Counted from the stretch's first letter, positions 1 to 64,000 are shown. The stretch is DNA of 64,000 bases from Waterburya sp. (GCA_965217895.1 CBDCJV010000002.1:1312001-1376000); one strand, 5' to 3'. Made by a program: numbers and translations. The notes: generated from the letters alone by a model not told the origin.

Positions 1-1390
1 GGGTATTAGGAGTCAACCAAGCAATGAGCAAGAGAATAATAATGCCAAAAGTAGCATATTTTTGACTGATACCGACATTAACGCTAAAACCTAAAAATCC
101 TACCCCCAAATTTCTTAAAAACCCTAAATAAGGCTCTAGAAAAGGTGCTAATTCAATACCATTAAAGCCAAACATAGACTTAAGCATTAAAATAGCGGTG
201 GCAAAACTATTGGCACGGAAAAATACCCAAGAAATTACTACAGCCATAAAAGTTGTTATCCATCCTATACCACGAAGTAACCAACCATCGTTTTTCAAAT
301 TATGCCCTAGACTTTTGCGCCAAGAACGATATAAATGATTAATAACTAAATAGAATCCTTGTAATCCCCCCCACAAAACAAAAGTCCAGCCTGCACCATG
401 CCACAATCCTCCTAACAACATAGTAATTAACAAGTTAAAGTAACGTCTAAATTCCCCTTTACGGCTTCCTCCCAAAGGTATATATAAATAATCGCGCAAG
501 AAATGAGAGAGGGTAATATGCCATCTACGCCAAAAATCAACAATACTAATTGACTTGTAAGGTGAATTGAAATTTATTGGCAAACTGATTCCGAACATAT
601 AGGCTGCACCAATTGCCATGTCACAATAACCAGAAAAATCAAAATAAAGCTGTAAAGTATAGCCTAATGCTCCTACCCAAGCTTCAGAGAAGGTCAAATC
701 TATTCCTTGAGATGCTGCTGCAAAAGCCAAATTAGAAAATTCGGCAATGCGATCGGCAAAAATAACTTTTTTGAATAAACCAGCCATAAAAAACGTTAAA
801 CCTATGGCTAGATGAGTCTGATTAAACTTGTAGATAGACGTTGTTTCAAATTGCGGTAGAACTTCTTTGTGATGAACTATTGGTCCTGCAATTAATTGTG
901 GAAAAAAGCAGACAAACAGCATATACTTCAAAATACTATATTCTTTAGTTTCACCTTTATAAGCATCAACTAAGTATGCTATTTGTTGAAAGGTGAAAAA
1001 GGAAATTCCCAGAGGAATTACTATAGTAGGAACAGTAAAATTAGCACCAACAAAATAATTTATATTACTAACTAAAAACCCTGAATACTTAAAGTAGCAA
1101 ATTAACGCCAAGTTAAATATAATACCGAGGATGAGTAATCTTTTCTTGGTTTTTGTTTTCTCTATTACATTTCCCAATAGATAACCCATCCCATAGTTAA
1201 CTGCGATAGATATCAAAATTAAGGGAAGATTTACAATCTTATACTTAGCGTAGAAAAATAGTGAGGCTGCAACTAGCCAATATATAGGCATTTGCTGTTT
1301 GACATACTTTGGTTTTCTACTAATTAAAAAGAAACCCAATAAAGTAATCGGCAAAAACAGAAAAATAAATTCAAATGAATTGAAAAGCAT
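1..1390 (-). CDS. MBOAT family O-acyltransferase (AlgI/DltB-like); 3' end runs off the window
   Basis: Not in the ORF track. Manual translation from ATG at 1390 gives MLFNSFEFIFLFLP..., later PLGISFFTFQQIAYLVD, FFPQLIAGPIVHH, YFDFSGYCDMAIG, FWRRWHITLS and GLWHGAGWTF, all typical AlgI/MBOAT motifs. Confidence 0.93.
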   Translation of the reverse strand, partial: MLFNSFEFIFLFLPITLLGFFLISRKPKYVKQQMPIYWLVAASLFFYAKYKIVNLPLILISIAVNYGMGYLLGNVIEKTKTKKRLLILGIIFNLALICYFKYSGFLVSNINYFVGANFTVPTIVIPLGISFFTFQQIAYLVDAYKGETKEYSILKYMLFVCFFPQLIAGPIVHHKEVLPQFETTSIYKFNQTHLAIGLTFFMAGLFKKVIFADRIAEFSNLAFAAASQGIDLTFSEAWVGALGYTLQLYFDFSGYCDMAIGAAYMFGISLPINFNSPYKSISIVDFWRRWHITLSHFLRDYLYIPLGGSRKGEFRRYFNLLITMLLGGLWHGAGWTFVLWGGLQGFYLVINHLYRSWRKSLGHNLKNDGWLLRGIGWITTFMAVVISWVFFRANSFATAILMLKSMFGFNGIELAPFLEPYLGFLRNLGVGFLGFSVNVGISQKYATFGIIILLLIAWLTPNT

Positions 1391-1685
1391 AATTTTAGAG
1401 CAAGGATTATGTGTAATTATTAACCGTAGAAAAGTTCAAATTTTTGTTCAATATTGGCAAAGAATGTATTTAAATATAGATAGTCAAAATAGTTTTTATA
1501 AACTGCTAATTTAGCATAAAGTCTATAGACTCATGGTAAATATTAAGTTGAAAAATAGAAGCTACTTGTTGAATTATTACTGTTCATTTTTTTATTATCT
1601 GTGATCTGACGACAATTTTATTAGTGTTTAACCTCTAAATCAATAAGCAAATTAATGGTTTTATAAGATTATAGATATGTAAGTT

Positions 1686-2960
1686 TTATTTAGTTGCTTG
1701 CCGATATAAGTAAAAAACAATTAACCATAAACAAACCACTCTTAATGAGTCAGAAATTAAGGTAGCCCAAGCAGCACCCTGCCAAGAAAACTTGGGAATA
1801 AGCAATATATTTAAGCAGACATTAAGAATTGCAGCACCTACTTGGACTATGCTACGAGCTTTTTGATTTCCTGAACCCGTGAGAGAATCTGCTGCTAAAT
1901 ATTGAAAAGCGGCGATCGCTGGCAAAGGTGATAATAATATTAATGCCCCAATGGCATCTTTGTATTCTTCACCTAAAATCAAAGGGATATAAGGAGCAAT
2001 AATAAAATAGCCAATGACGCTGGCGATCGCATAAAATGCCATGAAAGGCAGCAGACGTTTGGCAAGGCTTAAGCTACCTTTAATTCCCGATGCGCCATGC
2101 TGAAAAAACCTAGTATAGGTAGCACCAGATAATGCCAAGAGAGGAACATTACCAACATCAATAAAGCGATAAGCTGAACCATATATTCCAGCAGCACCAA
2201 CACTAGAGAATTTACCCAGCATCGATTTATCCAAGCCTGCGTTGATATTATTGGCTGAAGCACTAATAGCAAAATACAGTCCCTGACCAATATTAGATTT
2301 AAGTTCCGCTAAAATAGGTCTTGGGAAACCTACCATTTTATGCACTATTGAGACAGTAATAATAGAAGTAACTACCGAACTGGTGAAGTATAAATAACTC
2401 CAGGTGGCAATACCTGGATTCTCAAAAAAAGCAGCCAAACACAGAGCAGCCAGGAGCTTGCCACAAGTATTCAATATTCCTAACTGTGCCGTCTTTTTGA
2501 CCATGTCATTAGCCATCAGAGCTTTAGACCCTAGATCGTACAAGGCTAAGCAAATTAGGTCTGATAGTAAGATTAGTAGGATTGTTCCCCATACAATATT
2601 TTTGGGAAATATCAAGGGAGACATCAAGAGCAAAGCTAAAGTTAAAAAAGAACCATTAGCAGTTAAAAGAACCAGGGCATTGCCCCAATAGGTACTAAAG
2701 CTGGCTTTATTAGTCGAAACATTTTTGACGAGGACGTGTTCACTACCTAAAGCTACAAAGGGAAAAATAATTGATGCGCAAGCAGTAATAACAATAAAAG
2801 AACCATAATTTTCTTTTCCCAATATACGGGCAACGATAACAAAGTATCCAGTTTGCATGACCACATTAAACAATCTGGATGACAGCATCCAGAAAGTATC
2901 CCGTGCCAGATTACTCTGAAATAGATTTGTTGCTTTCGCTCTTATTTCTACTATATTCAT
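1686..2960 (-). CDS. Polysaccharide flippase (Wzx/MATE-like)
   Basis: 424 aa multi-TM protein with ARILGKENYG and LLIPKFSWQGAAWATL; lies in the EPS locus. Confidence 0.88.
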   Translation of the reverse strand: MNIVEIRAKATNLFQSNLARDTFWMLSSRLFNVVMQTGYFVIVARILGKENYGSFIVITACASIIFPFVALGSEHVLVKNVSTNKASFSTYWGNALVLLTANGSFLTLALLLMSPLIFPKNIVWGTILLILLSDLICLALYDLGSKALMANDMVKKTAQLGILNTCGKLLAALCLAAFFENPGIATWSYLYFTSSVVTSIITVSIVHKMVGFPRPILAELKSNIGQGLYFAISASANNINAGLDKSMLGKFSSVGAAGIYGSAYRFIDVGNVPLLALSGATYTRFFQHGASGIKGSLSLAKRLLPFMAFYAIASVIGYFIIAPYIPLILGEEYKDAIGALILLSPLPAIAAFQYLAADSLTGSGNQKARSIVQVGAAILNVCLNILLIPKFSWQGAAWATLISDSLRVVCLWLIVFYLYRQATK

Positions 2961-2963
2961 GGT

Positions 2964-4640
2964 TTAGGTAGAATATGATACTTGTGGTATCAAAGCTTTT
3001 CCATCCAGATGTTCTGGTATTTCTGCATTCATCAAGCTCAAAATTGTTGGAGCTAAATCTACAGCTTCACCAGCAGATAAGTTAGATCCAGCAGGAATAT
3101 GATCTCCTTTAGCTAATAGAAAACCTTGACCTTTATGCCCACCTGCTCGACAGTGAGTCAGAGGCCCAACACGACCTAATCTTGAACTATCAACAACATC
3201 TGTGATTGGTTCTTGCCACAATACTACTAAGTCTGCATCAGGTAGCTTGGGATTATTATCCAAAGGAACAGTACGGGTTTTAACTACCTGCTTGACAATT
3301 TTTTTACCTGTTCTGCCATCTTGAAGGTCATAAAGAATTTCCGTCAATTCTGCACACAGAGCATCGTACTCTGAAGGCTCAACTACACCATCTCTATCTC
3401 TGCCTTTAAGATTGATACGGATATGTCCATTGGTAAAGGCAGGCAAAGCAAATGCTTTCATTTCTGGCCACAAAGGCGAGTACCACATACCAGGCATCCA
3501 GCCCATAGCTAATTCTTGTTCAATTGGTTCATCCAAGAGGCTATAAGGTGAGAGTAAACCATGTTTTTGACCTCTTAAAAACTTTTTGTGAGTCCAGGTG
3601 CGAAATAGCTTTTTAAGCGGATTAGGTTCATGAACCTGACTCCAGATTTCTCCAGCCCAAGAATTTCTAATCGGTTTTGTGACCATGGGCGAAGGAGTAG
3701 CACCAACTTTTCCTGGAGCGATCGCCGCTTTGCCATAATGAAAACGATATAATAGCTCTGGCAATACAGCCATACTTAATAAATCGGTAAAGTTAGCAGC
3801 CATACCGTGAGCCGAAAAACAAACTATATTCGCATCTTTAGGAGCTTGGGCTAAAATTTCGCCAATTGCGCGATCGACGTGCTGATAGGTTTTTAATACG
3901 GGATCGGCTTTAGTACCATTATTCGTAAGATATTTATAGGCAGGATGATCGGCTTGACTATGGTTATATAAATCGTGACCAATAGTATGAGTTTCACCAA
4001 ATACCATCAGGAATAAATCCCAATCATCTTGCTTGAGTAAATCACGAGCGATCGCCGAATGCCCATCAATACTCTTTCCTACAGCTTCTTGAATCCAGGT
4101 AACGTATTCTGGATTCCACCACAGCCCATTGTCATTATGTAAAACTGGGTTTTTACCATATTTTTTCGTAATAGCTGTAAAAAGTTCAGGAGGGTTGGAA
4201 GCACTGACGGTATAAGGATAATGTCCACCCCAACCCAAAATCTGCACCCCATTAACATCATTAGAAAGAGTAGTTACTGGAACATCTAAAACTGCAACTT
4301 TATAATCTTTTCCTAGGGCATAGAAAGGAGAATACTCTTGATAGTCATAACCGCTAGTGACTACATCGCAGATAATTTCATAGTTTTCTGGGTCGTAGCT
4401 AGCCGTATCCCAATAACCAAGCGTATCAACGCGACATCCAGTCGAAAAGGTTGCCCACAAAGGTTCAGTAGTTGAATATTCTGTAGGCACACCACAATAA
4501 TTCACCGTATTGTCTAAACGACCGTAAATTCCAGATTGACGAATTTTACTTAAATTTGGAAGATGTCCCGCAGCCATCCATTCTTCGATTAGCCTCGGTT
4601 CTGCTGCATCTAAGCCAATAACAATAGTTGATTTTTTCAT
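2964..4640 (-). CDS. Alkaline phosphatase superfamily protein (type I phosphodiesterase/nucleotide pyrophosphatase-like)
   Basis: N-terminal VIGLDAA and LPNL, SAHG motif, INLKGR, C-terminal GGH...DLAPTIL. Confidence 0.85.
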   Translation of the reverse strand: MKKSTIVIGLDAAEPRLIEEWMAAGHLPNLSKIRQSGIYGRLDNTVNYCGVPTEYSTTEPLWATFSTGCRVDTLGYWDTASYDPENYEIICDVVTSGYDYQEYSPFYALGKDYKVAVLDVPVTTLSNDVNGVQILGWGGHYPYTVSASNPPELFTAITKKYGKNPVLHNDNGLWWNPEYVTWIQEAVGKSIDGHSAIARDLLKQDDWDLFLMVFGETHTIGHDLYNHSQADHPAYKYLTNNGTKADPVLKTYQHVDRAIGEILAQAPKDANIVCFSAHGMAANFTDLLSMAVLPELLYRFHYGKAAIAPGKVGATPSPMVTKPIRNSWAGEIWSQVHEPNPLKKLFRTWTHKKFLRGQKHGLLSPYSLLDEPIEQELAMGWMPGMWYSPLWPEMKAFALPAFTNGHIRINLKGRDRDGVVEPSEYDALCAELTEILYDLQDGRTGKKIVKQVVKTRTVPLDNNPKLPDADLVVLWQEPITDVVDSSRLGRVGPLTHCRAGGHKGQGFLLAKGDHIPAGSNLSAGEAVDLAPTILSLMNAEIPEHLDGKALIPQVSYST

Positions 4641-4711
4641 TTTTTTAGAGAAAACAGTTATTCCAAGTTCTTAAATTACACTTACAAACTAAATGTTTGG
4701 ATTATGTATGT

Positions 4712-6907
4712 CTAGGCAGGGGCAGTTTTAGAGCTGCTACTCTCAGGAGAACTGGAAAAGTAGCTTTTACTGTATTTAGCGTGATAAGAATAGCGGTCAA
4801 ATTCGTTAGGCTTGACTCCATTAATAACCATTCCCAATACTTTTTGAGAAAGGTTGGCATTGGCTATAGTTTCTTGCGCTAATTCAGCACTCTCGTTTTC
4901 CACCACCCCTGGTCTACTTACAAAAACAATACCATCAGCAAGTTTGGTTAAGGTTAAAACATCAGCAGTCACAGCTAAAGGTGGAGCGTCAATAATAATT
5001 AACTCATATTCTTTTCTGGCTTTAGCTACTAGTTCGCTCATTTCGGCTGAATCTAATAAAGCAAGTGGGTTAGGAGCAATTATTCCAGCAGTTAGCAGAT
5101 CGAGTTGCTGCATTGGCTGAGAAACAACTTGAGCCAATGGTGTTTTATGAGTTACAACATCCTTGACCCCAGCTTTATTACTTACTTGCCACAGTTCATG
5201 TTGAGAACCCTTTCTTAAGTCAGCGTCAATTAATAAGACTTTGCGACCTAGCTGAGACATCGCCGCAGCTAGGTTGGCAGCAACGGTAGATTTACCCTCT
5301 CCTGGAACTGAACTAGTCATTAAAATAACTTTTGGTTGTCGCTTAACGGCTAAAAACTTAAGGTTAGTTTGAATCATGCGATAGATTTCGCTGGCAAAAG
5401 AATCAGGTTCTCTTTGGACAATAATTCCACCTTGATGTTCTTGTAAGGTATCCAAAGGAACAATACCTAATACTTGATAAGCAAACTTTTGTTTGATTTC
5501 AGGAATAGTTTTCAAGGTGCGATCCTGCATTTCTAGCAAAATTGCAGTTAGGTTGGCAAGAAATAATCCCATCAAAACACCCAAAGCCAGTAACATTACT
5601 CTGCCCGTGCTGCCTTCTTGAGGAATTTGACCCTGCTCTATAACCTCAGCATTACCCGTATCTTTATTGAGTAGTAACCCTAAATCTTGTTTACTATCTA
5701 ATAGTGTGTTGTAGGTAGAGCGAGAACTATCAACTTCACGAAGTAAGGATTGTTCCTGTTTTTCTAGTCTGGGGATTGCTTGAGAACGAGCCAAATAAAC
5801 TTTCTGAAATTGGTATAAAGATGATAATTGTGTTTCTAAGTTTAATTCGTCTATTTTGAGATTAATAAATCTTTCTAATTGGTTTTCTTTGACACTATTT
5901 CCACTCTGCAATAATCCAGCCGAAACTTTTCCTCCAACATATTGAGCAATAAGCTGCTGTAGTTGAGAATTTAAAGCTTGTTTCTTCTCATTTAAGCTAA
6001 CAACTGTTGGATGATTATCATTAAAACGCTGACGTTCTTGGGATAATTCTGTTTCTGTTGCTTGTTGTTGGGTAAGAATGCTTTGCACTTGAGGCGTGTT
6101 AGCTAATTGATTAGCACTTATCGCTTGATTCAGGTTTAGACCCAACTGATTTTGGAGACTTTGAGCTTGAGCTTTCTTACCTTGAAGGTCTGCACCTGTG
6201 GTAGAAATTTGGCGATTGAGATTACCTAGGTCAGCTACCAAAGTTTTCTTCTCTTCTTGTAAATCTACGATCTGATTTTTTTCGTAAAAATTCTGTAACC
6301 TGGATTCTAAACTTTGAAGTTTATTCTCAATTTGAGGAATTTCTTTAGTAACAAAGCTATTTGCACTAGCGGTTGCGGATTTATTACTACGAACTTGTTC
6401 TTTGATGTAGACATCCATTAAGGTATTTACTACCTTAGAAGCTATTACAGGATCTCGATCTTTGTATTGCAATTCAATAACATCAGTTCCGCCAACGATA
6501 TCTACTACCAGTTTTTTTTGTAGTGCCTCAACTTTTAAAGGTTTGCCTTCTTCATCCTCTAGCTTTAACTGATCTATGGTTTGCTGTAAAACTGGTTCTG
6601 AAGTTATACGCAGCTTTTCTGTACTCAGAGGAGTTTGATTGTCTAATAAAGACCGAAACTCATTAGTACTGCCTTTAATGTCACTTATTGAGCCTATAGA
6701 ATTTTTCTTGAATAGTATTTTGCCTTCGGATTTATATGTTTTTTCTAAAAAGCTGCTTAGGAAGGCAGTGGTACCAACAGTAAAGACAAAAACGGCTAAG
6801 GCAGGAAGCCAGCGGCGTTTAAGCTTGAGAAAATAGTTTCCTACATTAATATCAAGTTCTTCTCGCTGGCTAGGATAAGAACCATTATTTTTTTGCAAGT
6901 TAGTCAT
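4712..6907 (-). CDS. wzc: Polysaccharide co-polymerase / tyrosine autokinase (Wzc/GumC)
   Basis: TM-coiled coil-TM, then Walker A (SVPGEGKST), IDADLR, IIDAPP and a Tyr-rich tail. Confidence 0.92.
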   Translation of the reverse strand: MTNLQKNNGSYPSQREELDINVGNYFLKLKRRWLPALAVFVFTVGTTAFLSSFLEKTYKSEGKILFKKNSIGSISDIKGSTNEFRSLLDNQTPLSTEKLRITSEPVLQQTIDQLKLEDEEGKPLKVEALQKKLVVDIVGGTDVIELQYKDRDPVIASKVVNTLMDVYIKEQVRSNKSATASANSFVTKEIPQIENKLQSLESRLQNFYEKNQIVDLQEEKKTLVADLGNLNRQISTTGADLQGKKAQAQSLQNQLGLNLNQAISANQLANTPQVQSILTQQQATETELSQERQRFNDNHPTVVSLNEKKQALNSQLQQLIAQYVGGKVSAGLLQSGNSVKENQLERFINLKIDELNLETQLSSLYQFQKVYLARSQAIPRLEKQEQSLLREVDSSRSTYNTLLDSKQDLGLLLNKDTGNAEVIEQGQIPQEGSTGRVMLLALGVLMGLFLANLTAILLEMQDRTLKTIPEIKQKFAYQVLGIVPLDTLQEHQGGIIVQREPDSFASEIYRMIQTNLKFLAVKRQPKVILMTSSVPGEGKSTVAANLAAAMSQLGRKVLLIDADLRKGSQHELWQVSNKAGVKDVVTHKTPLAQVVSQPMQQLDLLTAGIIAPNPLALLDSAEMSELVAKARKEYELIIIDAPPLAVTADVLTLTKLADGIVFVSRPGVVENESAELAQETIANANLSQKVLGMVINGVKPNEFDRYSYHAKYSKSYFSSSPESSSSKTAPA

Positions 6908-7750
6908 AGTGTTTTCCTTAAAGGTAATTTTAACGCTGCGTATTTGTCTAAAATAATTTCTTAGTATTTACTGTTATAAAAAATTTATAGGCGATTAGAC
7001 AGGTGGATATCTTAAAGTTTTAGTAAAGTTGGGGTTAATTAATATAAAAATATTAAAAAGCAGCTAAATTGTTAGTTTTTATGAAATGTTTAGCCTCTAT
7101 CATTATATTTCTTACAAATAGAAGTTCACAACAAATAGCTGGCTAATTTTTAAAGATTATTTCTTTGACCATTTAATTTAGTTTACTAACTTCAAATTAT
7201 GTTTGCTATTTGCTGTTGTTTGTAGCTGATTTATCTTAAGTTTGTAATATTCCACATAAAAATCATTAAGTGATATTTAAAATATGAATAGCTATAATAA
7301 CTGACTATTGTTTATTAATATAGCCTTTATCTTTTGAGATTGAATTGATTTAAATCACTCAATCAAAAATCAACACATTGGCAGTGAATATATTGATTGT
7401 TCAGAAAAAGCCTTACTCAAGACACCCTAAATAAAACAAAAAGATAATCTATTTAATTCTATCTTTTAACAAAAGATATAACCAGAATAAGACTGCTATT
7501 GTATCTCGATCAAAATTTTAAAAGAGCAACTAGGGTTATGCTTTCTCATTAAAATTACAGATATTAGAGGAAAATACTGAAATATGCCTATCATTGAAGT
7601 GGAACAATAACAGTATAATCACCCCTTTGTCTCTAATAGAATTTAACTATACGCATTATTAAATTTAAAACTAATTTGAAGTTCACTATAAAAAATCAAG
7701 TTAGATTTTTTAGCGAGCCTAAGAAATAATTTATTTTTCTACATTTAGAA

Positions 7751-8194
7751 ATGGTTAATTTATTCAAATCCAATGTTATCAATGTTTTAGTGTTGACTAT
7801 TGCTGTATTACTGGGTAACAGCAAGACTATCATGGCACAAAGCAACTTCAAACAACTCAAAACAACTCAAACAAATCAAGTTATCACAGGTCAATCTGGT
7901 GGTTCTATTGATAGTCAAGGCTGTGGCTTTATTAGTAATACTCCTAATTATGAAATGAATCTAGAGCAAAGAATGGACTACATGAGATTGACGGTTCAGG
8001 CAGATGGGGGGCAGCCAACTTTGTTAGTGTTAGGACCTAATGCAGGCGATCGCTTTTGTGTTTTAGGTGATGAAACATCAGGATTAAAGCCTGAAATATC
8101 TGGAGTGTGGGAATCAGGCAGCTATCAGGTATATATTGGCGATCGCCTTGGAGGTCAACATTCCTTTACCCTAGATATTTCTACGGATAACTAA
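7751..8194 (+). CDS. Hypothetical exported protein
   Basis: 147 aa ORF with a signal-peptide-like N-terminus, two Cys and a beta-rich C-terminus (GSYQVYIGD). Confidence 0.7.
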   Translation: MVNLFKSNVINVLVLTIAVLLGNSKTIMAQSNFKQLKTTQTNQVITGQSGGSIDSQGCGFISNTPNYEMNLEQRMDYMRLTVQADGGQPTLLVLGPNAGDRFCVLGDETSGLKPEISGVWESGSYQVYIGDRLGGQHSFTLDISTDN

Positions 8195-8206
8195 TTCTCG
8201 ATCTGC

Positions 8207-8596
8207 TTAATTACCTTCTTCGACAACATTAACCGATGATACTTCTACTGCATCAACATCTATCGTCCCTGGAAGTGTTATGCGGCTAAAACTATCTCCT
8301 TCTACTTGTAACGCCTCGCCACAGCTTGGGCAGTTAAACTCAGTATTTTTGAATCCAGTAAACTCATAGTCACAGACTGGACATTGAGCCTGAGTCAGCT
8401 TGCGCTTTAGCCACCACTGAAATCCCCAAACAGCTATGACTGGCAGGATAAATAAGAGGGCGATTACAATTAAAAAGCTGCTGACTATCCATTTGAAACC
8501 AAGACTAGCCCAGACAACTGCGATTAAGATTAAGCTGCCCCAGCAACCAAGACCAGATATATTGTATTGCAGTAATTTATTATAGCGATCGTTCAC
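8207..8596 (-). CDS. Membrane protein with Zn-ribbon (two CxxC), cyanobacterial hypothetical
   Basis: Two TM helices, then CPVC...CPSC and a TIDVDA tail. Confidence 0.8.
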   Translation of the reverse strand: MNDRYNKLLQYNISGLGCWGSLILIAVVWASLGFKWIVSSFLIVIALLFILPVIAVWGFQWWLKRKLTQAQCPVCDYEFTGFKNTEFNCPSCGEALQVEGDSFSRITLPGTIDVDAVEVSSVNVVEEGN

Positions 8597-8882
8597 TGTT
8601 TTAGTTACTCGCCTATTGTATTTTTGTTTTCCAATTTTAGTTTATCTTGCTTCTAAAAAGACAATTGCAGCTACACTTCGTTGTAATAGGACTTACGCAG
8701 TTCAACCAAAATATCATTTCTTAAGGAAGATAGTCGAGGGCAAGAAGCCATCATAGGCATACTATTCAAAGCAACAAGAAAGTTGTATCGTAAATTAGTT
8801 GAAGAACTAAGCGCGTAGATAAAACTTACACCTTAGTAGATCTGGTTCATTTTATATTCGCGCCTTAATCAAAATAAAATTT

Positions 8883-10001
8883 ATGAACACTAAAAAAAAT
8901 ATACTTTTTAAATGGTTTCAGTCTTGGTTAGCTAAGTTAGTTTTGAGCAGCGTCCTAACTTTTGTAGTTTTTGGTGCTAGCTTAATGGGCTGGCAACCTG
9001 AAGCATCAGCTATTTTGGCTCAGGGAGATGCAGTAACCGATCCTCAAGCTATTCTTCGCTATTCTTTACCTATAGAAAATGATTCTGTACGTAAACTGCA
9101 AAAAAGTTTAGAAGATATTTCCAATCAACTACGAGCTAAACGTTGGAACAATATTAGTCGGGATCTTAAAGATGCCAGCTTTGTATTATCGGCTCGTCGT
9201 GACAAACTCTTAGCAACTATTCCTGAAGAACGTAAACCTCAAGCGGAATCCTTGATCGAGCAGTTAGCTAGTGGAACAGAGGAATTAAAAGAAACTGTGG
9301 CAGCCAAAGATCGTGAAGGAACTTACCTCAAAAGAAGAGAGTTACTCGACCTTGTTACTAATTTAGAACAGTCGATGGTGGTAGGCTATCCTTTTGAAGT
9401 CCCAGAAGAATATGCTAGCCTGCCACAGCTTTTAGGTCGTGCCACTGTAGAGATGGAAACGAATAAGGGTAATTTAAAAGTTGTAGTTGATGGCTACAGT
9501 GCGCCTGTCAACGGTGGAAACTTCGTCGATTTGGTCAACCGTGGATTTTATGATGGCTTAGACTTTAACCGCGCCGAAGATTTCTATATCCTCCAAGCAG
9601 GCGATCCACCAGGAGATGCTAATGGTTTCATCGATCCTAAAACGAATGAGTACCGCGCTATTCCTTTGGAAGTTTTAGTAAAAGGAGATGAACTTCCTGT
9701 TTATGGAGATACTTTAGAAGAGTTAGGACGCTATTTAGATCAGCCTGCAATTCCTTTTAATGCCTATGGCGCGATCGCTTTAGCTCGTCCTGCCAATGAC
9801 CCTAATGGTGGCTCTTCACAGTTTTTCTTCTTTAAGTTCGATACTGAGATTACTCCTCCTGGTTATAACCTAATGGACGGACGCTATTCTGTATTTGGCT
9901 ATCTGGTAGAAGGAAAAGAAGTTCTAGAAGAATTAACCGAAGGAGATAAAATTATTTCTGCCAAGGTTATTGATGGTATTGATAACCTAAAAGAACCTTA
10001 A
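8883..10001 (+). CDS. Cyclophilin-type peptidyl-prolyl isomerase (TLP40/CYP38-like)
   Basis: Signal peptide, helical bundle, then VDGYSAPVNGGNFVDLV, QAGDP, SSQFFF and DGRYSVFGY. Confidence 0.92.
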   Translation: MNTKKNILFKWFQSWLAKLVLSSVLTFVVFGASLMGWQPEASAILAQGDAVTDPQAILRYSLPIENDSVRKLQKSLEDISNQLRAKRWNNISRDLKDASFVLSARRDKLLATIPEERKPQAESLIEQLASGTEELKETVAAKDREGTYLKRRELLDLVTNLEQSMVVGYPFEVPEEYASLPQLLGRATVEMETNKGNLKVVVDGYSAPVNGGNFVDLVNRGFYDGLDFNRAEDFYILQAGDPPGDANGFIDPKTNEYRAIPLEVLVKGDELPVYGDTLEELGRYLDQPAIPFNAYGAIALARPANDPNGGSSQFFFFKFDTEITPPGYNLMDGRYSVFGYLVEGKEVLEELTEGDKIISAKVIDGIDNLKEP

Positions 10002-10118
10002 CATTGAGCATTGAGCATTAGTTATTGCTAATTTTGGGATAGACCTAAAGGCTAATAGCTAATAGCTCATAGCTCTTTTAGAGTTGTTAAACTTGAGCCT
10101 CAAACCTAAAGATCGAAA

Positions 10119-11120
10119 ATGAGCGATAAACCCCTACGAGTAAAAGATTTAGGTGAGCATGGTTTATTAAAAAAGCTTCAGAGTTATTGTCCTAGGGAGA
10201 TCGTCGGCGATGATGGAGCAGTTTTAGAAATTACTCCTGGTAAATCTTTGGTGGTGACTACGGATGTTTTGGTAGATGAGGTTCATTTTAGCGATCGCAC
10301 TACCAACGCTTTTGATGTGGGTTGGCGTGCTGCTGCTGCTAATTTGTCGGATTTGGCAGCTATGGGAGCAAATCCTTTGGGAATTACCGTCGGCTTATCT
10401 TTACTAGGCGAGAAGGCTGTAGATTGGGTGGAAAACCTCTATCAGGGAATGGAGGCTTGTTTAAAGGTTTATAACACTCCGATAGTGGGAGGTGATATTT
10501 GTCGTTCTAGCGTTACTAGTATTGCCATTACTGCTTTTGGTGAAGTTCTCCCTACTAGAATAATTCGTCGTTCTAACGCCAAGCCAGGAGACGTTATTGT
10601 GGTAACAGGTTTGCACGGACTTTCAAGAGGCGGACTAGAAATACTGCTCGATCCAAGTAAAAGTAAAAATCTCGAATTTCAAGAGCGAGAAAGATTAATT
10701 GAGGCTCATCAAAGACCAAAGCCAAGACTAGATGTTTTGCCGTATTTAAACCGAATTCCTGAGAATATTGCGATCGCAGGTATGGATAGCAGCGATGGGC
10801 TAGCCGATGCGATCAGGCAAATCTGTAGCCGTAGTGGCGTTGGGGCGACCATTAACGGCGAAAATCTGCATATTTTTTCAGGATTAACTAAGTTGGCAGG
10901 ATTAGCAAAAGCTGGAGAATGGCTGCTTTATGGTGGAGAAGATTTTGAGTTGGTTTTATCTCTGCCTCTGAATTTTGCTCTTAGCTTAATCGAAAATCTT
11001 GGTTTAGATGCAGCAATTATTGGTGAGGTTACTCAAGGGTGCGAAATTAAAATAATCAACTGCAAAAATGATGATTTCCCCTTAACTTTAAATAAAGCTC
11101 AAGGATTTCAACATTTTTAG
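10119..11120 (+). CDS. thiL: Thiamine-monophosphate kinase
   Basis: GDDGA, NLSDLAAMG, GGD, DSSDGL and GGEDFEL motifs. Confidence 0.95.
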   Translation: MSDKPLRVKDLGEHGLLKKLQSYCPREIVGDDGAVLEITPGKSLVVTTDVLVDEVHFSDRTTNAFDVGWRAAAANLSDLAAMGANPLGITVGLSLLGEKAVDWVENLYQGMEACLKVYNTPIVGGDICRSSVTSIAITAFGEVLPTRIIRRSNAKPGDVIVVTGLHGLSRGGLEILLDPSKSKNLEFQERERLIEAHQRPKPRLDVLPYLNRIPENIAIAGMDSSDGLADAIRQICSRSGVGATINGENLHIFSGLTKLAGLAKAGEWLLYGGEDFELVLSLPLNFALSLIENLGLDAAIIGEVTQGCEIKIINCKNDDFPLTLNKAQGFQHF

Positions 11121-11123
11121 ATA

Positions 11124-11267
11124 TATAGCAATTCTCAGAGTTATAAAGTACAGCGTTTTTCCCTTCTTACGTGGGCTACGCTGCGGTTTCCGCAGCGTAG
11201 CCCACGTGCTTTTTTCCTTCCCCCAAACATAACCAAGATGTACCTCACTAATACAAGAACCGCTATA
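11124..11267. mobile_element. MITE-like element with imperfect ~29 bp terminal inverted repeats and an internal perfect hairpin
   Basis: Left end TATAGCAATTCT...GTACA, right end TGTAC...AGAACCGCTATA; internal perfect 18 bp inverted repeat at 11169-11207. Confidence 0.6.
11169..11215 (+). terminator. GC-rich hairpin plus T tract downstream of thiL
   Basis: ACGTGGGCTACGCTGCGG-TTT-CCGCAGCGTAGCCCACGT followed by GCTTTTTT. Confidence 0.6.
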
Positions 11268-11491
11268 GTAGTTCTAATATACTAAAGTATTGGCTATGTT
11301 TTTCAGACAAGAAAAGCACAGCATATTTTGAGAAAAATAGTTACTCTGGTATAAATTTCTAGAAAATGGGAATGTTAATTTTGTGAGGGAAAGTCATGGG
11401 CTGCATTATTAATTCTCATCTCTATTCAGAGGATAAATTTAAGTGAGATCTAGGATAGGATAGTCAACCCAATCGACAATCATGAAATTTA

Positions 11492-13477
11492 TTGTCCTGT
11501 GTATCACACCTGATTATGGAGCAGCGAGATTTGCCTAAAACTATGCAGCAAGCATCAGGGATCGATCATATTGTCAGTAGTATTTTCCAGTTTATTCAAA
11601 CAAGCTTAAATAGTCCGAATATTCTGTCAAGTTTAGCTGGTAAACTTGTTAATTTGCTGCTTGTCGAAACCTGTATTGTGGTTTCTATTGATTTTCATGG
11701 CAGCACTAATAAAGTAGGTTATTGGCAAGAAGATCATCTTTTGTTGACAACTCAAAACAGAATTACTCAGCTACTATCTAGTTTGTCTTTGGCTCAGGGT
11801 GATTTGACTCCATCCCAAGTGCTAATACAAAAAGATTCCCATCTATTTGAAACGATCGACCATTTAGTGAAGGAAGTTCTGCCTGGGAAATCTTGGCTAG
11901 GTATAATCACGCGATATCAACAAAAGGTTAACGGTTTAGTTTTACTTTTTAAGCCAGTCTCTTGTGGATGGAGTAACTCAGAGCAAAAACTATTGCCAAA
12001 AGTTTCTGACTCTATGGCGATCGCCATTTCTCAAATACAGCTTCAGCAACAGGTTCACACTAAAGCCCAGTATCAATCTTTATTCAAAAAGATTAGCCGA
12101 GAAATTAGCCAAAGTTGTCATCCTCAATCACTATTTAATACCTGTTTGGCAGAACTATGCACCACTTTAGAGGCAGATAGAGGCATAATTTTGATGTTGA
12201 AGTATCAAAATCCTTTAAAAGCCAAAAATAGACAACATAAATCGGTAAAAGGAACAGTCAGAATTACTTCTCACTGGAGTGACTCAGATCGAGGTAAATC
12301 CCCTAAAGATGAACCATTTTTTAGTCTAAGTGATTCGGACTTATGCCAAAAAGCTTGGCGTAATGCCCCAAAATATTTGTGTTTTCCAGCAGACGCTCCT
12401 TTTCCCGATTTAGCCCCAGAATCAGCTAGTAATTCTTTTGTAACTGATGGCTCTGCTTTATTGATGATGCCCTTGATGGGCAAGAAAAGTAGCAGTACAG
12501 ACTCAGCAGGAGTTCTTGGTTTTTTAGTGCTGCAATATAATGAAAAACACCATTGGTTAGAAGATCAATTAGATTTAATTGATTGGGTATGTGTACAGCT
12601 TAGTACGGCTCTAGTTCATCATCAAACCTTAAATCAGGTACAGTCCATTGTTGAAGAACGTACCGCTAAACTTAAGTGGAGTTCAGATGTTCAGGCAAAA
12701 CTATCAGCAAAAATGCGCCAGCACATCGATCAGCTACAAAAGTTAAATCAGTTAAAAGATGACTTTATGAATAGCATGAGTCACGAGCTAAAAACGCCTT
12801 TAACTAGTATGAAAATAGCAATCAAGATGCTGCGCCAGACAGAAATATCTCCTGAAATGCACGAAAAATATCTCAATATTTTAGAGCAGGAATGGAATCG
12901 AGAATATAGCTTAATTAAAGATTTGCTGACTTTACAGCAGGTAGAGTCAGGCAAACTAACCTATAGTCCCCAAGAGCTTGATTTAACCCAAGCGATTGCT
13001 AATTTGGCTCAATCTTTTCATACCAAGTGGCAAATGGAAAAGGGTCTGGAACTAAAGACAAGTGTATCTAAACCCGATCTTAAAATTAATACCGATGTTG
13101 AAAGCCTAGAGCATATTTTAAGCGAGCTGTTATTAAATGCAGCCAAATACAGTGATGAAAACACGGTGGTAGAATTATTGGCACAAAGCCAAACTACCGT
13201 CAAAGGTAAAGACATCGTAATTTCTGTTGCTAATAGTGGTGCGGAAATTACTCCTGAAGAATTGCCCTATATCTTTGATAAATTTAGACGAGGACAAGGA
13301 GTAACTGACCGTGCAGTGCCTGGAACGGGATTAGGACTTACTTTAGTGCAGTATTTAGTTGAACATCTAAACGGTACGATTGAGGTTACTAATGAGCCGA
13401 CAAAGTGCGATCGCGAAAGCTCATTTCTAACTACTTTTGTGCTTAGATTACCTCAATTTCAACCATCAATTAGCTAA
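11492..13477 (+). CDS. GAF-domain sensor histidine kinase
   Basis: Two GAF-like regions, H-box SHELKTPLT, N-box ELLLNAAKYS, IFDKFRRG and GTGLGL; true start may be ATG at 11516 or later. Confidence 0.92.
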   Translation: MSCVSHLIMEQRDLPKTMQQASGIDHIVSSIFQFIQTSLNSPNILSSLAGKLVNLLLVETCIVVSIDFHGSTNKVGYWQEDHLLLTTQNRITQLLSSLSLAQGDLTPSQVLIQKDSHLFETIDHLVKEVLPGKSWLGIITRYQQKVNGLVLLFKPVSCGWSNSEQKLLPKVSDSMAIAISQIQLQQQVHTKAQYQSLFKKISREISQSCHPQSLFNTCLAELCTTLEADRGIILMLKYQNPLKAKNRQHKSVKGTVRITSHWSDSDRGKSPKDEPFFSLSDSDLCQKAWRNAPKYLCFPADAPFPDLAPESASNSFVTDGSALLMMPLMGKKSSSTDSAGVLGFLVLQYNEKHHWLEDQLDLIDWVCVQLSTALVHHQTLNQVQSIVEERTAKLKWSSDVQAKLSAKMRQHIDQLQKLNQLKDDFMNSMSHELKTPLTSMKIAIKMLRQTEISPEMHEKYLNILEQEWNREYSLIKDLLTLQQVESGKLTYSPQELDLTQAIANLAQSFHTKWQMEKGLELKTSVSKPDLKINTDVESLEHILSELLLNAAKYSDENTVVELLAQSQTTVKGKDIVISVANSGAEITPEELPYIFDKFRRGQGVTDRAVPGTGLGLTLVQYLVEHLNGTIEVTNEPTKCDRESSFLTTFVLRLPQFQPSIS

Positions 13478-13557
13478 GTTAGTAGGAGGTTATTTAAGTT
13501 TTAGAGAATAATTTATAGTCGATCGCCTTTAATTAATCTCAACTCTAAATCGGTCGA

Positions 13558-15273
13558 TTGTCAGAAATTCCTATGAAATGGCACAGTAGCAAAAAGCTCA
13601 CCAATCCAAAACTATCCCGCTTGTCTTTAGGAACTTATCCTTATTCGCCATTTTTCCGTCAGATAAAAATTTTTGGCATCGCTAGCAAACTTTTACTTTC
13701 TCTGTGGTGGAACAAAGTAACGGGCAATAATTCTTCTGGGCGTAGATATCGTTTGGCACAGTGGTTAGTCAAAAATATTCTGGAATTGGGTCCAACCTTT
13801 ATCAAAATTGGGCAAGCTTTGTCTACCCGCGCCGATCTTATTCCCATTGAATATATCCAAGAATTTAGCCAACTACAGGATCGAGTACCACCTTTTAGTT
13901 CTGATTTAGCGATCGCCGTTATCGAACAGGAATTAGGCAAATCAGTTGCTGTATTGTTTGCCGAGTTTAACCCTACTCCCTTAGCTGCCGCTAGTTTAGG
14001 ACAGGTACACAAAGCCAGACTCTACACGGGGGAAGACGTGGTAGTCAAGGTACAGCGTCCTGGCTTAGCAAAATTATTCAACTTAGATTTTGAAATTCTG
14101 CATCGTTTGGTTAGATGGCTAAATCGGTTACTTAAAAATGCTAGAAAATTTAATCTAGAAGCAATTTATCGTGAGTTTTTTGAGCTTCTATACATGGAAA
14201 TTGACTATGTTCACGAAGGTAAAAATGCCGATCGCTTTCGAGCAAATTTTCAAGGCTATCATCGAGTAGCTGTGCCACAGGTTTATTGGCAATATACTAC
14301 TCCCAAAATCCTCACTTTAGAATACTTGCCAGGCATCAAAATAGACGATCGCCTGGCTTTAGAAGCTAATCGGATTGATACCCAAGAAGTAATTCAACTG
14401 GGCATTACCTGCTATTTAAAACAGCTTTTAGAAGACGGTTTTTTTCAGTCCGATCCCCATCCTGGCAATATGGCAGTCAGCCAACGGGGAGATATTATTT
14501 TTTATGATTTTGGCACTATGGCAGAAGTAAAAACTATCGCCAAAGATCAGATGGTAAAAACTTTTTTTGCCGTTTTAAAAAAAGATACGGATGAGGTAGT
14601 AGAAACTTTAATCTATATGGGTTTAATTGAGCCTGTAGCGGATATGACTCCTGTTAAACGGATGATTGCCTTTATGATCGAAGAGTTTCGCGACAAGCCC
14701 GTTGACGTGAGAGCTTTTGAACAAATAACCGAAGAAGTCTACTCTCTTTTTGAGCAGCAGCCATTTCGTTTACCTCCCCAGATGACATTTATTGTTAAGT
14801 CTTTGACTACTTTAGACGGCATTGCTCGCGCCCTCGATCCTCAATATAATTTATTAGCAGCAGCCCAACCCTTTTTAAAACAAGTGGCATTTTCGCAACA
14901 ACAGGGCAGTATGTTGAGTATTTTAGCCAGACAAACCAAAGATTTTATCCAATACAAGTTTAAACAGCCAAACCGTACTCAACTATCGATTATGCGGTTA
15001 GAATCTCGCCTGGATTTAGGAGAGTTACAGGTAAAGGTCAAGAGCATAGAAAGTGAACGTTCCCTCAAACAAATTCAGTTAGGAATCAAAAGCTTAATTT
15101 ATACCTGCTTTTCAGGATTTTGCCTATTATCTGGTTCGGTACTATTAGTCGGTCACTTAAAAGGAATGGCGATCGCTTTATTCTGTTTTGCTACCTTTTG
15201 GTTTATTTTACTATTGCGATCGATGATGAGTATGGCAATGAGGGAAAAAATGTATCGCCTGGCGCAGAAGTAA
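13558..15273 (+). CDS. ABC1/AarF/UbiB family atypical kinase
   Basis: LGPTFIKIGQ, AAASLGQVH, VKVQRP, DPHPGN and DFG motifs; C-terminal TM pair. Confidence 0.95.
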   Translation: MSEIPMKWHSSKKLTNPKLSRLSLGTYPYSPFFRQIKIFGIASKLLLSLWWNKVTGNNSSGRRYRLAQWLVKNILELGPTFIKIGQALSTRADLIPIEYIQEFSQLQDRVPPFSSDLAIAVIEQELGKSVAVLFAEFNPTPLAAASLGQVHKARLYTGEDVVVKVQRPGLAKLFNLDFEILHRLVRWLNRLLKNARKFNLEAIYREFFELLYMEIDYVHEGKNADRFRANFQGYHRVAVPQVYWQYTTPKILTLEYLPGIKIDDRLALEANRIDTQEVIQLGITCYLKQLLEDGFFQSDPHPGNMAVSQRGDIIFYDFGTMAEVKTIAKDQMVKTFFAVLKKDTDEVVETLIYMGLIEPVADMTPVKRMIAFMIEEFRDKPVDVRAFEQITEEVYSLFEQQPFRLPPQMTFIVKSLTTLDGIARALDPQYNLLAAAQPFLKQVAFSQQQGSMLSILARQTKDFIQYKFKQPNRTQLSIMRLESRLDLGELQVKVKSIESERSLKQIQLGIKSLIYTCFSGFCLLSGSVLLVGHLKGMAIALFCFATFWFILLLRSMMSMAMREKMYRLAQK

Positions 15274-15341
15274 ACTAAAAGTTTAATAAATCTATCCTTC
15301 TAATAACATAAGTCAGCTTCTGAATATTTTCTGCAAAACTT

Positions 15342-16688
15342 TTAAATTGACTGAAAAAAGTAAACAATATAATCAAATATAGACATACCTAAAGGATGCT
15401 TATCGAAAAAGGTTATGCCTACAATATCCTGCATCTTTGCTTGAACCCCAATAAAGTTAAATGTATTGGATGCCGCCATGAAAATAGTTATGGCAGAAAC
15501 TACGGCAAAATTTTTGATTTTATTAGGCTCATTTAACTTTTGGTCATCCAAACCAACACAAAAAAATAAACCAAAAAAAGCTAAAAATAAATAAGCAATT
15601 CTTTGATTAAATCCTGTCACTAAAATAAACAAAATTTGTAGCAACGACACAAAATAAATAGAGATAAAAGACCATATTTTAAGAGTTATTTTTTTGTAGT
15701 TTCTCGATACTATAAAAACTCCTACAGACAAGATAGCAATAGCTAGAAAAATATTTAAGCTAAATAGTTGCGTATCTCGTTGATCGTTGTTTTCGACCCT
15801 ACCTCGTATCGATCTACTTATTTGAGCTTTAGGTACAAGCTCTAAAATACTATCTATAAATCGATATATACTCTTAGGATTGTTATATACTTGCAGCCCT
15901 AGATACAGCATGGCAATTACTGCTAATCCTAGCCCAATCAATAAGAAAATTTTATCTTCTTTTTTCCATTGAATTTTTTTAATAATTCGACCAATATTTC
16001 CTGCTGTTTGAACTCCTAAGCAAACTCCTATATAAATAACGCTACTAGTATGAGAAAAAATTGCTAACAAAGAGAAAATCCAAAATAAAATCCAGTTTGA
16101 TTCCATACTAGAGATCGCAGCTAGGACAAAAACCAGGGAAAAAAACTGGCGCATATAAAATACTTGTGAGTAATAAAAGTAACTAGAAAAGAGAATTATA
16201 AGTAAAGTAGGATAATACCTCGGTGATAAATTTTTACTAATATAAAAAACGATTACAGAATTATTAAATAAGGCAAAGGAAAATAAGCACCAAAACGTAG
16301 ATTCATTACTCAAATAGTGAATGACTGCAAAAAATAAAAATAAAACAACTTCAAAGCGATCTTTAGCAATATAGTTATCGAGAGGACCTTGACGATCTAA
16401 ATTATTATAAATATCTAAATAAACTTTAGTATCAGCAAAAGCATCAATGCTAGTAAGATAAAGTGAGATGGTTAAAACAATTAAAATTAAAACAAAATTA
16501 TTTAAAGATAAAAGCTTGCTGTAATTTTTGGATGGTCTTAAAAGATCTAGTTGAATAGCTAAGAGCAGGGGAATAATTCCCAAAATCGGAAATGATACCC
16601 AAACAGCAAACCCAAAAAATAATACTGGCAATCTTAATTCAGAAATATTCTGAATTTTTTTTATTCTTTCAAAGGTTTGATCGAGCAT
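15342..16688 (-). CDS. EpsG/Wzy-like polysaccharide polymerase
   Basis: Multi-TM, AT-rich; DTKVY, MRQ and FSHTSS motifs; downstream of a GT2 gene. Confidence 0.75.
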   Translation of the reverse strand: MLDQTFERIKKIQNISELRLPVLFFGFAVWVSFPILGIIPLLLAIQLDLLRPSKNYSKLLSLNNFVLILIVLTISLYLTSIDAFADTKVYLDIYNNLDRQGPLDNYIAKDRFEVVLFLFFAVIHYLSNESTFWCLFSFALFNNSVIVFYISKNLSPRYYPTLLIILFSSYFYYSQVFYMRQFFSLVFVLAAISSMESNWILFWIFSLLAIFSHTSSVIYIGVCLGVQTAGNIGRIIKKIQWKKEDKIFLLIGLGLAVIAMLYLGLQVYNNPKSIYRFIDSILELVPKAQISRSIRGRVENNDQRDTQLFSLNIFLAIAILSVGVFIVSRNYKKITLKIWSFISIYFVSLLQILFILVTGFNQRIAYLFLAFFGLFFCVGLDDQKLNEPNKIKNFAVVSAITIFMAASNTFNFIGVQAKMQDIVGITFFDKHPLGMSIFDYIVYFFQSI

Positions 16689-16720
16689 GATATCTTTTGG
16701 AGAAGTAATAAGTAATTCGT

Positions 16721-16747
16721 TAGGGGCGAACGGCCGTTCGCCCGTAC
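16721..16747. repeat. REP-like palindrome (GTAG/TAGGGGCG family)
   Basis: TAGGGGCGAACGGCCGTTCGCCCGTAC, flanked by AGTAATAAGT on both sides; related copy at 33438. Confidence 0.8.
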
Positions 16748-16757
16748 AGTAATAAGT

Positions 16758-17684
16758 TTAATTTGGTTTGATTATTTTTTTTATTTGTTGTTGATAGTTA
16801 CGAGGAGTCGACAACTTAAGCAGTAAATATAAGCTATAAAATGGTGAAATAATACCCTTTCGCCAAGCTTTAAAAATTAGGTTAGTAGCGACAAATTTAT
16901 TAATTGGCTCTTTAATCATTTTTGGCACAATTTCTTTGAGTAAAAAGCCCTGATAAGCATCCTCAGAAATGTGCTGACGATATTGCTGAATCCAATCAAG
17001 GGAAGCTTGATAATTAACTTGGCAAGAAATGCGATCGCTTCTTGACTCATTATGCCAGGTTGCTAAAACTTGGGGGACAAAAATAAATTTTGCTCCTTGT
17101 TTTTCTAATCTAATTACAAAGTCTAAATCTTGATGTTTAACTAATCCAGTCTGAAATAAAGTTTGGCCAGCTAAAGTACGAGAAATTATTAAAGTACTAG
17201 TTAACATTTCTCCTCCAGATAGCCAAAAATATTCAGGTATTGTTTCTTGTTCTTGTTTACCCTTAGCAGGCAATATTGATCGCTGATAAAATATCTGAGA
17301 GCTTTTTTGAAACTGGGCATAACAAACCAAATTATCCTGGCATTTCTGTTGAGAAATAATAGCTAATTGATGTCGCAATTTATCTGGTAGCCATACATCA
17401 TCCGAGTCAAGAAAGGCAATATATTTTCCTTGAGCATTTCTAATACCTGTATTTCTGGCTTCTGAACCACCTAGATTTGTTTGATGACAGATATAGATAA
17501 CTCTGGTATCGTTTATTTGTTGAATAATTTGAGCTGTATTATCAATAGAAGCATCGTCAACTATAATAATCTCTGTCTTTTGATACGACTGCTTGATAGC
17601 TGAACTAACCGATCTGAGAATTACGTTAGCACGGTTGTAGGTTGGTATAATGACGCTAACTAAATGCTCTTCAATTTTTCTCAT
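16758..17684 (-). CDS. Glycosyltransferase family 2
   Basis: VSVIIPTYNR, IIVDDAS, ARNTG and FLDSDD motifs. Confidence 0.95.
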   Translation of the reverse strand: MRKIEEHLVSVIIPTYNRANVILRSVSSAIKQSYQKTEIIIVDDASIDNTAQIIQQINDTRVIYICHQTNLGGSEARNTGIRNAQGKYIAFLDSDDVWLPDKLRHQLAIISQQKCQDNLVCYAQFQKSSQIFYQRSILPAKGKQEQETIPEYFWLSGGEMLTSTLIISRTLAGQTLFQTGLVKHQDLDFVIRLEKQGAKFIFVPQVLATWHNESRSDRISCQVNYQASLDWIQQYRQHISEDAYQGFLLKEIVPKMIKEPINKFVATNLIFKAWRKGIISPFYSLYLLLKLSTPRNYQQQIKKIIKPN

Positions 17685-17719
17685 TACTTTTCTATCTCAT
17701 AATGATGCAACAGCGATCG

Positions 17720-18061
17720 CTATTGAGGGTGAAATTTAGGGTAGAGCATCGCTTTAACAGGAGATTTCTCGATTAGGTGCTTTTTGATGACGGTAGACAC
17801 TTCATCAGGATGAACTTGAGAATACCAGGTTTGGTCTGATTCTACAAGAACCATAGAACCATTACCACATTGCCCTAAACAGCCGACAGAAACTAGCTCA
17901 AAGTCTGCTGGTAAGTTTTGTTTAAACTTAGCAAAGACTCGCTCAGAATTATATTTACGGCAGCTACGCCCCAAACAAACTAAAATCTTCTGCGACTTAG
18001 AGTCAGGAGACTGGTTAGGAAATTGCATACTGTCTGTTGATGGAGATAAATCTGATTCCAT
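17720..18061 (-). CDS. Thioredoxin-like [2Fe-2S] ferredoxin
   Basis: VCLGRSC (Cx4C), GCLGQC (Cx3C) and WYSQV. Confidence 0.88.
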   Translation of the reverse strand: MESDLSPSTDSMQFPNQSPDSKSQKILVCLGRSCRKYNSERVFAKFKQNLPADFELVSVGCLGQCGNGSMVLVESDQTWYSQVHPDEVSTVIKKHLIEKSPVKAMLYPKFHPQ

Positions 18062-18203
18062 AGCTACGGAGTATTTTTAGATGGGAAGATTTTTGCCTAA
18101 AGTTGCGCATAGCCTCACATTTTAATTTTTGCTATTTTATTAGTAAATATTCATAAGAGTTTAAATTTTTGCTGCTAAGTATTAACTTTTAGCATTTCTC
18201 GAA

Positions 18204-18234
18204 ATATACCCCTAGAGGGGATGTTAGATATAAT
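18204..18234 (+). promoter_or_regulatory. Putative CsoR/RcnR/InrS-family operator adjacent to a -10 box
   Basis: ATATACCCCTAGAGGGGATGT (C-tract/G-tract with AT flanks) followed by TATAAT at 18229-18234. Confidence 0.6.
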
Positions 18235-18335
18235 TATTGATAGAGTCTGAATTTAAAGTTATTCCCGCAAAATACAGCAAAAACCTGCTTTAAATTCAAT
18301 TTATAACTTAACCTAAATTATTGAGGAAACTGCCA

Positions 18336-19484
18336 GTGGTTACAATTTCACATCAATCTACCGTTGATGAACATCACCATCATCATGAATCAGAACCTAA
18401 TCAAAGTAACCGTGTAGCCGTATTATTAATGGGTTACGGGGAAGTTGAAAGCTATAAAGACTTTGCCAACTACAATGAACAGGCTCTTAATCTTTTGACA
18501 GCTAAATTTGCTCCTGTACCTACCTGGATCTATCCTGCGATCGCTAAATTACTAGCGATGTTTGACCTTCACGAATGGAGTCATCAACACAATAATTTTA
18601 TTTCTCCCCACAACGCTATCTTTGAAGAGCAAAGAGCAGGAATTGAAAAAGAATTAAAAGCAACCTGGGGAGAAAAGGTTAAAGTTTTCAAGGCATTTAA
18701 CTTTTGCGCTCCCCATTTACCCGAACAAATATTAGCTGAGATAAAAGAGCAAGGATTCGACAAAATCCTTATTTATCCTCTGCTAGTAGTCGATTCTATC
18801 TTTACTAGCGGTATTGCGGTAGAGCAAGTTAACAAAGCTTTAGCCAATCAAGCCGAGGGAGAATCCCATTGGTTAAAAAATTCTCGCTACATTCCTTCTT
18901 TCTTCAATAAGCCAGACTATGTTAATCTGCTAGCGCAAATGGTAGAAGAAAAAATTGAGGCGGAATTGGCACAGGGACATTTAGCTTCTCAAATTGGCAT
19001 CATTTTGATGAATCATGGTTGTCCCCATAAAGCCAAAGGATTTACGTCGGGAATCTACGAAAGCCAAGCTTTATATGAGTTAGTTCGAGAAAAGCTAATT
19101 GATAAATATCCTCTGATTTCTGTTGGCTGGCTCAACCACGACACCCCATTAATTGAATGGACACAGCCTAATGTTAAATTGGCTGCACAGAATCTACTTG
19201 AATTAGGGGCAACTTCAATAGTTATGATGCCCATTGGCTTTGCCACCGAAAATCATGAAACATTGCTAGACGTAGATCATATTATTCATAATCTACAGCA
19301 CAAGCATTCAGATGTTACCTTTATTCGGATGCCTTGCGTTAACAGTCGCCCTGAATTTATGCAGATGGCAGCAGAGTGGGCAAATCCACAAATTGAGGCA
19401 CTATTAGAAGAATCTGGGATGACGGTTAACCCTCAGTTAGCTAAAACCCAGGCTGCTCACGCTCATTCCCATCATCATCATTAA
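18336..19484 (+). CDS. Ferrochelatase-family (class II chelatase) paralogue with His-rich termini
   Basis: VAVLLMGYG, ILIYPLL, MNHGCP and GFATENHETLLDVD; no C-terminal CAB domain; GTG at 18336 preceded by GAGGA (ORF track starts at 18321). Confidence 0.82.
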   Translation: MVTISHQSTVDEHHHHHESEPNQSNRVAVLLMGYGEVESYKDFANYNEQALNLLTAKFAPVPTWIYPAIAKLLAMFDLHEWSHQHNNFISPHNAIFEEQRAGIEKELKATWGEKVKVFKAFNFCAPHLPEQILAEIKEQGFDKILIYPLLVVDSIFTSGIAVEQVNKALANQAEGESHWLKNSRYIPSFFNKPDYVNLLAQMVEEKIEAELAQGHLASQIGIILMNHGCPHKAKGFTSGIYESQALYELVREKLIDKYPLISVGWLNHDTPLIEWTQPNVKLAAQNLLELGATSIVMMPIGFATENHETLLDVDHIIHNLQHKHSDVTFIRMPCVNSRPEFMQMAAEWANPQIEALLEESGMTVNPQLAKTQAAHAHSHHHH

Positions 19485-19508
19485 ATCGCTTCTTATTTTA
19501 ATTTAAGC

Positions 19509-19565
19509 GTAGGGTGGGCATTACGAAATCTGTAAGGCGTGATAATCGATTGGTTAATGCCCACC
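19509..19565. repeat. REP-like element (GTAGGGTGGGCA...TGCCCACC)
   Basis: Inverted arms around a variable spacer; related copies at 44915 and 46013. Confidence 0.8.
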
Positions 19566-19620
19566 ATTATTAAATGTTGGCAATGATTATTTGATGACGA
19601 AGTGGGCAACATAGCTCCTT

Positions 19621-20154
19621 TTAAGCAGTCCAGAAAGGAATTGAAAACAGACCGAACATAATATTAATGGGAAAGGGAACTACAAACACAGTAATCCCAG
19701 TCCAAAAAACCAAAAAGCTGTTCCAAGCGATCGCAAAAGTAACTAGCCAAGTTAACCCTAGTGTAAAATCCTTCGGGGGAATAAAAACTGCAATTGTAGA
19801 CGAGGTTTTTTGCAGCTTAATTTTACTATGGGCTGGCTGTTCAATTATCTCAGCGTCTTTTTTTAAAATAATAGGCTGTTTGAAAGCCTGTAATGCTTCT
19901 GTTGCCGAACAAAAACGGCGATCGCAACTTGGCTTAATCAGCTTACATAACCAATTTTTTAAGACAGGGCTAAGACCAACTTGTTTCTCAAATAATATAC
20001 GTCCATCTTTACTCGGCAAGTCCGTAGGATGCCTGCCTGTAGCCAGATAAATCAAAGTTGCACCCAAACTATAAAGATCCGATGCGGGTGTAGTTTTACC
20101 GCCAAATTGTTCTGGAGGCATATAGCCATAAGTTCCGACTACGGTTATTGTTCC
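19621..20154 (-). pseudogene. Ser/Thr protein kinase remnant (subdomain VIII onward; N-terminus missing)
   Basis: In-frame GTITVVGTYGYMPPEQFGG...SDLYSLGATL directly after a TGA at 20155-20157; no Gly-loop, HRD or DFG upstream. Confidence 0.85.
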
Positions 20155-20206
20155 TCATCTATATTGCCCATTCAAGATCTAAAAACAACCGATTAATTAA
20201 GCTTAT

Positions 20207-22840
20207 TTACTTTGCTTCAACTTGTTGTAAGCAATCTCGCAGAAGGTTTACAAACACCTGTGCATCAGTTTCTTTGATGAGAAAATTGTGATGTTCTCCA
20301 GGTATTTGATGAATATCAAGACCGCCCAATGCCAGATCGCGCCAGCCTCCATAGGGATCTTGATAGCTTTTGGCTAGCTTTACCTTGGTTTGAAACAGAG
20401 TTACCCTGCCAGAATAAGCAGTTGGTTGATAGAGTGCTGCTGCTTGTCGGTTGATGTTCTCAATTTGGCGACGCAGCAATTGTGAAGAGGGGAGTAGTTG
20501 ACTAACAATTTTGGTATATGCCTGAGCAAGAGGATCGGGAATGGTTTTTTTGATATACCAATTTAATCTTCTCGATACGTAATTAAATTTTTCTTGTTGA
20601 TCTAATTGTTCAATATTTTGTAAATGGGCAGCTAACCAGGTAGCAAGATTGTTTTTTAACTCGACAACACTATAACCATAACAATCAAATAGTCCCAAGA
20701 AAGCTACTTGTTCTCCTAGCTGGTTTAACTGTTGCGCCATTTCCCAAGCTAAAATCCCCCCCAAAGAATGTCCCCCCAGATAATAAGGACCGTTAGGTTG
20801 AACGGTGCGTATTTCCTTAATGTAATGACTAGCCATATCTTCAATACAGATATAGGGTTCGTGTCTTCCATTCAAACCCTGGGACTGTAGCCCGTAGACT
20901 GGGCGATCGCCTTGAAGCTGAAATGCTAGATATTGATAGGAAAAGGTGTGTCCACCCGCATTATGAATGCAAAATAAGGGCGGTTTGAAGCCTAAAGGTT
21001 GGATCGGCACCAGAGACGATGGGGAATTAACAGGCTCAACCTGCTCTAGCATCTCGGCTAATTGAACAATGGTTGGTGCTTGAAAAATAGTTGCCAGAGG
21101 TAAGTTTTTACCAAGCTGCTTTTCTATCTGAGTAAATAAACGGGCGGCCAAAATGGAAGTACCCCCTAATTCAAAATAATTGTCTTTGACTCCAATTTGC
21201 TTGATGCCTAAAACTTTTTGCCAAATTTGACTTAATTTTTTTTCCCGCTGATTTCTGGGTGCAACATAGTCTGTAGCTAGGGACTGTCGCTTGAGAGATG
21301 GTGCAGGTAAAGCAGCCAGATCTAGTTTGCCATTGGCAGTTAATGGCAGTTGCTGGATCTGGACAAAGTATTGGGGTATAGCATACTTAGGTAAATGTCC
21401 CTTGAGAAAAGAACGCAACTTGGCGATCGCAATTTGCTGTTTAAATACTAGATAAGCTACCAGAATTTGCCGTTGGGCTATATCTTCTCTGAGAACTACC
21501 ACCACTTCGCTAACAGCCTGATGTTTGCCTAAAACTGCCTCAATTCCTCCTAATTCCACCCGAAAACCGCGAATTTTGACTTGGCGATCGCCTCTACCCA
21601 AAAATTCTAGCTGTCCATCAGGGAGATAGCGAGCGCGATCGCCTGTCCGATAAAGTCTTGCCTTTGGTTGAGAGCTAAAAGGATCGGCGATAAATTTTTG
21701 AGCATTTAACTCTGGTTTATTCAAATATCCCCGCGCGATCGCTTTTCCGCCTATATACATTTCTCCTGGAGTACCAAAAGAAACTGGCTGCCGTGACTCA
21801 TCTAATAAATGAATGGTGACATGGGGAAGAGGTGAACCGATTATACTTCGTTGAGCATGGTCGATATCTTGGGCTTTGAGCCGCTTATAGGTCACTTCTC
21901 CCGCTGTTTCGCACATAGCATACATATTTACTAGCTGAGGCTGATCATCTCCATGATTAGCTACCCAAGACTTGAGCAAATAAGGCTCTAATGCTTCACC
22001 GCTAAAAACTATAAACCGTAGGGATAATGATTTATCAATAGCGCAATCAGCACGCACAAATAAGTTAAAAGCAGAGGGAGTCTGACTAAGAACAGTTACC
22101 TTTTCTCGATGCACCAAATCATAAAATTCTTCAGCAGCAGCGCAGATATATTGCGGCACAATGATTAACTTTCCTCCATGGAGCAAAGCACCCCAAATTT
22201 CCCAAACTGAAAAACCAAAGGAATAGGAGTGAAACATCGTCCAAATATCTTGGTTATTGAACGGCAGCTTGGTTGCTACTGCCTCAAAGAGACTAGCTAC
22301 ATTGCCGTGGGTAGCCATCACCCCTTTGGATTTACCCGTAGAGCCTGAAGTATAAATTACAAAGAGTAAATTATCTGGAGAAATATTTAGGGTTGGAGCT
22401 TGTTGAGTTTGTTGGGCAATCTTGTCAGCATCACGATCTAACAAAACGACCATAGCCCGATGATTAAAATTATGCTCTAAATCAGACTCAGAGATGATTA
22501 TGGGGGCTTGACTATCCTCTAATATATAAGCCAGACGTTCTGAAGGATAATTTGGGTCTAATGGTAAGTAAGCTCCTCCTGCTTTGAGAATAGCTAGAAT
22601 GCTAACAATAGTATCAATCGACCTCTCAACGCACAAGCCGACAATTGTTTCGGCAACAACTCCTAGCTGTAAAAGATGATTGGCAAGCTGATTAGCTCGG
22701 CAATCTAATTGTCTGTAGCTTAAAATTGCTTCACCGTAGCTAACCGCAGGAGCATCAGGATTTTGGGTTACTTGCTGAGAAAATAGTTGATGTAGAGAGG
22801 TATTTGTTTTCCGTTGATTATCGCTAGCAGGATAATTCAT
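20207..22840 (-). CDS. Stand-alone NRPS-like enzyme, A-T-TE
   Basis: A motifs LSYRQL, YTSGSTGKSKG, YRTGD, QVKIRGFRVELGGIE and NGKLD; T motif FELGGTS; TE motif GHSLG with C-terminal GEH; no C domain. Confidence 0.95.
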   Translation of the reverse strand: MNYPASDNQRKTNTSLHQLFSQQVTQNPDAPAVSYGEAILSYRQLDCRANQLANHLLQLGVVAETIVGLCVERSIDTIVSILAILKAGGAYLPLDPNYPSERLAYILEDSQAPIIISESDLEHNFNHRAMVVLLDRDADKIAQQTQQAPTLNISPDNLLFVIYTSGSTGKSKGVMATHGNVASLFEAVATKLPFNNQDIWTMFHSYSFGFSVWEIWGALLHGGKLIIVPQYICAAAEEFYDLVHREKVTVLSQTPSAFNLFVRADCAIDKSLSLRFIVFSGEALEPYLLKSWVANHGDDQPQLVNMYAMCETAGEVTYKRLKAQDIDHAQRSIIGSPLPHVTIHLLDESRQPVSFGTPGEMYIGGKAIARGYLNKPELNAQKFIADPFSSQPKARLYRTGDRARYLPDGQLEFLGRGDRQVKIRGFRVELGGIEAVLGKHQAVSEVVVVLREDIAQRQILVAYLVFKQQIAIAKLRSFLKGHLPKYAIPQYFVQIQQLPLTANGKLDLAALPAPSLKRQSLATDYVAPRNQREKKLSQIWQKVLGIKQIGVKDNYFELGGTSILAARLFTQIEKQLGKNLPLATIFQAPTIVQLAEMLEQVEPVNSPSSLVPIQPLGFKPPLFCIHNAGGHTFSYQYLAFQLQGDRPVYGLQSQGLNGRHEPYICIEDMASHYIKEIRTVQPNGPYYLGGHSLGGILAWEMAQQLNQLGEQVAFLGLFDCYGYSVVELKNNLATWLAAHLQNIEQLDQQEKFNYVSRRLNWYIKKTIPDPLAQAYTKIVSQLLPSSQLLRRQIENINRQAAALYQPTAYSGRVTLFQTKVKLAKSYQDPYGGWRDLALGGLDIHQIPGEHHNFLIKETDAQVFVNLLRDCLQQVEAK

Positions 22841-22845
22841 AGACT

Positions 22846-23694
22846 TTAGTTATGGCTACTGGCACGTTTAGCAACTAAAACAATACCATCATCATTAATC
22901 GCCTGACTGTTCAGAAAATGCTGACTTAACTTATTTTCTAGCAACTGCTGAATCTCATTGGCGCGGGGATGCTGATGGTAACACAGTCTTTGTAAAAGAG
23001 ACTTAGCTGCTTGCGTTCTAGACTCTACCGTTGGTTTATTAAATTCTAAAGGAATAGAAACTGAGTGCATTTCAATGTCTGCAAAACCATTGAGTTCTAA
23101 AATACTGGCTGCTAAAGCGAGTAAATAACCATGATGGGTAGGCTGCTTGCCAGTTAGTAAAGCGCAATCGTTAAGTAAAGAGGCAACTTGATTCCAAGGT
23201 GCTGCTTGGACAAGGATAATTTGCGAGTCCCGATTCTCTCGGCAAACTCTCGCCATTTCTGCAATACACAGAGCAGGATCTTCAGAATATTGTAATACCC
23301 AGGTAGCAATAACAGCATCAAATGAATGGCGATCAAAAGGTAAATCTTCTCCTCTTCCTAAAATAATCTCAATCGGACTATTACTTTCGATTAGGGCAGC
23401 ATTATCGGCATCTGGTTCAACTACGGTACATTTACCATAACGTTGGGCGATCGCCGTTGTCAATAACCCAGTGCCACCGCCAATGTCAAGAATATCATCA
23501 CATCCTGACAATAGCTGTAAAAGCAATTTTATTTCAGCTTCAGGTTTAAGTCGCTGGGCAAATTCTACCCAACCTTCATGAAACAAGGACTTTGCTCCTC
23601 CATATGTATTAGGAAAAGCGATTTGTGGGTTACAAAAAGGATGCTGTCGCCAGCGATTAGAAATTTGCGGATGGGTATTCGTAGCTATATTCAT
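22846..23694 (-). CDS. Class I SAM-dependent methyltransferase
   Basis: ILDIGGGTG, EDLPF..HSFDAV and EMARV motifs; stops 5 bp before the NRPS start. Confidence 0.9.
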   Translation of the reverse strand: MNIATNTHPQISNRWRQHPFCNPQIAFPNTYGGAKSLFHEGWVEFAQRLKPEAEIKLLLQLLSGCDDILDIGGGTGLLTTAIAQRYGKCTVVEPDADNAALIESNSPIEIILGRGEDLPFDRHSFDAVIATWVLQYSEDPALCIAEMARVCRENRDSQIILVQAAPWNQVASLLNDCALLTGKQPTHHGYLLALAASILELNGFADIEMHSVSIPLEFNKPTVESRTQAAKSLLQRLCYHQHPRANEIQQLLENKLSQHFLNSQAINDDGIVLVAKRASSHN

Positions 23695-24424
23695 TATCTA
23701 TTTTTATGAAGGCGATTGCTTTTTTATAAAGTTTTAACTTTAAAATAAACCTGCTTGGTTATATTATTGAGGTTAAATATTCAAGTTTAATACATAAATA
23801 AAACCAATGTATATTCAACATTTAAGTTAATTAAAGTTATTTTCCCAAGATGTTATTGAAACACAGTTAAATAATCATTATTTATTTAATATTATTTTCA
23901 GATATTTTAATAAACATAGTGAACATTATTTCAGGTTTAAAGTCAATAGTGTTTAACAGTATTCAGCTAAATTCTTAACTTAAATTAAATATTACTCAAA
24001 TTATTATCAATATAGATCAATATATACAGATCTATAGTCCAAATAGTCAATAATAGGTCTATATCTAGACTTGTACAGTACAAAGAAGCTAAAAAGTATT
24101 TACCTTATTTTTAACTATTGTGCTGGTATATTGCTCGCAAAACGTAGCATTTGATAATTTCTAGATCGACGTTGCAAAATTAACTAATGCTATAGAAAAT
24201 CCGTTTAATTGTTATAAAAACATTAAATTTGTTTATTTATTTTAATGGTTTTCTTAGGCAATGTTTATTACTGGTGTTGATAGTTGGATACTTATCAAAA
24301 GCTTATAAAAGAGCAAATGTTCTGTCATCTTGCCGTAGTAATCGCTTATTTTAAGCGAAATTATGAAAAATAGTAAAAATATCAATCTCATCAAATTTAA
24401 TAAACACCTGCTTCTTGAGGAATA

Positions 24425-24892
24425 ATGATAGAAAATTCAACACTTACTCTTTCAAAAAATACCAACGAGTATCATTCTGCCGATCTAGCTAAGAAAGACA
24501 TTTATGGTCAAGCAACTGAAACTCGCAACCACTGGAAGTCATTAATTTTTGAATATTTAATTTCAGCACAATTCTATCGTCAACACTCAAATCCGCCTCT
24601 TTGGACAGATTACCACTATCATAATTTTCAGGTAACTCTAACCTTGACTTCTCCCTGCAACAAAGCAGATTTATATGGTGTAGATATGATTGAAGCCCAA
24701 AAAATTTTAGAGGCAGTATGTGAGCAAATTCCCAGTAAGGTAAACGAATTACCTGAATGTATCAACGGCACAACAGAACAGCTTTGTTTGTATTTTGCTT
24801 CTCAGGTTAGGTTCAAAGATCCCCAAGTACAGATTAAATCTGTGAGCGTATCCGAGACTCCTGAAAGAGTGACCAAAATAAGTTTCGCTTGA
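24425..24892 (+). CDS. 6-pyruvoyl-tetrahydropterin synthase / QueD-like T-fold protein
   Basis: H-x9-HxH (QHSNPPLWTDYHYHNFQV), GVD, VNEL, TTEQL and terminal VSVSETP; GAGGA RBS upstream. Confidence 0.72.
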   Translation: MIENSTLTLSKNTNEYHSADLAKKDIYGQATETRNHWKSLIFEYLISAQFYRQHSNPPLWTDYHYHNFQVTLTLTSPCNKADLYGVDMIEAQKILEAVCEQIPSKVNELPECINGTTEQLCLYFASQVRFKDPQVQIKSVSVSETPERVTKISFA

Positions 24893-24997
24893 AGAAATCG
24901 GCTTGATTGGTTTTATTCATTAAAAAAAGCGATGCAGCACGTTGTGAGGGTCACATACAGCTAAAGCCTTTGTCCCATTGTAGCAACTGTATTTGTG

Positions 24998-25040
24998 AGC
25001 GATCGCCTGCTATAATTACTTTGGTAGCGATCGCTTTTTT
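24998..25040 (+). terminator. HIP1-based hairpin plus T tract between convergent genes
   Basis: AGCGATCGC...GCGATCGCT followed by TTTTT. Confidence 0.45.
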
Positions 25041-25069
25041 GAAATTAAACTCGATCTTGTTTGCCCAGG

Positions 25070-26413
25070 CTATGCCGATTCAGGCTTGCGATAAGAAGTT
25101 GGATGGATAATCAACTCAGCAGTAGAGCGTTTTTCTACCATTTCTTCGGTAATAACGCATTTACTCAAATCTTTACGAGAGGGAATTTCGTACATCATAT
25201 CTAGCATCAATTCTTCGACGATACCCCGTAAAGCTCTCGCACCCGTTTTACGACGATAAGCCTCTTTGGCTAAGGCTTTGATTGCACCTTCGGTAAACTC
25301 AAGCTCAATGTTATCCATTCCCAGCAGCTTTTTATACTGTTTGACAATAGCATTTTTAGGTTTAGTCAATATCTGGACTAACGTAGCTTCGTCTAAAGGT
25401 TCTAAGGCTGCGGTAACGGGAATTCTACCCACAAACTCAGGAATCATGCCGAACTTAACTAGGTCGTCTAACTCCAACTTCTGTAATATGTCGGCGGTAC
25501 GCTTTTCCTTGGAAGGAGGATTTTCTCCCTTCTGAATAAAGCCCATTGACTTTTTACCCAGACGACGCTCTACTACCTTATCTAAGCCAACAAATGCACC
25601 ACCACAAATAAACAAAATATTCTTGGTATCAATTTGAATACAGTCTTGATAAGGATGCTTACGACCACCTTGGGGTGGTACATTAGCTACTGTCCCTTCT
25701 AACATTTTAAGTAATGCTTGCTGTACCCCTTCACCTGAAACATCGCGGGTAATTGAAGCATTCTCGCTTTTACGAGCTATTTTATCAATTTCGTCAATAT
25801 AGATAATGCCTCGCTGCGCCTCTTCTACATCTAAGTCAGCTACCTGTAACAAACGAAGTAGAATATTTTCCACATCTTCTCCCACATATCCCGCTTCGGT
25901 AAGGGTAGTAGCATCGGCAACGGCAAAAGGCACTTGTAAAACTTTAGCTAGAGTTTGTGCCAAAAGGGTCTTACCACAGCCTGTAGGACCAATTAAGAGA
26001 ACATTAGACTTTTGTAGCTCTACGGGGTCATCAGCATCCTTGGCTTTATTAGCCAAGCTGAGACGTTTGTAATGATTATACACCCCAACAGAAAGAACTT
26101 TTTTTGCTTCTTCCTGACCAATTACGTGTTCGTCTAAACAGCTTTTTATCTCAATTGGCTTGGGAATGTCTCCAAAAGAAATGCCACCCGATTTTGACTT
26201 TTTCTTTTTGGCTGGTTTTGCTTCAGGATTTCCCGATACCGCAGCCGAAGAGACTACAGCCCCTTCTTCAATCAACTCCTCATCTAAAATTTCGTTACAC
26301 AGTTCAACACATTCATCACAAATATAAACTCCAGGTCCTGCAATTAACTTTCTGACTTGTTCTTGTGATTTTCCGCAAAATGAACATTTTAGATGGGAGT
26401 CGTATTTAGACAT
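25070..26413 (-). CDS. clpX: ATP-dependent Clp protease ATP-binding subunit
   Basis: CSFCGK zinc finger, [15 protein letters not shown] and GARALR. Confidence 0.98.
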
Positions 26414-26440
26414 ATATACCTCGTACTATTTAGGGCAATT

Positions 26441-27142
26441 TTAGGTGGGTGAGCTTAACGCTTCTGGCTTAATAATGACTTTATCAATTAAGCCATATTC
26501 CACAGCGTCCTCGGACGACATATAGAAATCTCTTTCTGTATCGGCAGCTATCTTATCAAAAGGTTGATTAGTATGTCCTGCAATCAGTTCATTAAGTCTT
26601 TGTTTGATATAAAGAATTTCTTTTGCCTGGATTTCGATATCTGATGCCTGTCCTTGAGCGCCTCCTAAAGGTTGGTGGATCATAATTCGCGAACTAGGCA
26701 ACGCCATGCGCTTCCCTTTTGTACCACCAGATAGTAAAAAAGCACCCATACTGGCAGCAATTCCATAACAAATTGTTACAACATCGGGCTGAATTTGCTG
26801 CATGGTGTCGTATATTGCCAATCCTGAATAGACCGAACCACCAGGGGAATTGATATATATTTGAATATCCTTTTCAGGATCTTCAGCCTCTAAATACAAT
26901 AGCTGAGCCACAACCGAATCGGCTACTTTATCATCGATAGCCGTACCTAAGAAGATAATGCGTTCTCGCAAAAGACGAGAATAGATATCAAAGGCTCGTT
27001 CGCCAATTCCAGACTGTTCTACAACCATTGGCACTACGTTACCATTGGGTTGAGAAGACTGGATCTCAGGAATATTATTATTAACTTGAAAGCCGTAATT
27101 TGAAAGCGATTTCAACATAGGTTCTTGCCAAAAATTTTTCAC
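26441..27142 (-). CDS. clpP: Clp protease proteolytic subunit
   Basis: [26 protein letters not shown] and MIHQP; exact start uncertain. Confidence 0.97.
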
Positions 27143-27348
27143 TAATAAAAATATGTTCTTAAATTAAGCTTGCATAACTATGTTCAGCTAAGAGATATCT
27201 TTAACTCTTTTATTTATTATGCCTTAACTAAATTACGATCAGTTGCCGAATTAAGGTGAGGTTACCTGGAAAGACAGGTAAATAATTGTCAGCATTTCTA
27301 TCTTTCCCAGGTAATTTTTATTCAGAACCTATTTTCCTTATTTACGGC

Positions 27349-28740
27349 TTATTCAGAATCTTCTAATACTTCAACTTCAGCCGTTTCCACCTCCTCATCA
27401 GCATCCGCTTCTTCAGCCAAAGAACCTTCTGAGACAAGCTCTACTTGAGCTTTGTCCCGTAACCACTTAAAGGTGTTTTCGCTCAACAAGTCTTGAGTAA
27501 CCATTTCCTTTAAACGGTCTTCATCAACTTCTTGCCCAGTCAATTGTGGTCTAATTTCCGCTATTTTGGCTTCGATTGCTGAGCGATCTGGCTCTAAGCC
27601 TTCTTTTTTAGCTATTTCCTTAAGTATTAAAGACTTTTTGAGATTAGTCAAAGCTTCAGGGCGAGCATTGTCCCTCAGCATGGGAACATTATCAGAATTA
27701 AATAGCTGTCTTACGTCTAATCCCATCTGCTGCATCTGCATTAGGGTTTTAGTGAGAACATTAGTTACTTCTTCTTGAACCAAAGATTCTGGTAAGTCTA
27801 TAGTGTTCTGTTCTAATAAAGCAGCCGCGATCGCATCATTTATATTATTATTGGTTTGATCTTCTGCTTGCTCTTTAAACCGTTTCTCTAAAGATTCTTT
27901 ATAGGCAGTCATGGTTTCAAACTCTTCGTCAGTGACTTCCTGAGCAAAGTCATCATCTAACTCAGGCAATTCTTTAGTTTTCAATTCATTTAGAGTAATA
28001 CTAAAGACTGCTGATTTACCCGCCAAATCCTCCTGGGGATAATCTTCAGGAAAAGTTACCGCCACTTCTTTGGTTTCTTCGGGCTTCATGTCCACAATTC
28101 CTTCAACCATGCCAGGAATTAATTTTCCTTCTACCAGTTCTACCTGGAAGTTAGTAGCACTACCTCCTTCGATTTCTTGACCTTCTTCCCCCTCGGCGGT
28201 TAGCGTGCCTTTAAAATCTACAAAAGCAACATCTCCCATAACTGCTGTACGGTCTTCTACGGGAACTAAGTCAGCTTTTTGCTCACGACGTTGCTCGATA
28301 AATTCATCTACTTTTTCAGGCTTGTAGACTATTTCTTCAGCCTTGACATTTAGACTGCCATAATCAGCAAGTTCTACAGATGGTGGCACATCTACCGCAA
28401 TTGAAAAAGTAAATGTATCTCCTGGATTATATTGCACCAACAATTCTTCAAAATTAGAGCGCAAATTTGGTTGACCAAGAGCTTCGATAGACTCTTGTTC
28501 AATAGCATCCTGTAATGACTTTTGAATTAATTCTTCTAAAGCAGCAGCTTTAATCCGCTCATTGCCAATTCTTTGTAACAAAACCTGACGTGGTACTTTC
28601 CCTTTGCGAAACCCAGGAATATTGCTGGAACGGGAAAGGTTTTGCACCATTTTCTCATAGGCACTGCGAGATGCTTCAGGTGCGATTTCTATATTTAAAC
28701 CTAATTGACTTTCAGGAAGTCTCTCCTGGGTTACTTTCAT
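27349..28740 (-). CDS. tig: Trigger factor
   Basis: PGFRKGKVP signature; tig-clpP-clpX order. Confidence 0.97.
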   Translation of the reverse strand: MKVTQERLPESQLGLNIEIAPEASRSAYEKMVQNLSRSSNIPGFRKGKVPRQVLLQRIGNERIKAAALEELIQKSLQDAIEQESIEALGQPNLRSNFEELLVQYNPGDTFTFSIAVDVPPSVELADYGSLNVKAEEIVYKPEKVDEFIEQRREQKADLVPVEDRTAVMGDVAFVDFKGTLTAEGEEGQEIEGGSATNFQVELVEGKLIPGMVEGIVDMKPEETKEVAVTFPEDYPQEDLAGKSAVFSITLNELKTKELPELDDDFAQEVTDEEFETMTAYKESLEKRFKEQAEDQTNNNINDAIAAALLEQNTIDLPESLVQEEVTNVLTKTLMQMQQMGLDVRQLFNSDNVPMLRDNARPEALTNLKKSLILKEIAKKEGLEPDRSAIEAKIAEIRPQLTGQEVDEDRLKEMVTQDLLSENTFKWLRDKAQVELVSEGSLAEEADADEEVETAEVEVLEDSE

Positions 28741-29320
28741 TTCCTGCTTCTATCCCAAAACTATTTAATTGATATTGATTCTATTGTGGATCTTTATAGG
28801 GGCTAGCTTAAAGTAAAGTCACAGATTACTCCGCCTTGCAAAAGCAGTGCTTGCCGTTGACTGCCTTTAACGGTTAAAAAACGCAATACTTAATTGATGT
28901 TTGAGAACAAAATTAGTGTTTTTGTACTGTGTTGTTGCTCATTAGAATGATTTTTAACAGCTTTTCCCTATCAGTCAATAGTCATAATAGTATATCTATC
29001 GCCAGAGCTACACTTTTTCTTCCTGTTTGGCTTTCTATTTTAAGAAGCTCTAGACAAAGAGTGAAGACGAGTATTAGACAAATACTTATTGCAGACTGTA
29101 AACCTTAGCTCATCATAATTGAAACATTATGATAGGATTATTCGGTACTTGGGTTACTCATCCTGCATAAACAAAATTTTAATAATATCAATATCGATTA
29201 TTAATTGCAGCTAATTAGTACTGGTTATCAAAAACAAGCGATACATAGAAAAGAAGAAGAATTTTAAGTCTGTCAGTTTAATTTAAGTTAGGTTAAAACA
29301 ATTTATGGAGGTCAGTTTCA

Positions 29321-30364
29321 TTGTCTAAAAATGTAAGTGTAGCTATTTTGGGAGCGACTGGAGCAGTTGGTCAAGAACTATTAGAATTATTGGCAGAGCG
29401 TAAGTTTCCGCTTAAGGAATTAAAGTTATTAGCCTCACCTCGTTCTGCTGGTAGTAAGATTGTATTTAATAGTCAAGAAATAACTGTAGAAGCAGTTAAC
29501 GAAAAGTCTTTTGAAGGGGTGGATATTGTTCTGGCTTCAGCAGGTGGCTCTACTTCCAAAGCCTGGGCTAAAAAGGCTGTAGAGGCTGGAGCGGTAGTTA
29601 TCGATAACTCTAGTGCCTTTAGGATGGATGATAATGTGCCTTTGGTAGTTCCTGAAATTAACCCCGAAGCAGCAGCAAAACATCAGGGAATCATTGCCAA
29701 CCCCAACTGCACAACTATCTTAATGGGAGTGGCTATTTATCCTCTACATCAGGTGCAGCCAATCAAGCGGATAGTCGTATCTACCTATCAGTCTGCTTCT
29801 GGTGCTGGTGCTAGAGCAATGGAGGAGGCAAAAACTCAAGCGAGAGATATTTTAGATGGCAAACAGCCCCAGGCAGAAGTATTGCCATATCCTATTGCCT
29901 TTAATCTATTTCCTCACAATTCTCCTTTAAACGAGCAGGGATATTGTGAAGAAGAGATGAAAATGGTTAACGAGACGCGGAAGATTTTTGACGCTCCTGA
30001 ATTGAAGATCACTGCTACTTGTGTTCGAGTGCCTATTTTACGCGCTCATTCTGAAGCAGTTAACCTGGAGTTTGCTCAACCCTTTGAGGTAGCCAAGGCA
30101 AAAGAACTAATCACTGCTGCACCAGGGGTTAAGGTTGTTGAAGATTGGCAGAGTAATTACTTCCCTATGCCCATCGATGCAACGGGACAAGATCCTGTAT
30201 TGGTAGGCAGGATTCGCCAAGATATTTCTCAAGATTGTAGTTTGGAACTATGGCTTTGTGGAGATCAGATTCGCAAGGGTGCTGCCCTTAATGCCATTCA
30301 AATAGCAGAGTTACTCTTAGCCAAAAATTTGTTAACAACACCTGATTCAGTAGTGAGCGTCTAG
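29321..30364 (+). CDS. asd: Aspartate-semialdehyde dehydrogenase
   Basis: GATGAVG, ANPNCTT, QSASGAG and KGAALNA; GGAGG RBS. Confidence 0.97.
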   Translation: MSKNVSVAILGATGAVGQELLELLAERKFPLKELKLLASPRSAGSKIVFNSQEITVEAVNEKSFEGVDIVLASAGGSTSKAWAKKAVEAGAVVIDNSSAFRMDDNVPLVVPEINPEAAAKHQGIIANPNCTTILMGVAIYPLHQVQPIKRIVVSTYQSASGAGARAMEEAKTQARDILDGKQPQAEVLPYPIAFNLFPHNSPLNEQGYCEEEMKMVNETRKIFDAPELKITATCVRVPILRAHSEAVNLEFAQPFEVAKAKELITAAPGVKVVEDWQSNYFPMPIDATGQDPVLVGRIRQDISQDCSLELWLCGDQIRKGAALNAIQIAELLLAKNLLTTPDSVVSV

Positions 30365-30412
30365 CCGTCACTTTTCTTGATTGATAAATTAAATTATTTG
30401 AGTCTAGATTTA

Positions 30413-31303
30413 ATGAGTGGAGAATACTTTGGTAGGGTAATTACGGCAATGGTAACGCCGTTTGCCGAGGATGGTAGCGTTAACTATGAAGTAGCCGAAA
30501 AGCTAGCAAATCATTTGGTAGAAAATGGTAGTGATGGTTTAGTAATCTGTGGTACAACAGGAGAATCCCCCACCTTAAGCTGGTCAGAAGAATATGAGCT
30601 ATTCAAGGTAGTAAAGCAAGCTGTTGGTAGTAGAGCTAAAATAATTGCAGGTACGGGATCTAATTCTACCTCCGAAGCGATCGCCGCTACGCAAAAAGCA
30701 GCTAAACTAGATCTAGATGGTTCACTACAGGTAGTACCGTATTATAATAAGCCACCCCAGTCGGGACAATATCAGCACTTTAGGGCGATCGCCAAAGCTT
30801 GCCCCGATCTGCCGATGATGTTGTACAATGTACCAGGAAGAACTAGCAGCAATCTAGAGCCAGAAACAGTGGCAGATCTAGCGCAAATTGCTAATATAGT
30901 AGCAATTAAAGAAGCTAGCGGTAATTTAGAACAGGCTTGTAAAATTAAATGTTTGACTCCTGCTAATTTTGCTATCTATTCAGGAGAAGACGCTTTGACT
31001 TTGCCAATGATGACTGTCGGAAGTGTAGGCGTAGTCAGCGTCGCTTCTCATTTAGTAGGCAAGCAAATGCAAACAATGATTCGGGCATTTAATCAAGGAG
31101 ATAATCAGCAAGCCACTAAAATTCAGGTCAAGCTTTTTCCTTTATTTCAGGCTTTATTTATGACTACCAACCCAATTCCTGTTAAAGCAGCTTTGAATTT
31201 GCAGGGTTGGAAAGTGGGTAATTTGCGTACACCTTTATGTGAGCTACAATTAGATTTATTAGAAAGTTTAAAAATAGTTTTAAAAGAATTAAATTTAGTT
31301 TAA
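30413..31303 (+). CDS. dapA: 4-hydroxy-tetrahydrodipicolinate synthase
   Basis: GTTGES, PYYNKP, YNVPGRT and IKEASG; ATG at 30413 preferred over TTG at 30377. Confidence 0.97.
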
Positions 31304-31634
31304 TTTCATTATTGCCTAAGCCACCGCTAAAATCAGACCTGCATATAAGCAAACAAGCTACTTTAGATTCTCTATCATCAATAAAAATAAACCACTATTA
31401 ACAAAAATAAGGTTAAACTACCATTTCCATTTATTTGATGGCATCATCAATGCGAATAACCGCTAAAGTAAGCAATCCCAGCAATTACTGATAGTAATTT
31501 CAGGCAACTTACTGTTGCAAACAGTTTTTCAAAACCCTTAGAAAAAGCTTCAAACGACAGATTCTAAGGTATTTTTACAGTTTTTATTGATTAAATAAAA
31601 AAGTCCAAATAACTACCATAAAGCAAAAACATCA

Positions 31635-33422
31635 ATGACCAAAGTAATTAAAAAAGCCAACAAACCAACCGTGAAAATCATTCCTCTAGGAGGATTACAT
31701 GAGATTGGCAAAAACACCTGTGTTTTTGAATATGAAGACGAAATTATCCTGCTAGATGCAGGATTAGGTTTTCCTTCAGACCAGATGCACGGTGTCAATA
31801 TTGTTTTGCCTGATATGACGTACCTGAGAGAGAATTCTCATCGGATCAAAGGCATGATTGTAACTCACGGTCACGAAGATCATATAGGTGGAATTGCTTA
31901 TCACCTAAAGCAATTTGACATTCCCGTAATTTATGGTCCTAGACTAGCGATGTCTTTGTTAAGTGATAAACTTGAAGAGGCTGGAGTGAGCGATCGCACT
32001 ACTCTTAAAAGCGTTGTCCCTAGAGAAATTGTGCAAATCGGCAAGCATTTTCGGGCTGAATATATTCGCAATACTCATTCAATTGCCGATAGCTTTACCG
32101 TTGCTATTCATACTCCCATTGGCGTAATTATTCATTCAGGAGACTTCAAATTTGACCATACTCCTGTAGATGGAGAACATTTTGACCTGCAAAAATTAGC
32201 CGAACACGGTGAAAAAGGCGTATTGTGCTTGTTAAGTGACTCTACTAACGCTGAAGTACCAGGACATACCCCCTCAGAACGTTCTGTGTACCCCAATCTT
32301 GATCGCATCTTTGGACAAGCCGAAGGACGCTTAATGGTCACAACCTTTTCCTCTTCAGTGCATCGAGTAAATATGATTCTCGATTTGGCACAAAAACACG
32401 GTCGCAAAGTTGCAGTAGTTGGTCGTTCAATGCTCAACGTCATTGCTCATGCACGTAAGTTGGGATACATCCAATGTCGCGACGATATTTTTGAGCAGAT
32501 TAGGACAGTTAATCGTTTACCAGACAACAAAGTCTTGGTTCTCTGTACTGGTTCTCAGGGAGAAACTTTAGCAGCCATGACCCGCATCTCTAGAGGCGAA
32601 CATCGACAAGTTAGAGTTAGAGAAGGAGATACAATCGTCTTCTCGGCTAATCCTATTCCTGGAAACACGATTGGGGTAGTCAACACTATTGACCGCCTGA
32701 TGATGCAGGGGGCGAATGTGATTTATGGTCGCGCTCAAGGGGTTCACGTTTCAGGTCACGGTGCTAGGGAAGACCATAAGTTAATGCTTAATTTAACCAG
32801 ACCCAAATTCTTTGTGCCTGTTCATGGTGAACATAGAATGCTAGTAGAACATGCTGGTATGGCAAAGGCGATGGGTATTCCCGAAGAAAACATTGTAATT
32901 ATCAAAAACGGTAATATTATTGAGCTTACCGAAAATAGCATTGGCATGAATGGTGAAGTCCCCTCTGGTATTGAGCTAGTAGACCGCGCGGGGATTGTCC
33001 AGGATGATGTGATGAAAGAAAGACAGCAGCTAGCTGAAGATGGGGTAATTACAGTCGCAGCAGCAATTGATCTGTCTGGTAAATTGGTGGCATCTCCCGC
33101 TTTACATCTACGGGGCGTGGTGACATCAGTAGAACAATCTTTATTGCAGCAGCTAGTAGCAAGAACCATAGAAAGGATTTTAAGCGATCGCTGGAGTGAC
33201 TTTAGCCACACAGAAAATGGCGAAACAGAGGTTGACTGGAGCGAAATACGCTTAGAAATAGAAGGTGGTCTACAGCGTTTAATTAAGCGAGAATTACGTA
33301 GTCGTCCTTTATTAGTCTTCCTATTGCAGACTCCCGAACAGCAGCCTGTTAAAACCACAAGAAGAAGAAAACGTTCAAGCTCTACAGCTACCCCTGCACC
33401 TGTTATCGCTCGTCGTTCATAG
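31635..33422 (+). CDS. rnj: Ribonuclease J
   Basis: PLGGLHEIGKN, THGHEDHIG, HVSGH and PVHGE. Confidence 0.97.
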   Translation: MTKVIKKANKPTVKIIPLGGLHEIGKNTCVFEYEDEIILLDAGLGFPSDQMHGVNIVLPDMTYLRENSHRIKGMIVTHGHEDHIGGIAYHLKQFDIPVIYGPRLAMSLLSDKLEEAGVSDRTTLKSVVPREIVQIGKHFRAEYIRNTHSIADSFTVAIHTPIGVIIHSGDFKFDHTPVDGEHFDLQKLAEHGEKGVLCLLSDSTNAEVPGHTPSERSVYPNLDRIFGQAEGRLMVTTFSSSVHRVNMILDLAQKHGRKVAVVGRSMLNVIAHARKLGYIQCRDDIFEQIRTVNRLPDNKVLVLCTGSQGETLAAMTRISRGEHRQVRVREGDTIVFSANPIPGNTIGVVNTIDRLMMQGANVIYGRAQGVHVSGHGAREDHKLMLNLTRPKFFVPVHGEHRMLVEHAGMAKAMGIPEENIVIIKNGNIIELTENSIGMNGEVPSGIELVDRAGIVQDDVMKERQQLAEDGVITVAAAIDLSGKLVASPALHLRGVVTSVEQSLLQQLVARTIERILSDRWSDFSHTENGETEVDWSEIRLEIEGGLQRLIKRELRSRPLLVFLLQTPEQQPVKTTRRRKRSSSTATPAPVIARRS

Positions 33423-33426
33423 ACAC

Positions 33427-33476
33427 TTGTATTGTATGTAGGGGCGAACAATCGTTTGCCCCTACATACAATACAA
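33427..33476. repeat. REP-like long hairpin downstream of rnj
   Basis: TTGTATTGTATGTAGGGGCGAAC-AATC-GTTTGCCCCTACATACAATACAA; 23 bp arms with one G-T pair. Confidence 0.8.
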
Positions 33477-33558
33477 CTCAAACTAAAAGAATATAAAAAA
33501 AACATTAATATACAATAGCAAGATATAGTCAATAGGCGAGAAATGGACGCTGAAGCTA

Positions 33559-34239
33559 ATGCCATTATTGATCTTAATTGCCGAAGATGATCCAGGAATA
33601 CGCCTATCTGTAAGCGATTGCTTGGAGCTATGGGGATATTCGGTTATCACAGCCGAGAATGGTGAAGAAGCTTTATCTAAATTAGATAAGTATCGTCCTC
33701 ACTTATTAATCTCTGATATTAAAATGCCTAAAAAAGATGGGTATGAGTTAGTCAAAAATATTCGTCAATTGCCTGAATATCGTCTTTTACCAGTAATACT
33801 ATTAACTGAATGTAAAGAGACAACTGAACGGATTCATGGGTATCAAGTAGGATGCGATATGTACCTACCTAAACCATTTGAAATGGCAGAATTAAGAGCA
33901 ATAATTCGTAATTTGTTAGAGCGATCGCAAATTGTTCATTCTGAGTTAAGATTTCCTCAAGGTGGCAAAACCCTCGAATCATCACCAAATTTGCCCAGCA
34001 ACGCTCAAGAAACTCAATTGAATCAGCAAAAACTACAGTCAAAGCTAGAGCTAACTTCCAGAGAAGAAGAAGTTCTTAAATTTCTGATCGATGGCTATTC
34101 AAATATTGACATTGGTTTAAAACTTCATTTATCCCACCGTACGATTGAAAAATACGTCAGTAGCTTACTACGTAAATCAGATACGAGCAACCGGATTGAA
34201 TTGATTAGACTGGCTTTAAAACACAGTTTGGTTCAGTAA
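33559..34239 (+). CDS. NarL/LuxR family response regulator
   Basis: Receiver domain (AEDD, SDIKMP, KPF) plus LuxR HTH (LTSREEEVL). Confidence 0.93.
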   Translation: MPLLILIAEDDPGIRLSVSDCLELWGYSVITAENGEEALSKLDKYRPHLLISDIKMPKKDGYELVKNIRQLPEYRLLPVILLTECKETTERIHGYQVGCDMYLPKPFEMAELRAIIRNLLERSQIVHSELRFPQGGKTLESSPNLPSNAQETQLNQQKLQSKLELTSREEEVLKFLIDGYSNIDIGLKLHLSHRTIEKYVSSLLRKSDTSNRIELIRLALKHSLVQ

Positions 34240-34267
34240 CCTAAGTTCCGATTAAACATTAAAAAGA

Positions 34268-35125
34268 GTGGAAGCAAATAATTCTCACCCTAATATCTCT
34301 GTTCTAGAGTCAAACTGGAATGGTATTAAAATAAAGTATTGCCATATGGCAACTACGGGAGATTTTGCTCTAGCAATGCCTCAAGATGGAGTTAGTATTG
34401 CCTTTGCACCACATGATCGTACTATTTGGTCGGTAGATGGAGGAAGCAGTCAAGCAACTCCCGTAATTCCTGGCAGCGTTTTAATCCATTCCAATCGTAA
34501 TTTTGTTTGGCATTATCGTGAAAAGGAAAGCTTATGGCTTTATATTGAGTTAGAACCGCAAGTTTTGACCCGCATAGCACAAGAAAGCGGTTTATCTAAC
34601 GATTTAGAACTGGAATATCGTGTACTGTTTGGCGATCCGACTATTTTACATTTGGCACAACTACTTAAGGCAGAAGTAGTCAAAAGCAGTGTGGCTGAAG
34701 AAATTTACATTGAGTCAATTAGAAATCTGTTAGGGGTTCATCTTATTCGTAACTATAGCAGTATTAGGCGATCGCAAACCAAACAGCTAGCGAAAACAGC
34801 TAGTCTATCTATCTTACAAGTTAAGCAGCTTCAAGACTTTATTGAAGATAACTTAGACCAAAAAATAAGTATTGTTCAATTAGCTAGCCTAGTTCATCTC
34901 AGTCAGTTCCATTTTGCTCGTGCTTTTAAAGAGGCTGTAGGGACAACTCCTCATCGCTATCTAGTTCAACGTCGTATTGATCGCGCCAAGATTTTGCTAA
35001 CCGTTACTCGGCTTTCGATACAGGAAATAGCGATAAGAGTAGGATACGTTAATCTTAGTCATTTTACGGCACAGTTTCGTAAGTATGTAGGGGCGACTCC
35101 AGCAGCATATCGTCAGAGTTTTTAA
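34268..35125 (+). CDS. AraC family transcriptional regulator
   Basis: C-terminal LSQFHFARAFK...IAIRVGY..SHFTAQFRK. Confidence 0.94.
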   Translation: MEANNSHPNISVLESNWNGIKIKYCHMATTGDFALAMPQDGVSIAFAPHDRTIWSVDGGSSQATPVIPGSVLIHSNRNFVWHYREKESLWLYIELEPQVLTRIAQESGLSNDLELEYRVLFGDPTILHLAQLLKAEVVKSSVAEEIYIESIRNLLGVHLIRNYSSIRRSQTKQLAKTASLSILQVKQLQDFIEDNLDQKISIVQLASLVHLSQFHFARAFKEAVGTTPHRYLVQRRIDRAKILLTVTRLSIQEIAIRVGYVNLSHFTAQFRKYVGATPAAYRQSF

Positions 35126-35132
35126 AGCCATG

Positions 35133-35165
35133 AGCAAGATTAGAATATAAATCAGCAAGAATAGA
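35133..35165 (+). promoter_or_regulatory. Putative AraC-type tandem direct-repeat operator
   Basis: AGCAAGATTAGA (35133) and AGCAAGAATAGA (35154), 21 bp apart, between the AraC gene and the next gene. Confidence 0.6.
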
Positions 35166-35263
35166 GTATTGCTTTAGCGGTCATTTTATCTAAGCTAAGA
35201 ATAGTAGGGCTAATTTTCACGTTATTAGGCGATCGCTTGTCATTTTATTAGAAAGCAAAAATA

Positions 35264-35812
35264 ATGTTAAACCTAGCAAGTATTTTAACCAGTAGTGTAT
35301 TTATTCTTAGTTCAACTATGATTGGCAACCCTAAAGCTTTAAACGATAACCAGTTGCGCGATCGCTCTTCTATTACCGACGTGGTTAACAGTGTGGGAAC
35401 TCTTGCCGATCTCGGACGGTATTCGCAACTAGAACAGTTGTTCACTGAAGAAGTGACCGTTGACTACACCTCTTTATTTCCAGGAGAAGTCCAGAATATT
35501 CCTCGCGAGCAGTTAATGACTCAATGGCAATCTGTTTTGCCTGGGTTTGATGCTACACAACACATGATTACCAATCATCAAATTACGATAAATGGCAATG
35601 AGGCAAAAGCGATCGCCTATGTCCGCGCCACCCATAAACTTGACAATAGGATGTGGGTAGTAGGTGGTTACTACGTTGATGAATTAGCAAAGATTGATGG
35701 AGTTTGGAAACTAAAGTCAATTCAATATAACGCTTTATATGAATCAGGCGATCGCTCCTTGATCGAAAAAGCTGCTGCCAAAGTAGCGAGTCAAACTAAT
35801 ACAGATAACTAA
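35264..35812 (+). CDS. SnoaL-like / NTF2 family protein
   Basis: LFTEEVTVDY, TQHMITN, GGYY and WKL. Confidence 0.88.
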   Translation: MLNLASILTSSVFILSSTMIGNPKALNDNQLRDRSSITDVVNSVGTLADLGRYSQLEQLFTEEVTVDYTSLFPGEVQNIPREQLMTQWQSVLPGFDATQHMITNHQITINGNEAKAIAYVRATHKLDNRMWVVGGYYVDELAKIDGVWKLKSIQYNALYESGDRSLIEKAAAKVASQTNTDN

Positions 35813-35813
35813 T

Positions 35814-35930
35814 ATGAAACAAGTCTTATCCCGTCGTAACCTCACCTTGAGTGGAATTGGCAGTATAGCTACTTTAGCTCTTTTAAGTAAATCAAATAAA
35901 ACTGAAGCTGCCCTGGGCTTTACTATATGA
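35814..35930 (+). pseudogene. Truncated gene remnant consisting of a Tat-type signal peptide
   Basis: MKQVLSRRNLTLSGIGSIATLALLSKSNKTEAA then LGFTI-stop; starts 1 bp after the SnoaL stop. Confidence 0.55.
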
Positions 35931-36066
35931 AGTTGCCGATAGACGCATCAAGAGTGCCGTTAACTTCCCTGGAGATCAGCACGCAGCCAATGCCTTTTTC
36001 TGGAGGGTATATAACCTCAAGCCTTTGCCAGATAGGTTGACTACATCATAGCAATCTCAAAAATCT

Positions 36067-37041
36067 ATGAAACATTCCGATATTTTGCAGACCTTTGGCA
36101 TAACTCTTAATAAAGAACAGGGTTTAGAAAGCCTTTATGCCTATGCTCCTGTATATCGCTTTAATTACGCGGATAAAGATTATGTGCTTAAACGTACTGG
36201 AGTAAGAAGTGACAAGAATGCGATCGCTACTTGGACGAATTATCTTGTATCTCAAGGAATTAAAAGCGTTGCTCCCGTCAAAGATTTTGGTCAGAATCCC
36301 AGATGTTTTTTTAGCGGGGGAAATAATAACAACACAGAAGAAAACTGGGTTATCTATCCTTTTATTCAAGGAATTCCCTATACGGGCAATACTGCCCAAA
36401 TTAGTTTTGCTGGCAAACTACTAGGTCAAATTCATGCTACGGGAATGAAAAAAGACTTTAATCTAAAAATGAGCAAGACTGTAGTTGCTATAAAAGACAA
36501 GAAAATTGAGTTGGAAATAAGTGAAGTTTGCCAAAAAATTGAGCAATATGTTCCAGAAAAACTGGAAATCATTCACAAGATTTTAACCTCTTATATTCAA
36601 AGTTACTTAGAAGATGCACTCCCCAAACTATTAGCAATCGATTTACCTTTGACTAACGCTGGCTGGGACTATAAAGCAGCCAATCTGATTTATAAAACCG
36701 ATGACTGTCCAGTATTAGTCGATCCAGATCATGGAGGACGCATTCCTCGAATGTATGATTTAGCAACTGCTCTATTGTTGTTTCATTGCGATCTTCCACC
36801 TGCTCCCAAACGGATGTTTACAATTGGCGAATGGACTGTGTTTCTAAAAGGATATCAACAACATATTCAACCAACAACTGAGGAAAAAAAGACTTGGAAC
36901 GATTTGCTATTGTGTACTTGGATAGATCAGGCTTTGTGGTTGCTTAGTCATTTTCCTGAAGGTTGGGCAGATACAAACGAGTCTATTTATTTATTGGATC
37001 TGCTGACTGTCAATCTTTCTGACTTTTCTCTGTCATCTTAG
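36067..37041 (+). CDS. Aminoglycoside phosphotransferase / type II homoserine kinase-like phosphotransferase
   Basis: YVLKR, LLGQIH, WDYKAANL (HGDxxxxN equivalent), VDPD and YDLA. Confidence 0.8.
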   Translation: MKHSDILQTFGITLNKEQGLESLYAYAPVYRFNYADKDYVLKRTGVRSDKNAIATWTNYLVSQGIKSVAPVKDFGQNPRCFFSGGNNNNTEENWVIYPFIQGIPYTGNTAQISFAGKLLGQIHATGMKKDFNLKMSKTVVAIKDKKIELEISEVCQKIEQYVPEKLEIIHKILTSYIQSYLEDALPKLLAIDLPLTNAGWDYKAANLIYKTDDCPVLVDPDHGGRIPRMYDLATALLLFHCDLPPAPKRMFTIGEWTVFLKGYQQHIQPTTEEKKTWNDLLLCTWIDQALWLLSHFPEGWADTNESIYLLDLLTVNLSDFSLSS

Positions 37042-37094
37042 ATAGAAAAAATTAATTTCAACTCGAACATTTTAATTATTAGGAAAAAATAATC

Positions 37095-38150
37095 ATGCAA
37101 TATAAACTACTTGGCAAAAGTGGACTTAGAGTATCGCAACTCTGTTTAGGAACAATGACCTTTGGTGAAGACTGGGGTTGGGGTTCGTCCAAAGAAGAAA
37201 GTCAAAAGATCTATCAGACTTTTCGTGAAGCTGGTGGTAACTTTATCGATACTGCCAATATTTATACCAACGGTACGAGTGAAAAGTTTTTGGGTGAATT
37301 TATTAGTTTAGAAAGAGATGCTATAGTTTTAGCGACTAAATATACCAATGGCGCAGGTGATGGAAATCCCAACGGCAGTGGCAACCAGCGCAAAAGTATG
37401 GTGCAGTCGGTAGAAGGCAGTCTTAAAAGATTAAATACTGATTATATCGATGTTCTATGGCTGCATGTCTGGGACTTTATGACCCCAGCAGAAGAAGTTA
37501 TGCGAGCCTTTGACGATCTGGTTCGAGCAGGAAAAGTGCTTTATATTGGTATTTCCGATGCTCCTGCTTGGGTGGTATCTCAATGCAATACTTTAGCCCA
37601 ATTGCAAGGCTGGACACAGTTTATCGGTTTACAGATTGAATATAGCTTAATTCAACGCACTCCAGAACGAGATTTATTACCAATGGCTCATACATTGGAT
37701 ATCGGCGTAACAGCTTGGTCGCCTTTGGCTAGTGGTTGGTTAACTGGAAAATACAGTAACGGTAATCAATCTGGGGAAGAGAGACGTTTGGATAACGAAA
37801 TGATGGAGGGATTTATTGATAAGAGCGATCGCAATACTACCATTGCCCAAGAAGTAGACAAAATTGCTCAACAAACTGGCAACAGTTCTTCACAAGTGGC
37901 ACTAAGTTGGTTATTAAGTAAAGGCGTGATTCCCATTGTCGGCGCGAGAAAAGTATCTCATGTAGAAGATAATCTCAAGTGTGTTGATGTTACATTATCG
38001 GCTGAACAAATAAAACAGCTTGATGACATAAGCCAGATCGAACTTGGTTTTCCTCATGACTTCTTTAAAGCTGATATGACCAAAAACTTTGTTTACAACG
38101 GCACGTTAGACAAAATTGACAATCATCGTTATTCGCAATTGGACAACTAA
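37095..38150 (+). CDS. Aldo/keto reductase
   Basis: LCLGTMTFG, FIDTANIY, SLKRLNTDYID and WSPLA. Confidence 0.96.
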   Translation: MQYKLLGKSGLRVSQLCLGTMTFGEDWGWGSSKEESQKIYQTFREAGGNFIDTANIYTNGTSEKFLGEFISLERDAIVLATKYTNGAGDGNPNGSGNQRKSMVQSVEGSLKRLNTDYIDVLWLHVWDFMTPAEEVMRAFDDLVRAGKVLYIGISDAPAWVVSQCNTLAQLQGWTQFIGLQIEYSLIQRTPERDLLPMAHTLDIGVTAWSPLASGWLTGKYSNGNQSGEERRLDNEMMEGFIDKSDRNTTIAQEVDKIAQQTGNSSSQVALSWLLSKGVIPIVGARKVSHVEDNLKCVDVTLSAEQIKQLDDISQIELGFPHDFFKADMTKNFVYNGTLDKIDNHRYSQLDN

Positions 38151-38348
38151 GCAATTGTGCAAAACGACTTTGAGTAGTGCGTTCAAACTAAACAAATTAA
38201 TCTGGATGCGCTATTTTCTAGCCTTAAAAGCTGTTATTTTTAGCTTACTAAACCTCATCTACAATGAACAAACCGATACAATTTGCTAATTTTGGTGATC
38301 TCTAACCGATAAAATGATTTAGTATTTGAAATTCTTATTGGTACTCAG

Positions 38349-39029
38349 TTGTTCAAACATTTAGACGCAAAACCACGACTACTTATCTCAGTAACAGGTT
38401 CAATACTAATCTACCTGTTAACTCCAAAGTGGTTACAATTGTCAACTCGGATTCTTATTGGTTGGAATTTTGGAGTGGTCAGCTTTTTAGTTTTAGTTTG
38501 GCTGATGATGAGTCGTGCTACATCACAAAGAATGCGTTCCCAGGCACAACGTCAAGATCAGAGTCGCTGGATAATTCTCATCATGGTTGTTGTCGCTTCT
38601 TGTGCCAGTCTTCTGGCAATAATATTTATGCTCAATGGAAGTAAACATCTTTCTGAGTCAATATTAACTCTTTATATCATTTTTTCTTTACTTACAATTG
38701 TCGCTTCTTGGTTATTAATTCATACTATGTTTGCTCTGCATTACGCCCATTTATACTATCAAATTCAGGGCAGACAAACGAACTACTTAGCAACGGAAAA
38801 TCAAAATTCAGAGCAAGCTACTCCCTTAGAATTTCCTCAAGAAAAAGCCCCTAATTATGCCGATTTTCTTTATTTCTCTTTAGGGATTGGCATGACTTCT
38901 CAAGTTGCTGACGTGCAAATAATATCTCGCATACTTAGACGCTTGGCATTAGTACATGAGGTGCTGTCTTTTTTCTTCAATACGCTTATTGTAGCTTTGG
39001 GAATTAATATCCTAGCTAGTCTAATCTAA
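38349..39029 (+). CDS. DUF1345-like membrane protein
   Basis: SWLLIHTMFALHYAHLYY, P.Y.DFLYFS..IGMTSQVAD and FFFNT. Confidence 0.85.
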   Translation: MFKHLDAKPRLLISVTGSILIYLLTPKWLQLSTRILIGWNFGVVSFLVLVWLMMSRATSQRMRSQAQRQDQSRWIILIMVVVASCASLLAIIFMLNGSKHLSESILTLYIIFSLLTIVASWLLIHTMFALHYAHLYYQIQGRQTNYLATENQNSEQATPLEFPQEKAPNYADFLYFSLGIGMTSQVADVQIISRILRRLALVHEVLSFFFNTLIVALGINILASLI

Positions 39030-39256
39030 ATGAACAAAAAAACTATATCGGTACTGTTAGGTAAACGCTCTATTATCGAAACGGTCATTGACCAACTCAA
39101 AAATATTTCTCAGAGCGAACATTTGCGCTATTGATCGCCTCTCAATCTCAGAGTCAATATTTTGCGTGGCTTGATTGCATATTGTTATCAACCCAAGAAA
39201 CCTTCTCTCGATCTGGAAAAAGATTTAGCTCAATATGCTTAAACCGAACTCAGGTT
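39030..39256 (+). mobile_element. IS982-family transposase 3' remnant with terminal repeat
   Basis: [20 protein letters not shown], an internal TGA (39132), [14 protein letters not shown], then ACCGAACTCAGGTT. Confidence 0.8.
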
Positions 39257-39470
39257 GCTATATGCGAATCGCTATCTTTTAGGACTTGTTATCTGCTACT
39301 TGCTCGAACATTATATGCGGACAAGTCCTTTATCTTAAAAACTCCTGCTTTCAAACTAGATGCGGTTTATCTGTCCTTTTTGCGATCTCTAACTCAGGTT
39401 TTAATAACCTATCTGCTTTTAATTTAGCTAACCCAAAATAAATTTTTTGTTTTGGGAGGCTTTTTTCATG

Positions 39471-41240
39471 TCAAGTTGGAGAAGAAGTTAATGCACCTGA
39501 ATATACTATGCCCCGTTTAGCATCAACTGTTAAAATCGCCCCTTCGCGGATAACTTCCGTGGCATTTTTAAAACCAACAATTACGGGTATACCCAAACGC
39601 AAGCCAATTACAGCAGCATGACTAGTTAAGTCATCCTCTTCTGTGATAATTCCTGATGCTTGACGAATAATATCTACAAATTGAGCATTAGTTGCAGGCG
39701 CAACCAAGATTTCCCCAGGATTAAAATCATGAATATCTCTGGCAGTATGAGCTACTCTAGCTCTACCGCTAATAGCTCCCTGTCCAATGCCTGAACCTTT
39801 CCCCAAAATAGCCTTAACTAGCTCTACCTTAATCAAATCCGTTGAACCAGCTACACCCTGGAGAGTTCCCGCCGTCATCACTACTAAATCTCCAGCAAAT
39901 AGCCAGCTTTTTTCTTGAGCCACATTAATTGCTGCTTCAAAAGTTTGAGTTGCCGAAGCCAAATCTAAAACCAACAAAGGTTTTACTCCCCAAACAAGCT
40001 GTAACCTACGGGCAACATAAACATGAGGAGTTATCGCCAAAATAGGCGTTTTTGGTCTAAATTTAGAGACATTGCGAGCAGTTGCACCTGTTTTTGTTAG
40101 GGTCATAATTGCTGATGCATCTAGTTGAGACGCAATTTGACCTACCGCAGCAGATATAGCATGGGTAATTGAACGTTTAGTTCGTTTCAGTTTGAGATTA
40201 TTTGTTGGCTGTTCTTGTTCAATACGACAGGCAATAGTTGCCATTGTCTCTACAGCCTGGACTGGATAGTTACCAACTGCCGTTTCATTTGAAAGCATTA
40301 CTGCATCCGTACCGTCTAAGATAGCGTTAGCCACATCTGATACTTCGGCACGGGTTGGTCGCGGGCTATTAACCATGCTGTCGAGCATCTGGGTAGCAGT
40401 AATAATTGGTATACCCAATCGATTGGCTGTAATAATTAAGCGTTTTTGCAGAATTGGCACATCTTCTGCGGGTAGTTCTACACCCAAGTCTCCTCTTGCT
40501 ACCATTACACCATCACAAAGAGAAAGAATAGCATCCATTTGCTCGATCGCTTCATGTTTTTCGATTTTAGCAATCACAGGAATAGACTTACCTGAACTAG
40601 ATATTAAATCCTTGATTTCTAAAATATCTTGAGGATTACGCACAAAACTAAGAGCAATCCAGTCAACTCCTTGATCTAAGCCAAACATCAAGTCTTCACG
40701 ATCTTTTTGAGTTAAGGCTTTAACTGAAAGAAATACACCAGGAAAGTTCACTCCTTTGTTACTAGAAAGATCTCCCCCGACAATCACTCGACAGTGTAAA
40801 TCTTGATTAGCTATATCAATTTTTTCTACCTTCATTTCTACCTTGCCATCGTCCAGCAAGATTGTGGCATTTTCAGGAACTTCTTGAGCTAACTTGTTAT
40901 AGCTGACGTAGCCTATTTCTTGGCTACATTCAACTTGGCGACTAGTCAAAATATATGGATCGCCATTTTTGAGGTTAATCTTGCCACTAGCAAACTTACC
41001 TAAACGAATTTTTGGTCCCTGTAAATCTTGCAAAATGCCGACTGGCTGATCTAGTTCAAAAGCTGTTTGTCGAATTAAACGTATTGCCTTTTGATGGTCT
41101 TGTTGTGTACCATGGGAAAAATTAATTCTTAGAGTTGTTGCTCCTGCTTTGATTAGCTGGCGAAGAACATCAGGCTGTAGCGTTGCGGGACCTACCGTGG
41201 CGACAATTTTCGTCCGACGTGGGTTGTTTGGCAATGGCAT
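39471..41240 (-). CDS. pyk: Pyruvate kinase with C-terminal PEP-utiliser domain
   Basis: TKIVATVGP, DLQGPKIR, VARGDLGVE, ATQMLDSM and TSHAAV. Confidence 0.98.
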   Translation of the reverse strand: MPLPNNPRRTKIVATVGPATLQPDVLRQLIKAGATTLRINFSHGTQQDHQKAIRLIRQTAFELDQPVGILQDLQGPKIRLGKFASGKINLKNGDPYILTSRQVECSQEIGYVSYNKLAQEVPENATILLDDGKVEMKVEKIDIANQDLHCRVIVGGDLSSNKGVNFPGVFLSVKALTQKDREDLMFGLDQGVDWIALSFVRNPQDILEIKDLISSSGKSIPVIAKIEKHEAIEQMDAILSLCDGVMVARGDLGVELPAEDVPILQKRLIITANRLGIPIITATQMLDSMVNSPRPTRAEVSDVANAILDGTDAVMLSNETAVGNYPVQAVETMATIACRIEQEQPTNNLKLKRTKRSITHAISAAVGQIASQLDASAIMTLTKTGATARNVSKFRPKTPILAITPHVYVARRLQLVWGVKPLLVLDLASATQTFEAAINVAQEKSWLFAGDLVVMTAGTLQGVAGSTDLIKVELVKAILGKGSGIGQGAISGRARVAHTARDIHDFNPGEILVAPATNAQFVDIIRQASGIITEEDDLTSHAAVIGLRLGIPVIVGFKNATEVIREGAILTVDAKRGIVYSGALTSSPT

Positions 41241-41672
41241 TACTTTACTTTATCTAGATTTACTAAACATACAGGGTGGATGCTTGCTCGACGACTTAAA
41301 ATAGAGCAAATTATGAAATTTGTGTCGCCTGCCTAGTTTACAACACTACAATTACGCCATGTAGATTTTTTGGAGAAGCGTTGACATTTAATTTGCTCTA
41401 TTAATCAATCTTTTAATACTAGTAGCTATCGATGCAATGCACAAAATCCTATTAAAGCTTTCACTGCATCACATTTTAAAGTCGAGCAATCTCTGGCTTT
41501 CTTTATATAAAGTTAAAGTACAAATTTAGTAGCTTTTGCCAATTAATAAATAATAGTTTTTGATTGCTATCTATTAAATTTTGCCATATTCTCGATCATT
41601 AATTACACCATGAAAAGTAGTTTTGGTAAATTATATATCTAGATTTGGTAAATTTTAAAATTTGTATGTTTT

Positions 41673-42311
41673 ATGGAACTTGATTTCCTCCGAGAAAATT
41701 GGCAAAGATTATTGTGGCAATTAGACTCTCAAACAGATGATAATAGACTGTTTTTTGAAAAGTTGATTCTAGAATATAGTAGTTTTGAGCGACATTATCA
41801 TGATTTAACTCATGTTCAACAGCTCTTAAAAACACTAGAAGAAGTAAAACAAAGTACTGATAATTATACGGCAATTTTATTGGCAGTCTGGTTTCACGAT
41901 TATGTTTATAATCCTCAACTTAAAGATAATGAGATTGAGAGCGCGCAGTTTGCAGTTAAATTTTTGGGGCAGTTAAATGCTGCTGAAAACCTTGTTGGGT
42001 TGGTAGAAAAGTTTATTCTCAGTACTCAACAACATCAACCGCTTATTGATGACTGGGACTGTATGACTTTTCTTGATGCTGATTTATCTATTCTAGGCGC
42101 GTCAACTGAAAAATACTGGCAGTATGCTTTTGATATTCGTCGAGAATACAAACACTTAGGCGATCGCGATTATTATCGGGGTAGAGCTAAGGTTTTGAAA
42201 AACTTTTTATCCAGAAGTAGGATTTACTATACCGATTATTTTCATCACAAGTTAGAAAAACAGGCTAGAGCTAATATGAAAATGGAAATTAAATCATACT
42301 TATTAGTGTAA
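41673..42311 (+). CDS. HD-superfamily metal-dependent phosphohydrolase-like protein
   Basis: RHYHDLTH, WFHDYVY, NE..SA, FLDADLSILG and IRREY. Confidence 0.88.
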   Translation: MELDFLRENWQRLLWQLDSQTDDNRLFFEKLILEYSSFERHYHDLTHVQQLLKTLEEVKQSTDNYTAILLAVWFHDYVYNPQLKDNEIESAQFAVKFLGQLNAAENLVGLVEKFILSTQQHQPLIDDWDCMTFLDADLSILGASTEKYWQYAFDIRREYKHLGDRDYYRGRAKVLKNFLSRSRIYYTDYFHHKLEKQARANMKMEIKSYLLV

Positions 42312-42467
42312 TTGTACACTCAATTATGTATAAACTTTTATTTTCTTATTACTATATTTATCGCTAACCAGCTAATACTGAAGTGGAAACATTTTTGGGT
42401 TTTGCTCTTGCATCTAAAGGTTAACTAGCAATTGTTAATCGACAATAAAAACTATCGTTTGCCAACT

Positions 42468-43031
42468 TTATTCAGCATTGGGAGTAACCCGAAGGTTGCT
42501 AGGTAAGGAAAGATCTGCTCCAAATCCCCGATCGTAAATCTCAATATCCCATTGACCAGAGCGATTAGCCTCAAAAGCAATAAAGCGTCCATTGCCACTA
42601 ATACTGGGTTGGCGAACCTCCCCTAAGAAATTTTTAGTTAGATTTTGGCTTTTTGCTGTTTGACGGTCGTACAAAAAAATATCAGTTTTACCTAACTGTT
42701 CGGATACATAAACAATATAGCGTCCATCAGCACTGATATCTCCTTCATACTGCATACTACCTGGCTGATTTACTCCAGGCAAAGCTATTGAACGACGACG
42801 CTGCATATCAAATAAAAATATACTGCGTTTGCTAGCGCGATCGCTAGTAAAAATTAGATAACGACCATCATGGGAAAAATTAGCATCTCCTTCTGCTGAA
42901 GCAGAGTTTAGCGTAGCGTTAAAGGTTTGAGTGGGAGGAGTGATATACCCTGAATCTCTACAGCCACTCAATACCAACATTAAGGTCGTCGTAGCCAATT
43001 TAATTAGATGTAGTTTAAGAAACCATTTCAT
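42468..43031 (-). CDS. TolB/PD40-repeat lipoprotein
   Basis: Lipobox LSGC; repeats S.DGRY and SGNGRFIAF; start probably ATG at 43031. Confidence 0.85.
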   Translation of the reverse strand: MKWFLKLHLIKLATTTLMLVLSGCRDSGYITPPTQTFNATLNSASAEGDANFSHDGRYLIFTSDRASKRSIFLFDMQRRRSIALPGVNQPGSMQYEGDISADGRYIVYVSEQLGKTDIFLYDRQTAKSQNLTKNFLGEVRQPSISGNGRFIAFEANRSGQWDIEIYDRGFGADLSLPSNLRVTPNAE

Positions 43032-43305
43032 TATGGTCGATAGTTTTGCTGGCTTCGGGTAAGGAACAGCAGTTGACGTTATCAAGACATACTTTTCCCC
43101 ATTGCAAAGACCAACGTACTAATTCAACACGGTTGATAACACCAGTTTTTTTGAGAATATTGCTAATGTGATTATCAACTGTTCTTTTGCTGATATCCAA
43201 TTGTTGAGCAATTTTATGGTTACTCAAACCAGTCACCACTAGCTCCACAATTTCTAATTCTCGCGTCGACAATAATGCTTCGTGACTGAGCTTTTCAGCT
43301 TCCAT
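43015..43305 (-). CDS. pedR: Small LuxR-type redox-responsive regulator PedR
   Basis: LuxR HTH with the C-terminal WGKVCLDNVNCC Cys motif. Confidence 0.85.
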   Translation of the reverse strand: MEAEKLSHEALLSTRELEIVELVVTGLSNHKIAQQLDISKRTVDNHISNILKKTGVINRVELVRWSLQWGKVCLDNVNCCSLPEASKTIDHNEMVS

Positions 43306-43828
43306 CGCTATTACCTAGTGTATTTACTTATTACTTTATCTATTTTAGAAGGTAATGTTTCTAGCTAATTGCCCATAAACTAACATTTGAATTAATATTT
43401 AACAATTCTATCAAACTGAAAACTATTGCTGGGTATGGGTTTGGATTTGAGGCAGCTTGTCTATTAAAGTAGGTATAGACTTTAGTATCAATTTTTACGC
43501 CTTTTGCTTTTCTTAATTCTTTACTAAATTAATTGCTGTTATTGCCAATATTTTCGTAACCAATATCTAAGTTTAACAATAATTTGAGCTACTGAATTAG
43601 CAAATGTCTATTAGTTTTTTGTAGGTGCGAAGCGTTTGACTTTAAAGTTATTACATAACAAATTTTATGAGGATCATTGCTTTACTTAAGAGTCGCGCTA
43701 CTTCATACACTCAAAAAGATCGTTTTACTCCTACATAATCTCTCAAGATATCAATAGCACACTTCACCCTACATTCCATTGTTTGCTCGGTGCATGAATT
43801 AATCTACTAGCTTGGGCAAAAATAAATA

Positions 43829-43996
43829 CTAAGCGTTTTTGAGTAGATTTTTAACTAAATTATCTTTAACCATCGTCTGGCGAAACATTTCTAACAAGTA
43901 TTCTTGTGCCTCTTCTTTACTGAGATTTTGCACCTGTTCTTGGAGAACCTTTAACTTGAATTTTTGCTCCAGGCTTAACTGTCCAGATAAATCCAT
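43829..43996 (-). CDS. nblA: Phycobilisome degradation protein NblA
   Basis: Not in the ORF track (55 aa): MDLSGQLSLEQKFKLKVLQEQVQNLSKEEAQEYLLEMFRQTMVKDNLVKNLLKNA; AAGGAG RBS. Confidence 0.93.
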   Translation of the reverse strand: MDLSGQLSLEQKFKLKVLQEQVQNLSKEEAQEYLLEMFRQTMVKDNLVKNLLKNA

Positions 43997-44291
43997 CAGC
44001 TTTACTCCTTACATCTAAAAATATTTAGCTAGTAGAATCATAATTTTCTACCTAACTATGGCTGAATTTTTAATCAATTTAACATCTACCAGTATAAGAT
44101 GTCTACGATGTCAAGTATTAATTAATCAAAGCAACAAAAAGTTATAAAATACTTATCAAAGAAGCAGCTTTTTGGTGTATTTTGATGCGGAAAAAACCTA
44201 AAAGCTTGCCATGAACAATTTTGCTCGTGCCGAGATTAAGCAAATCTAGATATAGTGAAAATACAAAAAATAAAAGATAATAATTATATAC

Positions 44292-44885
44292 ATGAATTCT
44301 ATAAAAGATGCCAAAGAGTTTTTTCAAAAGAGTGCAGGAAAATGGCGATCGCAACGCACTACTCATCACCTACCATTTAGAAGAGCAGAAAGCGGAAATT
44401 CCGACATCAATGTGGAGTTTCTCGACGCTGGTGATGAAAAAATAGCTGCCATCTGTCAAATGCACGACGTAGATCCGCAAACCTCAATTGGCGGTGCTTT
44501 TGTTAGCTGGGATGGTTCAATGGCATGGGACAAAGAAAACGAAGACCACAAAGGCACAACCGTGTTCGCCTTAATTCCCGACCCAGAAGACCCTAGAAAA
44601 GGCAAGCTACTTAGAGAAAGAGGCTATGCAGAAATTGTTCCTGTAGCTGGAGAATACGAGATGGACACAGAAGATGGATTAGTTTTAATTACCGAATACG
44701 AAACCATGAGCATCATCGAGCGTTTTTGGTTTGTTAACCCCGATTTGCGCTTACGAAGCAGCACCGTAAAAAGATTTGGTGGATTTAATACTGCTACTTT
44801 CTGTGCTGAGTCTAGGGTAGAAAAAGAAGCAACAAAAACTACAGAAAATATCGATACTAAAGCTTTCGCTATTTCAGGCTGGTAA
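44292..44885 (+). CDS. cpcS: Phycobiliprotein lyase CpcS/CpeS
   Basis: FFQKSAGKWRSQRTTHHL, LLRERGYAE and ERFWF. Confidence 0.92.
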   Translation: MNSIKDAKEFFQKSAGKWRSQRTTHHLPFRRAESGNSDINVEFLDAGDEKIAAICQMHDVDPQTSIGGAFVSWDGSMAWDKENEDHKGTTVFALIPDPEDPRKGKLLRERGYAEIVPVAGEYEMDTEDGLVLITEYETMSIIERFWFVNPDLRLRSSTVKRFGGFNTATFCAESRVEKEATKTTENIDTKAFAISGW

Positions 44886-44914
44886 TAGATTACCAATTAA
44901 GACTATTTCTATTT

Positions 44915-44973
44915 GGTGGGCAATGCAAGCTTATAGGTATGTAAATTACAAAACTATTTTTTGCCCACCCTAC
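44915..44973. repeat. REP-like element (reverse orientation)
   Basis: GGTGGGCAA...TTGCCCACCCTAC. Confidence 0.75.
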
Positions 44974-45125
44974 AATCTCAAATAAATGTCAAATGCTTAA
45001 TGTTTAATGTTCAATGCTTGATACTCTGTAATATTTTGTTACTGTTGTTTATTTCGACCCCCTAATTACCGTATGATTGGGACTAAGAAATTTTAATATA
45101 CAAAACAATAGACGGAGGTTTTGAC

Positions 45126-45884
45126 TTGTCTATTCCCTTATTAGGCTATAAGCCTAGCTCCCAAAATGCGCGTGTCGATGGATACGATATTGGGGGTGAT
45201 GACCAACCCAAAATTTTTTCAGCAGAGAACACATTTTCTTTGTCTGAGATGAATAACCTGATCGAAGCAGCATATCGCCAGATCTTTTTCCATGCTTTTC
45301 GCGCCGATCGCGAAAGATTTCTAGAGTCGCAACTGCGTAATCGCCAGATTACAGTCAGAGACTTCATTCGTGGACTTTTGCTCTCTGAAACTTTTTACAA
45401 TAGTTTCTATGAAAAAAACAGCAACTATCGCTTTGTTGAGCAGTGTATTCAACGAGTTTTAGGGCGGGATGTCTATAACGAAAGAGAAAAAATTGCGTGG
45501 TCGATTAAAATAGCCACCAAAGGTTTAGCGGGATTCATTGACGAACTGCTAGACAGTGATGAATACATGGAAAACTTTGGTTACGATGTTGTACCTTACC
45601 GTCGTCGTCGGGTACTTGCAAGTCGCGATCAAGGAGAGCGTCCTTTTAACATTACTTCTCCTCGTTACGACGAATACTATCGTGCTATTTTGGGATTCCC
45701 TCAAATTATTTGGCAAACCGAAGTTCGTTCTTATCGTCCTCAAGAGCAAAAAGCTCAAGCAGGAAGTCCTGCTTTATATATGGATATGGCTCGCAGCTTA
45801 CCTAGCAGAGCGAATGCTCCAAGCTCTACGTCTGTATCTAACATCAACTATATGTCTAAAGTTCCTTATCGCAAAACAAATTAA
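45126..45884 (+). CDS. cpcG: Phycobilisome rod-core linker
   Basis: [24 protein letters not shown] and [10 protein letters not shown]; hydrophilic C-terminus, so not CpcL. Confidence 0.93.
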
Positions 45885-46012
45885 TTTAGAGAAATCTAAT
45901 TTAAGTTTGGTTTTCAAGATTTGAAATAGGACACCTAAAGAGGGAGTTGTTAATTAGCGGAATAGTTTCGAGAGAAATTATGTGGTTAATTTGTGACCTT
46001 CCTCTTTTTGCT

Positions 46013-46074
46013 GTAGGGTGGGCATGAAATAAAATTCTGTTCATCATAAAAATACACTTGATTTAATACCCACC
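46013..46074. repeat. REP-like element
   Basis: GTAGGGTGGGCAT...ATACCCACC. Confidence 0.75.
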
Positions 46075-46080
46075 ATAGAA

Positions 46081-47013
46081 TCAACAATTAATTCGATTCC
46101 GCAAAACTTGCAAAAGCTTAGTAAATTCTACGGGTAACGGCGCGATCGCCTCAATCAATTCTCCTGAAATAGGATGTAATAAAGATAATTGCCGTGCATG
46201 AAGAGCCTGACCAGATAAATTGACCTTGAGTGAGCGATTTGAGCCGTAAGTAGAATCTCCCAGCAAGGGATGTCCCTGGTGAGCGCAATGAACCCTAATC
46301 TGGTGAGTACGTCCTGTTTCCAAGAGAAACTGCATCAAGCTGTAGTTGCCAATTCTTTCCAAGGTTTTCCAATGGGTAACGGCTTCTCTTCCGCCTTTAT
46401 CTATAGGAACAACTGCCATTTTTTGGCGATCGCCCTTGTGACGACCGATGGGCAAATCAATTTTGCCTGCTTCTGTGGCAAAAGAACCATAGATCACTCC
46501 CCAATATTCTCTTCTAGCAGTTTTGGCTTTAATTTGTGCCTGCAAGTCTTGATGGGCGCGATCGCTTTTTGCCACAACAATAGCTCCCGTAGTATCTTTA
46601 TCAAGACGGTGAACAATGCCTGGACGTTCTACACCGCCAATTCCTGCTAAAGTATCGCAATGATACAGTAAGGCATGAACCAGCGTTCGAGTATAGTGTC
46701 CTGGCGCGGGGTGAACTACCATGCCTGCGGGTTTATTCACAATAATTAGATGTTCGTCTTCATAAAGAATATCTAGGGGAATATTTTCTGGGGTCAAATC
46801 TAATTTTTCAGGTTCAGGAATAACCACATACAGAAAATCACCAGGAGCAACTTTAACCTTTTTGCTGGTGCAAACTCGATTATTAAGCTGAATATTGCCA
46901 TTTTCAATTAACTTTTGAATGCGAGAACGAGAAATATCGGTTAGATTCTCTGATAGCCAGCGATCTAGGCGATTTCCTGTATTTGTTACCTGTAGTTTAA
47001 TCTCTTGAATAAT
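46081..47013 (-). CDS. RluA/RluD family pseudouridine synthase with N-terminal S4 domain; start codon uncertain
   Basis: NKPAGMVVHP, HRLDKDTTG and TGRTHQIR; frame is open upstream of 46827 to 47031 and encodes RLDRWL..ISRSRIQKLI. Confidence 0.9.
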   Translation of the reverse strand: MIQEIKLQVTNTGNRLDRWLSENLTDISRSRIQKLIENGNIQLNNRVCTSKKVKVAPGDFLYVVIPEPEKLDLTPENIPLDILYEDEHLIIVNKPAGMVVHPAPGHYTRTLVHALLYHCDTLAGIGGVERPGIVHRLDKDTTGAIVVAKSDRAHQDLQAQIKAKTARREYWGVIYGSFATEAGKIDLPIGRHKGDRQKMAVVPIDKGGREAVTHWKTLERIGNYSLMQFLLETGRTHQIRVHCAHQGHPLLGDSTYGSNRSLKVNLSGQALHARQLSLLHPISGELIEAIAPLPVEFTKLLQVLRNRINC

Positions 47014-47168
47014 AGCTTTATTGTCTAAATACTACGGACTTTAATTTTAAAGAGTTTTGGCACTAGTTTTCGCTATTATTTAGATGACCCTGCATTCAGC
47101 ATTGAATATTAAATATTGAACTTGCCAAATAAATAATGTTAAATGCCAAATGTTAAATGTTAAATGAG

Positions 47169-47864
47169 ATGACTAGTATTACTAAATCCGCTTATAGCGA
47201 TCGCCAAATTATGGCTTGGTTCAGAGGCTTATACACTGTTGCTTTGGCAGACGGACATTATGACCCCGAAGAACAGGAACTTATTAGTCAACTCACTCAA
47301 GATTTGGCTAATTTTGATGATGTTAAAAGTTTAGAAACTATTACTCCTGAAGAACTGGCTGCTAGTTTAGGCAAAGACTCTGAAACAGCCGAAAACTTTT
47401 TGCGTACTTGCGTATTAGTAGCTGTAGCTGATGGAGTCTATTCTCAGCCTGAATACGATCTAATGCAGCAGTTTAGTAATGCTTTAGAAATTGAAGTAGA
47501 AGCTCTCAAATCTTTAGAGCATACTCTATATAAGCCAGAGGCACAAGAAACTACCGCAGGTGCTGCCTCAAGCTTGACACCGCCTAAAAAATCTAAATGT
47601 AGTGTAGACGTACTGCATCCCGTTAAAGATTGGCTAGAAGGCATGGAGGTCAAAGATCCTCGTTTGGCTAAATTTGTCTGTAAAGTGATTCCACCCCAGT
47701 GTCCTTTTGAACGGGATATCAATTTATTTGGACGCAAAGTAGCACATATTCCTCCTCTTTGTAAGCTAAATCCTTTATATGAGCAGTTCACCATGTTACG
47801 TTTTCGTTCTCTGTCTTATTTAGCCGACGACTGTGGCGAAGATGTGACTAAGTATATTCAGTAA
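47169..47864 (+). CDS. TerB-like + Mo-dependent nitrogenase C-terminal-like domain protein
   Basis: ALADG and VAVADG repeats; IPPQCPFERD and IPPLCKLNPLY; ATG at 47169 preferred. Confidence 0.88.
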   Translation: MTSITKSAYSDRQIMAWFRGLYTVALADGHYDPEEQELISQLTQDLANFDDVKSLETITPEELAASLGKDSETAENFLRTCVLVAVADGVYSQPEYDLMQQFSNALEIEVEALKSLEHTLYKPEAQETTAGAASSLTPPKKSKCSVDVLHPVKDWLEGMEVKDPRLAKFVCKVIPPQCPFERDINLFGRKVAHIPPLCKLNPLYEQFTMLRFRSLSYLADDCGEDVTKYIQ

Positions 47865-47891
47865 TTAATTTAGGATTTAACATTTCATAAA

Positions 47892-48902
47892 ATGCAATTT
47901 ATCGATTTAGCAGAAATAGAAGTAGTAGCGGGTAATGGAGGCGACGGCATGGTGGCATTCAGGCGCGAGAAATATGTGCCTGCGGGAGGGCCTGCTGGGG
48001 GAAACGGTGGCTGGGGTGGTTCAGTGATTTTAGTCGCTTGCGATCGCCTGCAAACCCTCTTGGATTTTCGTTATGCCAGGATCTTTAAAGCTGAAGATGG
48101 GAAAAAAGGAGGGCCTAACAATTGTACTGGAGCTAAAGGAAGCGATCGCCTGATTGAAGTTCCCTGTGGTACTGTAGTTACCGATGTGGACACGGGAGAT
48201 GTTATAGGTGACTTGACTACCAATGGCGAAACTTTTTGCGTTGCCAAAGGTGGAAAAGGAGGTCTAGGCAATAAGCATTTTTTGAGCAATAGTAACCGCG
48301 CTCCAGAATATGCATTACCAGGGTTAGAAGGAGAAGTAAAACGTTTACGCTTAGAATTAAAGCTGATCGCTGAAGTAGGCATTATTGGCTTACCTAATGC
48401 AGGAAAATCTACTCTAATTTCTTCTTTATCTTCAGCTAAACCCAAGGTGGCAGACTATCCTTTTACTACCCTTGTACCTAACCTAGGGGTGGTACGTAAG
48501 CCAACAGGAGACGGTACGGTGTTTGCCGATATTCCTGGATTAATTTCTGGCGCATCTGAAGGTATTGGTTTGGGTCATGAGTTTTTGCGCCATATCGAAC
48601 GAACCCGTGTCTTACTGCATCTAATCGATGCCACGGCTGAAGATCCCATAGCCGACTATCAAACAATTCAACAAGAATTAGCAGCCTACGGGCATGGATT
48701 GCCTGAACGTCCTCAAATTATTGCTTTTAATAAAACAGATGCGGTAGATGCCGAAACTTTGGAACTTCTGACCGCCGAATTACAAGAGCTTACTTCTGTG
48801 CCAATCTTCCATCTCTCAGCAGTAACCCGCTCAGGATTAGATATTTTGATGCAAGAAGTCTGGTCTATTTTAGATACTGAAGAGTTATTAATAATGAACT
48901 AG
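47892..48902 (+). CDS. obgE: GTPase ObgE/CgtA
   Basis: FRREKYVPAGGP, GLPNAGKST, YPFTT, DIPG and NKTD. Confidence 0.98.
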   Translation: MQFIDLAEIEVVAGNGGDGMVAFRREKYVPAGGPAGGNGGWGGSVILVACDRLQTLLDFRYARIFKAEDGKKGGPNNCTGAKGSDRLIEVPCGTVVTDVDTGDVIGDLTTNGETFCVAKGGKGGLGNKHFLSNSNRAPEYALPGLEGEVKRLRLELKLIAEVGIIGLPNAGKSTLISSLSSAKPKVADYPFTTLVPNLGVVRKPTGDGTVFADIPGLISGASEGIGLGHEFLRHIERTRVLLHLIDATAEDPIADYQTIQQELAAYGHGLPERPQIIAFNKTDAVDAETLELLTAELQELTSVPIFHLSAVTRSGLDILMQEVWSILDTEELLIMN

Positions 48903-49007
48903 CTCAAATTTTACTGTGCAGAACGATCTGATCGTAGTGTGATATGAAATGCCTTAATTTTTAGCCTAATTGAATTTGGATACTAGATCTCAAACTCTAC
49001 TCAACTT

Positions 49008-50237
49008 TTAAACTTTTGAATTCTTTGAAGAGATTGCAGTTCCAACAGTGCTGTCCACTACTCGACAAATTTGTTTTCTATATATCCACAATAGAGCAGC
49101 TAGTACTATTAGAGAAACTCCTACAAATCCGTAAGTTGCTGTCATACCAAAGTTTTGTCTAATTGGTTGGGAAACGATGGGAGAAAGAAACTGACCTAAA
49201 AACATAAATGTAGTAAGACCCCCTAGCGCCCTTCCTCGCAAAGTGTCTGGAACTTCATTAACAGTCCAAACATTCAGGTTAGGCATCATTAAACCCAATC
49301 CGATCCCAGTCGGGATAAGTACTAGTAGTATAAGCCAATAGCCGCTAACCAACCCGATACCAAAATAGCCCAAACCTATTAGTCCAAAAGCGATCGCCAG
49401 AATTTTAATAAAACTAAAGCGCTTTTTGAATCTACCATAGTTCATAGAAGCAAAGGCGCTAAAAAGGATAGAAAAAGCGATCGCCAGTCCAGTCTGAGTA
49501 GCTCCTGCTCCTGAAAGCTATTCGAGGTAAAAGGGCAATTGTACGGGAATTAAGTAAAAGACAATTTGCTGTAGCATCACGCAAGTGTATATTAGCACTA
49601 GCAGCTTTATAGGAAGCTTTGCTGCGTGTAGTGTTGTACCTGTGTCTGCAATGTTAATTTTAGGTCGTAATGGCTCGTATATGGTAAACACAATACCAGG
49701 TATTAATAGCCATGAAAATAGATAAATTAAAAAGGGAAACCGCCAGTTTAAATCGGCAATAAATCCACCCACTGATAGAAATAGAACACCGCCAAAGCCC
49801 ATAAATGCAGCCTGCAAACCCATGAAGTTTGCTCTTGCGTCGTCTTGGTAATAATCTGCAATCAGAGTTGTAGCACTAACCATCACCCCTGCGACTGCCA
49901 ACCCTAACAGCGCCCGTCCGACGAGAATAGCAAAAATCGAATTCAGTACAAAACCCGAACCGCCAGCGAAGCCATACAGAATTGCAGAACCCAACAATAG
50001 GGGCTTGCGACCAATTTTATCAACTAGTTGACCAGCAATAGGCGAACCAAATGCAATAAATAGGGCAGGCACTGTCAGTACTAGCCGTACCCAAAACTCG
50101 GAGTTGGTAACGTCTGAAAAGTTCGCCTGCATAGCAGGTAGAGAAGGCGCAATCGTAGCTCCTGACATTACCGTAAGCGTGCTGGCTAGCAAGATTGTAA
50201 TTTTTGTCAGCCTTAAATTCGGATTTTTAGCGCTCAT
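49008..50237 (-). pseudogene. MFS transporter interrupted by a single in-frame TAG
   Basis: The two ORF-track pieces share one frame; TAG at 49518-49520 is followed by LSGAGATQTGLAIAFSILFSAFASMNYG; motif A DKIGRK. Confidence 0.88.
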
Positions 50238-50299
50238 AAAATTTGTTAAAGAGTCATATTCTGAATAAAGCTTTATTCCTTTGAAAGATTTTGCTTTTG

Positions 50300-50332
50300 A
50301 AGCGTTACTTGTTATCGGAACAAGTAACGCTT
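50300..50332. terminator. 14 bp hairpin downstream of pgi
   Basis: AAGCGTTACTTGTT-ATCGG-AACAAGTAACGCTT. Confidence 0.55.
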
Positions 50333-50361
50333 TTTCTATTTAGTGCCTAACTTTTGTAACC

Positions 50362-51954
50362 TTAAGCATTCAAAGACACTCTAATCGTATCTGGTTGACC
50401 AATATTACCTTCAACTATCACAACACCGCGCTTGTTAGCATTTAAATGACGCAGAATTTGGTAAACGGTTTCAATCTCCTCACTTACATGAGCCTTATCT
50501 GCCAACTCTGCCAGAGATAAAGGAGATGAACTTTGTTTTAAAGCTTCTACTACCTTTTTTTGCAGATCTAAAACTGATGCAGCAGCTTTTTTACCTGCTT
50601 CTACACCTGGCTGATGATAGGCATTGATATTAACCAAAGACGCATAAATACTAACTCCCCGTTCGTAAAGGGCAATCAAAGCACCCACAATACGCTCATT
50701 TACTTGAGGGATAGTAATGGTAATAGAATCTCGCTGCTTGTCATTCAAGGCGGTACGAGTGCCTAGCAAAAATCCTTTGAGATAATCACCAGAAGTAATT
50801 CCTGGTTCAATTTCTACATAGTCTCTAGTTCTGTCTTCCAATACTTCAATAAAGGTAAGAAAAAAGTTATTTACCCCTTCTCGTAATTGCTGAACATAGG
50901 CGTGTTGGTCGGTTGAGCCTTTGTTACCGTAGACTGCAATACCCTGATTTACTACCTTGCCATCTAAATCTTTTTCTTTGCCTAAAGATTCCATAATTAG
51001 CTGTTGAAGATAGCGACTAAAAAGCAAGAGACTGTCTTTGTAAGGCAGAATCACCATATCTTTTTCTCCTCTACCATGACCAGCACAATACCAAGCCATT
51101 GCCAACAAAGCTGCGGGATTTTCCTTAAGGCTGTGTTTGCGAGTTAGAGCATCCATAGTTTTTGCTCCTTCCAGCATGGCTCTAATGTCGATTCCCTGGA
51201 GGGCAGCAGCGACTAAACCCACTGGAGACAACTCCGAGGTACGTCCCCCAACCCAATCACGCATGGGAAAAATTGCTAACCAGCCTTCCCGTTCAGCGAT
51301 CGCCTCTAGTTTACTGCTTTTGCCTGTAATGGCAAAGGCATGAGCAGCAAAATTGAGATTACAATCTTGATAGAATTTTTTCACCTCAATCATGCCGTTA
51401 CGAGTCTCAGGAGTCCCCCCAGACTTGGAGACAACCGAAATCAAGGTAGTTTCTAAGCGATTGCCAATGCTCGCTAAGACTTTATCAATACCCGCAGGAT
51501 CGGTATTATCAATGAAGTGGATATCTAGAGGTGCATCAGCAGGTGCTAGTGCCTGAGCCACAAATTGCGGGCCTAAAGCCGAACCACCAATGCCAATAGA
51601 GAGAATATCGGTAAATTTGCCACCTTGGGGAGGATGAATCTCGCCACTGTGAACTTTCTGTTGAAATTCCAGCACGCTGTTATTGGTGTCGATGATATCC
51701 TGTCTTAATTCATCTGTAGGGGCAAGATCGGGATCTCTAAGCCAATAATGACCTACCATACGGTTTTCATCGGGATTGGCGATCGCACCACCTTCTAAAG
51801 CTTCAATGTCTTTAAATGCTTTAGCAAATTTGGGTTCTAGTTCTTTAATTAGGGCATCATCAAAGGTAATGCGACTAATATCTAAGTACAATTCTAAATC
51901 TTCGTTGTAATAAAGCCAGTCTTGATAGCGTTGCCAAAGAGCAAGTTTATCCAT
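50362..51954 (-). CDS. pgi: Glucose-6-phosphate isomerase
   Basis: [28 protein letters not shown] and QPGVEAGK. Confidence 0.98.
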
Positions 51955-52201
51955 AAGTTTTTACCTCAGCGCGAATTCTACCTGTAAGTTTAGTGGAAGC
52001 ATCTTTGCTTTATACAACGTTTTAGATTTTTTCCTATTTTTCTTAAGCAAAAGTGCTGAGTGTAGGAGGCTTTTGCTCCATTTTATACATTTTTCCATCA
52101 TTACCTTGATCGTGAGCAACCAATGTATTTTCTTAACAGCGATCGCAATTTAAAGGCAAATTAGCTTACCGTACAATTAAAAGGAAACTTCTCGTCATAA
52201 A

Positions 52202-52498
52202 ATGAAAGCTGAAGAATATCTAAGTCTAAACCAGGAATCAATCACACAACAGTGCAAAATTATTGCCAGTAGTGGCTCAAACGCAATCATTACCGTCAAA
52301 GAAAATAGTGGCGACTACGTTCATAAAGTAAGTACGGTTGAGGAATTTACAGATAAATTACCTGACAACAAATTCTTTAAACAAATGCGGGATGGTGTTA
52401 CCAACGCCGTACTCAATAAAGTAATCCCGATAGTCATTTTTGAAGGACAAAAAGCAAAAATAATTAGCCTGCCAGATTACTTTAAGTCTGAAAAATAA
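52202..52498 (+). CDS. Hypothetical protein
   Basis: 98 aa ATG-started ORF filling an intergenic gap; AAGGA upstream. Confidence 0.6.
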   Translation: MKAEEYLSLNQESITQQCKIIASSGSNAIITVKENSGDYVHKVSTVEEFTDKLPDNKFFKQMRDGVTNAVLNKVIPIVIFEGQKAKIISLPDYFKSEK

Positions 52499-52522
52499 AA
52501 CATACTGGATAAAAGTTGCTCG

Positions 52523-53263
52523 TTAAAGTGTCGGAAATTGATTAATATCTACTACCGCCGAAAGCGTTATTCGACCAGCTTCTACAGTAAGGCGATGAAT
52601 GCGTAAAGCGAGTCCTTGTTTCTCAAAGTTACGCAAATCCAACATTTTTTCAGCTTTATCTAGAAACGCTTGGGTTAAGTCTTCTGATATCTCTTTCCCT
52701 GGCTCGTATTGAATATCTTCTAACAAGACGCTTCTATTTCCTGGCGCAATTTTAGGGGTTGCCGTAAATGCCACCTCTTTAGTCTCGCCTGATGGTTGTA
52801 ACTTAACTAGAGCTTCTACTGCTATCGTTCCATCTTCGCGAAACTGACATTTTTTTTGAGGAACTGTCAGCTTTACCTGTCCTGTTGATAAATATGTGTC
52901 TAAAACATCAATTTTGGCTCTGAGTTCTGGTGAGTTTAAAGCGCAGTTAAGATCGGTTTCGGTTAAAACTAAACGGGCAGTTCCTTCGGTGGGTTGGGTA
53001 AGCTCGATATTGCCTGTTAAAGCTTTCAAAGGATTGACAGCGATCGCCTTTGTCTCAATTTCTAACACTTGCACCCGCAAATCAGTTTCAATAACAAGTC
53101 CTTCACCTTTGATTGAGAGCGATTCTAACTCGCCACTGGCTAGTTTTTCTGGAGCAGTATTGACTTTGACTTCTAAACGATCGGCATTTTCTAGTTGAGA
53201 AGATAAAGCTAATTCAGCAATTTTGTTGAGTGCTTGCTCCCCAAGGTTTTCTATTCCTAACAT
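52523..53263 (-). CDS. DUF2993/LmeA-like protein
   Basis: LGEQALNKIAE, A.LVLTETDLN.ALNS and LDLRNF. Confidence 0.8.
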   Translation of the reverse strand: MLGIENLGEQALNKIAELALSSQLENADRLEVKVNTAPEKLASGELESLSIKGEGLVIETDLRVQVLEIETKAIAVNPLKALTGNIELTQPTEGTARLVLTETDLNCALNSPELRAKIDVLDTYLSTGQVKLTVPQKKCQFREDGTIAVEALVKLQPSGETKEVAFTATPKIAPGNRSVLLEDIQYEPGKEISEDLTQAFLDKAEKMLDLRNFEKQGLALRIHRLTVEAGRITLSAVVDINQFPTL

Positions 53264-53503
53264 ATTTATTCCGTATCGCTGTTGGTAAATTCATTTTACT
53301 CTCCTTAAATATATTAAGAAACTTTAAGCTATATCTCTGTCAGATGGCAGAAATACAATTTGCACGCTCTCAACAGAAAGAAAAACGGAGCAAGCAAAAT
53401 AGCAAATGATTATTCAATAATTCGCTTATTCAGTATAGTTAGAAAGGTCTAGTTCATGGCGATCGCTGTTGGTTAGTTAGGCGATCGCCAATATTATTCT
53501 ATA

Positions 53504-54469
53504 ATGAGCAATTTCTCTTCTTTAAATCTCGAACAGCTAGCAGCTAAGCTAAAACAGTCACTTGGTATAATCCAAAAGCAAGATATTCAGGTTGTCAGCC
53601 AAATATTAGGTTTACAAACAGATAATCAGATACAGGTTGGTGATGATTGCGCTGCTATCCACGACGGCGATGGTTATTTACTTTTAGCTGCTGAAGGAAT
53701 ATGGCACGTATTAGTGGAGACAGATCCTTGGTTTGCAGGTTGGTGTGCAGTCATGGTCAACGTGAGCGATATTGCAGCCATGGGCGGAAGAGCGATCGCG
53801 CTTGTCGATACGATTTGGACTGAAGATACCGCTAAAGCCATACCAATGCTAGAAGGAATGAAAGCTGCTGCAAAAGCTTTTAATATACCCATTGTCGGCG
53901 GGCATACTAATTTTCACAGTATTTACAATGCTTTAGGCGTGTCTATTTTAGGACGGGCAAAAAAGTTGATTAGTAGTTTTGCAGCTCAACCTGGAGATTT
54001 ACTAGTTGTGGCAATAGATTTGCAGGGGGAAATGCACTCTAAATTTCCTTTTTGGAATGCTGCTACCAAAGCCAAAGCAAGTCGATTACAAGAAAATTTA
54101 ACCATTCTTCCTTATTTAGCCGAGAATAACCTATGCAATGCTGGTAAAGATATTAGCATGGGAGGAATTGTCGGGACTCTATTGATGTTAATCGAAGCTT
54201 CTCAGTGTGGTGCAGTTTTAAATTTAGATAATATTGTCTGTCCTGTCAATATAGATCTAGAAACTTGGTTGCTCTGCTTTCCTAGTTACGGATTTTTACT
54301 ATCAATTCAGCCCCAAAATTTAGATGTGGTCAAGAGACAATTTAATGAAAGAAAAGTCTTCTGTAATTTAGTTGGAGAAATTATCAAAGGCTCTCAATTA
54401 ATCCTTAAGTCACAACAGCAATCTCATTTATTTTGGGATTTTAAGACAGATAACTTTATCCTCAGCTAA
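53504..54469 (+). CDS. sll0787-family AIR synthase-like (PurM superfamily) protein
   Basis: VGDDCAAI, DPWFAGWCAVMVNVSDIAAMGG, GGHTN, KDISMGG and WLLCFPSYGF. Confidence 0.88.
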   Translation: MSNFSSLNLEQLAAKLKQSLGIIQKQDIQVVSQILGLQTDNQIQVGDDCAAIHDGDGYLLLAAEGIWHVLVETDPWFAGWCAVMVNVSDIAAMGGRAIALVDTIWTEDTAKAIPMLEGMKAAAKAFNIPIVGGHTNFHSIYNALGVSILGRAKKLISSFAAQPGDLLVVAIDLQGEMHSKFPFWNAATKAKASRLQENLTILPYLAENNLCNAGKDISMGGIVGTLLMLIEASQCGAVLNLDNIVCPVNIDLETWLLCFPSYGFLLSIQPQNLDVVKRQFNERKVFCNLVGEIIKGSQLILKSQQQSHLFWDFKTDNFILS

Positions 54470-54494
54470 TCTTTTTTTAATTTGTCGCGATTAT

Positions 54495-54524
54495 AGAGAA
54501 ATGCGATCGCATTTCTCTTCGATA
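54495..54524. repeat. Perfect 24 bp HIP1-centred palindrome; left direct repeat of the TA cassette
   Basis: AGAGAAATGCGATCGCATTTCTCT; 54503-54524 recurs at 55123-55144 with 2 mismatches. Confidence 0.75.
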
Positions 54525-54615
54525 CTTTTAAGCAGAGCGATGCTTTCGACTAGGCTTCGCCAATCGCGTTAAAATTTTAATTATCAACCTAATTTTTTTA
54601 GTTTAGATATTAATT

Positions 54616-54837
54616 ATGACCGACCTTCTGACACAGGCATTTAGTAAGGCACAAAACTTACCCGCTCATTTACAAGATGAACTTGCACAGCAATTAATTG
54701 AAGATATTGAAGGTGAACTCAAATGGCAGCAATCATTATCTCAACCACAACACAGCAAGTTAGAACAATTAGCAGCAAAAGCACTCAAAGATTCGGCAAA
54801 TGGGACAACAGAGGAGATTGGTTTTGACGAATTATGA
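54616..54837 (+). CDS. Putative type II antitoxin
   Basis: 73 aa acidic helical protein (LP..QDELA...E.KW); ATGA overlap with the next gene. Confidence 0.75.
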   Translation: MTDLLTQAFSKAQNLPAHLQDELAQQLIEDIEGELKWQQSLSQPQHSKLEQLAAKALKDSANGTTEEIGFDEL

Positions 54838-55106
54838 AGTCGGAACTAACCATAGAGTCTATTCAAGGTTTTGCCGAACTACTAGAAAGGGTCAAGAAAA
54901 CTGCCAGAAAAAATTATCAGCTATGGAAACAAAATCCAGATCATCCTAGTTTAGAATTTAAGAAGCTTAATACAAAACAACCTATATATTCGGTAAGAGC
55001 AGGAATAGGTTGGCGGGCTGTAGGAATTATGAAAGATTCTGAAATAATTGTTTGGTTTTGGATTGGTTCGCATAGTAATTATGACAAGTTACTTAAAAAC
55101 TTGTAG
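54834..55106 (+). CDS. Putative RelE/ParE-superfamily toxin
   Basis: 90 aa basic protein with HPSLEFKKL, YSVR, WRAVG and WFWIGSH..YD. Confidence 0.8.
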   Translation: MKSELTIESIQGFAELLERVKKTARKNYQLWKQNPDHPSLEFKKLNTKQPIYSVRAGIGWRAVGIMKDSEIIVWFWIGSHSNYDKLLKNL

Positions 55107-55266
55107 AGTTAAGTCATAGATGGCGATCGCATTTCTTTTCAATATCTTAAGTTAGATATAGCAATGTAAAACTGATATACTACAGTCTGTAAATACAATA
55201 GATAACTATATAATAATGCCTATCATAATTCAATTTACATCTAAAATATTATGATTTTTTATTCAC

Positions 55267-55611
55267 CTAAAAAGGCGATCGCTCTAATAAATTTAAACCA
55301 ATTACACCAATAAGAATTGCACCAATAAAAATTATTTTAAATAAACTAATACTTTCGTTAAATAATAATATACCGATAATAGTAATTCCAATTATTCCCA
55401 ATCCAGACCAAATAGCATAGGCAATACTGATATCTATGGTTTTAATAGCTATACTTAAAAAACCAAAAGCTAAAACATAACCTATGACAACACCTATTAA
55501 ATAAATAGATTTTAAAGATCCATTGGTCATTTTTAGACACGTGGTAGCCAAGATTTCAGAAATAATCGCAAAAAACAAAAATAATTCGTTTCTATGGCTC
55601 ATAATGTTCAT
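55267..55611 (-). CDS. SMR/DMT small multidrug efflux protein
   Basis: AIISEI, AYAIWSGLG and LFNE; four TM helices. Confidence 0.9.
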   Translation of the reverse strand: MNIMSHRNELFLFFAIISEILATTCLKMTNGSLKSIYLIGVVIGYVLAFGFLSIAIKTIDISIAYAIWSGLGIIGITIIGILLFNESISLFKIIFIGAILIGVIGLNLLERSPF

Positions 55612-55697
55612 TATCCTGCCTCCTGACCTAATAAGTTAATTACCTTGTTTTTATTTGACTCAAGGGCAAGCTAATACCTACCCTTGTATTTTTAAAC

Positions 55698-57899
55698 CTA
55701 GCTAATCAATTCCTTAGCTCTTTTAACAAAGTTATCCGCAGTAATGCCGTTGAATTCCATAATTTGAGCAGCACTAGAAGCAGTTTCTCCTCGTTTCCAA
55801 GCAAAAACATCTCGTTTACTATTACTACGCAACATCACAGGTTCTAGCATTGCACTCGAACCACCAGTTACTCCTATCAAGGCATCGCCAGCAAACATCT
55901 GGTCAAATTCAGCATCACCAAGGAAATTACCATCCTGTTCACGACTGCAAGTATCCCAAGCCACATCTGTAGAACGATATAAACGACGGGGATTAATTAT
56001 AGAGACAATTCTCGAACCAATACCCTGAGATTTTAGCTGTTCGGCAGCCTCAAAGGTAGGAATTAGCGTCATGTCGCCAATTACTGCAAAGACAACGGTT
56101 TTATTCCCTGGAGTTTCTTGGAGAACAATGCCACCTTTAGCTAATCCTGACCGTGTTTGTTCTAGAGTAGTGCGAATGGCTAAGGGGGACTTACTAGCGG
56201 TAATGGTTATTCCTTTGTTTTTTGTACCTAATGCCCATTCATAACAAGCCTGAATACTGTTAGCATCGCAGGGGAAAAGAGGAAAAACATTGCCATTACG
56301 CATCATCCCTGCAAAGTAATTCTCAACTTCAGGGCGTTGGTGTGTCCAGCCGTTGCGCCCTTGTTCTAATGCCCCTGCGGTAAATAAAGTAATAGTAGAG
56401 GGAGTGGTACGGCGTAATTCCGTCATCGCTTGAGTAACCGTTTGCCAAATAGGTAAACCATTAATAGCAAAAGATTCATAGGAACACCAAAGAGTCCTCG
56501 CCCCAAATAAAGCCTGTGCCGCTGCCAACCCAGCACAAGCATCTTCACTAAGAGGTTCGTAAACCTGTCCTTCAGGCTGCTGAAAATAGATTTCGTCGGT
56601 GGTGGGGTGAATAATCTTTAAAGCAGTATTGATGTTTTTGATGCCTGAAGCTGCATTCCCGTCAGCATTTGCCACAATGAAGTTTTTGTCCTGTTGTCCG
56701 ACATAAGCAGCGATCGCACCCATGGCTGTAGTGGCAACCTGTTTATCGCTACCAACGGCATATTCTTCTAAGGGAATATTGCCTAAATCTGGTATAGGGT
56801 ATTCTTGTTCGGTAACGGCTGTATGGGCTGCTGCACCACCATTAGAACGAAGATAATTATTGCGTACAAGCTGCCAGGCTTCGGGAGTTAAAGCCCTTTG
56901 TTTTAAAGCAGCCATAATATAATCTTTGTCTACATGATCGCCTGGATAAAGATTATGAGACTGTGCGCCATCTTTGTGTACTCCTGAACCTTTAAGCTGT
57001 TTGACGATTAAAACAGTCAATTTACCGCCTAACGCCGATTTTGCAGCTTTATCTGTTGCCTCTAAGATTGCCTGAGTAAAAGCCATTCTAGCTTCAAAAG
57101 AAAACCTAGTACTGTTTACATAGTCTCCTGGCTGATTTGTGTCGTCGTAGTCTTTGGCGTTAACCAGAATTACTTCTGCAAAACCGTTACCCTCCCAGTA
57201 TGCCATCATTTCTTCATTGGTTTTGGTAGAAACCATACTGTGATGTTCCTGGGAATAACCATTCCAAACCAAAATAGGTAAGAAGTTAGTCACTTGGGGA
57301 AAGGCGGTATTAAAATGCCCAAAGCTGCTCATGATATAAGGTTCACCCAAACCGCCATCACCAATAGTTACAGGAAATAAGACCCCAGGATGAAGTTTTG
57401 CCCCTGCCATAGCAAAATGCTGTCCTTGTCCTAGGGGTCCTGCGGGGTTAAGTAAACCAGGGATTTGTCCTGAAAGGTGTCCCAAAAGCCCATGCATTTC
57501 CCGAAAGCGATCGCCTAGATCTTGAACATTATTGATGCCCATCGCCTCTAGAGAAGTATCTAAAAAGACATTACTATAAAAACCTGGAGCATGATGACCG
57601 ACCTCAGTAATAATATTTTTATGTCCTAACATTACCAAAGCAGCAATAGTATCAGCGATACTAGCAAAACCGCCTGGATGTCCTGACTGCTTACTGGCGG
57701 TGATTTGTAGAGTTAGATAGCGTAAAGCATCGGCTGCCAACATAGTTTGATAAACTGCTGCTTTATCTGTAGGCGAGGCGATCGCAGTTTGTCCCTCTGC
57801 AATTGCTGATGACTGCCCGTATTGCTCGAAACCAGGCAACTGTTCTTGAAAGTGTTTAATCCCTTGGCAAAAAGCGGGAATATTAGTGGCAACGGTCAT
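55698..57899 (-). CDS. Phosphoketolase/transketolase-like TPP enzyme
   Basis: SGHPGG, GPLGQG, TPP motif GDG...N and NGWTHQ; ATG at 57899 preferred. Confidence 0.88.
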   Translation of the reverse strand: MTVATNIPAFCQGIKHFQEQLPGFEQYGQSSAIAEGQTAIASPTDKAAVYQTMLAADALRYLTLQITASKQSGHPGGFASIADTIAALVMLGHKNIITEVGHHAPGFYSNVFLDTSLEAMGINNVQDLGDRFREMHGLLGHLSGQIPGLLNPAGPLGQGQHFAMAGAKLHPGVLFPVTIGDGGLGEPYIMSSFGHFNTAFPQVTNFLPILVWNGYSQEHHSMVSTKTNEEMMAYWEGNGFAEVILVNAKDYDDTNQPGDYVNSTRFSFEARMAFTQAILEATDKAAKSALGGKLTVLIVKQLKGSGVHKDGAQSHNLYPGDHVDKDYIMAALKQRALTPEAWQLVRNNYLRSNGGAAAHTAVTEQEYPIPDLGNIPLEEYAVGSDKQVATTAMGAIAAYVGQQDKNFIVANADGNAASGIKNINTALKIIHPTTDEIYFQQPEGQVYEPLSEDACAGLAAAQALFGARTLWCSYESFAINGLPIWQTVTQAMTELRRTTPSTITLFTAGALEQGRNGWTHQRPEVENYFAGMMRNGNVFPLFPCDANSIQACYEWALGTKNKGITITASKSPLAIRTTLEQTRSGLAKGGIVLQETPGNKTVVFAVIGDMTLIPTFEAAEQLKSQGIGSRIVSIINPRRLYRSTDVAWDTCSREQDGNFLGDAEFDQMFAGDALIGVTGGSSAMLEPVMLRSNSKRDVFAWKRGETASSAAQIMEFNGITADNFVKRAKELIS

Positions 57900-58132
57900 A
57901 AAAATATATCCTTCGTTTATCAAACTGCAAGTATTAGGTAAATCTTACAATTTTAAGCGGTCTGAAAACGACAACATATATCAGTAATTCTAAATGATGC
58001 TAAAAGCTTAGGTTAATTGACTAGTGTTAGGCACTAATTGACCTGTGACGATCAGGTTAGAGGTCAGAGATAAGTAAATATGCAGAATTAAATATAAAAC
58101 CGAATAAGCAAGATTTTACTTTTTACTGTCTT

Positions 58133-58175
58133 GGTGCGCGTTCCCTTGCGCCTGACGGCGACGCGGGGTCGCACC
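58133..58175. repeat. Small GC-rich dispersed repeat inside a heptamer tandem array
   Basis: GGTGCG...CGCACC ends; TTTTTAC(T) units on both sides. Confidence 0.55.
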
Positions 58176-58277
58176 GCTTTTTACTTTTTACGAAGACTAT
58201 CTTCTAATTAATTTCACCCAGCTACTAAGTAGGTTTTCTGAATTTTACTCGTTACTCGTTACTCAAGCAAAGCGGTA

Positions 58278-58814
58278 CTAGGCATCGCGCCACTTAATAG
58301 GAGTACCTGTGGGTTCAACGTAATCTTTGGCAATTTTTCTGCTTGAAAGTATTGTAGAGATACTATCACGAAGATAATGATGATTAACTCGATCTACTGA
58401 TTCGGCACAATCGTCAATCCTGCCTTGATAACGAATAACAGCATCACTATCTAATAAATATACAGTAGGCATAACTTTGACTTTAAAAGCTTTTGCCACA
58501 TCTTGAGTGGTATCGCGTAGGTAAGGAAAGTTGAGCTTTTGTTCATGAGCAAATTGCTTCATGCCTTCCATGGTGTCGGCGATCGCTTCTGAGCGATGAT
58601 TAGAATCTATGCCCATGACGGTAAAACCCTGGCTGCTAAAGTCAGCTTGAAGCTGTTTAAGGCGTTCGAGATATTGCTCAACTTCAGGACTTTCGCTGTT
58701 CATGAAAACTACGGCGATCGCTTTGAATTTTCTACGGTAGCTACCAAGATGATAAACTTCTTGATCGATACCTGGAATTTCAAAATCAGGAGCAAAATTA
58801 CCTATCGTGTTCAT
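58278..58814 (-). CDS. AhpC/TSA (redoxin) family protein lacking the CxxC motif
   Basis: APDFEIPG, LNFPYLRD.TQDVAKAF, YQGRIDD and IKW. Confidence 0.85.
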   Translation of the reverse strand: MNTIGNFAPDFEIPGIDQEVYHLGSYRRKFKAIAVVFMNSESPEVEQYLERLKQLQADFSSQGFTVMGIDSNHRSEAIADTMEGMKQFAHEQKLNFPYLRDTTQDVAKAFKVKVMPTVYLLDSDAVIRYQGRIDDCAESVDRVNHHYLRDSISTILSSRKIAKDYVEPTGTPIKWRDA

Positions 58815-58986
58815 AAATACTATTTCCTATAGAAAGTCTTATGTAATGCAAACAACCAATTTTATCAATTTTATTTTGAATCTGAGTGTGAGCTAGATCT
58901 TTTTGAGAATATTCTAAGCTGTATCAAGAATAAAGAAAAATTTCATTGTTTAAATGAACATATTTTTTCTTTTGAACTCGATTATT

Positions 58987-59871
58987 TTAGCAAGATAATG
59001 TACTGTAGCTAACCAATTTGTAAACTAGTTTCGCAGCCGTAAACTCTGATACTACAGAGTCTGAAGTTGGTGCAAGCTCCATCACATCGCAGCCTATTAC
59101 TTGATGCTTGCTAAATATTTTCTGCAGAAATTTAGTTAATTCAAACCAGTTTAATCCTCCTGGTTCTGGAGTTCCTACTCCAGGCATTAAACTAGGATCA
59201 AGTCCATCAAGATCGATGGTAATAAATACTTTTTTGGTGGTGATTTTAGAAATAGCTCGATCGATCCAGTCTGAGTTTTGATAAATATCTTTTGCCCAAA
59301 CTACAGGAATTTGCTTTTGTTTAATTAACTGCGCTTCTTCTAAACAGATACTGCGGATACCCACGGGCAAAGTCGGCAACCCCATATCTAAAACTCGGCG
59401 CATGACGCAAGCATGATTGTAGATTGAGTCTTCGTAGCTATGGCGCATATCTCCATGGGCATCAATTTGAATTACGGTAAAAGGCTCACTTAATAGCTGT
59501 TGATAAGCCTTGACTATTCCTGCGGTAATACTGTGTTCTCCCCCTAAAGCAATGACAAATTTGCCGTCGGCAACTAGTTCAGATACCTTAGCAGTAACCA
59601 GATCGATCATTGCCTCTGGCATTAAATCAGGATTTGTTATCGTACTGGCGATCGCATTTGTCGTAAAAATCTCTATTTCGTGACATATTTCTTTTTCTAA
59701 CTCAATATCATAAGCTTCTAGCTGATCTGAGGCTTCAATAATTGCTGCTGCACCATTTTGGCATCCTTTACGGTAGGTAGTGGTTTTTTCATAAGGGATA
59801 GGCAAAATAATTACTTTTGCTTCCTCGTAAGTTGTTTGAGCTTCTGAACCAATAAATTGCTTAGGAAACAT
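58987..59871 (-). CDS. speB: Agmatinase (ureohydrolase)
   Basis: GGEHSIT, DAHGD, DLDGLDP and GTPEPGG. Confidence 0.92.
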   Translation of the reverse strand: MFPKQFIGSEAQTTYEEAKVIILPIPYEKTTTYRKGCQNGAAAIIEASDQLEAYDIELEKEICHEIEIFTTNAIASTITNPDLMPEAMIDLVTAKVSELVADGKFVIALGGEHSITAGIVKAYQQLLSEPFTVIQIDAHGDMRHSYEDSIYNHACVMRRVLDMGLPTLPVGIRSICLEEAQLIKQKQIPVVWAKDIYQNSDWIDRAISKITTKKVFITIDLDGLDPSLMPGVGTPEPGGLNWFELTKFLQKIFSKHQVIGCDVMELAPTSDSVVSEFTAAKLVYKLVSYSTLSC

Positions 59872-59975
59872 TCTTTAAAAGATGAAGGCGGAAGAATAAA
59901 TAATGCTGCTGCTTGGTTGGCGAAAGTGCTAACAAAAGGTTATCAATAAGTTTTCAAACTCAAGTCAAATAAAAA

Positions 59976-60680
59976 TTACTTTGCATTAGAAACGCGAAGT
60001 TGCCTTTTAGAAAGTTGTCCAACCATCTCTGCACGGGACGAAACCTCAAGCTTACGGAACATTCGCTTCAATGCTTGTTTCACAGAATTCTCCGTAATCC
60101 AAAGTTCAGTTCCAATTTCTGCGTTAGTTTTTCCCAAAGCAACCAACTCGGCAATCTGTAACTCACGGGGAGTTAATTTATTGCTCCTAAATGATTGATC
60201 CTGCGGTGTTGAAACAGAGGTTCGTGCAAATCTTACGGTTGTAGTCCAGCTTGATAGATGCAAACAGATGGCACTGAGATCTGCTAAATTTTGAGTATCA
60301 AAAGCAGGCATTATCTTTTCACGAGTACAGCCTACTAAACCAACTAATTGACCGCGATCAATAATTGGCCCTGCCATCACGTGCCAGTGATCTGGACGAG
60401 GACAGATTAATTGCCAAGCTTTAGGGGTGGTTGCCAATCCTTCATGAGCAGGTGTATGACGCTCAACTATGTAACGCGCTACGGGGTTATGCTCAACTGA
60501 TAATGCCACTCGTATTACTTTCTGAAGCTTTGGATTGGTTGGCAGTTGGTCAAAGAAAAAGATTCCCGATCGCTTTACAGTAAAATACTCACTTATCTTT
60601 GGCGCAAGGTGCGATCGCAAGATATTTTCATCCTTTGCCTGCTGAATTTCGGCAAATAAAAGCTTTAAAGGAATTGTCAT
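59976..60680 (-). CDS. GAF-like + LuxR HTH transcriptional regulator
   Basis: LTPRELQIAELVALGKTNAEIG; N-terminal sensor region with CPRPDHWH. Confidence 0.88.
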   Translation of the reverse strand: MTIPLKLLFAEIQQAKDENILRSHLAPKISEYFTVKRSGIFFFDQLPTNPKLQKVIRVALSVEHNPVARYIVERHTPAHEGLATTPKAWQLICPRPDHWHVMAGPIIDRGQLVGLVGCTREKIMPAFDTQNLADLSAICLHLSSWTTTVRFARTSVSTPQDQSFRSNKLTPRELQIAELVALGKTNAEIGTELWITENSVKQALKRMFRKLEVSSRAEMVGQLSKRQLRVSNAK

Positions 60681-60780
60681 GATGGTAAAAAGAGTACTCG
60701 ATCGAGGACTAGGCAGAACAGGCTGTCATTTCTAGTATAAAGATAGATTTAGTTACAAGTCCCTTTAGGAGATTTAATTA

Positions 60781-61446
60781 ATGAGTCATTCAAAACAACA
60801 TATCATTGGTTTGGTTTTTTATCCTGGCATGACAGCACTCGATATGCTGGGACCCAATCAAGTTTTCAGTGCGCTTCCAGGTGTCGAACTTCATCGGCTC
60901 TGGAAAACGCTAGACCCGATCGCAACTGATGATGGATTGGTGATTTTGCCAGATACCACCTTTGAAAATTGCCCGCCTTTGGACGTGATTTGTGTCGGGG
61001 GTGGCTTAGAACAGCGTAAATTCGTAGACGATCCAGAGGTGCTGGAATTTTTCCGCAAACAAGGCAGCACTGCAAAGTTTATTACCTCTGTATGTGGCGG
61101 GTCAGAGTTTCTGGCGAAAGCTGGTTTGCTAGAAGGCTATCGAGCAGCAACGCACTGGGGGATGCGCGAACAGCTTGCAAAGTTGGGCGTTGAGGTTGGA
61201 ACCGAGCGCGTCGTCATCGATCGCAATCGAATTACTGGCGGAGGCGTGACAGCGGGGATCGATTTTGGTCTGACGATCGCGAGCATCCTTTGTGGTGAGG
61301 AAACCGCCAAAATTGTTCAACTCTTACTTGAGTACAATCCTGCCCCTCCATTTGATACTGGTTCACCTGAAAAAGCGGGTCCTGAATTGGTCAACAAGGC
61401 AATACTATTGATGCAACAGATATCGAGTTTAGAACTAACAAAATAA
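60781..61446 (+). CDS. DJ-1/PfpI family protein (isonitrile hydratase-like)
   Basis: TALD..GP, TSVC, ATHW, GGVTAGIDF and EYNPAPPF. Confidence 0.9.
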   Translation: MSHSKQHIIGLVFYPGMTALDMLGPNQVFSALPGVELHRLWKTLDPIATDDGLVILPDTTFENCPPLDVICVGGGLEQRKFVDDPEVLEFFRKQGSTAKFITSVCGGSEFLAKAGLLEGYRAATHWGMREQLAKLGVEVGTERVVIDRNRITGGGVTAGIDFGLTIASILCGEETAKIVQLLLEYNPAPPFDTGSPEKAGPELVNKAILLMQQISSLELTK

Positions 61447-61456
61447 GTAAACTGAC

Positions 61457-61885
61457 ATGACTATAAATTCGGAAACGAATTACAATATTTCTGACAGAAG
61501 CTGGATAAAACTTGGCTTTTACGCGATTTCCATCATCTTTAACGTTTGCTTAATTGCTCAGGTATTAACTGTCGGTGTTGCTTACTTTAGCGATCCTGCC
61601 TGGTGGAGTATTCATGTATGGCTCGTGCGGGGGTATAGTGGACTATCCCTAATACTCTTGGCAGGCTCATTAATCGCTCCATTCTCCCACAAAATGCGAT
61701 CGCTTACTGCCAGTCTGCCCGTGTTGCTGGCACTCCAGTTTTGCAGCATTCATCTCAAGACACCTCTTCACCTAGAGGTACTTCATCCTTTGATTGGATT
61801 CACTTTATTCTATATTTCTTCTAGCCTTGTACATCGTGCATCACGTGAACTATTTAACACACCAGAGTCTGTAGCTAAATCTTGA
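61457..61885 (+). CDS. Four-TM membrane protein (DUF6220-like)
   Basis: Q...G.A.F, W..H and LHP pattern. Confidence 0.7.
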   Translation: MTINSETNYNISDRSWIKLGFYAISIIFNVCLIAQVLTVGVAYFSDPAWWSIHVWLVRGYSGLSLILLAGSLIAPFSHKMRSLTASLPVLLALQFCSIHLKTPLHLEVLHPLIGFTLFYISSSLVHRASRELFNTPESVAKS

Positions 61886-61942
61886 GTTTATTTGTACTGA
61901 TGTAAGATCTGAACTATAGCTTATAGCTGGGGCTTTGCCCTC

Positions 61943-62314
61943 TTATCGATCTACAAAACCAACTAGTTTAGTTATTTCCTGATTTTGATTTGTTTCTCCA
62001 AAGAAAATCCCCTTGGTAAAAATATCTCCATTGGGTTGAGTTAGCTGCCAATGGAAGCGGAAAAAACCATGATGGATATCTGGAGCAGAAACTAAGCTAA
62101 TCTTTAAATCAGGAAATTTACTTTTAAACTGATCGATAAAGCCTGAATGTAGTTCCCTCGTTTCAACCAAATCTGGCAGGTGAGAATCGGCATACACACA
62201 ATTAGGGGCAAGAACTTTTTCGATTAAAGATCCTCTTTGTTCGGCATTAGGAGCATTCCAGGCTGCTAAATATTGGCTGATAACCTGTTCAATTTCTGAT
62301 GTTTGATTGCTCAT
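61943..62314 (-). CDS. SnoaL-like / NTF2 family protein
   Basis: YLAAWN, Y.D, HHGFFRFHW and terminal GF. Confidence 0.82.
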   Translation of the reverse strand: MSNQTSEIEQVISQYLAAWNAPNAEQRGSLIEKVLAPNCVYADSHLPDLVETRELHSGFIDQFKSKFPDLKISLVSAPDIHHGFFRFHWQLTQPNGDIFTKGIFFGETNQNQEITKLVGFVDR

Positions 62315-62451
62315 TTTACTCTAGTGATGAAAGCTTACAGCTTAGAGCTTATAACTTAAAGCTAAAAACAAAAACAAACAAAGCTGTTCCAGATTAAAAT
62401 TAAATTATAAAGATACAAAACTTAAAAATCCTAACTTTTATATTTAAGCTT

Positions 62452-63342
62452 ATGACATCGGCGATCGCAATAACTCAAACACCTAAAACCTGGAACTGGA
62501 AAGGACACAATATTACCTATCAGCAGGCAGGAGAAACTGGCGCAGCAGTAGTATTAGTACATGGTTTTGGGGCATCTTGGGGACACTGGCGCAAAAACTT
62601 ACCCGTGTTGGGGGAATCTTGTCGTTGTTATGCGCTCGATCTGATTGGCTTTGGTGGATCTGATAAGCCTCAACCAAGTGCAGAAATTAAATATACCTTT
62701 GAAACCTGGGGAGAACAGCTAGCTGATTTTTGTCGTGAAGTGGTTGGCAGTCCTGCCTTTTTAATTGGTAATTCTATTGGCTGTATTGTAGTCATGCAAA
62801 CGGCGGTAGATCATCCTGAATTGGCTTTAGGTGTGGCAGCGATCGACTGTTCCATTCGGCTTTTACACGATCGCAAAAGAGTTACCCTGCCCTGGTATCG
62901 TAATTATGGCTCTTTAGTTATGCAGCAAGTATTAGGTAATAAGCAAATTGGTAGCTTCTTTTTTAGACAGATTGCCAAACCTAAAGTAGTTCGCAAGATC
63001 TTGCTACAGGCTTATTGTCGCCCCGAAGCAGTTACGGATGAACTGATCGATATTTTGATGAAACCTGCCCAAGATGAAGGCGCAGCGACTGTTTTTCTGG
63101 CTTTTACCCGCTATTCTCAAGGGCCTTTACCTGAAGATCTGCTGCCTCGCCTTGCTTGTCCCACGGTTTTATTATGGGGAACTGAAGATCCTTGGGAACC
63201 TGTAGCTATGGGTAAAGAATTAGCTGCAATATCTACAGTAGACAAGTTTATTCCCTTAAAAGGTTTAGGTCATTGTCCTCAAGATGAAGCCCCAGAAATA
63301 GTTAACCCGATTTTATTAAATTGGATTCAACAGCATCAGTAA
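62452..63342 (+). CDS. Alpha/beta fold hydrolase
   Basis: VHGFGAS, GNSIG, WGTEDPW and GHCPQDE. Confidence 0.94.
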   Translation: MTSAIAITQTPKTWNWKGHNITYQQAGETGAAVVLVHGFGASWGHWRKNLPVLGESCRCYALDLIGFGGSDKPQPSAEIKYTFETWGEQLADFCREVVGSPAFLIGNSIGCIVVMQTAVDHPELALGVAAIDCSIRLLHDRKRVTLPWYRNYGSLVMQQVLGNKQIGSFFFRQIAKPKVVRKILLQAYCRPEAVTDELIDILMKPAQDEGAATVFLAFTRYSQGPLPEDLLPRLACPTVLLWGTEDPWEPVAMGKELAAISTVDKFIPLKGLGHCPQDEAPEIVNPILLNWIQQHQ

Positions 63343-63388
63343 CAATTGATTTTGAGAAACCGCTATATCAACAGAAAATAAGTCTAAT

Positions 63389-63796
63389 ATGCGTGAAAAT
63401 ATTTGGATTTGCTCAATAAGCAAAATATTTCCTTATCTATTTGTATTTACCTGCTTTAGTAATTTAATTTTGCAAAACTCGAAGAGCAATTTCGCGATCG
63501 CTCAAGCGTTACCAAATACCGAATATCAAGTTAATCCCGTGCTAAAACAGTCACAAAACCAACAGCTTGAACCACAAGAACAACTATTAAGAGACAGACA
63601 ACAGCAATTTCAAGAACAGTATCAACAACAATGGAATCAACGACAGCAAGAATGGAAAGATAAGTTTAGAGAGCAACAGCAAGAAAATCAAGACTTGAGA
63701 AGATTAGAAAGAATTCGCCAAGAAAACGACTTTAGAAGACAGCAAGAAATAAACCGTCAGAGACAAGAATTAATTATTCCTCCTCCCAAAAGCTAA
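63389..63796 (+). CDS. Hypothetical Gln/Arg/Glu-rich exported protein
   Basis: Hydrophobic N-terminus ending in AIA-Q, then a low-complexity coiled coil. Confidence 0.6.
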   Translation: MRENIWICSISKIFPYLFVFTCFSNLILQNSKSNFAIAQALPNTEYQVNPVLKQSQNQQLEPQEQLLRDRQQQFQEQYQQQWNQRQQEWKDKFREQQQENQDLRRLERIRQENDFRRQQEINRQRQELIIPPPKS

Positions 63797-63837
63797 TAGC
63801 TACCTTAACAGACTAATCTTGTTAACCCGAACTCATG

Positions 63838-64000
63838 TTACTTAATTGCTGCTTTAGTAATATCTTTCAAGACTCCAGAGACTTTTGCTAAGACTTCATC
63901 GCAGCCATTAATGTTATGACGTTGCTGAAGATATTGAGGAGAGTTGTAAATAACCTGAGTTTGATTATTATCATTCTGCAAAACCAGAATCTTTTGAGGT
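63838..64000 (-). CDS. DUF302-like protein, 3' end only
   Basis: Manual translation PQKILVLQNDNNQTQVIYNSPQYLQQRHNINGCDEVLAKVSGVLKDITKAAIK-stop. Confidence 0.7.
   Translation of the reverse strand, partial: PQKILVLQNDNNQTQVIYNSPQYLQQRHNINGCDEVLAKVSGVLKDITKAAIK

Follow-up and report, generated by a model that had tools for sequence, protein, structure and literature searches.

This locus raises the question of whether an A-T-TE synthetase gene, the methyltransferase gene next to it and a divergent gene for a protein of the PTPS/QueD fold (T-fold) serve one pathway, as the first-pass annotation proposed, or belong to separate functions. In the window, i.e. the whole 64,000-nucleotide stretch of Waterburya sp. 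DNA that was analysed, the three genes, an AT-rich spacer, a truncated kinase gene and the end of clpX (25070) all lie where that annotation had placed them (Table 1). Its description of a block flanked on one side by a broken kinase and on the other by the end of clpX also holds: between these two borders, the block forms a rare accessory island of ~4.9 kb in a cyanobacterial chromosome.

Table 1. Coordinates of the island and its features in the window
Feature	Position	Strand	Basis or description
Island as a unit	about 19927..24847		Segment gone from congener G019 by one deletion (blastn and alignment, G019 locus L068 vs window)
Truncated Ser/Thr kinase gene	19621..20121	-	C-terminal half only, from subdomain VIII, plus hydrophobic tail; left island edge
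NRPS-like synthetase, stand-alone, 877 aa	20207..22840	-	Pfam and NCBIfam domain matches
Synthetase A domain	aa 20-505, nt 21326-22783	-	Pfam/NCBIfam
Synthetase T domain	aa 535-598, nt 21047-21238	-	Pfam/NCBIfam
Synthetase TE domain	aa 620-854, nt 20279-20983	-	Pfam/NCBIfam
Class-I SAM-dependent methyltransferase, 282 aa	22846..23694	-	Methyltransf_11 (E 2e-16) and Methyltransf_25
Spacer	23695..24424		730-bp AT-rich divergent intergenic region; presumed promoters of both units
Non-canonical PTPS/QueD-fold (T-fold) protein, 155 aa	24425..24892	+	PF01242, 33.4 bits (cut-off 22.4)

The kinase remnant starts at a GT..YMPPE stretch with stop codons just upstream; it is recognized by the NCBIfam MAD6 kinase model (34.6 bits, profile positions 373-470 of 612) and has no match in Pfam. 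The spacer has a GC content of 0.278 compared to 0.38-0.46 in the flanks, gave no Rfam match at E ≤ 1, and contains promoter-like sites at a level not above the shuffled expectation (21 vs 16.6 ± 4.1). No GTP cyclohydrolase, reductase or queE gene was found inside the island.

None of the other 38 genus genomes has any of the three genes. One of 61 relatives and one of 39 genus genomes carries the T-fold gene, a single genome out of 401 in the order has the methyltransferase (E ≤ 1e-25), and the closest match to the synthetase in relatives is 48 % identical. The congener G019 lacks the whole block through a single deletion, retaining an 87-bp kinase remnant (19840-19926) and the final ~45-60 bp of the T-fold gene (match from 24848; gene end 24892). 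The occurrence of three very rare genes together, and their joint loss in G019, fits one functional unit as well as hitch-hiking. No described cluster with this gene set was found in the literature, in agreement with the first pass, which did not recognize the combination from any described cluster.

The synthetase comprises AMP-binding (E 1.4e-86), AMP-binding_C, PP-binding and Thioesterase (E 2.4e-32) domains, and Pfam detected no condensation domain (PF00668) in it; A, carrier and TE domains are thus joined in one protein of the NRPS-like A-T-TE type. The A domain scores 428.7 bits against TIGR01733 (cut-off 317.4). The catalytic residues are kept, i.e. Ser562 (GGTS) of the T domain and Ser692 (GHSLG), Asp719 and His850 of the TE, all in columns conserved among relatives, and no relative above 51 % identity exists among 5.8 billion proteins. 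The pocket code is GFWSVSMGEK and the A5 motif NMYAMCE. The code DFWNIGMVHK, which we take to be Thr-type, is found in 83 of the 120 aligned relatives, and the A domain derives from the Thr-type clade. The position of Asp235, expected in A domains that activate α-amino acids, is Asp in 117 of these 120 relatives, with Gly only in the synthetase (P0001) and P0007, in a PheA numbering set by motif anchors rather than by alignment to 1AMU.

P0007, at 49 % identity, is the only known protein sharing Gly235 and other derived changes with P0001. Among 154 positions conserved at ≥90 %, P0001 deviates at 20 and P0007 at 18, with 9-10 of the positions in common and the same residue at five of them (159, 160, 209, 308 and 310), while six ordinary relatives keep 144-150 of the 154. 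The changes common to both proteins therefore favour a selected new subclass over decay; three alterations of near-invariant positions (P171S, E432G and F555Y) occur in P0001 only. Because the residue that binds the amino group is missing, and the derived changes are shared only with P0007, the substrate is likely a non-amino acid, i.e. one without a free α-amino group. The other short (<1000 aa) database relatives all carry a D-type code, so the synthetase differs from them in substrate class. Bulky Phe236 and Met322, as in Thr-type domains, are retained in the pocket, which would therefore accommodate a small acid more readily than a bicyclic pterin; at position 331, Glu in P0001 corresponds to Gln in P0007. 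Thus, the ‘non-standard acid’ of the first-pass annotation is a fair reading of a pocket without the Asp for the α-amino group, but Phe236 and Met322 would disfavour the GTP-derived heterocyclic acid that it also offered.

Among known enzymes, MysE (Ava_3855) of mycosporine-like amino acid synthesis has the same architecture, is also cyanobacterial and also lacks a C domain, and the accessible text of PMC10666671 presents its TE as thought to hand the loaded acid to an outside acceptor. However, MysE sits beside mysA, mysB and mysC, and its substrates are Ser, Gly or Pro, whereas the present synthetase gene has no mys neighbour and encodes a pocket without Asp235. The set of mysA (DHQS-like), mysB (O-MT) and mysC (ATP-grasp) was not found within the window; a candidate DHQS-like/ATP-grasp cluster is located 1.2 Mb from the island (G000:C2:121669-126641). 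Quinone and furanone synthetases are A-T-TE enzymes with a condensing TE. Compared with these and with keto-acid synthetases, the present enzyme is of Thr-type descent and only 49-51 % identical to anything known. Keto-acid-activating A domains likewise replace Asp235, for which a substrate without an α-amino group would be expected, but the replacement described in the available parts of PMC10949194 and PMC13643306 is a hydrophobic residue, compared to Gly here. An aryl-pyruvate logic cannot be deduced for the synthetase.

The methyltransferase gene stops 5 bp ahead of the synthetase ATG, as read from the junction sequence, which confirms the tight pairing seen in the first pass, and the two genes are likely co-transcribed. 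No NCBIfam model recognized the methyltransferase at its cut-off. It has 13 relatives at E ≤ 1e-5, the best at 70, 65 and 60 % identity, and none of the 32 distant methyltransferase loci carries the partner genes.

The T-fold protein passes the gathering cut-off of the Pfam PTPS superfamily (PF01242). In the AF2 model (pLDDT 80.8), residues 1-35 are predicted to be disordered and residues 36-155 to form the T-fold, and Foldseek matched the model to QueD/PTPS structures with TM 0.80-0.85 over ~120 columns (0.80-0.81 for 4NTK and 2OBA). The protein belongs to a small, separate family, of which 43 representatives, none of them fused, were recovered at E ≤ 0.001 among 1.84 billion; the family signature is RxHxNPP..W...HxH and GTTExxC, and the protein retains every invariant residue. 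HMMER alignment to 4NTM pairs its HxH and TTE stretches with the HxH and TSE stretches of that structure, and H64 and H66 occur together in 32 of 34 family members, while E118 occurs in all 34. The T-fold, the HxH pair and the pterin-anchoring Glu of the T-S/T-E stretch are hence common to this protein and QueD (PTPS-I), including that of E. coli.

The catalytic motifs of these enzymes, taken for comparison from the accessible portions of PMC5041015 (which gives Cx3HGH for QueD) and PMC9894224 (which gives Cx4HGH for QueD2, where the Cys is required), are a different matter. The T-fold protein reads W60-T-D-Y-H64-Y-H66 and so has Trp in place of the QueD Cys at -4, a position that is Trp in 24 of 34 members, with Cys not among the five commonest residues. 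The Cys of QueD2 (position -5) is replaced by Leu59, that of PTPS-II (Cx5HGH, position -6) by Pro58, which is Pro in 32 of 34 members, and the Glu of PTPS-III (ExxHGH, position -3) by Thr61, a variable position with Glu in 2 of 34. There is also Pro in place of the Asp of the Asp-His pair in E. coli QueD, and the protein stays below all NCBIfam cut-offs (18.2 bits against 89.25 for QueD, TIGR03367). The label ‘QueD/PTPS-like’ given in the first pass is therefore right for the fold, PF01242, the HxH pair and the Glu, but the chemistry that the label implied is not assured, since the QueD and PTPS catalytic motifs are missing.

In 5 of 10 other genomic loci of the family, the T-fold gene follows a QueE-like radical-SAM gene, at ≤9 bp or overlapping, and in each of these five genomes the adjoining gene is the sole QueE-like match. 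This adjacency is limited to two lineages; in the other large clade, none of the five loci adjoins queE, and a queE query in those five genomes found nothing. The present genome has FolE (G000:C2:5047403), QueE-like, QueC, QueF and Tgt genes, and the T-fold gene is its only PF01242 match. Of the 39 genus genomes, 38 retain QueE-like, and the present copy shares 96-97 % identity with its counterparts in three congeners. A tandem PTPS protein, both halves of which carry Cx5HGH, occurs in 30 of 36 congeners (the six without it are 71-88 % complete), and its region is missing from the present genome. As all 10 other genomes with the T-fold family also have the tandem protein, the family is not simply its replacement. 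Since the genome otherwise has the full preQ1 gene set and no second PTPS-family gene, an ordinary job suggests itself for the T-fold gene: we infer a QueD-like activity, and predict that the gene provides queuosine synthesis with its pterin step instead of feeding the synthetase.

The first-pass proposal that the T-fold gene is coupled to the pair found no support at these loci, as a synthetase or methyltransferase was present within 10 kb of T-fold family genes at 0/10 loci in other species' genomes. Our tentative preference, held somewhat short of even confidence, is therefore for an island composed of a methyltransferase/A-T-TE operon for a small non-amino acid and a separate non-canonical QueD-fold gene for the queuosine pterin step. 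The one-module synthetase would activate a small carboxylic acid without a free α-amino group, e.g. a 2-oxo or 2-hydroxy acid or an N-alkylated acid, and the neighbouring methyltransferase would methylate the substrate or the product. The TE could then release the acid by transfer to an acceptor or by self-condensation, with the QueD-fold protein predicted to act in queuosine synthesis.

We consider it possible but unlikely that all three genes form one pathway. In that case, a pterin or deazapurine derived from GTP would be produced by the T-fold enzyme and then methylated by the methyltransferase, and the A-T-TE enzyme would either load the heterocycle carboxylate (6-carboxytetrahydropterin or 7-carboxy-7-deazaguanine) or load a small acid that its TE uses to acylate the heterocycle, as in the pepteridines and in MysE with its outside acceptor. 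The three genes are divergent neighbours sharing the 730-bp region, are missing together from congeners and were removed by the same G019 deletion, and the pocket without Asp235 but with Glu331, together with the conserved pterin-anchoring Glu and the queE linkage elsewhere, would suit such a scheme. The accessible part of 10.64898/2026.04.15.718813 gives precedents from actinomycete pathways, in which a PF08241 methyltransferase takes preQ0 as its substrate and an amide is formed from 7-carboxy-7-deazaguanine. Wider linkage is hinted at solely by 65 % homologues of the T-fold protein (P0123) and the methyltransferase (P0134): for each of them the longest contig is given as 29,541 bases, so that they probably share one contig in a second organism, but no synthetase among the best 120 matches has a contig of this length listed. 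Against a common pathway stand also the absence of partners at the T-fold and distant methyltransferase loci, the lack of family fusions and of GTP cyclohydrolase, reductase and queE in the island, and the retained Phe236 and Met322, which would leave little room for a bicyclic acid. Of the described islands, only the pepteridine cluster of Photorhabdus luminescens, a hybrid NRPS-like/pteridine island, was found to combine NRPS parts and a PTPS homologue; it yields an acylated pterin (PMC5384830, as far as its text is available). However, according to the same text it has GTP cyclohydrolase I, a pteridine reductase, a pyrophosphokinase and a T-C fusion to pyruvate-dehydrogenase E2, and no A or TE domain, and a methyltransferase is mentioned 0 times there; GTP cyclohydrolase I, pteridine reductase and the T-C fusion were found in neither the island nor the window.

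It is rather improbable that the A-T-TE enzyme acylates a glycan or other cell-surface polymer, with the methyltransferase as a tailoring enzyme and the T-fold gene unrelated. The A-T-TE genes of the congeners G019 and G028 (47-48 % identical) do lie inside glycosyltransferase clusters, which also encode a pyruvyl transferase, an acyltransferase, an aminotransferase and an ABC transporter, and EPS genes occur in the window at 2-6907 and 15342-17684. However, the EPS genes left of the island sit elsewhere in G019, so their adjacency is specific to the present genome; the island contains no glycosyltransferase, and the D-type codes of the short database relatives imply another substrate class. 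More improbable still is a relic whose genes are in frame but unused, with odd residues from relaxed selection. The position between a broken kinase and a rearranged flank, the loss in one congener, the three changes unique to P0001 and the occurrence of the island's stretch in runs of a single sample only would agree with decay, but the frames of 877, 282 and 155 aa are open without stops, the catalytic residues and all invariant T-fold family residues are kept, and key deviations are common to P0007 at 49 % identity.

Returning to the preferred two-unit island and its surroundings, the reported gene absences in the window stand for the C domain, que and mys genes, none of which were seen, but not for transporters: a Wzx-type flippase (1689-2960), two MFS pieces (49011-50237) and an SMR protein (55270-55611) are present, all distant from the block. 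The HIP1 sites reported within the NRPS and methyltransferase genes are indeed there, with five in the former and one in the latter, and the window as a whole has 70 HIP1 sites (GCGATCGC) compared to 0.37 expected.

Open reading frame calling on the window returned three intact genes, encoding a synthetase, a methyltransferase and a protein of the PTPS/QueD fold (T-fold protein), exactly where the first-pass annotation had placed them, and its account of their domains, the spacer, the broken kinase and the end of clpX proved correct. The T-fold gene is separated from the methyltransferase gene by a 730-bp region with a GC of 0.278. The block is flanked on the left by a Ser/Thr kinase gene reduced to its C-terminal half, broken off just upstream of a GT..YMPPE stretch, and on the right by the 3′ end of clpX, with clpP and tig beyond it. 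The sole slip in that description was the statement that the window has no transporter: transporters are present, though distant from the block, and two neighbouring ORFs of 145 and 239 aa, which match different parts of the MFS_1 profile, may be the pieces of a single transporter gene interrupted by a frameshift or a stop codon. A ferrochelatase-family gene (387 aa; PF00762 138.8 bits; weak match to CbiX; short of the hemH equivalog cut-off) adjoins that of a thioredoxin-like 2Fe-2S ferredoxin, and its product may be a chelatase distinct from HemH. HIP1 (GCGATCGC) occurs 70 times in the window compared to 0.37 expected, indicating a cyanobacterial origin, and the sites inside the synthetase gene (five) and the methyltransferase gene (one) would fit a long cyanobacterial residence. 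An Rfam search of 19400-25200 gave zero matches at E<=1, neither promoter nor terminator scans exceeded shuffled expectation, and the repeat search found short HIP1-centred repeats only and no mobile-element ends. The search of sequencing runs located the stretch in two runs from one sample, from which it may itself derive, with no RNA runs listed.

Coordinates of the features discussed (window positions unless a contig is named; G000, genome of the window; G019, G020 and G028, congener genomes)
Feature	Position	Strand	Remarks
Ferrochelatase-family and ferredoxin genes	17720-19484		
Segment missing from G019	about 19927-24847		
Synthetase, 877 aa	20207-22840	-	AMP-binding, AMP-binding_C, PP-binding, Thioesterase; condensation domain absent
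Methyltransferase, 282 aa	22846-23694	-	class I, SAM-dependent; stop codon 5 bp before synthetase ATG
T-fold protein, 155 aa	24425-24892	+	PF01242 (PTPS), 33.4 bits vs cut-off 22.4
64-bp stretch missing from G019	24934-24997		
MFS_1 ORF pair	49011-50237	-	
L090, tandem PTPS locus	G019:C2:1060000-1071000		
L091, tandem PTPS locus	G020:C1:3322500-3333500		
L092, A-T-TE locus	G019:C2:5254000-5272000		
L093, A-T-TE locus	G028:C2:1157000-1174000		
L098, four-gene row	G000:C2:121669-126641		
Third DHQS-family gene of own genome	C1:13673-14824		small contig

The block is an accessory island of 4.9 kb. Searches with the T-fold protein in 61 relatives and in all 39 genus genomes matched the genome of the window only; with the methyltransferase, a search of 401 genomes in the order likewise matched that genome only at E<=1e-25, and the 23 weaker matches in the 61 relatives cover the SAM-binding part only, at 24-39% identity. 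The best match of the synthetase in the relatives is 48% identical, and among 5.8 billion proteins its best full-length relative is 49% identical, with no match above 51% identity. A plasmid collection contained no tblastn match to either the methyltransferase or the T-fold protein. The congener genome G019 is about 92% identical to the window over clpX-clpP-tig and lacks the island; what remains at its junction is an 87-bp piece of the kinase fragment and the 3′-terminal ~45-60 bp of the T-fold gene, whose match begins at 24848. These remnants show that the block was present in a common ancestor and that a single deletion removed it from G019. To the left of the island, the genes for EPS, ferredoxin and chelatase are located elsewhere in G019, so their adjacency to the island is specific to the genome of the window. 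A further 64 bp between clpX and the T-fold gene are missing from G019; GCGAT/HIP1-like sequence flanks both sides of this stretch, which is thus a small indel located at a HIP1 site.

Judged by its sequence, the methyltransferase belongs to a rare subfamily, with 13 relatives at E<=1e-5 (the best being 70, 65, 60 and 52% identical) and conserved motifs of its own. No NCBIfam model attains its cut-off with this protein, and the ESM Atlas returned generic class-I methyltransferase clusters only. Distant relatives were found at 32 metagenomic loci (31-50% identity; GC 0.68-0.76 in the 14 measured), where ORF calling is poor; none of the 32 has a synthetase gene or a T-fold gene, and no coherent picture emerged from a Pfam search of 30 neighbouring ORFs. 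The spacing of 5 bp ties the methyltransferase to the synthetase.

The adenylation pocket of the synthetase (P0001) was read from an alignment with its 119 best database relatives. Although 1AMU is among its matches, the pocket numbering rests on motif anchors, for which we take A4 FDxS and A5 NxYGPTE, with PheA numbering of the pocket positions. DFWNIGMVHK, presumably the threonine code, is found in 83 of the 120 aligned sequences, and Asp at position 235 in 117; Gly235 occurs only in P0001 (pocket GFWSVSMGEK, A5 NMYAMCE) and in a distant relative, P0007, which is an A-T-TE protein of 892 aa (pocket GFWSVCTGQK, A5 NTYALCE). Across a conserved core of 154 positions, each at least 90% conserved in the other sequences, P0001 departs at 20 and P0007 at 18, compared to 4-10 in six ordinary relatives (144-150 positions kept). 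Nine to ten of the departures are common to P0001 and P0007, five with the identical residue, suggesting that the two are a derived, selected subclass and not the products of decay. Carrier Ser562 and TE Ser692, Asp719 and His850 are all present in the synthetase. This A-domain subclass (Gly for Asp235, altered A5) is small and undescribed, with two members found among the best 120 sequences aligned from the 5.8-billion-protein library. As Asp235 is also replaced in keto-acid-activating domains, according to the available portions of PMC10949194 and PMC13643306, the substrate would by analogy carry no free alpha-amino group, and the retention of Phe236, Trp239 and Met322 in the pocket would suggest that it is small.

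The COG0720 family is a textbook case of mis-annotated paralogs. An AF2 model of the T-fold protein (pLDDT 80.8, order beginning at residue 36) superposes on E. coli QueD, a Pseudomonas PTPS homologue and PH0634 with TM 0.80-0.85 at 21-23% identity. Profile alignment to QueD matches up the HxH pair as well as the Glu in the TTE stretch, and the Asp-His pair of QueD is replaced by Pro-x. The class motifs given in the available portions of PMC5041015 and PMC9894224 are Cx3HGH for QueD (PTPS-I), Cx4HGH for QueD2, Cx5HGH for PTPS-II and ExxHGH for PTPS-III. At this site the T-fold protein reads W-T-D-Y-H-Y-H and carries none of the four, which rules out a plain QueD. Its family comprises 11 clusters in the 5.8-billion library and 43 representatives at E<=0.001 among 1.84 billion (36 at E<=1e-10); 42 of the 43 listed matches are 68-226 aa with no added domain, and the one longer match, P0185 (899 aa, E 5.4e-06), has four matched stretches. 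R52, H54, N56, P58, H64, H66, F68, P103, N107, G115-T-T-E118 and C121 are near-invariant in 34 members, and a tree places the family distant from the ordinary tandem PTPS protein. Set against the motifs in those portions of PMC5041015 and PMC9894224, the family is a new, small PTPS-fold class, an apparently undescribed one with an RxHxNPP...HxH signature and no known catalytic Cys motif. Two of the three island proteins would then define small undescribed subclasses of well-studied families, the adenylation domain and the PTPS fold.

A scan of all species genomes with the T-fold family returned 10 loci, in Microseira, Microcoleaceae, Coleofasciculaceae, Lyngbya and others, and in none of the 10 does a synthetase or methyltransferase lie within 10 kb. 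At five loci the T-fold gene starts 9 bp past, or overlaps, a radical-SAM gene of 204-214 aa, whose best-scoring family is QueE; its 127 bits fall short of the cut-off of 200, as do the 135 bits of the QueE-like gene in the genome of the window. This radical-SAM gene is the sole QueE-like match in each of the five genomes, and the five loci split over two lineages in the tree. At the other five, queE is not adjacent, and the same query finds no QueE in those genomes. The tandem PTPS protein is also present in all 10 genomes. Upstream of the T-fold gene, L026 and L028-L030 (Microseira, Phormidiaceae and related) encode a zinc-ribbon protein of 175-196 aa, and L026-L030 encode two proteins without family match, one of 303 aa (266 aa in L027) and one of 130-172 aa; as these genomes are close kin, the shared gene order may reflect relatedness alone.

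The genome of the window encodes FolE (273 bits), an intact QueE-like protein, QueC (249 bits), QueF and Tgt, and its only PF01242 (PTPS family) gene is that of the island. In the genus, the tandem PTPS protein (292 aa) is present in 30 of 36 sampled genomes, the six without it being 71-88% complete. As a whole protein it exceeds the NCBIfam QueD cut-off, yet both halves show the Cx5HGH spacing, so its exact role is uncertain. The genome of the window has nothing that corresponds to the tandem PTPS region, which exceeds 8.5 kb and also holds an alanine racemase gene (alr). L090 and L091 have in common a segment of at least 8.5 kb, absent from that genome, that carries alr (434 bits), the tandem PTPS gene and a number of unnamed genes; when the genome of the window was searched by tblastn for the product of alr, no match was obtained at E<=1e-5. 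The QueE-like protein is found in 38 of the 39 genus genomes, and the copy here shares 96-97% identity with its counterparts in three congeners. The sole high-quality genus genome without the tandem PTPS protein is the sole one with the island T-fold gene, and G019 shows the reverse pattern, with the tandem protein retained and the island lost. This pattern suggests that the T-fold protein is able to serve the pterin step on the way to preQ0, the main argument against it being the missing catalytic Cys. If it does the QueD step, it would fill the queuosine-synthesis gap of this genome and add a new class to COG0720.

Our tentative reading, to which we give somewhat less than an even chance, is that the block consists of a methyltransferase/synthetase operon and a QueD-like gene. 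That the three genes form one pathway, as the first-pass annotation proposed, we consider unlikely. They are rare together, were lost together and have one intergenic region in common, and for the T-fold homologue P0123 (65%) and the methyltransferase homologue P0134 (65%) the longest contig listed has in each case 29,541 bases, the source being the same; however, no synthetase among the best 120 matches lists a contig of that length. The ten T-fold loci elsewhere have neither partner within 10 kb, half of them lying beside queE instead, and a single pathway is further disfavoured by the ordinary preQ0 role that the gap in this genome suggests for the T-fold gene, the absence of other pterin genes from the island and the small-looking adenylation pocket. 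What the first-pass annotation observed is confirmed, and its interpretation is partly supported: the tight methyltransferase/synthetase pair stands, and the coupling to the T-fold protein finds no parallel at the ten loci. The island comprises, on its sequence, an NRPS-like cassette variant, a rare methyltransferase subfamily and a new small PTPS-fold class, with functions that we infer throughout.

It is also improbable, in our estimate, that a new QueD-fold class makes a GTP-derived pterin or 7-deazapurine that the A-T-TE enzyme and the methyltransferase acylate (or load) and methylate, the family being an unrecognised seventh PTPS class able to replace QueD. Should the T-fold protein feed the synthetase, the island would offer a compact way of making a novel type of metabolite derived from a pterin or deazapurine; we know of no described metabolite of this type that depends on a carrier protein and is released by a thioesterase, in cyanobacteria or elsewhere. 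Among described hybrids the pepteridine island comes closest; its T-C fusion goes with GTP cyclohydrolase I, a PTPS and a reductase (available portion of PMC5384830), and in the accessible text of a survey of 7-deazapurine clusters the terms 'NRPS' and 'cyanobacteria' have 0 occurrences each (10.64898/2026.04.15.718813).

For the operon of methyltransferase and synthetase, the most likely role of the TE is acceptor transfer, since the A-T-TE genes of congeners lie in glycan clusters and MysE, a known cyanobacterial A-T-TE enzyme, passes its amino acid to an outside acceptor (available portion of PMC10666671). The TE would transfer the loaded acid to an acceptor, self-condensation being the alternative. 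The stand-alone A-T-TE synthetases of the congeners (904-933 aa, 47-48% identical; L092 and L093) are surrounded by genes for glycosyltransferases, a pyruvyl transferase, an acyltransferase_3 protein, a DegT aminotransferase and an ABC transporter, which suggests glycan acylation or aminoacylation. The island synthetase has the A-T-TE organization of MysE but lacks both Asp235 and the mys genes among which MysE is found, and an assignment as MysE was ruled out. Elsewhere in the same genome, L098, a row of four genes for a DHQS-like protein (414 aa, below the AroB cut-off), a 278-aa protein, an ATP-grasp protein (PRK06849, 515 bits) and a 352-aa protein, may be a mycosporine-type cluster, and a third DHQS-family gene lies on a small contig.
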